Assembly (NCBI GenBank): GCA_048941015.1 | Contig: JBHLNZ010000021.1 | Coordinates: forward strand, 1 to 47,578 | Reading direction: 5' to 3' | DNA from: Promethearchaeota archaeon | GTDB taxonomy: Archaea > Asgardarchaeota > Lokiarchaeia > Sigyniarchaeales > SOKP01 | Length of the DNA stretch: 47,578 nucleotides | Part shown: positions 1 to 47,578 of the stretch, piece after piece | Layout of the letters: every line of letters begins with the position of its first letter | Numbering within the stretch: the stretch's first letter is position 1 | The notes under the pieces: generated by a model | What the model was told of the DNA's origin: nothing | Seen by the model: only the letters and a program-made list of their open reading frames with translations | Database searches by the model: none | Position numbers and translations under genes: made by a program

Positions 1-852
1 CTCTCCTTCAGGATGATCTCTTGAAATGTCAAAACAATCTTCTTGTGATCTTGGGATATCATCTGATAGTTTCACTAAAAATCCAAACTCATCTGAATTC
101 GGAATCTTCATAAAGTAACCAATTTTTGCTTTTCTTGAGAAATCTATATCATCAGGTCTTATAGCAAGTTTATATATATCATCGACATCAATTTTAAAAG
201 CCACATAATTTTCTCCTTTTAGTATTCTATTTTCAGGAATAATTCGAAAATAAGATAAAGGTTTTGGATTAGTTTTAGTCGGAACCAAAACTGTTCCAGG
301 ATTAGAAGCGCCTCCACTAATAATACAAGCCAAGGACCATCCATTAACTTTTAAATTTGGTTTATATAACACACAATCATCTAAAAATTCAATTCCACAA
401 TAACTTATTCCTGTTTTATAGGGTTCTTTTATTAAGGTGAATTGACGGGTGATTTCTCCTTGATAAAATTCTTTTTTCATTTTATTTTCAATAGTGAGAG
501 GTGTAGAAACAGTACATGATGTTTGAGAATCTCCTAGAAATTCATAATATGCAGGATCTAAACCTGATGGACAAAACCATCCTTCGAATGTAGATGGTTT
601 TTCATAAAAATACTCTCTTTCTGGGCTTATCCAGTATCGATCTCCGCCAATGTCTCTCTTATTGATTTTAATCGATTCTTTAATTTCTGGATTTATCCAT
701 AATAAACTTATGGAGTCATTTTTCGGGAATATTCCTAGAGGACGCCCCCCATATCGAGATATTATAATAGAGCTTTCATCATCATTCAATTCCATAAAGG
801 GGGTTAAATCTACTATTGATTTTACAAGAGCTTTTTTAGTGAAGTAATTCAT
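1..852 (-). CDS. Hypothetical protein, possibly DUF6786-like; 3' end runs off the window
   Basis: Manually translated open frame from ATG at 852 (MNYFTKKALVKSIVDL...YGGRPLG...GGDRYWISPERE...GWFCPSGLDP...) with no stop for 284 codons; absent from the ORF track; the GGDRxWxxPE motif recalls DUF6786. Confidence 0.75.
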   Translation of the reverse strand, partial: MNYFTKKALVKSIVDLTPFMELNDDESSIIISRYGGRPLGIFPKNDSISLLWINPEIKESIKINKRDIGGDRYWISPEREYFYEKPSTFEGWFCPSGLDPAYYEFLGDSQTSCTVSTPLTIENKMKKEFYQGEITRQFTLIKEPYKTGISYCGIEFLDDCVLYKPNLKVNGWSLACIISGGASNPGTVLVPTKTNPKPLSYFRIIPENRILKGENYVAFKIDVDDIYKLAIRPDDIDFSRKAKIGYFMKIPNSDEFGFLVKLSDDIPRSQEDCFDISRDHPEGE

Positions 853-1091
853 ACGGGATAGTAAGAATATACTGATTAAAAACTTAAGTTAAAAAAAAAG
901 AAAAAAATAAATATTTAAGGAAGATAATCATCATCCTCCTTCATCATCATCCTTATAGATTATAAATTCTGGTTGAAATCTTGAAAACTATAAAGCTTTA
1001 AAAGTTGAAGAAAATATTTTAGATCCTATAATACTATAAATTAAAAGAAGTATTACAAAAAATTTTATAAAGTTAGAAACGAGGGATTTAA

Positions 1092-1460
1092 ATGCCAAAA
1101 ATAATCCATTTTGAAATTAATGCGGATAATATAGATCGTGTTATTAATTTTTATGAAAAAACCTTTAAGTGGAATATCGAAAAATGGAAAGGACCTGTTG
1201 ATTATTGGAATATTGAGGCTGGGAATGAAGACGAACAAGGAATTAATGGAGGTATACAAAAGCGTGAAGAAAAAGGCGATCAAATTTTTAATTATATCGG
1301 GGTTTCATCAGTTGACAAATACGCCAAAGAAATCGAAAAAAATGGTGGAAAATTGGTTTCACCAAAAATATCTGTTCCAGGAGTAGGATATTTTTATATG
1401 TTCAAAGATACGGAAGGTAATAAACTAGGTATTATGCAAGAAGATGAAAATGCTAAATAA
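1092..1460 (+). CDS. VOC/glyoxalase family protein
   Basis: IIHFEINAD...FYEKTFKW...INGGI...GGKLV.PK..VPGVGYF.MFKDTEGN; GAGGG RBS-like site upstream. Confidence 0.9.
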   Translation: MPKIIHFEINADNIDRVINFYEKTFKWNIEKWKGPVDYWNIEAGNEDEQGINGGIQKREEKGDQIFNYIGVSSVDKYAKEIEKNGGKLVSPKISVPGVGYFYMFKDTEGNKLGIMQEDENAK

Positions 1461-1484
1461 TTAATTTACTTTTTTTTTAAAATA

Positions 1485-2918
1485 TTATTGTTCATAGTCT
1501 TTAAAATTATCATTTCTTTCTTTAAGAAGAGCAATCCATTCTTTTACGCTCTTAATATCGCCCCAAGGCTCTAATTCTTGTTCTTGTTGGGGATCTTTTA
1601 TACCGATTCGATTACAAGTATCTGAGACAAACTTTTCAAGATCCTCTTCTAATTCATTAACTATTTCAGGGAATTTATCTACCAGATTTTCTAGTTCATT
1701 TGGATCCTTCTCTAAATCATAGAGTTCTTTCTCTTCTGGGGTTTCTAAAGCAATTGAAATATAACCTAGAGCCTGTAATCTTGAACCAAGCTCATTACTT
1801 TCACTTTCTCTTGCATTTTTAATAAATTTCCACTTTGATGTTCTTACTCCGCGTCGTGAAATCGCCTCATGTTCAAACATATATACTTTATCTCTATGAA
1901 AATCTTGTTCGTTTTTTAAAATTGGTAAAAAAGATTCTCCATCTAAATAGTCAGGTATTTCAATATTAAATAATTCTAAAATAGTAGGTGCTAAATCTAC
2001 GGATCCAATTAATGCTTGCTTTCGAATGTTTGTTTGAAATTGGTTTGGATATCTGAAGATCAATGGCACATGCATCATCTGTTCATAAAGATGAACATGT
2101 GTAAAGTAAATTCCATGTTCATCCATAGATTCTCCATGATCCGCTGTAAATATAATAATAGTATCATCTAACAGCTTAGATTCTTCTAGGAAATCAAGCA
2201 ATCTACCAATCTCATTATCCATAAATTTAATTTCACTATCATAGAGGGCTTTAAAATAATTTAAGTCCTTAATTCCTTGCCATCTTCTTTGGAATGCTTT
2301 GAAAATGAAATCAAATTTCTCTGGAGGGATATCTTGCATTCTAGGAAATTCTGATTTAGTGGGATTCTTCGGATTATCTTGATAATATAAATTTTCATAC
2401 TCCTTAGGGGGTGAATATGGTACATGGGGGTCCCAGTAGTGGAGCATCATAAAAAACGATGCTTGATCTTTGTTCGATTTAATCCAGTTTATAGCTTTAT
2501 CGGTGATTTGATCGGCATCAACTACAAATGTATTCCTTAATGAACCCTCATCCGCGGAGAATATATAATCTTGAAATCCTTTAACAAACCATCTATACAT
2601 ATTATCTATTGCAACTGTTTTAACACCATTTTCTCTTAAAATTTCAGGAAACATCACTACACCGTCAATAATCTCATGAAGAGATGCGTGTGATATAATA
2701 GTGTGTGATATTGGATATCTTCCTGATAAGATAGTTGTGAATGATGGATGTGTACAATTTATATGAGTAAAATAATTATCGAATGAAATTCCTTCGCTAG
2801 CTAATTTATCAATATTAGGACTAGGTGTGTTTTTATTATCTGAATAAGGTGGCTCATATCCATTACAACCAAGATTTTGGTACCTAAGAGTATCGGCAAT
2901 GATTAAAATAATATTCAT
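1485..2918 (-). CDS. Sulfatase-like hydrolase (alkaline phosphatase superfamily)
   Basis: NIILIIADTLR, HYWDPHVPY, FTADHGE, LYEQMMHVPLI, ELYDLEKDPNELENL; the nucleophile motif is T-H-P-S-F rather than C/S-x-P-x-R. Confidence 0.85.
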   Translation of the reverse strand: MNIILIIADTLRYQNLGCNGYEPPYSDNKNTPSPNIDKLASEGISFDNYFTHINCTHPSFTTILSGRYPISHTIISHASLHEIIDGVVMFPEILRENGVKTVAIDNMYRWFVKGFQDYIFSADEGSLRNTFVVDADQITDKAINWIKSNKDQASFFMMLHYWDPHVPYSPPKEYENLYYQDNPKNPTKSEFPRMQDIPPEKFDFIFKAFQRRWQGIKDLNYFKALYDSEIKFMDNEIGRLLDFLEESKLLDDTIIIFTADHGESMDEHGIYFTHVHLYEQMMHVPLIFRYPNQFQTNIRKQALIGSVDLAPTILELFNIEIPDYLDGESFLPILKNEQDFHRDKVYMFEHEAISRRGVRTSKWKFIKNARESESNELGSRLQALGYISIALETPEEKELYDLEKDPNELENLVDKFPEIVNELEEDLEKFVSDTCNRIGIKDPQQEQELEPWGDIKSVKEWIALLKERNDNFKDYEQ

Positions 2919-3060
2919 ATTAATATCATATTTTAGTTATTCTAATGTAGAATTACCAGAAAATAAGGTAAGTTTTACTTATTATATGAGTCAAATTGTA
3001 AATATTAAAATTAAAATTCATTAATTAATTTTATTTTATAATATTTTAAGCCGAAAATTT

Positions 3061-4395
3061 ATGATTAACTTAGAAAATAGTGACAGAAAAGTTTTAATTT
3101 TAGGAATAGATGGAGTTCCCTATTCCTTCATTAAACAATTAATAAAGGAAAATAAATTACCTAATTTTAAGAAACTATTTGAAACTGGATCTGCAAGTCC
3201 CTTAAAATCCATATTACCTACTGTTTCAGGAGTAGCATGGACAGCTATTTTTACAGGTGTGAATCCCGCGAAATTTGATGTATTTGGATTTTTAGACCTA
3301 AAAAAAGATTACACTCCCTTTATTCCAACCTCAACTAATTTAAAATCTGATAATATTTTAGACTTCCTTAGTCAAAAAGGTAAACGTGTTATTTCGCTCG
3401 GAGTGCCAATGACCTATCCTCCGAAAGAAGTGAATGGTATATGTGTAGGTGGCTTCTTGACTCCAAGTTTAGAAAAGGGAATTTATCCTAAAGAAATGAT
3501 GTCACTCTTCAAAGAAGAAAAATATATCGTTGATATAAATCCAATGAAAGCACGTGAATCTCTAGAGTTTTTTATGGAAGAATTGTCTCGTGTTTTTGAG
3601 GGTAGAAAGAATACCATGTTAAGATTAATGAAGGAAAAACATTGGGATTTCTTTATAACCCACTTCATTGATACAGACAGAATTAATCATTTCCTTTGGC
3701 ATTACTATGAAAATGGATCTTCAAAATATAAGGATTTTTTCCTTGAATTTTATCAAAAAATTGATGCTTTACTTGGAACAATCTTGGATGTTATTGATGA
3801 AAATACAACTCTCATCGTTCTCTCTGATCATGGTTTCTGCAAAACAAAAAAAGAGATCCAATTAAATTTTTGGTTGAAAGAAAATGGATATTTGAAATTC
3901 ATAAATGAAAATCCGAAATCTTTCAAAGATATCCATGAGGCTTCACTCGCATTTTCTCTCACACCTGGAAGAATTTATATTCATACTAAAAAATGGAAGA
4001 ATGGTAAAGTTCTTGAAAATGAAAGCAAGGGTATTATAAACGAGATTATTGATAAATTAAGTTCAATACAGAATCCTGAAAATAATGAAAAAATCTTCAA
4101 TAATGTTTATAAAAAAGATGAGATATATTCTGGAAAATATATTGACGATGCACCCGAGATTACAATTCTTCCTAATGATGGGTATGAATTAAAAGCAAAG
4201 CTTGACGCTAAAAGTTTATTCAATCCACCCGATATGGCAGGAATTCACACTTATGAAGATGCTATGATTGCATTCAATGAAAAATTTGATATTAAATCTG
4301 AAATCTCAGTTTTAGATGTTTATCCTACAATTTTAGAAATATTAGGTTTAGAAGGTCCTGACAATCTAGATGGTTCCTCAATTATTAACAAATAA
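3061..4395 (+). CDS. Type I phosphodiesterase / nucleotide pyrophosphatase family protein
   Basis: LILGIDG, PTVSGVAWTAIFTGVNP, TDRINH, VLSDHGF, GIH, DVYPTIL. Confidence 0.85.
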   Translation: MINLENSDRKVLILGIDGVPYSFIKQLIKENKLPNFKKLFETGSASPLKSILPTVSGVAWTAIFTGVNPAKFDVFGFLDLKKDYTPFIPTSTNLKSDNILDFLSQKGKRVISLGVPMTYPPKEVNGICVGGFLTPSLEKGIYPKEMMSLFKEEKYIVDINPMKARESLEFFMEELSRVFEGRKNTMLRLMKEKHWDFFITHFIDTDRINHFLWHYYENGSSKYKDFFLEFYQKIDALLGTILDVIDENTTLIVLSDHGFCKTKKEIQLNFWLKENGYLKFINENPKSFKDIHEASLAFSLTPGRIYIHTKKWKNGKVLENESKGIINEIIDKLSSIQNPENNEKIFNNVYKKDEIYSGKYIDDAPEITILPNDGYELKAKLDAKSLFNPPDMAGIHTYEDAMIAFNEKFDIKSEISVLDVYPTILEILGLEGPDNLDGSSIINK

Positions 4396-4405
4396 TGGAA
4401 CTTTA

Positions 4406-4678
4406 TTAACCCCATTCACTTCTATATCCTTTTCCTCCCATTGGCCAGTTAAAAGCTATAGCTTTGGGTTCACAAACATACCAGCATGCTGCACATTCCA
4501 TACAATAATTTAAAGATTTGATTCTAGCTTTCTTTTCAAAAATTTCAAAACAATTAGCTAAACAAACATTAATACAATTTGCACAACCAGTACATTTATC
4601 GAGACTAATTGTAATAAATTGTTCTGTATCCTCACTCCATTCAACGCCTGGAAACTCTTCTGATTTTCTAATTATAAT
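4406..4678 (-). CDS. FixX-like 2x[4Fe-4S] ferredoxin (about 90 aa) with no ATG/GTG/TTG start
   Basis: Manual translation IIIRKSEEFPGVEWSEDTEQFITISLDKCTGCANCINVCLANCFEIFEKKARIKSLNYCMECAACWYVCEPKAIAFNWPMGGKGYRSEWG*; two CxxCxxCxxxC motifs and a FixX-like W-P-x-G-G-x-G tail; same frame as the upstream gene, directly after its TGA. Confidence 0.85.
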   Translation of the reverse strand: MIIRKSEEFPGVEWSEDTEQFITISLDKCTGCANCINVCLANCFEIFEKKARIKSLNYCMECAACWYVCEPKAIAFNWPMGGKGYRSEWG

Positions 4679-6346
4679 TCACCTTATTTTTTCAATAAAT
4701 ATAGTAGGATCTGCCTTATCAACAAATTTAATTATTTTCTTGCTTATATTATTAGCCCACGGTTCTATAAGCTTAATCAAAAGAATATATATGGGTTCAA
4801 TTATTTTTAATAAGTTTTTCATGAAGGTGTTGGCAGATCTAGAAAAGGGATATAATAACCATCTATATAATCTCTCAATCCTATATAAAAGCTTTACAAT
4901 TGAATTTAACGAAAAGATGGAAAAAGAAAAAAGACATTGTTTAAATTTTGGCCTTTTAATTGATTCTTGTTTGGGAAATACTTTTTCAGAATAATCATAA
5001 TTTTCATGTAACCAGTTTTGATAATAACGGAAATACATTTTAATCCATTTACTCAATATTAATGGTTCTTTTTTTACATACTCAAGAAGAATTTTTAAAA
5101 AGGGAGTAGTAAATTGAGTGAGAGAACCTAATCCCCACCCAGCATGAATAGATCTTCTAAGTTTTTTTTCATCATGGTCTTTTTGAGCAATTCTTAAGTT
5201 GTACCGGTTTTTAGCTGTAATTGACCATTGAATAATCGGGTGCGATTTGATTTTTCTATTATATCTTTTAAGAAACTCTGATGATGTATTATTTGAACTT
5301 ATTGCTTGAATAGCTATTTTAGCTGCTATTTCGGCTGAAAACCAAGCTGCTGGAACACCATCACATAATTCAGTACTTTCAAGACCTGCAGCATCCCCTA
5401 TTAATATCATTCCATCGGTAAAATTAGGCATATTACGTAATTTTTTATCTAAACCCACATAAATCTCAAAACCTTCCCACATCCGAGCTCTTAATTTGAT
5501 AAAGGGTTCTACTTGTTCTCTCCACCAAGATAGATTAGAAGTAATATTTTTATGATACATATCAAACAATCTTTTTAAATTAGGAACTTTCTCTCCTATT
5601 TTTAGACATTGATCTTGCATGAAATGTAAACTATTTCGATAAGGCCAAACCATTAATCCATTACCAAACCCTAAAGGTGGTGCAATTTTTTGCTCATCCC
5701 AACCCCAACACATTTTTACTGAATACCCAAAAACCTGATCAATAATCTTTTTGGGCATTTCATAGTCATATGTATCAGCTAATGAAATTGCTTCCGGAGG
5801 ATATTTCTCTCTAACACCGGCTTTAATTGCTAGCAAACCCTGTGAACCTTCTGCATCAATTACAATCTTCGAATGTAGCTCTTCACCTTTATCTGTTATG
5901 ACCCCTTTAACAAATCCACCTTCTTTTATTACATCTGTAACTGTTGTTGAAGTTCTTAACTCTACACCCGCTTCACATGCTTTTTTAACTAGCCATTCAC
6001 AAAAGGGTTTACAATATGAATGATATCCAAAAGCAATTATAGGAGATAATGGTTTTGGAATCTTTAGAGAATCATCTATATCTATTTCATTTTTATCAAT
6101 GTCTTTTATAATATAATTCACAATACCATCAGCAGGTCTTTCAAAAGGGGGATTTCCATCTCTTATAAAATCTGGACCGAATAAGAATCCATAGAAAGGA
6201 ATTGTGAGACCGGAAATAACTTTTTCTCCAACATTTTCGGATCTTTCAATCATTAAAGTTTTTAATCCAGCATCACTGCAAATCTTCGCAGCAACAGGAC
6301 CCCCAAAACCTGCTCCAATAACAATTATATCGTATTTAGATAGCAC
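4679..6346 (-). CDS. FixC/geranylgeranyl-reductase-family FAD-dependent oxidoreductase with an amphipathic C-terminal extension
   Basis: YDIIVIGAGFGG, ERSENVGEK.ISG, VIDAEG, ILIGDAAG; followed by a FixX-like ferredoxin. Confidence 0.8.
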   Translation of the reverse strand: MLSKYDIIVIGAGFGGPVAAKICSDAGLKTLMIERSENVGEKVISGLTIPFYGFLFGPDFIRDGNPPFERPADGIVNYIIKDIDKNEIDIDDSLKIPKPLSPIIAFGYHSYCKPFCEWLVKKACEAGVELRTSTTVTDVIKEGGFVKGVITDKGEELHSKIVIDAEGSQGLLAIKAGVREKYPPEAISLADTYDYEMPKKIIDQVFGYSVKMCWGWDEQKIAPPLGFGNGLMVWPYRNSLHFMQDQCLKIGEKVPNLKRLFDMYHKNITSNLSWWREQVEPFIKLRARMWEGFEIYVGLDKKLRNMPNFTDGMILIGDAAGLESTELCDGVPAAWFSAEIAAKIAIQAISSNNTSSEFLKRYNRKIKSHPIIQWSITAKNRYNLRIAQKDHDEKKLRRSIHAGWGLGSLTQFTTPFLKILLEYVKKEPLILSKWIKMYFRYYQNWLHENYDYSEKVFPKQESIKRPKFKQCLFSFSIFSLNSIVKLLYRIERLYRWLLYPFSRSANTFMKNLLKIIEPIYILLIKLIEPWANNISKKIIKFVDKADPTIFIEKIR

Positions 6347-6465
6347 AAGAATATCTCGTAAAAATTATAATAAATATTATAATATCTCTTTATAACTTAT
6401 TAAAATTTTAAAATTATTAAATTCTTGAATTTAAAGACTAAGAATCAAAAAATAATGTGAATATT

Positions 6466-7212
6466 CTACTTTTCAAATCCAACTTTAATTGACAGAGAGA
6501 TACTTTCGTCGAAAGCCTGCCCTTCTACGAAACATTTACAAGTCAATTCTTTAGAATTAAAAAGTTCAGTAAAATAACCCAGCCAATATCTTGAATACCT
6601 TTTATCTTGTCTATGTCTAAAAAGTAAATGATATTCATCTTCAGTTTCTTGAGATACGTCAATTGCATAAAAATAATTAGCAACAATCCATATAGTTTTA
6701 ATCGTATTTATAATTTCTTCAATAGTTAGATTCTTTAAAGGCTTCTGGTTGTACCACATAATAATATCAAAAGCAACATTGCTTTTATGAGGCATATCAA
6801 TTGCTTTAGCTGGAGATTCGGCAGCAGCGATAAGTTGATTAAAGGTGGTTTTACCAATGAGCATCATCTTCATCTCTTCTCTCATCCTAATAAAAAGATC
6901 GCGATGCAATTCTTTTTGATCACCATAAAATTTAACTGCTTTTTGTAAGAAAGAAACAACAGATTCGTTATCATCCTTGAATTTATTTATGAAAGCGTGA
7001 ACTTCAGGAGACATTGATTCATAATCATCATACATTTTAATCGCAATTGAAATTAGATTTGAAATTGTCATACCTTTCTCTTCTTTATATTTATCTATAA
7101 TATTTCTCGTTTCTTCTGATACTTTTACAAATAAACTTAATTTTTCTTCAGTTTTTTCATCTGAAGAAGTATCATTCTTTGCTTGATCGGCTTCTTTTGC
7201 CAAGCTATTCAC
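6466..7212 (-). CDS. Putative transcription regulator with an N-terminal ribbon-helix-helix-like domain and a V4R-like C-terminal domain
   Basis: LSLFVKVSEETRNIIDKYKEEKGMTISNLISIAIKMY fits the RHH pattern; GAGGTGA suggests the real start is the TTG at about 7203. Confidence 0.5.
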   Translation of the reverse strand: MNSLAKEADQAKNDTSSDEKTEEKLSLFVKVSEETRNIIDKYKEEKGMTISNLISIAIKMYDDYESMSPEVHAFINKFKDDNESVVSFLQKAVKFYGDQKELHRDLFIRMREEMKMMLIGKTTFNQLIAAAESPAKAIDMPHKSNVAFDIIMWYNQKPLKNLTIEEIINTIKTIWIVANYFYAIDVSQETEDEYHLLFRHRQDKRYSRYWLGYFTELFNSKELTCKCFVEGQAFDESISLSIKVGFEK

Positions 7213-7390
7213 CTCGATCCTACTTTTTAAACATTAAAAAAAAAAATCTTTATCTAATAAAATATAATCCTCAATTGAATATATATACTTTTATATTTTA
7301 AATTTTAATTCTTATAAAAAATTAACATTTCAAAAGACAAGATTGCCGTTTAAAAAATATATTTAAATATACAATTTTTTAATTAATTAA

Positions 7391-7420
7391 GTATATATTC
7401 ATATATATTCTATATATTTC
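7391..7420. repeat. Three tandem TATATATT(T)C units, with an inverted copy GAATATATATAC at 7277-7288
   Basis: gtatatattc atatatattc tatatatttc read directly in the divergent intergenic region. Confidence 0.45.
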
Positions 7421-7566
7421 TTAAACCTTAATATCAGAAGATTAAAACAATTTTGAAGTCAATACGAAAGCTTTAAATATTTACCTATACATAAATATAT
7501 TAGAAGATTATTGGATATATAATTAAATATACTTAAATATATAAAAACAGAAAAAGGAGTCAAAAA

Positions 7567-7977
7567 ATGGAAGGTAGAAATGCAAGCTCAGGATTACTAA
7601 TTTGTATCTTGGTTTTTTTGGGTGCGGGTTTATTTATGACTCTTGGTTTTAATGCTGACTTTTTCTTCTTCGCCCCTTTTTTTCCCGCGATTTTTATATT
7701 TATTATATGTATTATTGCAATTGGTGCCGCATCAAGCAACCGTTCAAGGCAGCGAAGAAATGATCCATATCGATATTCATATTATTATCAAAATCGGAAT
7801 TTACAACAGCAAACTCCAGTAGAAAATCCCTATAAAGTTAAACCAATTGAAATAATCGATGAATCTCCTAAAATAGAAGAAGAAAAAACTATGGAGGTTC
7901 AATTTTGTATGTATTGTGGAGTTAAAATCGATAGAGATGCAGCATATTGCCATCAATGTGGAACAAAATTGAAATAA
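7567..7977 (+). CDS. Two-TM membrane protein with a C-terminal zinc ribbon
   Basis: Two hydrophobic helices, Tyr-rich tail, FCMYCG...YCHQCG; AGGAG RBS. Confidence 0.8.
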   Translation: MEGRNASSGLLICILVFLGAGLFMTLGFNADFFFFAPFFPAIFIFIICIIAIGAASSNRSRQRRNDPYRYSYYYQNRNLQQQTPVENPYKVKPIEIIDESPKIEEEKTMEVQFCMYCGVKIDRDAAYCHQCGTKLK

Positions 7978-8034
7978 TTAAATTATTAATATTTTTGAAT
8001 TAAAATTTAAATATTTGGTGAATATAGAAGAAAA

Positions 8035-8823
8035 ATGAAAAAAAAATGGCAGATTTGTCATAGAATTTTAATAGGTTGTTTATTTATATCGCTATTTTTC
8101 ATAATCACCACCTTTTCCGTTCATTCTAAAACAAATGAACTTGAAAATCAACCAAGAACTTCCAATTCTGGCTGGTCGGGAGGAATTGAGCTTGAGTATA
8201 ACAAATTCTTCGCACCTCATGCAGATGCGTTCAAAAAGATTGATTGGTGGTTCACTAGTTATCCAAATATTTCGTTAATTGTTATGATCCTTGATACGTT
8301 TTACTTTTCCGAATTTTTAACAATAGAAAAAAGTTATGGATTAAATGCTACTGTCTTTGATTTTTACTTTGAAGTTTTTATTGTTGCAAATAGTAGCGAA
8401 AATTCTGGTGAGATAGATCTTTCTTATAATGATCATTGGTATGCCGTCTTTATCAATATCGATGATAATATGAATACATCTCAAGTAGAATTTAGAGTAA
8501 ATTTTGATGTGTATGAGGAAAAATATGTTTACGTGAATCCTATATCAATCATTTACTTGATTTATGGAGTGGGTGTTTCATTAGTTATCATAGCTTTGGT
8601 TATTAGGGCTATTAGAAAGAGAAAAATATTAAACAAACCTATTCCAGTTGTTCCGTATCCTTACATGACTAAAGAGGAGACTATTCCAAAAAATTCTTAT
8701 CTTAAACAAATAGAATTACAGAAAGTAGAGAGTGAACTGCCATTAGCTAAGTATTGTCCATATTGTGGAGAATATCTTGATCGAGACTCTATTTTCTGCC
8801 ATCAATGTGGAAATAAAGTATAA
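8035..8823 (+). CDS. Membrane protein with signal/anchor, external domain, TM helix and cytoplasmic zinc ribbon
   Basis: N-terminal hydrophobic segment, second TM (IIYLIYGVGVSLVIIALVI) followed by RKRK, then YCPYCG...FCHQCG. Confidence 0.8.
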   Translation: MKKKWQICHRILIGCLFISLFFIITTFSVHSKTNELENQPRTSNSGWSGGIELEYNKFFAPHADAFKKIDWWFTSYPNISLIVMILDTFYFSEFLTIEKSYGLNATVFDFYFEVFIVANSSENSGEIDLSYNDHWYAVFINIDDNMNTSQVEFRVNFDVYEEKYVYVNPISIIYLIYGVGVSLVIIALVIRAIRKRKILNKPIPVVPYPYMTKEETIPKNSYLKQIELQKVESELPLAKYCPYCGEYLDRDSIFCHQCGNKV

Positions 8824-8882
8824 TAATTATTATTAAAATTAAAAAGAAAAAGTTCAAAAAGAAAGAAGAAAAGTGAGAGAAA

Positions 8883-9098
8883 GTGGATTTAGACATTGAT
8901 TATGAGAGAAATGGGGCGGAATTCGACGTAGATGCAGATATCGACGTTGATCTCGATGCAGGGGTAGATGTAGATGATAAGTTTGATATGAGTCTAGAAG
9001 CTGAAATTGAAATAGATGTCGATACAGATATAAATATCGATTCTAAAGTCGGGAAGGATTCGCAAGAAATTGTTATTGCCACTACCCCTGCAACTTAA
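8883..9098 (+). pseudogene. Asp-alternating peptide, probably a remnant (or detached loop) of an NfeD-like paralog
   Basis: DxDxD pattern ending in TTPAT*, which matches the TTPAP that follows the Asp-rich loop in 9149..10024; GTG start with an in-frame TGA three codons upstream. Confidence 0.5.
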
Positions 9099-9148
9099 TC
9101 TAAATTTAGAAAATATCAAAATATAATTATAAAAAATGAGGAAAATGT

Positions 9149-10024
9149 ATGGATATATATGATATATTTTTTAGTATATGTTTAGGATTATTTATAGGCG
9201 GAATTATTATGTCGATTATTTCGCTTATTCTTAGTGAAATGTCAACTCATGATCTTCAAGATGCAGATCATATTGATCATTTTGACCATATCGATCACGT
9301 TGATCATATAGACCAGTTCGACCATATTGACCATGTGGATCATATAGACCAGTTCGACCATATAGACCATGTAGATCATATTGACCATGTGGATCATATA
9401 GACCAGTTCGACCATATAGACCATGTAGATCACATTGACCATATGGATCACATAGACCAGTTTGATCATGTAGATCATGTAGACCACATTAACCATGTGG
9501 ATCATTTTGATCATACTGATAATATCGATAATTTGGATAATTCTGACTATTCGGATCATTTAGATCATTATAGTGATACTACTCCTGCACCTTTTATGTT
9601 ATTATTATCGTCATTTTTACTAATTTTTGGGATAACTGGCATTATTTTGTATTATTCAGTTTTTGGTGTAGCTAAATTTATTATTATTTTTGCAACTCCA
9701 ATAATATCTTACGGTAGTACTAAATTAATATCTTATGTATGGAGAAAAATAGCAAAATCCAAATATTACAATATCTCTGCAACATTGAATTTAATTGGGC
9801 GTGATGCGGAGGTTGTTTTAAAGGTAGATGAGATAGGAGGAGTAATAAAGATTCGCTCTGAAACTCCAATGAAGTTCGAAAAATTGCATGCAAAACCCCT
9901 TAAAGAATCAAGTTCTTTTGAGAAGGGAACTAAAGTTTATATTTGTGATATTAAAGATGGTTATTTATTAGTTGATAGTGATCAAAAACTAATTAAACAT
10001 AGGACGATATATCGCAACAGATAA
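9149..10024 (+). CDS. NfeD-like (DUF1449/YqiJ-type) membrane protein with an Asp-His-X repeat loop
   Basis: TM1, repeat loop, TM2-TM3, then OB-fold-like LIGRDAEVVLKV...GVIKI...FEKGTKVYI; directly upstream of an SPFH gene. Confidence 0.8.
   Translation: MDIYDIFFSICLGLFIGGIIMSIISLILSEMSTHDLQDADHIDHFDHIDHVDHIDQFDHIDHVDHIDQFDHIDHVDHIDHVDHIDQFDHIDHVDHIDHMDHIDQFDHVDHVDHINHVDHFDHTDNIDNLDNSDYSDHLDHYSDTTPAPFMLLLSSFLLIFGITGIILYYSVFGVAKFIIIFATPIISYGSTKLISYVWRKIAKSKYYNISATLNLIGRDAEVVLKVDEIGGVIKIRSETPMKFEKLHAKPLKESSSFEKGTKVYICDIKDGYLLVDSDQKLIKHRTIYRNR
9266..9571 (+). repeat. Coding 9-bp tandem repeat of 34 D-H-X-type tripeptides, containing an exact 54-bp tandem duplication (9323-9430)
   Basis: DHI/DHV/DHF/DQF units read directly; 26 His residues in the tract. 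Confidence 0.95.
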
Positions 10025-10130
10025 AAATCAAATTATTTTAAACAATCAGTTAAAAATGAAAGTTCAAAATCTAAAATAAAATGAATAGAGAATAAAAAAA
10101 AAATTAAAAAAAGGAGGTATTGAAAAGCAG

Positions 10131-11306
10131 ATGTTATTTCAACAGGTATATGGCTGGTTGGTAGGCGGAATTATAGCTGGAGTAATCGTATTTTTCTTAT
10201 TTGTAATTTTTTTAGCTACAAGATATCGAAAATTTAAAACGAATCAATTTGTTATCCATTTACGTAATGGTAAGGTAAAAAGTGCTGGACTTGGTGGCAG
10301 TATTTGGTTATTGCCATTAATAGATGAATATATTGTAATTCCTACTACAAGTATTCAAACAATTTTAGAAGCCCACGAGCAAGTAGTTTCGATGGAATAC
10401 CAAAATATTTCAATCGTCGGTATGTTGATTTGGAAAGTAATAGATCCTGAGAAAGCTTTTAGTGCAGTTTCCTGGGTAAATCGAGATGAACATTTCGTTG
10501 AAAAAATACTAAAGAATGCAGCAGAAGCAATTATAAGAACAACATGTGCAAATATGCCACTTGAAAAGATTATTAGAGAACGTCGAGAGATAATTGAACA
10601 TGTAAGTAAAGAATTGCATGAACTTACTGCTGATTGGGGCTTAATAATTGAATCCATAGAAATCCGAGAAGTAAATATATTAGAACCCGATCTGAAAAGG
10701 AATATGGAAGCTACTAAACAGGCAATAGAATTTCGAAAGGCCCGTATAGCTAAAGCTGAAGCAGAAAGGGAATCAAGAATGAGAGAATTAGAAGTTCAAA
10801 ATGAAGTTGGGACACAGGAACAACTAGTACAAAGAGATATTGAAATACGCAGAAAAGAAAAAGAAATTGCGATAGCAGATCAAGAGCGAGAACGTAAAAA
10901 AATTGAGGCAGACGGAGACCGTCAGAAAAAAGTCATTGAAGCAGAAGCCGATGCAGCTTCTATTAAGAAGAAATTAATAGCACAAGCTGAAGGTGAAGCT
11001 GAGACTATAAAACAGCAGATGTTAGCGCAAGCTGAGGGTTTTCAAAAACAAGTAGAAGCGATGTCATCAGCGGATCAGAGATTTTTAGCTGTTCAGTTGA
11101 CTAATATCTTACCCGAAATATTTAAAAATATTAATCCAGAGAAGATGTTTATTATGGGAACCGGCGATGAAGCTTTTAGTGCTTTATCAAGAGCAATACT
11201 CCCATTCTTACAGCTTGTGCCAGAGTATTCCGATAAAATAAAAAGATTTCTAGGAACTAGCGATTTAACTAATATCAAAGAATTAGTAAGTAATATTTCA
11301 AAATAA
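10131..11306 (+). CDS. SPFH/Band-7 flotillin-like protein
   Basis: N-terminal TM, SPFH core (WKVIDPEKA...IRTTCANMPLEKII.ER...WGLIIESIEIREV), AEA-rich coiled coil; GGAGG RBS. Confidence 0.92.
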   Translation: MLFQQVYGWLVGGIIAGVIVFFLFVIFLATRYRKFKTNQFVIHLRNGKVKSAGLGGSIWLLPLIDEYIVIPTTSIQTILEAHEQVVSMEYQNISIVGMLIWKVIDPEKAFSAVSWVNRDEHFVEKILKNAAEAIIRTTCANMPLEKIIRERREIIEHVSKELHELTADWGLIIESIEIREVNILEPDLKRNMEATKQAIEFRKARIAKAEAERESRMRELEVQNEVGTQEQLVQRDIEIRRKEKEIAIADQERERKKIEADGDRQKKVIEAEADAASIKKKLIAQAEGEAETIKQQMLAQAEGFQKQVEAMSSADQRFLAVQLTNILPEIFKNINPEKMFIMGTGDEAFSALSRAILPFLQLVPEYSDKIKRFLGTSDLTNIKELVSNISK

Positions 11307-11312
11307 TCAATA

Positions 11313-11322
11313 TTTTTTTTTT
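11313..11322 (+). terminator. Oligo-T tract, a possible archaeal terminator after the SPFH gene
   Basis: T10 run 7 nt after the stop codon; T runs are common in this AT-rich DNA. Confidence 0.35.
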
Positions 11323-11376
11323 AAATTTATTTATTAAAAAGTTCTTTTTTATTAACAAGAACAAAGAAAAAGGTGA

Positions 11377-12318
11377 ATGAACTTGGTTGAAAAATTTGAA
11401 GAGTTATTAATTAAAGGGAATATGGAATTTCAATGGAAGATAAAGCAAGAAACAGAAGATATGAAATTAATTTCAAAAAAAATTCCAAAATATCCGGTGT
11501 TAATACTAACTTGTATGGACCCTCGAATTGATGTTCATCGCATCTTTCAGTTAAAGCCAGGTGATGTTTTTGTGTTGAGAAATGCAGGAAATGGCTTCAC
11601 AGACGACGTGTTAAGATCTATTTTAATTGCAATTCATGAATATAATGTTAGGAATATCATTATTTTAGGACATATTGATTGTGGAATGACTAAAATAAAT
11701 CTAATTCAATTAGGCCAGAAATTATCAAAACCAGCCTTAGCAAGAATTCTTCGTGATGGTACAAATATTCAAATTGAGTTGCAGAAGTATTTTAAAACTT
11801 TTATCGATGAGATACAGAATATAAAAATTCAGGTTGAAAGAATAAGAAAAGCGCCTGAAATTCCTTCAGGTATATTGGTAACTGGAATGCTATATGATGT
11901 GAATTCACATTGGGTATTTGAATATGAGAAATTTAGTAAATATACTTTGATTGAGAATTTTATGCGAAACTATAAAGAATTTGTAGAAGCAAAGAAGTAT
12001 GATTTTATTGATTATATTGAGTCGATTGAAGGGGAAATTGTTGGAAAGAAAGAACTTCAGAATTATAAAGATAGAATGCCTGAAAGTATAGAAATTGAAA
12101 AGGACCAAATTAAGAATGAATTAATTAATAAAGCATCAGAGACAATTGAAATATCAGAAATATTGCCTGAGGAACAAAAATCCTTTAAAGAATTTGATGA
12201 ATTAGTTGAAATAGTTCAAAAGCAACTTACTTCTATTCCAAAAATCCAAATTCCAAAAATAATTATCCCTAAAGTTAAAGTCTATATACCAGAAATTTAT
12301 AAGAAAAAAGAAGATTAA
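11377..12318 (+). CDS. Beta-class carbonic anhydrase with a long C-terminal extension
   Basis: Zn ligand motifs TCMDPR and GHIDCG, plus VLRNAG; tail IPKIQIPKIIIPKVKVYIPEI. Confidence 0.9.
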   Translation: MNLVEKFEELLIKGNMEFQWKIKQETEDMKLISKKIPKYPVLILTCMDPRIDVHRIFQLKPGDVFVLRNAGNGFTDDVLRSILIAIHEYNVRNIIILGHIDCGMTKINLIQLGQKLSKPALARILRDGTNIQIELQKYFKTFIDEIQNIKIQVERIRKAPEIPSGILVTGMLYDVNSHWVFEYEKFSKYTLIENFMRNYKEFVEAKKYDFIDYIESIEGEIVGKKELQNYKDRMPESIEIEKDQIKNELINKASETIEISEILPEEQKSFKEFDELVEIVQKQLTSIPKIQIPKIIIPKVKVYIPEIYKKKED

Positions 12319-12477
12319 AGAATTAAACCGATATGGTTAAGGTTATCAAGTTATAATACTTTTTCTATAGAAGTAATTTCAGTAGAAAGCAACAAGATTT
12401 CTCGAATTTTAGAATTCTTTAATTAAATATTATAATTATTATTTTATATTTCTAAATTAAAAATTAAATGAAATGCA

Positions 12478-13146
12478 TTGATTCAATATATATTTTTAAC
12501 GCTGTTTTTCTTATTTGGAATTATAGAAATCTATGGTGAAGTTAAAAACATCTTTAAAATTACAATCTCACTTAGATGTGTAATGATGCCTTTACTTATT
12601 CTCTTTTATTTTTTTGCAGTACCATTTAATATCGACTGGTTCATTGTTATCGCTTTACTTTTTGGTCTTGGAGGGGATATTTTTTTAGGACTTAGAAATA
12701 AGGAAAAGTGGTTTATATTTGGGATGGTATCGTTTCTTTTTAATCAGGTATTTTATATTATCTCCTTTTTCTTATCTATAACCGATATTACAGATTTTCC
12801 ACTAGAAGGCTTGTTTCTAATTATACCTGTAATGCTGATATTGTTCATCAATTTACCTAAGTTTATAAATAAGACAGCAGAAATGAAAATTCCTGTATTG
12901 GTATATATGGCGACAATTTTATTGATGCACATAGCAGCTTTATTAAGATTAGCAGATTATTCAGGGCTATCTTTTATTTTAATATATTTAGGGTCATTAT
13001 TTTTTATTTTATCTGATTCTTTTGTCGCAATGGAAACATTCGGTGAGAAGTTTCCAAGAATTGAGGTTGTAAGTATGTCAACATACTTCTTAGCACAATT
13101 TTATATAACACTGGGTGCAGTGATGACAAGTTTGTTGATACTTTAA
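12478..13146 (+). CDS. Lysoplasmalogenase / YhhN (TMEM86) family membrane protein
   Basis: ALLFGLGGDIFL, FIFGMVSFL, PVLVY, GSLFFILSDS, MSTYFLAQ. Confidence 0.88.
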   Translation: MIQYIFLTLFFLFGIIEIYGEVKNIFKITISLRCVMMPLLILFYFFAVPFNIDWFIVIALLFGLGGDIFLGLRNKEKWFIFGMVSFLFNQVFYIISFFLSITDITDFPLEGLFLIIPVMLILFINLPKFINKTAEMKIPVLVYMATILLMHIAALLRLADYSGLSFILIYLGSLFFILSDSFVAMETFGEKFPRIEVVSMSTYFLAQFYITLGAVMTSLLIL

Positions 13147-13207
13147 TTTAAATAAAACACATTTTTTTTTAATTTTAAAATAAAATTTTTCAATAACTAA
13201 AAATTTC

Positions 13208-13220
13208 AAAAGTTATAAGT
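13208..13220 (+). promoter_or_regulatory. Candidate BRE/TATA promoter of the tRNA pair
   Basis: AAAAG-TTATAAGT about 35-45 nt upstream of mature tRNA-Thr. Confidence 0.35.
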
Positions 13221-13253
13221 GATTTTTATTAATAATTAAATTAATTAAAACCC

Positions 13254-13326
13254 GCCTCTGTTGCTTAGCAGGTAGAGCGTTGCCTTGGTAAGGCAAAGGT
13301 CGGGGGTTCAAATCCCCCCAGGGGCT
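13254..13326 (+). tRNA. tRNA-Thr(GGT)
   Basis: Acceptor stem GCCTCTG/CAGGGGC, D arm GCTT..GAGC, anticodon arm TTGCC-TTGGTAA-GGCAA, T arm GGGGG-TTCAAAT-CCCCC; CCA not encoded. Confidence 0.97.
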
Positions 13327-13351
13327 AAAAATTAAGTATGTGTAAAATGGA

Positions 13352-13484
13352 GCCGGTGTGGCTTAGTTGGTTATAAAGTCTATTTGAAATTAGACTTAAT
13401 AGGCACCAGACTCATAATCCATCTGAAAAATTGGGTCAGAAAGATGAACTCTGGAGGTCGTGGGCTCATATCCCACCACCGGCA
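13352..13484 (+). tRNA. tRNA-Met(CAT), elongator type, with two introns (about 13376-13402 and 13418-13449)
   Basis: Acceptor stem GCCGGTG/CACCGGC-A; anticodon arm CCAGA-CTCATAA-TCTGG after intron removal; both insertions fold into bulge-helix-bulge/loop motifs. Confidence 0.88.
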
Positions 13485-13594
13485 TTATTCCTTTAAATTT
13501 TTTTTAATATTATTGTAAACTTTTAAATAGGATGCTCACACTAATTGATTTACTTCAAATCCAATTTTTAAAAAAAAAATAGAGGTAATTGATT

Positions 13595-13918
13595 ATGGTA
13601 ATATTAATTTCAACTACTAAATTTCCTCTTTCTAAAGCAAAAGCGGTAGCAGAAAGATATATTGAGGTTTCAAAAAAGTATCCTCCTGATAAGTCCTTAG
13701 AGAAGCATATTCTCCGTATGGCTGCAAGGATTAGAGGAGATGAAGTTGAGTCTATCACTGTTTCAGAAGTGAAGGAGGGTAAATTAGCAGAAGTATTAAA
13801 AAGAGGAATAGAACAACAACTATTATACTCTGATATTGAGGGAATGAAATTTAAAGTAGACACTTACTTCTCAGGGACAGAAGCTTTAGCAATGGTGGGC
13901 CTTAAAATGCCTGAATAA
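13595..13918 (+). CDS. Hypothetical protein (small alpha/beta fold)
   Basis: Clean ORF with GAGGT RBS before the ATG at 13595; no motif recognised. Confidence 0.7.
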   Translation: MVILISTTKFPLSKAKAVAERYIEVSKKYPPDKSLEKHILRMAARIRGDEVESITVSEVKEGKLAEVLKRGIEQQLLYSDIEGMKFKVDTYFSGTEALAMVGLKMPE

Positions 13919-13995
13919 TATTTTAATTTTAATAACTATTTTTTTTCCTATAAATCTAATTTAAGAGAATTAAATTTCTGTTAAGAGCATTTTTA

Positions 13996-14994
13996 TCAAA
14001 AATTGAAGTTACCATTTCTAATCAAGGTTTTTTGTGAACCATCTTTATAAGTAACTTTCATTGTTGGTTTATAAAATAAGAAATCCCTATGAGTACGAGA
14101 TTTATTTTGTCCCCCGTCCATTTCTTCATTATTACCGAAGGCGATATGAGCCGTTTGAAGAGCTTTTTCATCCTCAAGCAAAATCCCACGTATTTTAGCA
14201 CCCGGGTTAAGTCCAATCCCTAGTTCTCCAATTATTTTTGCTTCTTCATCCAAATTAATTAGTTTTTCAACAATTCTAACCAATTCTTTATTATCACTTT
14301 CAAGATCTATAATTTTTCCATTTTTTACTTGAATTTTTAGAGGTTTCTTAATTTTACCTAAATCACCTATAGAACCATCACAAACAATAATACCATCACC
14401 TTTTGATTCAATAGGTCCACACCATATTTCTCCACAAGGTAAATTAGCAAAGTATGGTAATTTAGTAATTTTAGTATCGGTAGAAAAAGCTCGATCTTCT
14501 ATACATAAAACGATGTCAGTTCCTCCTGGTGCTAAAATGTGTACATTTTTAGCATTTTCAAAATTTTTAATTAACCTATGTCCTGTGTCTACCATCATTT
14601 CATAATCAACATCCATAGGGCCATCTATCATCATTGATTTAGTAATCCCTGCTCCATGTCCTAATCGAATTTTATTAGTAGCAAGAACTTTTTTTCCCCA
14701 TTTGAGTCGAAATGGAGTTTCATCACTTAATCCTTTAAAAACATTAATAACAATTGTTTTTCCTAATAGTAACTCATCCATTTCTTTAGGTATTTCTGAT
14801 AAAGGTCGCTTATTTTCGGGTAAGAGATATAACTGTGCTGGACAGCCAAATTCAGTTGCTGCACTATAAAAAGCATCTCCAACATTTTTAGTTGATTGAT
14901 CAGACACAACTAAAACCGCATCTTGTTCATTCAAGTTCAATACATGAATCATAGCATTCAGAGCGGAAGTTATCATTTTTAGGATTTCACTCAT
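13996..14994 (-). CDS. Peptidase M29 (aminopeptidase T/II-like)
   Basis: GGTDI, NLPCGEI, IGELGIGLNP, LLEDEK, HIAFGNN, HRD. Confidence 0.9.
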   Translation of the reverse strand: MSEILKMITSALNAMIHVLNLNEQDAVLVVSDQSTKNVGDAFYSAATEFGCPAQLYLLPENKRPLSEIPKEMDELLLGKTIVINVFKGLSDETPFRLKWGKKVLATNKIRLGHGAGITKSMMIDGPMDVDYEMMVDTGHRLIKNFENAKNVHILAPGGTDIVLCIEDRAFSTDTKITKLPYFANLPCGEIWCGPIESKGDGIIVCDGSIGDLGKIKKPLKIQVKNGKIIDLESDNKELVRIVEKLINLDEEAKIIGELGIGLNPGAKIRGILLEDEKALQTAHIAFGNNEEMDGGQNKSRTHRDFLFYKPTMKVTYKDGSQKTLIRNGNFNF

Positions 14995-15099
14995 TATAAT
15001 GTTATCACTTTAACAATAATAGATTAAATGAAAATATATTTCACTATTGGATGAAATTAGAGATTATACTTAATTCTTTCTAGAACCACGGAATAATCT

Positions 15100-15387
15100 T
15101 TATATACTCATATCTTCTTTTTTACGTTTCCAATGAACTCGATTCATAATTGGTATATTAAGTTTGATAGCTCCCTGCTTTGGACATTCAGCAACACAGC
15201 AACCACAATACCAACATTCTCCAGGATAAAGTACGATAGGAGGTTCGCTTTTTTCGGGATTTGGAATAAAAACATCTACTTGGCATATATCTATGCACTT
15301 ATTACATCCAATACATATATCCGGATTGAATGCTATTGGATTCGTAATTCTTGATTCCAGAATAGCATATATCTTTTTATTATGCAT
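15100..15387 (-). CDS. AprB-like 2x[4Fe-4S] ferredoxin
   Basis: CIGCNKCIDICQVD and YPGECWYCGCCVAECP; probable ATG at 15387 behind GGGTGA, which overlaps the upstream stop. Confidence 0.88.
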   Translation of the reverse strand: MHNKKIYAILESRITNPIAFNPDICIGCNKCIDICQVDVFIPNPEKSEPPIVLYPGECWYCGCCVAECPKQGAIKLNIPIMNRVHWKRKKEDMSI

Positions 15388-15392
15388 CAGTA

Positions 15393-17336
15393 TCACCCTT
15401 TTATATAATACTCGTTATATTTTTCATAATTTTCTTTAAGTGAACCATAATAATCGATTGATTTTTCACCAACCTTTACTTCATTATTCTCAAGTTTTAT
15501 GGTGATAAATTTATGCCATTCAGGTGGTTCATTTTTAGGATAATCTGATCGGGTAAAATATAAATGCTTTGAGCTCGCTTTTCGTGCTAAACAGGAAAAG
15601 ATTATTATTTTTGCATTAGTTATGATATTTAAAACTTCTAAAGAACGAATTAATTCATGTGGATTCTGAGCATATAGTCTTTGCACTTCATTATCTTCCA
15701 TATTTTCTAATAATCTCAATCCAATTTTTAATAATTCATCACTTTTTACTTTACCACAATAATTCTGCATGATTCTTGAAACAGCCATATTAAATTCCTT
15801 CCATCCTAATCCATCGCTTCGATTGACGAGTGAATAAATGCGATCTTTTTCAGTCCTGACCTGTTGAGAATTTATTATCGATTCAGTAGTTTTCATGGCA
15901 TAATCAGTAGCATGTCTCCCAGCATAATAGCCTGTAGCAGCAGCGTGACCATTACAATCTGAAGCGAATAATTGATCACCTGCAGCATAAAGACCTTCAA
16001 GGTTTGTCCTAAGGTTCCAATCATTTATAATTCCCCCTGGGAGCCCAAAAAGTTGGCGTTCTCGAGGGAGAAAAGCAGCGGACGTCCATCCTTCTCCATA
16101 ACTTTGGAGTAAATCTTTATTAGGATCAAATCCAGCATCTGTATAATTCTGAAATATCGGAATCTTTGATTTCCCTTCTTCTCCAACCATTAAATCCCAA
16201 ATTGCTTTCCGTTCAAGTTCGGGCATATTTGGTAAATCTGCATAGAAAGGCAATTTGTATCCTTTCTTTAGAAGTTCTTCGAAAGGAATAATATCAGGTC
16301 CCTGAAATTCATATAAATGAAATTCGGATTCTCCTCCGCCTTTTAGAAAGAATTTTTGTCCTGGTGCAGGGTAATATCTTAAAGAAACAGTATTAAGAAT
16401 ATTACCGTCCCTATCAATCCAAGGTATTTCTTTACCATTTGCATCAACCATAGAGCAAGCATACCAAGTATTATGAGTATTACCGGTTCCATATGGTGGA
16501 TAACTGCGTTCGCCTGACCATTGCCCCCTAATAGATTTCTCCATCATTGTGAACTCAACACCAGCTTTCCAACCCATTGCATGACCATCTCCTGTACATT
16601 GTAGTGGTCGAAATTCTGAAATTCCAGGTAATCCAGGAGAAAAGAGCCAAACTCGAGCCGGACGAGCCATACATAATATTGTTGCTTTGGCTTTAAATAT
16701 AAAAAACTCACCTGTTCTGCCATTTACACCTGTAGCTCCAATAACTTTTGCTCCTTGCTTACCTGCTTCTGTTAATAAACTTGTTGCCATTGTTCTATCA
16801 TATATTTCTACACCCAAACGTTTACATTCCTTATAAAGAGCAGGTTTAAAAGTTGATCCCCATACTCGCAATGTAAATTTATTTTTATAATCATAAGCAA
16901 ATAGAAATTTAGTTTTTTCATCTCTAAACTCAGCTGTTTTAAAAGTATCTTCTATATCCCTGATTTTTCCACCCATTTTCTCCAAATCTAAAAGTCTTTC
17001 ATAACCTTCTCGACATTCAATATAATGTGAAATTCCATTATTATAGCCATTATGATCTTTTATCATTGCTAAAGTTAATTCTTCAGGGGAAATCAGTGAA
17101 CATGGATTAGTAGCGGCTGATTCCCAGTGATCACAGCCTGATCCTCCAGCTCCACTTCTTTTTGTTGCTCCTTTTTCGACTAATAGTACTTTCACTCCTT
17201 TTCTGGCTGCTGCAATTGCAGCCCAACAACCTGCTATACCGCCTCCTAAAACTAATATGTCTGTATTTACCTCACTCTCTTGATAATACTTTATGGGATA
17301 TGGCCATTCAAGTTTTTGAAAAAGATTTTTTTCCAC
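15393..17336 (-). CDS. AprA-like / succinate dehydrogenase-fumarate reductase family flavoprotein
   Basis: DILVLGGGIAG, KRSGAGGSGCDHW, CTGDGHAM, TNLEGLYAAGD, ARKAS...RSDYP. Confidence 0.85.
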   Translation of the reverse strand: MEKNLFQKLEWPYPIKYYQESEVNTDILVLGGGIAGCWAAIAAARKGVKVLLVEKGATKRSGAGGSGCDHWESAATNPCSLISPEELTLAMIKDHNGYNNGISHYIECREGYERLLDLEKMGGKIRDIEDTFKTAEFRDEKTKFLFAYDYKNKFTLRVWGSTFKPALYKECKRLGVEIYDRTMATSLLTEAGKQGAKVIGATGVNGRTGEFFIFKAKATILCMARPARVWLFSPGLPGISEFRPLQCTGDGHAMGWKAGVEFTMMEKSIRGQWSGERSYPPYGTGNTHNTWYACSMVDANGKEIPWIDRDGNILNTVSLRYYPAPGQKFFLKGGGESEFHLYEFQGPDIIPFEELLKKGYKLPFYADLPNMPELERKAIWDLMVGEEGKSKIPIFQNYTDAGFDPNKDLLQSYGEGWTSAAFLPRERQLFGLPGGIINDWNLRTNLEGLYAAGDQLFASDCNGHAAATGYYAGRHATDYAMKTTESIINSQQVRTEKDRIYSLVNRSDGLGWKEFNMAVSRIMQNYCGKVKSDELLKIGLRLLENMEDNEVQRLYAQNPHELIRSLEVLNIITNAKIIIFSCLARKASSKHLYFTRSDYPKNEPPEWHKFITIKLENNEVKVGEKSIDYYGSLKENYEKYNEYYIKG

Positions 17337-17390
17337 TTCTAGTTTCTCCTCATCTTAAATTTTTTTAGATTCTATTAATACCCTTAAATT

Positions 17391-18227
17391 TTACTTTACG
17401 ATGGTTCCACCGGCTCGTTTAAGGGCTTTGTTCAAAAATTCGGATTGAAACCCAGGTGTGTAATTCATATATTTTGGTATTGGATATCTTAATCCAGCAT
17501 TATGAGTTGATTCCAATCCTTCAATCATAATTTCTAATTTGCTGTTTGGAATAGAGAACATAACTTCTGAATCTTCAGCTCCACCCCAAACTCTATCACC
17601 ATTTCCTAAAATTACTAATTGCGGTTCATTGGTCAAAAATGGCTTAATAACCCCCTCATGGCATGATCCTGCTCTTCCAGCAGCAGTAAACTCGAATATT
17701 CCTCCTTTTAAATAGAGATATGATTGGATTAACCGCATTGCTTGAGCTGGGTTGCAATAAATTTGGACTACATCTGGCTCGATTTTGGTTCTGGTCAATG
17801 GTGATATAACCAAACCTAAAAATTCGTTATTTAGCAAGTATAAAGTCTTATTCCATTTCTCTGCTGTTTCAAGATCTTTTGTATACAAACCAACATTAAA
17901 TTGATTTGAAAAATTTTGAGATTCTTCAGTAATTTGATCCCACCCATATACGCCCCGAGCTAATTTGCATACACAATCTTCCTCTGTGATTGCCAATGTC
18001 CAACCATAAGAACGAACCATTTTAAAATTTTGACATAAAAAATTCTTTAATTTTAAATCTTTACTTAGTCTTTTGCATCCTTCTGGGATTTCGTCTTTTT
18101 CTTTAATTAACTTTATAGCAATAGGGAAACTACTCGGTCTTATTAATCTTTCAATTTTTAAACCGTATTCTTTAAATTTCGATAACTTTTTACTCATTAA
18201 ATTACTCAACTCGAATTTAAAATTCAA
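17391..18227 (-). CDS. DUF169 family protein
   Basis: PIAIKL, LCQ...R.YGW, C.C, EPDVVQIYCNPAQAMRL, GDRVWGG.EDSEV.FSIP; start may be the ATG at 18197. Confidence 0.85.
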   Translation of the reverse strand: MNFKFELSNLMSKKLSKFKEYGLKIERLIRPSSFPIAIKLIKEKDEIPEGCKRLSKDLKLKNFLCQNFKMVRSYGWTLAITEEDCVCKLARGVYGWDQITEESQNFSNQFNVGLYTKDLETAEKWNKTLYLLNNEFLGLVISPLTRTKIEPDVVQIYCNPAQAMRLIQSYLYLKGGIFEFTAAGRAGSCHEGVIKPFLTNEPQLVILGNGDRVWGGAEDSEVMFSIPNSKLEIMIEGLESTHNAGLRYPIPKYMNYTPGFQSEFLNKALKRAGGTIVK

Positions 18228-18334
18228 TTAATAAAGAGTATATGTATAAATTAATTTAATTTATTGAATTATAATTTAATTTATTGACTAAAATCTAAAA
18301 GAATTTTTATAACAATGGTTTAAAATTAATTGTT

Positions 18335-19900
18335 ATGGAAAGATTTATTTCAGAAAGGATTTCATCTCAGGAAATGGCTATCTTAGATAATAATTCTGAG
18401 TGGTTAGGAATACCAAAAAGTCATTTAATGGAGTGCGCAGGATACTCTTTTGCTACTGAAATTTATAAAAAGTTCAATTTAGACTCTTATTCAAAAGTTA
18501 TTATATTTTGTGGAACAGGTAATAATGGAGGGGATGGTTTCGTAGTTGCTCGTCATTTAAATTCATATGGAATAAAATCGATAGTGGTTCTAGTTGGTTC
18601 TCCTGAAAAAATTAGAACGGATGAAGCAAGACTAAATTGGGAGATTATTTCAGAAAGTCTAGAAAGTTTAATAGAAATTATAATAATTCATGATTCAACA
18701 GATTTTGAAGGGCTTTATAATTTAATCGAGTTGGATAAAAATATTAAATTATTCGTTGATGGATTATTGGGAACAGGAATAAAAGGAATGATTAGGGAAC
18801 CAATTGCCTCAGCGATAGAGTTTATTAATAAAGTTAAGGAAAAAGGTAATATAAAGGTTATCTCAATCGATATTCCTTCTGGTTTGGATCCAAATACAGG
18901 AAATGTTTCAGATAAAGCAATTAAAGCTGACTTAGTAATAACCTTTCATAAATCTAAATATGGTTTACATCCGAAAACAGAATATGTTAAAGAAATTATT
19001 ATAAAATCCATAGGTATTCCTCAAGAAGCAAGTTTATTTGTAGGAAAAGGAGATTTATTGCCAACTTTAAAAGAAAGAAAAGTAGACAATCATAAAGGTC
19101 AATTTGGTAGAGTTTTAGTAATAGGAGGATCAAAAAATTACTCTGGAGCACCCGCATATTCTTCTCTTACTGGGATTCATTTTGGATGTGATTTAGTTAT
19201 AACATATGTTCCTGAAGTAGTGGGAGATGTTATACGAAGTTATTCTCCAAATATGATCGTTAGAACAAGTCCAGGAGATTTTTTAGGTACATCTGCATTT
19301 GAAGAACTTAAAGAATTAATAGATTGGTCGAATACAATAGTAATAGGTCCCGGGTTAGGAACTGAAAAAAAGACTGAAGAATTAATGGTAATGATCTTAG
19401 AAAAACTCAAGAAGGATAAAAAATCTTTCGTTTTAGATGCGGATGCCTTAAAATTAGTCAAGAATCATTTAGAATTAATTAAAAATCAAAATGTAATTTT
19501 GACTCCACATGAGGGAGAATTTAAAATAATGATGGATATAGCCTTGCCACCTTTTATTAATATAGAGGAAAGGGGGAATATTATTTTCGAGACAGCAAAA
19601 AAATATGATCTTACTCTTCTTGTAAAAGGACCTTATGATTACATAAGTAATGGCAAAAAGTTAAAGATCAATCGAACTGGATGCCCTGAGATGGCTATTG
19701 GAGGAACTGGAGATGTTTTAGCAGGATTGTGTGGCTGTTTTTTAACAATTGAAAATGGGAGTTTTGAATCCGCTTGTTCTGCTGCTTTTCTAAATGGTTA
19801 TATTGGAGAATTTTGTAAGAATAATATCGGTAATCGTTTTACCACAATGGATTTAATAGCGAACATCAATGAAAGTATTTTGAACATTAAAAAAATGTAA
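18335..19900 (+). CDS. nnr: Bifunctional NAD(P)H-hydrate epimerase/dehydratase
   Basis: LMECAG, GTGNNGGDG, VDGLLGTG, SIDIPSG, HKGQFG, IGPGLG, LDADAL, LTPHEGEF, GGTGDVLAG. Confidence 0.95.
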   Translation: MERFISERISSQEMAILDNNSEWLGIPKSHLMECAGYSFATEIYKKFNLDSYSKVIIFCGTGNNGGDGFVVARHLNSYGIKSIVVLVGSPEKIRTDEARLNWEIISESLESLIEIIIIHDSTDFEGLYNLIELDKNIKLFVDGLLGTGIKGMIREPIASAIEFINKVKEKGNIKVISIDIPSGLDPNTGNVSDKAIKADLVITFHKSKYGLHPKTEYVKEIIIKSIGIPQEASLFVGKGDLLPTLKERKVDNHKGQFGRVLVIGGSKNYSGAPAYSSLTGIHFGCDLVITYVPEVVGDVIRSYSPNMIVRTSPGDFLGTSAFEELKELIDWSNTIVIGPGLGTEKKTEELMVMILEKLKKDKKSFVLDADALKLVKNHLELIKNQNVILTPHEGEFKIMMDIALPPFINIEERGNIIFETAKKYDLTLLVKGPYDYISNGKKLKINRTGCPEMAIGGTGDVLAGLCGCFLTIENGSFESACSAAFLNGYIGEFCKNNIGNRFTTMDLIANINESILNIKKM

Positions 19901-20053
19901 ATTATCTTTTTTGTAAATCATTAGTATAAAACGTTGTACCCATAATTTGCACAAATTAATTTTTTAGATAAAAATTTATTAACATTTAACCTATTATTAT
20001 AGTAAAGTTACTTTCAATATAATCACTGAGAAAATTTTTGGTTGAGAATATAT

Positions 20054-20905
20054 ATGGGTACTCAAGTTTTTCTTATAAATCCAGATGGAACCACAACTGA
20101 AATAAAATCTGAAGGGTCAATTAAAGATGTTTTAAAAACTGAAGATTGCTATGTTCTAGTTTCTGATGATATTAGGAAGGTATATCTATGGAAAGGATTG
20201 GAGAGCAATGTGAGATCAAAGTTTATTGGTGCCAAAAGGAGCCAAGAAATACGTGGACAAGTCGGTATGCATTATGCAGTTGTTCCCCAGGATGAAGGGG
20301 ATGAAGAAGCTGAATTTTTAAAATTAATAGGCGGGAAGACAGAAGGAGGTATAGCTAAAGAAATAAAAGCAGAACAAGCGTCTGTTGCTAAACCTGCCCC
20401 ATCAGTTCACCCACTGAGGGAAAAGGATACTTTTGGAGCTCCAAAGCCAGCCCAAGGTATGAATATTGCTGGAAGTAGAGATCGTATTGCTCAAAATACA
20501 GGCCCCTTATATAGAGGACAAGAATCTATGTCTATGCTCATGGAGGACGAGGTTAAAATAAATTTTGAACAAATAATGCAAAAATTGGAAGAAATTAAAA
20601 TGCCTGATGGATTTGAAAGGGAATTAATAATTATTGGAAATCATGCTTATTCAGTTGTAGAGAGAGTACAGACCTTCTTAGGAGAGAAACAAGTAACTAA
20701 AGAAATATCGAAGGTAGGAGCTGTCCCTGAGGGAATCTTTTTTGCTGAAGATTATTCTCCAAGAATTTTATCAGAAAATGGTAAAATTCTAGCTATAGAA
20801 TTCTTAAAACGGACAACTGGACCAAAAGATACTACAGTTGAATTCAAATCTAAAAAAGAAATTTTAAAAGATCAAATAAAAACTCAGCTTGAAGGTAAAA
20901 AATAG
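20054..20905 (+). CDS. Single gelsolin-domain protein with an additional C-terminal domain (Asgard Gel-X type)
   Basis: LKTEDCYVLV...VYLWKG..SNVRSKFIGA...DEGDEEAEFLKLIG matches the gelsolin repeat consensus; ATG at 20054 preferred over TTG at 20042. Confidence 0.82.
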   Translation: MGTQVFLINPDGTTTEIKSEGSIKDVLKTEDCYVLVSDDIRKVYLWKGLESNVRSKFIGAKRSQEIRGQVGMHYAVVPQDEGDEEAEFLKLIGGKTEGGIAKEIKAEQASVAKPAPSVHPLREKDTFGAPKPAQGMNIAGSRDRIAQNTGPLYRGQESMSMLMEDEVKINFEQIMQKLEEIKMPDGFERELIIIGNHAYSVVERVQTFLGEKQVTKEISKVGAVPEGIFFAEDYSPRILSENGKILAIEFLKRTTGPKDTTVEFKSKKEILKDQIKTQLEGKK

Positions 20906-21122
20906 TTCCATATTTTAATCCTTCTTTTATTTATTAAGTCAATACATGTTATTAATTCATATAGATACATATGAACCACAAATCTTTTCATTATAAAAAT
21001 AGCTAAACTTTAAAACACCTTAACCTATTAGAGGTATAAATATAAGTTTTTATATCTAAAACTTTTATTTAATATTAATTGTAAAAAAAAATGATATTAA
21101 TTAATAGCTAAGGACGCGTATT

Positions 21123-21512
21123 ATGAGCGATTTAACTCCAGAAGAAGCACATTCATTATCAAAATTTCTTGGGAATATTACTGAACATACTGAACTGGAG
21201 GCTCTTGCCTTAGTGACACGTGATGGTTTACGTCTTGCTTTTTCTTGCATTCCAGATTATGAAGTCGATCCGGATCTATTTTCAAGTCTAAGTGCTGTAG
21301 TAATGCAAAGCGGACAGGATGCTATTGATTCTCTGGGTTATACTCATTTATTGGAAGTAGTTTTAAGAGGCGCAGATGCTTTTATTATTTTGAGTGCTGC
21401 TGGGAGATTCTTCTTAATGGGTGCAAGTAGAAAAATTGAAGATTTAGGTAAAATTGTAACGGTTTTTAGATATTATGCTGGAGAAATCGGGAAACGCTAC
21501 CCTCTAACATAA
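21123..21512 (+). CDS. Roadblock/LC7 (MglB-like) domain protein
   Basis: ALALVTRDGL...DPDLFSSLSA...LG...LLEVVLRG..AFIILSAAG. Confidence 0.88.
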   Translation: MSDLTPEEAHSLSKFLGNITEHTELEALALVTRDGLRLAFSCIPDYEVDPDLFSSLSAVVMQSGQDAIDSLGYTHLLEVVLRGADAFIILSAAGRFFLMGASRKIEDLGKIVTVFRYYAGEIGKRYPLT

Positions 21513-21626
21513 GATTTGAATTAAATGCTAATCAATCTGAATTAAGTGATTTTGAAGATATAATAATGCTAAAAAATAAATAATACAAATTTTTAAATTG
21601 ATAATTAAAAAATATAGTGACGTGAC

Positions 21627-23819
21627 ATGAGCGAAATCAAAATTTTTGTTGATGTAAATGAAGGTACCTCAAATAAAGTTGTTATTTGCCAAGAGAACGC
21701 AAACAAGTTAGGACTTTCCGAAGGTGCTTCAGTTGAAGTTGAAAATCCTGATAATAATAAAAAAGCCACTGCAACTATAGAAATTTCGAATATGGTTTTA
21801 GATTTTGCGGGACAGGTTTCAAAGAATGTTGTTGACGAATTGGAATTTGATGGTATTGAATTAATTATTCGTCCTGTTAGTAGTACTGGTCTAGCAGCTC
21901 CTAAATTACAGATACCGAAAGTTCCAACACCCAGACCGATTCCTACAACCCAACCAGGAATTTCCCAACAATCATCATTAACTCCATTACCCACACCTCC
22001 GCCTCAACCTATGCCAACTAGGCCAACACCTCAACCTAAACCGGCACCTACACCACAAGCAACACCTATACCTGCTCATCAACCAGTTCCAAAACCTATT
22101 CCTCAACCTATGCCTATGCCTACTCCAACACCTCCACCACAGTATACTCCAGCACCTCCAGCACCTACACCAGCACCTATCCCTCGAGTTGCTCCAATAC
22201 CACCACCCCAACCAACGTATGATCAAGCTCCTACACAAGACTATAGTGTATCTTCTGTTCCTGCAGAACCATACCCTAATAAAATAGATGTCTATATGTT
22301 GCAAACTCAAAAGAATGGTATTGTTCTTAAACCCGTTGTTGATGATAATCTTGAAGGAGGAAGAGTACAAGTGAGTTCTTCCGTTATTCAACAATTAGGA
22401 CTTGCTCCAGGATTACTAATTGCCTGGGAAGATCCTTTAACTCGTTCTATAGGCTCTGCTAGAATAGATCAAGCAATGGTTAATCCAGGTGAGATAAGAA
22501 TGAGTAGAGATACAAAAGAAGATACAAATATCCAAGCTCAACAAATTGTAATTTATTCGACTGAACCTCCAATTCATAAAGCATCAGAATTAATGCTTGA
22601 AGTTCAATCTCAACCAAATTTAATGGGTTATTGTTTAGTTGGGCCTCGTACAATGTATACACTATCTATTAAACAAGATGATGTTCTTGCATTTGAGGAT
22701 GAACTTACAGGGGCTATAGGCGCTGGTAAAGTGGAAATTTCGGATGCCGTTCCACCTAATAGTATTGTTATCGATAGTGAGATATTAGAAGCATCTGGTA
22801 TAGGAAGCTTTGAAGTTAAAGTTTCTAAAAATCTCCGTCCTATTATTCCATTACAAAATATTGCTCTTGGTATTTCTCCAATTTCAGGAGAAAATATGTG
22901 GGAAATCATAAGTACTGCTCGACAAAATGTGGATTCGTTAAAAGGATGGTTATCAAATTATATCATCTTTAAAGGAATCAAGTTGAGATGGAATGCGGTA
23001 AACATAGCATGTTCAATAATCAGAACGGTTCCAGACTTGACTGGGGATGTCTTTGCCCAAATTACACCAAATACCGCAATAAATTTAACGCCCACCGGAT
23101 TAATACCCTTTAATGCAATTCTTATTATTGATATTAGTAGGAGCATGATGGCAAGAGATGTTTATGTGACTAATATTGCTCCTGCAATAGAAGGAATAAA
23201 AGCAGCTATGGAATCTCGAGAAATTCAAGAATTTCTAAAACATTTCAAAGCTGGAATCAATATCCCAAGAAGAATTTCAGCAGCTTTTGCAGCGGTTTTG
23301 TTTTTAAGTGAAAAAGTTGGGAGAGGTTTTGGTGAAAAGGTCTCAATTATAAGATTTGCAGATGAAGCACAAGTATTACCTTTTGGTGGTGGTTTCTATA
23401 TGGATTCTGCTAGTGGAAAGAAAGGAATTCTTGAAGATGCAGCACGTATGATCGTTGATCGAATAGGAAATGCTTATGGACAAGCTACCAATATGGGTCA
23501 AGCTATGATTAAAGCTCATCAAGTTTTAGCTGAGTTTGAAAAGATGAGTCCGGATCAGCCAACAATGATCGTACTCTTAACGGATGGGATCCCTACGGAT
23601 GGAGATGATTTCTTCAAATCAGTTAAAGGTTTTGCTGAGAATCCGAATGTGGTCATTTATATAGTTGGACTAGGAAATCCTGATGATGAATTAATGATTA
23701 GAGCAGCATCGTTATGTGGTGGAGAATACTTTAAACCGGAGGATGCAGGTGAACTATTGATATGGTATTCTAAACGAGCAAGAGATCTTACAGTTAAGTT
23801 GAAGGCGCATAAAGGTTAA
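21627..23819 (+). CDS. Multidomain protein: CDC48-N-like barrel, Pro-rich linker, two more barrels, CDC48_2-like domain and vWA
   Basis: Intact MIDAS (DISRS...ATN...LLTDG); three repeats of the V.I....A..LGL..G..V pattern; about 110-aa P/T/Q-rich tract. Confidence 0.8.
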   Translation: MSEIKIFVDVNEGTSNKVVICQENANKLGLSEGASVEVENPDNNKKATATIEISNMVLDFAGQVSKNVVDELEFDGIELIIRPVSSTGLAAPKLQIPKVPTPRPIPTTQPGISQQSSLTPLPTPPPQPMPTRPTPQPKPAPTPQATPIPAHQPVPKPIPQPMPMPTPTPPPQYTPAPPAPTPAPIPRVAPIPPPQPTYDQAPTQDYSVSSVPAEPYPNKIDVYMLQTQKNGIVLKPVVDDNLEGGRVQVSSSVIQQLGLAPGLLIAWEDPLTRSIGSARIDQAMVNPGEIRMSRDTKEDTNIQAQQIVIYSTEPPIHKASELMLEVQSQPNLMGYCLVGPRTMYTLSIKQDDVLAFEDELTGAIGAGKVEISDAVPPNSIVIDSEILEASGIGSFEVKVSKNLRPIIPLQNIALGISPISGENMWEIISTARQNVDSLKGWLSNYIIFKGIKLRWNAVNIACSIIRTVPDLTGDVFAQITPNTAINLTPTGLIPFNAILIIDISRSMMARDVYVTNIAPAIEGIKAAMESREIQEFLKHFKAGINIPRRISAAFAAVLFLSEKVGRGFGEKVSIIRFADEAQVLPFGGGFYMDSASGKKGILEDAARMIVDRIGNAYGQATNMGQAMIKAHQVLAEFEKMSPDQPTMIVLLTDGIPTDGDDFFKSVKGFAENPNVVIYIVGLGNPDDELMIRAASLCGGEYFKPEDAGELLIWYSKRARDLTVKLKAHKG
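21900..22233 (+). repeat. Coding Pro-rich low-complexity tract (PTP/PQP/PIP units)
   Basis: Read directly from the translation. Confidence 0.85.
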
Positions 23820-23949
23820 AGCGTTTTTTTTATTTTATCAATAATTTATGAATACGAGATTTAAATCTTCTAAATCCCTCAATTTAATTATTTTAAGAAC
23901 CTAGAAGTCTAGTCCTTTATTTAGGAATGGTGCATAAAAATAAAATAAT

Positions 23950-24360
23950 ATGAAATCAATATTACATCATGCTCATCTTTTTGCGTCTAATCTTGATGAG
24001 AGTATCAGATTTTACCAACAAATGTTTGGAGCAGAAATTCTTTTTGATCTAGAGTTAGCAGGGGCTAGAAATGTGATGATTGCTATTGGTCCTTCAAAAA
24101 TTAACTTCTACGACCAACCTCCTAGAGACAATGGTAAGGGGGCGGTCCACCATCTCGGGATCGAAACAGACGATTTAGAAGAACTCGTTGAACATATGAA
24201 AAGTAAGGGATATCAATTCAGGAAATCAATTAAACATTTAGGTGTTTTGAAGTATACTATAGCAGAAGCACCAGATCACGTACTTCTAGAACTTTTTGAA
24301 GTTGTTAAAGAAAAACTCCCTGAAGATCAATATAAATTGATCTCTAACTTTAAAACTTAA
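23950..24360 (+). CDS. VOC/glyoxalase family protein
   Basis: LHHAHL...SIRFY..MFG...VHHLGIETDDL...APD.VLLELFE. Confidence 0.88.
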   Translation: MKSILHHAHLFASNLDESIRFYQQMFGAEILFDLELAGARNVMIAIGPSKINFYDQPPRDNGKGAVHHLGIETDDLEELVEHMKSKGYQFRKSIKHLGVLKYTIAEAPDHVLLELFEVVKEKLPEDQYKLISNFKT

Positions 24361-24510
24361 AGTTATTTTAAATTAAATCGATTTACATAAATAACTCAAA
24401 TTAGTTTTTAATTTTTTTATTGATTGCTTTTAGAAGAATATTGTTTATATAAAATTTTTATACTTAAATTTTGATAATAATTATAAGTAAAACTAACAAA
24501 TTTTATTACT

Positions 24511-24912
24511 ATGAAGGAAGTAAAAGTACTATCGATAGACGATCGTGGCAGGATCGTAATTCCTCAAATAATAAGAAAATCTCTCGGTCTAACCACAAAC
24601 TCTCAATTAATAATGGTAAGCGATTCAGAAACAAAAGAAATAAAAATCACTCCTATAGGATTAGGTGGAGAGAAAATTCCAATTAAATTAAGAATTACTA
24701 TGAAAGATATACCGGGAGCTCTAGCTAAACTTGCGACAACTTTCGGAGAGCATGGTCTAAGTATGATGTATAGTGAAGCTGTAATAGTAGAGAAGGATAA
24801 GAAAGCTGTATGGACTGTTATTTCTGAAAGCCCCAGCAATTTAAATGAATTAAAAGAAACTTTAAAAGAGAAGGGAGAAGCAATAGAAGTTGAAGTTTTA
24901 CCTTTAGAATAG
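24511..24912 (+). CDS. AbrB/SpoVT-type DNA-binding protein fused to an ACT domain
   Basis: SIDDRGRIVIPQIIRKSLGL and MKDIPGALAKLATTFGEHGL. Confidence 0.88.
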   Translation: MKEVKVLSIDDRGRIVIPQIIRKSLGLTTNSQLIMVSDSETKEIKITPIGLGGEKIPIKLRITMKDIPGALAKLATTFGEHGLSMMYSEAVIVEKDKKAVWTVISESPSNLNELKETLKEKGEAIEVEVLPLE

Positions 24913-24944
24913 TATAAAAAAATAATAAAAACAACCGCAATTTA

Positions 24945-25673
24945 ATGGCAAAAAAAAAAAAGAAGGATAAAGAAAAAGATCCTATTTCAGAATATTCATT
25001 AGACAGTACATTAAAATCCTCGAAAAAAACCAAAACAGATTTACAGGGATTATTAAGAGGATTTTCTGAAGAGAAAGGATTTGGAGCACCGAAAGAAGAA
25101 GAAAGAATAAAGCCCCAATTATCATATGAGAGTAAGAAACAAATTGCTGAAGATTATATAATGGAAGATATTCCTCTCAGTGAGAGAGAGAAGATAAAAG
25201 AAGAAAAAATTAAATTAGAGTCCGTAGAAGAAAAAGTAGTAGAGCTTAAGAAAGATGAAGAATCTTCTTCCAAACCAATAAGTACTAAAGAAAAACCTTC
25301 TTTTTCGAAGAAAGATGATATCTATTTAAAGTTATCAAATTTTTTTGAAGAACTTTTTGTGGGTTATAATGAACGTTATGACAGATGGGAGAACTCAGTT
25401 TCAGCGTTACTTGCAATTTTAAGAAAAATGAGAAAAATAACTAAAAAAAATACTGAAGATTTAGTCTCAACAATCAATAATCAATATGAAAAAATACAAA
25501 AGAACCTTGAAGAATTTAAAATTAAGCGAGATGAGATAGAAAAAATCTCAGATGTAGATATCGAAATAATGTCAAGTGAATTTAAAAAAGTTTTGGGGTT
25601 ATTAGAACTTCAAGTCAAAGAATACCAATTAAAGAAATTAACTGATGAGTATATTCATCAATATAAACTATAA
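24945..25673 (+). CDS. Hypothetical protein with a disordered charged N-half and a coiled-coil C-half
   Basis: Lys-rich start, E/K-rich linker and helical heptad-rich C-terminus. Confidence 0.75.
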   Translation: MAKKKKKDKEKDPISEYSLDSTLKSSKKTKTDLQGLLRGFSEEKGFGAPKEEERIKPQLSYESKKQIAEDYIMEDIPLSEREKIKEEKIKLESVEEKVVELKKDEESSSKPISTKEKPSFSKKDDIYLKLSNFFEELFVGYNERYDRWENSVSALLAILRKMRKITKKNTEDLVSTINNQYEKIQKNLEEFKIKRDEIEKISDVDIEIMSSEFKKVLGLLELQVKEYQLKKLTDEYIHQYKL

Positions 25674-25728
25674 GCTTCTAGTAATAGGATAAGTTCGGTT
25701 TTATAAACAAGTTAATAGAAGTATTATT

Positions 25729-26883
25729 ATGAGTTTCCCCAATAAAGATCAGTTACGTCCTTTAATTCTTAATATCGGAAGTAATACTTTCAAAATGGGT
25801 TGGGCAGGAGATGATTTTCCCGATATTATCGCTCCAAGCATATATGTTGATGTTTCTGATTACCTATATACTTCAGATGTAATTGACGGCTTAGAAGAGA
25901 TTTATATTAATGAGGAAACTCAAAACCATTTGGTTGGACATCAAGCATTAAAATATCAAGATATCTTAAAAATTCACGAATTTAAAAAAGAAAAGAATTA
26001 TAATTTGCTTACTAAATTTTTTTATTATTATTATAACCAATTAAAAATATCTTTAGAATTACAATATAGGCAGCCACTAATTATACTTTTACCTTTTTTT
26101 AGTTCAGAATTAGAAAAAACTAAATTACAAGAAATTTTTTTCGAATCCTGTAATTTTCCAGCTATTTTATTTTTAGATGAAGCTCAAGCTATATTATCTA
26201 CATTAGACAAGTCTAGTGGAGTGATTATAAATATTGGAGAATCAAATACGTATATCTCTACAATATTTCATGGTTTTACGAATATAATGGCCCGAGATCT
26301 TTTTCCTGTAGCTGGGAAGGAATTAACAAATTATCTATTAAATTTAATTTTAGCAAGGAAAAGTTTAGTAAAAAATGTACATGTTGATAAAACTATAGCA
26401 AAAGAAGTTAAAGAAAAGTTATCTTTATGTCTTATAGATCCAGATACTGAAAAAAAAAGAGTTAAAGAAGGTTTAACTAAATATGATCGTACTATAGATC
26501 TACCAGATGGTTCTAGTTTAAAAATAAATTTAGAACGTTTTTTATTGGCAGAACCCCTATTTAATCCAAAACTTATACATATCGATTATATTGGATTAGC
26601 GGAAGCAGTATCTAAAGTGGTAAAATCCTGGGAGAGAGAAAACTGGGAAGATTTAGTGTCTAATGTTATTTTAGCAGGTGGAGGAAGTTTAATATCTGGT
26701 CTTGATCGAAGATTAGAATTGGAATTAAAAAATTTCTTTTCAGAAAGATTAAAGCCAAAAATAAAAGTAGTTGCTGCTTCAGGTCGAGAGAATATGGGTT
26801 GGATTGGAGCATCAATTCTTTATTCGAAGGGGCAATTACAAAAAGGTTGGGTTAAAAATCCTAATTTAGAAAATACAATTTAG
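25729..26883 (+). CDS. Actin-related protein (divergent Asgard Arp)
   Basis: NIGSNTFKMGWAGDDFP, AGKELTNYL, IAKEVKEKL, LPDG...ERFLLAEPLFNP, NVILAGGGSLISGLDRRL and WIGASIL are all colinear with actin. Confidence 0.95.
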   Translation: MSFPNKDQLRPLILNIGSNTFKMGWAGDDFPDIIAPSIYVDVSDYLYTSDVIDGLEEIYINEETQNHLVGHQALKYQDILKIHEFKKEKNYNLLTKFFYYYYNQLKISLELQYRQPLIILLPFFSSELEKTKLQEIFFESCNFPAILFLDEAQAILSTLDKSSGVIINIGESNTYISTIFHGFTNIMARDLFPVAGKELTNYLLNLILARKSLVKNVHVDKTIAKEVKEKLSLCLIDPDTEKKRVKEGLTKYDRTIDLPDGSSLKINLERFLLAEPLFNPKLIHIDYIGLAEAVSKVVKSWERENWEDLVSNVILAGGGSLISGLDRRLELELKNFFSERLKPKIKVVAASGRENMGWIGASILYSKGQLQKGWVKNPNLENTI

Positions 26884-26946
26884 TAAGAAGAAAAATGAGA
26901 GAATTATTTAAATAATTATTAAAAAATGAATAGATAATGCTTTAAA

Positions 26947-36314: not shown

Positions 36315-36674
36315 ATGATTAAAAAAAATTATAAAGATGTAAAGAACCAAGAAGCAACTTTAGTTGATGGTACACCTGTTAAAAATGTTTACGTAAGATG
36401 GTTAATCGATAAAGAACGTGATAGCGCTCAAAATTTTGCTATGAGGCGTTTTGAAATTAAACCTAATACAAGTGTCCCAGTTCATAATCATCCACAGGAT
36501 CATGAAGTTTATATTTTAAATGGAAATGGGATTTTTTATAATGATTCAGGACAGAAAGAGAAAGTAGGCTCTGGTGATGTAATATATATTCCACCTAATG
36601 AAAATCATGGCATCGAAAATATTGGAAATGAAGATTTGATTTTCTTATGCTTAATTCCTTATTTTAATAAATAA
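36315..36674 (+). CDS. Cupin domain protein
   Basis: PVHNHPQDHEVYILNG and GDVIYIPPNENHG. Confidence 0.92.
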   Translation: MIKKNYKDVKNQEATLVDGTPVKNVYVRWLIDKERDSAQNFAMRRFEIKPNTSVPVHNHPQDHEVYILNGNGIFYNDSGQKEKVGSGDVIYIPPNENHGIENIGNEDLIFLCLIPYFNK

Positions 36675-36691
36675 ATTCTTATGTAAAAATA

Positions 36692-39151
36692 TCATTTTTT
36701 TTCTTCTTCATCGGAAATTTGTTTTGCACATTTCCCAATCGCAACAACGGAATCATCTTCATATAACTTAATCACTCTTACTCCTTTAGCTTTCCTATGA
36801 GTAATTCTGATTGAATCAACAGGAAGTCTTATAACTTGACCTTTTTCAGTACCTATAAGTAAATCCATATGCTCTGCTATTCGAATTGCTATAACTTCAT
36901 CCCCCTTTTCAGGGTTCAAGCTGATATTTCTTACTCCTTTAGCTCCTCTATTTGTTTTACGATATTCCTTCACTATGGTTCTTTGACCGAATCCATTTTT
37001 AGTTAATGTCAGGATAGTCTCATCATCTGTAACTAAAAGCGTATCTATAACTTCATCATTCTCTCGTAAGGCTGATCCTTTTACTCCCATCGAATTTCTA
37101 CCAAGTTCTCTTAATTCTGATTCTTCAAATTTTACTGCATAACCCAATTTAGTCGCAATAAAAATATCTTGAAGTTCATTTGTGAGCCGTCTTACACTTA
37201 CTAATTCATCATCTGATCTAATTCTTTGAGCTCTAACTCCAACATTTCTAATTTTTGAGAATAGTCGTAATGGTGTCTTCTTTATAATTCCATTCTTAGT
37301 TGTCATTATTAACATTTCATTTGTATGAAAATCTTTGATAGAAATCATAGAAGAGATCCTTTCCCCCTCCTTTAATGGTAAATAATTTACTATTGGTTTT
37401 CCTCTTGCTGTACGTGTTTGTAGTGGAATGTCAAAGCATTTTAATGAATAAACTCTCCCTTTTGAAGTAAAAAGCAAAATGGTGTCATGTGTTGAACCAA
37501 CAAACAAATCGTCAATAAGGTCTTCTTCACGAACAGTCATACCCTTTTTTCCACGACCGCCTCGTCTTTGAGCCTGATATTCTTTAAGAGAAATTCTTTT
37601 AATATATTGATTTTTAGTAAAAATAACAATTGTTGGCTCTTTCTTAATTAAATCCTTTTTTTCTATTTCTTTAAAATCCTCTGACTCTACAAATTGGATC
37701 TCCGTCCTTCTTTTGTCACCGTATTTCTTACTTAATTCTGCTAATTCATTTTTTATAATATTCAATCTAATTTTTTTACTTTTAATGATTTTATTATATT
37801 GATTTATGCTTTGATTCAATTCGATTTGCTCATCCAATAATTTTTGATGTTCCAAACTAGTTAATCTTGATAGTGGCATTCCTAGAATGGCTTGAACTTG
37901 AATATCGCTCAAAGTATATTCTGATTTTAGATTATCTTTTGCCTCATTCACATCCTTTGCATTCTTAATAATTTTAACTATATTATCAATATCATCCAAA
38001 GCGATTAAAAGGCCCTCAACCTTGTGTAATCTACTTTTAGCTTTACTTAGTAAAAATTTTGTTCTTTTAAGGACAATTTTCTCCCGATGTTCGATATATT
38101 CTTGAATTAATTCCTTAAGAGTTAATATTTTAGGTTGTTTGCCTTCATTTATTAGTACTAAATTCGTTATATTAAAACTTGTTAGCAATCTTGTTCTTTT
38201 AAATAATATGTTTTTTATTATTAGTGGTTGAGCTCCCTTAGATAATTCTAATACTATTCGCATACCCGTTCGATCAGACTCATCACGTAGGTCTCTAACA
38301 TCCTTTAGAATCCCATCTTTTATTAATCTAGCAATTGCTTCAATTAAATCAGATTTATTGATTAAATATGGTATTTCAGTAACAACTAAATTTGTCGTTT
38401 TACCTTTTATTTCTGTATCTACTTTACCAGTGATAGTTATAGCTCCCGTACCCGTTGAATATGCATTATAAATTCCGTTTGCGTCTGTAATTATTCCTCC
38501 TGTTGGAAAATCAGGTCCTTTTATAAATTCCATTAGCTCTTCAATGGAAATTTCAGGGTCATCAATAGTAGCAATTATACCTTCACAAATTTCTCCTAAA
38601 TTATGAGGCGGCATAGAAGTGGCCATTCCAACAGCAATTCCTTTAGTACCATTCAAAAGGATATTTGGTAATTTTGCAGGCAAATATATTGGTTCTGTCG
38701 TACTATCATCGAAATTAGGCTGAAATTCGACCGTTTCTTTATCTATATCTTCGATAAGTTCATTTGCTATTCGAGATAATCGTGCTTCGGTATATCTATA
38801 GGCGGCAGGAGGGTCTCCATCAATAGAACCAAAATTCCCTTGAGGATCTATTAAAGGATATCGTAAAGAAAAATCCTGTGCCATTCTAACTAAAGAATTA
38901 TATACTGCCATATCGCCATGAGGATGATAATTACCTAGAGTTTCACCTACTATTTTAGCGCATTTTACATGAGAACTAGTATAATACCAATTGTTAGTTG
39001 CCATAGCATAGATAATTCTTCGATGGACAGGTTTCAGACCATCTCTCACATCAGGAATCGCTCGACCAACTACAACTGACATGGCATAGTCGATATAACT
39101 GCTCTTCATTTCGTCTTTTAATGAGATTTCTTCAATCTGTTCTGTAGTCAT
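36692..39151 (-). CDS. gyrA: DNA gyrase subunit A
   Basis: RAIPDVRDGLKPVHRR, YHPHGD, AAYRYTE, GyrA box QRRGGRG, beta-pinwheel repeats. Confidence 0.98.
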   Translation of the reverse strand: MTTEQIEEISLKDEMKSSYIDYAMSVVVGRAIPDVRDGLKPVHRRIIYAMATNNWYYTSSHVKCAKIVGETLGNYHPHGDMAVYNSLVRMAQDFSLRYPLIDPQGNFGSIDGDPPAAYRYTEARLSRIANELIEDIDKETVEFQPNFDDSTTEPIYLPAKLPNILLNGTKGIAVGMATSMPPHNLGEICEGIIATIDDPEISIEELMEFIKGPDFPTGGIITDANGIYNAYSTGTGAITITGKVDTEIKGKTTNLVVTEIPYLINKSDLIEAIARLIKDGILKDVRDLRDESDRTGMRIVLELSKGAQPLIIKNILFKRTRLLTSFNITNLVLINEGKQPKILTLKELIQEYIEHREKIVLKRTKFLLSKAKSRLHKVEGLLIALDDIDNIVKIIKNAKDVNEAKDNLKSEYTLSDIQVQAILGMPLSRLTSLEHQKLLDEQIELNQSINQYNKIIKSKKIRLNIIKNELAELSKKYGDKRRTEIQFVESEDFKEIEKKDLIKKEPTIVIFTKNQYIKRISLKEYQAQRRGGRGKKGMTVREEDLIDDLFVGSTHDTILLFTSKGRVYSLKCFDIPLQTRTARGKPIVNYLPLKEGERISSMISIKDFHTNEMLIMTTKNGIIKKTPLRLFSKIRNVGVRAQRIRSDDELVSVRRLTNELQDIFIATKLGYAVKFEESELRELGRNSMGVKGSALRENDEVIDTLLVTDDETILTLTKNGFGQRTIVKEYRKTNRGAKGVRNISLNPEKGDEVIAIRIAEHMDLLIGTEKGQVIRLPVDSIRITHRKAKGVRVIKLYEDDSVVAIGKCAKQISDEEEKK

Positions 39152-39194
39152 AAAAATTACCTTTTTTAATAATAAACAAAATAGAATAATAATA

Positions 39195-41213
<2,019 letters not shown>

Positions 41214-41659
41214 CTATTCTTTTTGATACCTTTTGTAATAGTAAATTTATCAGTTCTTATTTGAACTAAAGTGATAAATTATCAATTTACATATAATATA
41301 TGGTATTACTTTAATTTAAATATAAGCACAGTTTTTAGTCGTTTGAAAAAAAGAGATGGCTTACTATGAAAGCGTAATTAATGAAATACTAATGATTTTT
41401 ATATGAGAAACCTAATTCTGCCATTAAATTTTATGTAACTAATTTTTCAGTCCACATTTTCAACTTTAAAAAAAAGTTAAATTTTGACGAGAGATTCACT
41501 TTTTCTTTATAAGTTTTAACAGACTAGTGATATATTATAAAAATTTCAATAGTTTTATCCTTTTTTGGTACAAAATTTAACTGAATGGAAAAAGAAGGAC
41601 ATTTAAAAAAAGAAAAAAATATCAATTTTTGGTTTTAATTTTTTTAATTATTATGAATG

Positions 41660-41745
41660 ATGCTACAATGGTACTAACTCCTAAAAAGAATATTATACTA
41701 TACCCTGGAATCGCATCAGAATAGGAGCATAGTATTTGATGGCAT
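41660..41745 (+). ncRNA. Candidate structured RNA (nested stems) in the gyrB-folP intergenic region
   Basis: ATGCTA/TGGCAT, TACTA/TAGTA and CTCCTA/TAGGAG pair in nested order; less AT-skewed than the flanks. Confidence 0.3.
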
Positions 41746-41798
41746 TGGTAAAAAGATCCTTTCCTATTTATTATCCAAATAGAATAAGGGAGAGAAAT

Positions 41799-42665
41799 TT
41801 AAGATTTGTAATTTCGTAAAATTCTTGCCATATTAATCATATCCAGGAGATTACTATCAATATCATGGGTACGGATAATGTGAGCACCGTTATAAACAGC
41901 AATACTAGTTGCTGACAATGTTCCACTTAATCTCTCTTCAGGATCTGATCGATTTAAAGTTGAAGCTATAAAAGATTTTCTGGATATTGCTACTAATATG
42001 GGTTTTTCTAAAATTTTTAACTTCGATAAGTTATTAATTATCTTTAAATCGTAGATATATGTCTTCTTTTCGACCCAATGACCAATTCCTGGGTCTAAGA
42101 TTATTTTATTTTCATTATATCCTTTTAATTTTAAACTTTTTATAATTTGTTTAAACCCTTTTATTATTTCTTCGATAGTTAATAGATCTCCAGGAACTTT
42201 TTTTGATGCCATCAAAATTATGGGGAGATCGTTTTTTATAATAAATTCTTGAAGTTTAGGATCCGTCTTAAGACAGCTTACATCATTAATAATAATCCTT
42301 TTATTAAATTGTTTTGATATTTCTAAAGCTCTTTCTGCTACTTTTTGGTATTGTGTATCAACTGAGATGATGATCTCTCTTGGAATTATTTCACAAACTT
42401 TGTTCATTGCGGGAGTAAATCGTTTAAGTTCTTCATCTATGCTTATTTTTTCAGACCATGGAGCTGTAGAGCGAGCACCTAAGTCAAGAATTTTTGCTCC
42501 ATTGGTAATCATTCTCATTGTTGCCTTTTCTAAATCGTCTAATTCTTCATAAATAGAACCCTTATAGAAGGATTCAGGGCTTAAATTTAGTACTCCCATA
42601 ATAACAGTAGGAAAATCATCACCTATTTCTAAAAAATCATAGAATTTCTCATAAATTTTATTCAT
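41799..42665 (-). CDS. folP: Dihydropteroate synthase
   Basis: IMGVLNLSPESF, LDLGARSTAP, ISVDT, IINDVS, ILDPGIG, ISRKSFI, IIRTHD. Confidence 0.92.
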   Translation of the reverse strand: MNKIYEKFYDFLEIGDDFPTVIMGVLNLSPESFYKGSIYEELDDLEKATMRMITNGAKILDLGARSTAPWSEKISIDEELKRFTPAMNKVCEIIPREIIISVDTQYQKVAERALEISKQFNKRIIINDVSCLKTDPKLQEFIIKNDLPIILMASKKVPGDLLTIEEIIKGFKQIIKSLKLKGYNENKIILDPGIGHWVEKKTYIYDLKIINNLSKLKILEKPILVAISRKSFIASTLNRSDPEERLSGTLSATSIAVYNGAHIIRTHDIDSNLLDMINMARILRNYKS

Positions 42666-42860
42666 ATGGATCTAGTTTTTAAAAAAGATTTGAAATATTT
42701 TTAATGAGCATTTGTCTATACATATGCATGGGCTTATATAAAAATATTTAATATATAGAATTTTATTTGGATGCTTCTTTCCAACTAGATTTAAATACGT
42801 TAAAAATTCAATTTTATTTAGTGATTATTTCTAAAAAAAAGAGTAAAGGGAAAAAAAGTT

Positions 42861-43373
42861 ATGGTAAAAGAATTAACAAAAAAAATGATTGATCTTGTGA
42901 GATTGCAAATGCTTTATAATATTTCTAATGGATGGTCTTGGTATGCATATAAAAAATTGGGACCAAAAGATATTATTGAAATAGAAATGGAAATGTGGGA
43001 TAACTTAATGCCTCCTGCTGTGGATTTATTGTATCAACTAATTGAACCAGAGGGAAGTAACATTGAAAAAGCAAGACAAGTACTTACTCAAGTGAGTAAA
43101 ATTAGCGGTTATGCTCTCAAAAATATCGAAGAATCTACAGAATCACTAAAATGGGAATATAAAGTTTGCCCAAATTGGAATTCTATGATTCAAATGGGTT
43201 TAGATGATTATTTATCTATAGATGGAAAACCAGCAAAAGTTTCATGTATCCATGGTTGTACTAAAATTCATACACATTATTTTAACAAGATTAACCCTAA
43301 AATAAAAGTACAATCTATAAAGAATAGACCGAATGCGGATAAAACATGCATTTTTAAATTATCTTTTGAATGA
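42861..43373 (+). CDS. Hypothetical Cys-containing protein, V4R/ATC-hydrolase-like fold suspected
   Basis: VCPNW...SCIHGC...INPKIKV...TCIFKL pattern. Confidence 0.55.
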   Translation: MVKELTKKMIDLVRLQMLYNISNGWSWYAYKKLGPKDIIEIEMEMWDNLMPPAVDLLYQLIEPEGSNIEKARQVLTQVSKISGYALKNIEESTESLKWEYKVCPNWNSMIQMGLDDYLSIDGKPAKVSCIHGCTKIHTHYFNKINPKIKVQSIKNRPNADKTCIFKLSFE

Positions 43374-43454
43374 TTCAATAAAGATATATACTATTCATTA
43401 GGATCTAATTTTTAAAAAAAATATTTCAAATAAGTTTAATTCTTTTCAATTATC

Positions 43455-44237
43455 ATGGAATTGTTTTCGATTAAGCTTCCTCTTATTAAGCAAAATGATC
43501 CATTACTTGAAATCATAATAGAAAAAATAAGGGAAAAAGGGGACTCACTAAAAGAAGGAGACATTATAGTAATAGCCGAAAAAGTAATTGCTACCTCGCA
43601 GGGCAGAGTTAGGGATTTATCTGATGTAAATAATGCCTCCGATAAAGCATTAGAGTTGGCAAGTAAATATGATATGGACGAAAGATACGTGCAATTGATT
43701 TTAGATGAAGCTACAATGATCCTAGGAGGAATGAAACATGTAATTCTAGCGAAGGTAAACGATTTTTTAATTGCAAATGCAGGTATCGATCAATCAAACG
43801 CGGGAATTGGTAAGGTGGTTTTACTTCCAAGCAATCTTAGAGATGTGGTGTGGAAATTTTGGAAGGAGTTAAAAAATGCTTTTAAGATAAATAATTTAGG
43901 CGTTATTATTGCTGATTCACGTGTCCAACCTCTGAGAAAAGGAACCATTGGAATCGCTATAGCGACCGCAGGATTTGAACCAATTGAAGATTTGCGTGGG
44001 CATCCTGATCTTTTCAATAGACCAATGGAGATAACTATGAGAGCTATAGCAGATGATCTTGCAAGTGCAGCTCAATTTCTTTTAAGTGAAGCAAATCAAC
44101 AAACCCCTATCGTAATAATTAGAGGGAGCAATGTCGAATTTACTGATAATCCAAAATTAACTACTGAAATGGCTCCTGAAGAATGCCTCTACATGAATAT
44201 TTTTTCTAAATATCTTCTAAGAAAAAAGGAAGATTGA
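43455..44237 (+). CDS. cofE: CofE-family gamma-glutamyl ligase (F420-0:glutamate ligase or folate-related)
   Basis: GDIIVIAEKVIA.SQG, ANAGIDQSN, GVIIADS...PLRKG..GIA, DLRG..DLF.R, ADDLASAA, TPIVIIRG. Confidence 0.88.
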   Translation: MELFSIKLPLIKQNDPLLEIIIEKIREKGDSLKEGDIIVIAEKVIATSQGRVRDLSDVNNASDKALELASKYDMDERYVQLILDEATMILGGMKHVILAKVNDFLIANAGIDQSNAGIGKVVLLPSNLRDVVWKFWKELKNAFKINNLGVIIADSRVQPLRKGTIGIAIATAGFEPIEDLRGHPDLFNRPMEITMRAIADDLASAAQFLLSEANQQTPIVIIRGSNVEFTDNPKLTTEMAPEECLYMNIFSKYLLRKKED

Positions 44238-44280
44238 AAATTCTCTTTTGCTTTTTACCTAGAAATAAGAGCAAAGTTAG

Positions 44281-44355
44281 TTTTAATCTTTCTAGAGCCC
44301 CTTTTATTAATATAGGGAGGGCACTTGTAGCGTCACACCATACACATATGAATGA
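44281..44355 (-). pseudogene. Remnant of the 3' end of a second deoxyhypusine synthase gene
   Basis: Translates SFICVWCDATSALPILIKGALERLK versus KYVSVWCDATIALPILTVGLLQRLK in 44804..45793; in-frame TAA just upstream and no start. Confidence 0.8.
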
Positions 44356-44509
44356 TAGACTTTAATAAACCCAGATTAGATGAGATAAATCAAATAAATA
44401 ACAATTTTATAAAGAAAGATTTAAATACATAAATACTTTTAATTAGGATTGATATAAAGTATTTGTATAATTCTTATTAAATTAAAAATAAAATTAAAAA
44501 GGGAAAAAA

Positions 44510-44677
44510 ATGGAGTTAAATGAAGAATTAGGATTTAATAAAGGGAAAGATGATGAAGATTGGGATGATGATGATTGGGATGATGACGATGATGAGTGGG
44601 ACGATGAAGATGATTGGGATGACGAAGATGATCGGGATGATTTTGACGATAATGATGATTTAGAATTATATAGTTGA
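44510..44677 (+). CDS. 55-aa hyper-acidic Asp/Trp-repeat microprotein
   Basis: MELNEELGFNKGKDDEDWDDDDWDDDDDEWDDEDDWDDEDDRDDFDDNDDLELYS*; AAGGGA upstream; mixed GAT/GAC codons with the frame conserved. Confidence 0.7.
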   Translation: MELNEELGFNKGKDDEDWDDDDWDDDDDEWDDEDDWDDEDDRDDFDDNDDLELYS

Positions 44678-44803
44678 GAAAAATATCTAATAAAATTGTA
44701 TTAATTTAAATCCTTTAATTTTCGAATGTCTGTTTAAATCACACTCCTACTTACTCTTATCCACTACCATATTGCTATAAAAATTAGAGAGTTATATTTA
44801 ATT

Positions 44804-45793
44804 TTATATAATCTTTAATCTCTGCAATAACCCTACAGTCAGAATTGGTAATGCTATTGTAGCATCGCACCACACACTTACATATTTAGATTCTAAAGAA
44901 TATTTACCCCAAGATTTTGATTCCGAGACAGTACAACCAGAAAGACCACCATCATATTCAACAGCAGTATGTATCCTTACAGAATAGTTGTATCCCATTG
45001 TCTCGATATTTTCAATTTGATCTAATAAGGGAAAAATTTGTTGAGCCCAATTTCTCGGAACACCACCACCTATGATAAAAGTTCCATATTCTTTAAATTT
45101 TTTAATTATTTCAGCAAATTTTAAGACATCTCCAAAAATGTCAAATTTGAATTTATATCCTTCTCTAACAGAATATTTTATTAAATCAAGAGCTAATTCT
45201 GAATCAGTAAATGCTGGAACAAATACAGGAATATTATGAGCAGATGCTGTCGAAAGAATACTTTTATTATTTACTTTCTTACCTACTTCATATAAAAAAT
45301 CAGAAGGTATGATCTCAATATCCTTAGAATCAAATAATTGGCGCACAATTTCAAGTAATTTCTCTTCTGCTAATTTATAATTTTCTTCAGGAAGAAAAGT
45401 ATCATAAATCCTGTTAATTCGTAAATTAAATAATTCTTCATCATCTACATTAGAAGTACCTATGTAATGTCCAACATTAGCAACAGAATCAACTAAATCA
45501 TGAATAACATTTGCTCCAGTACTTACAATTACATCTATTAAATTATGATCAATTAAAGTACATATTAATTTACCCATACCAGCGGGTACCATAGCACCAC
45601 TTAAAGTTAAAACAGTTAGTATGTTTTCATCGTTAACCATTTTATAAAGGATATCTAAAGCTCTTCCTAAATTTCTTCCTTGAAAACCACAATCTCGCAA
45701 TGATTTCAAAAGATCATCAACATTTTTAACCTTTTTAGCATCAAAAGGAATTATCTTTCGAATTAAAAAATCTTCTTTATTATGATTCTTCAT
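44804..45793 (-). CDS. dys: Deoxyhypusine synthase
   Basis: GFQGRNL, LSGAMVPAG, STGAN..HD, RINRIYD, IGGGVPRN, DGGLSG...ESKSWGK (catalytic Lys), DATIALP. Confidence 0.93.
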   Translation of the reverse strand: MKNHNKEDFLIRKIIPFDAKKVKNVDDLLKSLRDCGFQGRNLGRALDILYKMVNDENILTVLTLSGAMVPAGMGKLICTLIDHNLIDVIVSTGANVIHDLVDSVANVGHYIGTSNVDDEELFNLRINRIYDTFLPEENYKLAEEKLLEIVRQLFDSKDIEIIPSDFLYEVGKKVNNKSILSTASAHNIPVFVPAFTDSELALDLIKYSVREGYKFKFDIFGDVLKFAEIIKKFKEYGTFIIGGGVPRNWAQQIFPLLDQIENIETMGYNYSVRIHTAVEYDGGLSGCTVSESKSWGKYSLESKYVSVWCDATIALPILTVGLLQRLKII

Positions 45794-46142
45794 TTTTCAA
45801 CGAATTAATAATAAATTATTATAGGAAGTTAAACAAATTTTTCATAAAAAGTTTGTTATATTTAATTGAGGTTACTAAAAATACGTAATTTAACATTATA
45901 TGATAAATCTTACACATATATCGATTTAGACAGAAAGAATTATTACTTTCTTATTTATAATTTTCTTATAGCATTTTAATGAATTAAGGATTCTTTTAAG
46001 CTAACTTTATATGAATCAAGTTGAATGATTTAATTATGTATTTAATTACATCTATTTGTTTCTATAACATTAAATAAGTTTAAATAATACTAATATATAT
46101 TATTTAATTAATTTAAAGAGATTATAAAATTTAGATTGAGAG

Positions 46143-46691
46143 ATGTCGCTTGTCCCAAAGAAGGTATTCTTTACTAAGGGTGAAGGTTACCATAAGTCTA
46201 AGTTAGCAGCTTTTGAGGAAGCTTTAAGGGATGCAGGAATTGAAAAGTATAATTTAGTTAATGTCTCATCTATTTTACCACCTTATTGTATAGAAATACA
46301 GAGAGAAGATGGATTAAAACAATTGAGACCAGGGCAAATAGTTTTTGCTGTAATGGCTAGATCAGATTCTAATGAATTTAATCGTTTAATTTGTGCCTCT
46401 ATTGGTGTAGCAAAACCTGCGGATAAGGGGCAATATGGATATTTAAGTGAACATCATACATTTGGTGTTAAACCTGAAAATGCGGGAGACACCGCTGAAG
46501 ACTTAGCTGCTGAGATGTTAGCAACGACTTTAGGGATAGATTTTGATCCCAATGCTAATTACGATGAAAAAAAAGAAGTCTTTAAAATGGGAGGAAAAAT
46601 TGTAGAAACGAAAAATATTACTGCTCATGCTACAGTCAGAAATGAAAATGAATGGGCTTCAGTTCTAGCAGCCGCAGTTTTCATTTTATAG
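46143..46691 (+). CDS. pdaD: Pyruvoyl-dependent arginine decarboxylase
   Basis: FE.ALRDAGI..YNLV.VSSILPP (Ser-Ser self-cleavage site), YGYLSEHH, AEDLAAEMLATTLG. Confidence 0.95.
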   Translation: MSLVPKKVFFTKGEGYHKSKLAAFEEALRDAGIEKYNLVNVSSILPPYCIEIQREDGLKQLRPGQIVFAVMARSDSNEFNRLICASIGVAKPADKGQYGYLSEHHTFGVKPENAGDTAEDLAAEMLATTLGIDFDPNANYDEKKEVFKMGGKIVETKNITAHATVRNENEWASVLAAAVFIL

Positions 46692-46844
46692 AGAGAGAAG
46701 ATTATTAAAATGTTTTTTTAATTATATCTGTATAATTTTAAACAATTTTCTTGATTTTTTAATAAAAAAAATCAATTACAGTGAAATTTTTTAGAAATCT
46801 TTTATTCATTAGGTTACATTAATTATTATTCTTTGAATTTAAGA

Positions 46845-47578
46845 ATGAAAAATTCAAATTACATTACTATTGAAGAAGCACTAAAGAAAGGTTCTGGTAA
46901 AGTAAATTTGAGAGGTTGGGTTTATCGCCATCGAGCATCAAATAAATTTATCTTTATTGTTCTTAGGGATGAATCTGATATAATTCAATGTGTCATTGCT
47001 AAAAGCAAGCATCCAGAACTCTTTGAAAAAGCTGAAAAACTAACTATTGAAACCTCAATTCAAATAATAGGCGATATCAAAAAAGATGAAAGAGCTCCTA
47101 CTGGTTATGAGATCTCTGTGTCAGATTTGGAAATTTTTCAAATTGCTGAGCCATTTCCAATAACTGAACATCAATCCCCTGAACTTCTATATGATAACCG
47201 TCATCTATGGTTAAGATCGAGAAAATTAACTGCCATAATGAAAATACGCCATACTGTTGTAGGAGCAATTCATGAGTTTTTTCGAGGTCGTGGCTATTAT
47301 GAATTTGATGCCCCAATTTTTCAACCTAGCATGTCTGAAGGGGGATCTACATTATTTGAGGTAAAATATTTTGAAGATAAAGTATACTTAAGCCAATCTT
47401 GGCAACTTTATGCTGAGGCTGGTATCTTTTCATTAGGAAAAATTTATAATATGGGACCAACCTTTAGAGCAGAAAGATCAAAAACATCAAGACATTTAGC
47501 AGAATTTTGGATGGCTGAAATGGAAGCAGCATGGATGAGGCTTGATGAGATCACTGAAGTTGCTAAAGATGAAATTAG
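46845..47578 (+). CDS. asnS: Asparaginyl-tRNA synthetase; 3' end runs off the window
   Basis: Manual translation LRGWVYRHR...FIVLRD...DERAPTGYE...NRHLWLRS...EGGSTLF...YLSQSWQLYAE...PTFRAERSKTSRHLAEFWMAE; absent from the ORF track. Confidence 0.93.
   Translation, partial: MKNSNYITIEEALKKGSGKVNLRGWVYRHRASNKFIFIVLRDESDIIQCVIAKSKHPELFEKAEKLTIETSIQIIGDIKKDERAPTGYEISVSDLEIFQIAEPFPITEHQSPELLYDNRHLWLRSRKLTAIMKIRHTVVGAIHEFFRGRGYYEFDAPIFQPSMSEGGSTLFEVKYFEDKVYLSQSWQLYAEAGIFSLGKIYNMGPTFRAERSKTSRHLAEFWMAEMEAAWMRLDEITEVAKDEI

What the first reader, a model, noticed from the sequence alone, without database searches (positions are those of the whole stretch)
21627..23819. Unusual architecture: three CDC48/NSF N-domain-like barrels plus vWA with no AAA ATPase
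Seen: repeats NKVVICQENANKLGLSEGASVEV, GRVQVSSSVIQQLGLAPGLLIAW and GYCLVGPRTMYTLSIKQDDVLAF, each followed by a second-half motif (e.g. PGEIRMS, PNSIVID). A CDC48_2-like segment ending QITPNTAINL follows, then a MIDAS-intact vWA, with no Walker motifs. Known: N-domains are the adaptor/substrate-binding parts of p97/NSF/PEX1, and vWA domains often serve AAA+ ATPases as adaptors. Inference: a stand-alone adaptor or decoy linking p97-type cofactors to MIDAS-captured substrates. I do not recognise it as a named family.
Basis: partly seen in the sequence, partly recalled or inferred. Interest (0 to 1): 0.72.

Follow-up and report, generated by a model that had tools for sequence, protein, structure and literature searches.

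The report
Asgard ATPase-less Cdc48N-vWA docking protein
This Lokiarchaeial (Asgard) gene encodes a protein with three Cdc48-type barrels and a metal-binding vWA domain but no ATPase motor. It belongs to an unnamed Asgard-only family that travels with an amide ligase and a metal hydrolase, and its core layout is otherwise seen only at the front of the eukaryotic nutrient-signalling scaffold DEPDC5.

Summary

The roughly 410-aa core occurs in 253 of 400 Asgard genomes sampled, and all 80 loci recovered elsewhere are Asgard. Its conserved partners are not Cdc48 or ubiquitin genes. They are an Amidohydro_2-type metal hydrolase and a YbdK/GCS2-type ligase. The evidence is adjacency, natural hydrolase-core fusions, and a family-by-family phyletic pattern identical to the ligase's.

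In this genome that enzyme set sits on another contig. Here the gene follows a gelsolin-X gene and a Roadblock gene.

The best whole-protein fold matches are DEPDC5/Iml1 (NTD+SABA), but there is no sequence-level support for homology.

I read it as a non-catalytic docking subunit; its function is untested. Earlier notes of this scan found the same family on Thorarchaeota DNA.

The parts
21627..23819 (+). Whole ORF, 730 aa: an ATPase-less Cdc48N-vWA protein, the Lokiarchaeial long form
   Evidence: ORF list. Homologues at 82-100% identity are all named only 'VWA domain-containing protein'. It is single-copy in its own genome.
21627..21881 (+). N1, first double-psi beta-barrel (residues 1-85)
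   Evidence: hhalign to N3 gives 98.5%, E 1.8e-15. pLDDT is about 97, with the b-b-a-b-b-b-a-b pattern. There is a weak Pfam Molydop_binding hit. It was not fold-searched alone.
21885..22253 (+). Disordered proline-rich linker (residues 87-209; 46 of 123 residues are Pro)
   Evidence: pLDDT is below 50 across residues 87-209. A Pro-rich stretch is present in 114 of 115 three-barrel homologues.
22290..22559 (+). N2, second double-psi beta-barrel (residues 222-311)
   Evidence: hhalign to N3 gives 99.8%. There is a weak Pfam CDC48_N hit at residues 243-308. pLDDT is above 95.
22587..22829 (+). N3, third double-psi beta-barrel: the Nn half of a complete Cdc48/p97-type N domain (residues 321-401)
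22845..23093 (+). Beta-clam (CDC48_2-like): the Nc half of the N domain (residues 407-489)
   Evidence: It lies inside the same structural match, model residues 115-289 against p97 residues 21-190. It has no sequence-level hit and is unrelated to the barrels.
23112..23783 (+). vWA domain (residues 496-719), joined to the clam with no linker
23130..23144 (+). MIDAS motif D502-I-S504-R-S506 (with T621 and D653)
   Evidence: Read from the sequence. The columns are nearly invariant and kept in 83 of 84 stand-alone members.
21123..21512 (+). Upstream neighbour: Roadblock/LC7 gene, 114 nt before the ORF
   Evidence: Pfam Robl_LC7 E 2.6e-6. It lies next to the gene only in two Lokiarchaeial families, f1 and f3.
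20042..20905 (+). Upstream neighbour: gelsolin-X gene
   Evidence: Pfam Gelsolin E 7.8e-4, below the cut-off. Its orthologue lies beside the family's gene in Lokiarchaeial f1 and f3 and in Freya/Jordarchaeia.

Best explanation
The gene encodes a cytoplasmic, non-catalytic docking protein of an Asgard-specific family.

Shown here. The ancestral unit of about 410 aa is a complete Cdc48/p97-type N domain (a double-psi barrel plus a beta-clam) fused directly to a MIDAS-intact vWA domain, which sits where Cdc48 has its ATPase. In Lokiarchaeia, including this genome, two more copies of the barrel and a long proline-rich disordered linker were added in front.

Inferred. The vWA domain uses its MIDAS metal to grip an acidic group on a partner or substrate. 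The N domain and the extra barrels offer further peptide-binding surfaces. Together they hold a metal amidohydrolase (A), and probably a YbdK/GCS2-type ATP-dependent carboxylate-amine ligase (B) with its companion protein (C), on a common target. That would make a ligase/hydrolase pair that adds and removes an amide-linked group.

Local context. In this genome the three enzyme-module genes lie on another contig. The docking gene has stayed beside a gelsolin-X gene and a Roadblock gene, which hints that the target lies in the actin or small-GTPase regulatory sphere.

The chemistry and the target are unknown.
For: Anatomy comes, as set out in the observation check.

Distribution:
- The family is found in 253 of 400 Asgard genomes. 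The long form occurs in the window's own class at 55-97% identity. The short form of 440-500 aa occurs in other classes.
- All 80 loci from a scan of 185,579 species are Asgard.

Coupling to A:
- An Amidohydro_2-like gene lies directly upstream on the same strand, within 400 nt, of 64 of 127 family ORFs. It lies within 10 kb of 103 of 127.
- 41 natural A-core fusions of about 885 aa exist in Thorarchaeota.
- Stand-alone A keeps all its metal ligands in 72 of 72 cases, and stand-alone cores keep MIDAS in 83 of 84. The fusions have lost both sets together.

Coupling to B:
- B matches the YbdK structures 1r8g and 1tt4 at E 6e-10.
- B lies within 10 kb of 68 of 127 family ORFs.
- Its family-by-family presence and absence across 400 Asgard genomes is the same as that of the docking protein: present in f1-f8, f16, f18, f20, f21 and f30, and absent in f9-f15, f17, f19 and f22-f29.

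Own genome: C-B-A is present on contig C12.

Gelsolin-X: its orthologue sits next to the module in two classes, in different arrangements.
Against: - No binding, metal dependence or enzyme activity was tested.
- In this genome and across its whole family f1 the gene is not next to A, B or C. For this copy the link therefore rests on phyletic co-occurrence and on relatives.
- Related genomes are not independent, so the adjacency and co-occurrence counts overstate the support.
- The hydrolase and ligase could be small-molecule enzymes, with the vWA protein serving their assembly rather than any protein-tagging cycle.
- The roles of the two extra barrels and the proline-rich linker are unexplained.
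Confidence: 0.55

Rival explanations
1. Archaeal relative of the DEPDC5/Iml1 front half. On this reading the Cdc48N-vWA core is homologous to the NTD+SABA module of the GATOR1/SEACIT scaffold. In Lokiarchaeia it would work as a platform for Roadblock/longin proteins that regulate small GTPases.
For: - With the full-length model, DEPDC5/Iml1 chains are the top Foldseek matches (9xzy E 1.9e-11; also 9o5e, 9v0j, 8adl, 8ae6, 8fw5, 7t3a/b).
- Those matches cover 417-437 aligned columns at rmsd 6.7-8.3 A and TM 0.28-0.30. p97 N-D1 chains give TM 0.19 and rmsd of about 20 A.
- A review describes the DEPDC5 NTD as NSF-N-like and SABA as Sec23-like, and says the combination is found in no other protein (PMC8534245).
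- A Roadblock gene lies 114 nt upstream. A second, LAMTOR3-like Roadblock follows C-B-A in the same genome.
- NPRL2-like longin proteins have been reported in Asgard archaea (bioRxiv 10.1101/2020.10.19.343400).
Against: - Pfam IML1 (PF12257) finds nothing at the family's loci. No hit passes the cut-off in any of 400 Asgard genomes, and the weak hits lie elsewhere.
- The family profile does not reach any DEPDC5 chain among its best 60 PDB matches.
- Taken one at a time, each domain is closer to p97 N or to the TFIIH p44, ArnB and Rpn10 vWA domains than to DEPDC5.
- There are no SHEN, DEP or CTD domains.
- Roadblock adjacency is confined to two Lokiarchaeial families.
Confidence: 0.15
2. The protein is a stand-alone adaptor or decoy. 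Its N domains bind p97-type cofactors (UBX, ubiquitin-like, SHP or VIM motifs), and its vWA domain captures substrates, feeding or competing with the genome's Cdc48 machines.
For: - The N domain matches p97 N across both halves, which together form the cofactor-binding cleft.
- A few distant members start with a ubiquitin-like domain: Pfam ubiquitin in 2 of 63 members and TUG-UBL1 in 1.
- The genome has three canonical Cdc48 genes.
Against: - No Cdc48, ubiquitin, E1/E2/E3 or UBX-like gene recurs beside the family in the 97 loci examined.
- The recurrent partners are a hydrolase and a ligase.
- Sequence identity to p97 N is only about 11%, so conservation of the cofactor cleft is not shown.
Confidence: 0.12
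3. Actin-regulatory scaffold specific to Lokiarchaeia. The proline-rich linker recruits profilin-actin, as eukaryotic FH1 or WASP/VASP proline tracts do. The protein would then act with the neighbouring gelsolin-X protein.
For: - The linker is 123 residues long and 37% proline, and a Pro-rich stretch is kept in nearly all three-barrel homologues.
- The gelsolin-X gene is conserved upstream in families f1 and f3, and lies beside the module in Freya/Jordarchaeia.
Against: - The short-form relatives lack the linker, yet in Freya/Jordarchaeia they still sit near gelsolin-X.
- No profilin gene lies in the neighbourhood.
- Proline-rich spacers are common and need not bind anything.
- Nothing was tested.
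Confidence: 0.1
4. MoxR-type vWA adaptor. Like CbbO, NorD, CoxE or ViaA, it would bridge an AAA+ ATPase to a metalloenzyme, here the amidohydrolase, for activation or metal insertion.
For: It has a MIDAS-intact vWA domain and a conserved metalloenzyme partner. The comparison with MoxR-system adaptors rests on general knowledge.
Against: Pfam finds no AAA+ or MoxR gene among the neighbours in the window. None appears among the recurrent neighbour clusters of the 97 loci.
Confidence: 0.05

Closest known systems
N domain of Cdc48/p97/VAT, NSF and Pex1 (Pfam CDC48_N + CDC48_2)
   Different: No AAA+ D1/D2 domains follow. A vWA domain sits in their place with no linker. Two extra barrels are present. 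The window protein falls below Pfam's CDC48_N cut-off (16.7 against 35.1 bits).
DEPDC5 / Iml1 (Sea1), NTD + SABA half, of GATOR1/SEACIT
   Same: It has the same order of an NSF/Cdc48-N-like domain followed by a vWA/Sec23-trunk-like domain. DEPDC5/Iml1 is the best Foldseek match for the whole protein (domain description from PMC8534245).
   Different: There is no sequence-level signal, and no SHEN, DEP or CTD domains. The MIDAS is intact and conserved here. The conserved partners are a hydrolase and a ligase rather than NPRL2/3. The match falls below single vWA domains in rigid-body alignment.
Intracellular vWA adaptors: ArnB/vWA2 of Sulfolobus, TFIIH p44/Ssl1, proteasome Rpn10
   Different: None of them carries a Cdc48-type N domain, and their partners differ (ArnA FHA/zinc-ribbon, TFIIH p34, the proteasome lid).
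Ufd1 UT3 domain (from memory: a Cdc48-N-like fold without an ATPase)
   Same: It is an ATPase-less protein that carries the Cdc48 N-domain fold and is used for binding.
   Different: It was not compared here. Ufd1 has no vWA domain and works as a Cdc48 cofactor.

Membership tests
Cdc48/p97-type N domain (CDC48_N PF02359 + CDC48_2) | Double-psi beta-barrel followed by a beta-clam | tested here: met
Cdc48/p97-type N domain (CDC48_N PF02359 + CDC48_2) | Score above Pfam's gathering cut-off for CDC48_N | tested here: not met
   The window protein scores 16.7 bits against a cut-off of 35.1. Nine of 63 family members hit at E <= 0.01, the best at 3.8e-7.
Cdc48/NSF/Pex1 AAA+ ATPases | AAA+ domain(s) with Walker A and B motifs after the N domain | tested here: not met
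   No Walker A or B pattern was found. No AAA Pfam hit was found. The residues after the N domain fold as a vWA domain.
vWA domain with MIDAS (PF00092) | Pfam VWA above its cut-off, with D-x-S-x-S, T and D present | tested here: met
   36.1 bits against 23.8. D502, S504, S506, T621 and D653 are present and kept in 83 of 84 stand-alone members.
vWA domain with MIDAS (PF00092) | Metal-dependent ligand binding | not testable with these tools
   This needs biochemistry.
DEPDC5/Iml1 (Pfam IML1 PF12257) | Sequence match to the IML1 model | tested here: not met
   No hit in the window's own genome at E <= 10. None of 400 Asgard genomes scores over the cut-off, and the weak hits do not lie at the family's loci.
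DEPDC5/Iml1 (Pfam IML1 PF12257) | NTD (NSF-N-like) followed by SABA (vWA/Sec23-like) in one rigid unit | tested here: inconclusive
   DEPDC5/Iml1 chains are the top Foldseek matches, covering about 420 columns at rmsd 6.7-8.3 A. They are not among the top 50 in VIA alignment.
DEPDC5/Iml1 (Pfam IML1 PF12257) | SHEN, DEP and C-terminal domains | tested here: not met
   The protein ends 11 residues after the vWA domain, and Pfam finds no DEP domain.
MoxR-associated vWA adaptors (CbbO, NorD, CoxE, ViaA type) | Adjacent MoxR-class AAA+ gene | tested here: not met
   Pfam finds none among the window's neighbours. None appears among the recurrent neighbour clusters.
Asgard hydrolase / Cdc48N-vWA / ligase gene set (undescribed; found in earlier notes of this scan) | Core of N domain plus MIDAS-intact vWA, with the amidohydrolase and GCS2-type ligase in the same genome | tested here: met
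   The core is shown. C-B-A lies on contig C12 of the same genome. The phyletic pattern is identical across families.
Asgard hydrolase / Cdc48N-vWA / ligase gene set (undescribed; found in earlier notes of this scan) | Amidohydrolase gene directly upstream of the docking gene | tested here: not met
   Here the upstream genes are Roadblock and gelsolin-X. The hydrolase is directly upstream for 64 of 127 relatives, but for none in the window's own family f1.

The most novel reading that the evidence does not exclude
The Asgard Cdc48N-vWA family is the archaeal ancestor of the NTD-SABA module of DEPDC5/Iml1. On this reading the scaffold of the eukaryotic GATOR1 nutrient-signalling complex was built from an Asgard docking protein that already worked beside Roadblock and longin proteins. 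In archaea that protein served a ligase/hydrolase pair which adds and removes an amide-linked tag.
Probability: 0.15. Interest if true: 0.9.

Novelty: new variant of a known kind. Interest (0 to 1): 0.66.

Why it matters
Cdc48-type N domains are known as the substrate and cofactor-binding heads of AAA+ unfoldases. Here the same head is widespread in Asgard archaea with a metal-binding vWA domain in place of the motor.

A review states that the only described protein with this layout is DEPDC5/Iml1, and that its domain combination occurs nowhere else. If the two are related, part of the eukaryotic TORC1 nutrient-sensing machinery gains an archaeal root.

Whether or not they are related, the family marks an undescribed Asgard-wide gene set: a docking protein, a metal hydrolase, an ATP-dependent amide ligase and a companion protein. 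Its chemistry and target are unknown and can now be tested in cultured Lokiarchaeia. In Lokiarchaeia the gene lies next to gelsolin and Roadblock genes, which points the search for a target towards the cytoskeleton and small-GTPase regulators.

Tried and rejected
Gene context was taken from the genome search, the fetch from genomes and the search for related loci instead.
It worked with the 7-member alignment A7.
- Single-sequence searches gave only weak barrel hits: Pfam, NCBIfam and PDB sequence searches.
- The 730-aa ORF at 30359-32551 is an unrelated N6-methylase. The equal length is a coincidence.
- The ESM Atlas search returned only vWA clusters.
- Pfam IML1 found nothing relevant.
- Profiles of the partner proteins against PDB sequences: the ligase hits YbdK. 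The hydrolase gives only E of about 0.4 to Amidohydro_2 structures, although Pfam is clear (1.5e-18). Protein C hits nothing.
- A Roadblock HMM found no Roadblock gene beside the family outside Lokiarchaeial families f1 and f3.
- Paper searches found no description of this family and no DEPDC5 homologue in Asgard archaea.
- Considered and set aside: an AbrB/MazE-like swapped-hairpin reading of N1 (E 0.016-0.05 only; the predicted topology is that of a full double-psi barrel), and a secreted or membrane adhesin (no signal peptide or hydrophobic segment).
Full report
**What is in the window**

The ORF at 21627-23819 (+) is open for 730 codons. It lies in AT-rich DNA of about 30% G+C. The surrounding genes mark an Asgard archaeon:
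- a gelsolin-domain gene (20042-20905);
- a Roadblock/LC7 gene (21123-21512);
- an actin-family gene (25729-26883);
- a CHAT-like gene and an Arf-like GTPase gene.

The closest database proteins are 82-100% identical. They come from MAGs labelled Promethearchaeota, Loki-, Hod-, Hermod- or Heimdallarchaeota. Their only name is 'VWA domain-containing protein'. The gene is single-copy in its genome.

**Checking the observation**

The three repeat regions are homologous:
- BLASTP finds N2 against N3 at E 1.3e-4.
- Profile-profile comparison gives N1~N3 98.5% (E 1.8e-15), N2~N3 99.8% and N1~N2 94%. The segment after N3 is unrelated to the barrels.

So N3 plus the following 'CDC48_2-like' segment is a complete Cdc48-type N domain. 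A profile of the family also reaches yeast Cdc48 (residues 42-117, E 1.5e-4) and a designed Cdc48-derived barrel (E 2.8e-5) by sequence alone.

The full-length model (pLDDT 86) shows the following:
- N1 (residues 1-85), N2 (222-311) and N3 (321-401) have the same strand/helix order at pLDDT of about 97.
- Residues 87-209 are disordered. They are 37% proline.
- The vWA domain (496-719) starts immediately after the clam, with no linker.

The vWA domain passes Pfam's cut-off. The MIDAS residues D502, S504, S506, T621 and D653 are present and nearly invariant in the family. No Walker A or B pattern and no AAA family hit exist.

N1 and N2 were not fold-searched alone. Their fold rests on homology to N3 and on the predicted topology.

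**The family**

A search of 1.8 billion representative proteins with residues 225-730 found 143 relatives. Most are 410-500 aa and match only N3 + clam + vWA. A census of the fetched proteins gives 115 with three barrels, 14 with two and 55 with one; 114 of the three-barrel proteins also carry a proline-rich stretch. The one-barrel protein of about 410 aa is therefore the core, and the Lokiarchaeial protein is an extended form.

The core is found in 253 of 400 Asgard genomes:
- at 55-97% identity as long forms in the window's own class;
- at 36-42% identity as one to four short paralogues in other classes;
- not at all in several families, for example 0 of 31, 0 of 19 and 0 of 12.

A pattern scan of one genome for each of 185,579 prokaryote species returned 80 loci, all Asgard: Freya-, Jord-, Thor-, Hermod- and Promethearchaeota. 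The search patterns were family-specific, so very distant relatives elsewhere are not excluded.

**Gene context**

Upstream of the gene, the order NnrDE, gelsolin-X, Roadblock is kept in the window's family f1 and in a second family of the same order, f3. The gelsolin-X proteins there are only 38-50% identical.

Beyond f1, an all-against-all comparison of neighbouring ORFs showed three recurrent partners:
- A, about 505 aa. Pfam Amidohydro_2 at E 1.5e-18.
- B, 500-1190 aa. Pfam GCS2. Its profile hits the YbdK structures 1r8g and 1tt4 at E 6e-10.
- C, which matches no known family.

Over 127 family ORFs in 97 loci:
- A lies directly upstream on the same strand, within 400 nt, of 64.
- A lies within 10 kb of 103.
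- B lies within 10 kb of 68.

Thorarchaeota loci hold two paralogues of the docking gene, each with its own A gene.

Forty-one ORFs of about 885 aa are natural fusions of A with the core. Stand-alone A keeps its metal ligands (D, HxH, K, H, H, D) in 72 of 72 cases. Stand-alone cores keep MIDAS in 83 of 84 cases. The fusions have lost both sets together. This co-loss suggests that the MIDAS site and the hydrolase active site serve one function.

Across 400 Asgard genomes, the family-by-family presence and absence of B equals that of the docking protein. Related genomes are not independent, so this is supporting evidence and not a statistical proof.

In the window's own genome, C, B and A lie together on contig C12. 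They are followed there by a coiled-coil protein and a second Roadblock protein, which also matches the LAMTOR3/MP1 family.

A gelsolin-X orthologue sits beside the A, core, B, C cluster in Freya/Jordarchaeia as well. The gelsolin-X link is therefore older than the split of the cluster seen in this genome. Roadblock adjacency is confined to Lokiarchaeial f1 and f3.

**Comparison with DEPDC5**

With the full-length model, the top Foldseek matches are DEPDC5 and its yeast orthologue Iml1/Sea1:
- 9xzy at E 1.9e-11, and also 9o5e, 9v0j, 8adl, 8ae6, 8fw5 and 7t3a/b;
- 417-437 aligned columns, rmsd 6.7-8.3 A, TM 0.28-0.30 normalised to all 730 residues.

They rank above p97 N-D1 chains, whose two domains superpose poorly (TM 0.19, rmsd of about 20 A).

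A review states that the DEPDC5 NTD resembles the N domain of Sec18/NSF and that SABA resembles a Sec23 domain. [quoted passage not shown] The archaeal core therefore shares that layout.

Homology is not shown, for these reasons:
- Pfam IML1 finds nothing at the family's loci in this genome or in 400 Asgard genomes.
- The family profile does not reach DEPDC5 among its best PDB matches.

The one paper in the library that mentions both DEPDC5 and Asgard archaea reports NPRL2-like longin proteins but no DEPDC5 relative.

**Mechanism**

I commit to a non-catalytic docking subunit.

Shown here:
- the fold of each part, the intact MIDAS and the absence of an ATPase;
- the adjacency, the gene fusions and the phyletic coupling to a metal hydrolase and an ATP-dependent amide ligase.

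Inferred:
- The MIDAS metal binds an acidic group of the hydrolase's substrate, or of the hydrolase itself.
- The N domain and the extra barrels bind peptides.
- The ligase and the hydrolase add and remove an amide-linked group.
- In Lokiarchaeia the long form ties this to the gelsolin and Roadblock neighbours.

I put about 0.55 on the docking-subunit reading.

**Novelty**

The folds are known. The combination, the family and its gene set are described in no paper I could find.

Earlier notes of this scan reached the same family, the same partners and the same DEPDC5 look-alike on Thorarchaeota DNA. They also noted the C-B-A set on this genome's other contig. I read those notes only after obtaining the DEPDC5 match and the partner genes myself. 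I re-tested the fusion and dead-site claims.

What this window adds is the Lokiarchaeial form. It has three barrels and a proline-rich linker, is unlinked from the enzymes, and lies next to gelsolin-X and Roadblock genes.

Noticed in passing
L050 (own genome, contig C12): C 7648-9474, B 9485-11176, A 11230-12768, coiled coil 12926-14140, Roadblock 14301-14750: The ligase/hydrolase gene set that accompanies this protein family elsewhere lies on another contig of the same genome. It is followed by a 404-aa coiled-coil protein and a second Roadblock/LC7 protein, which also matches the LAMTOR3/MP1 family (MAPKK1_Int, 30.7 bits, above the cut-off).
   Followed up: partly
L073:1772-4393 (-), L093:5658-8276 (-), L099:5602-8265 (-) and 38 more Thorarchaeota/Hermodarchaeota loci: Natural fusions of about 885 aa join the amidohydrolase to the Cdc48N-vWA core. 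In them both the hydrolase metal ligands and the MIDAS residues are replaced. The stand-alone copies next to them keep all of these residues.
   Followed up: yes
Proteins P0143, P0159, P0201, P0204, P0208 (distant family members): Some short-form members begin with a ubiquitin-like domain (Pfam ubiquitin in 2 of 63 members, best E 9.4e-6; TUG-UBL1 in 1) ahead of the barrel, clam and vWA.
   Followed up: no
L136 (Freyarchaeia chromosome): gelsolin-X 2544-3425 (-), A 4352-5812, core 5908-7368, B 7442-11017 (-), C 11028-11819 (-): A gelsolin-X orthologue lies beside the complete hydrolase, docking, ligase and C cluster in a different Asgard class. The gelsolin-X link seen in the window is therefore not confined to Lokiarchaeia.
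   Followed up: partly
window 35306-36238 (-) and 34079-34699 (+); also L036:5252-6217 (+): A protein with an IFT52-type GIFT domain (E 2.2e-12) lies beside an Arf-like small GTPase gene. In another Lokiarchaeial family a GIFT-domain gene sits directly upstream of this protein's homologue.
   Followed up: no
window 24511-29535 (+): Downstream lie an AbrB-ACT protein, a Lys/Glu-rich protein, a divergent actin-family protein and a large CHAT-like protein. The same four genes follow the homologue in a related genome (L045). Earlier notes of this scan cover them.
   Followed up: no
window 36692-41207 (-): Bacterial-type DNA gyrase subunits A and B are encoded in tandem in this archaeal contig.
   Followed up: no
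window 30359-32551 (+): A second ORF of exactly 730 aa is an N6-adenine DNA methylase-like protein. It is unrelated to the protein studied (BLASTP E 0.31).
   Followed up: yes
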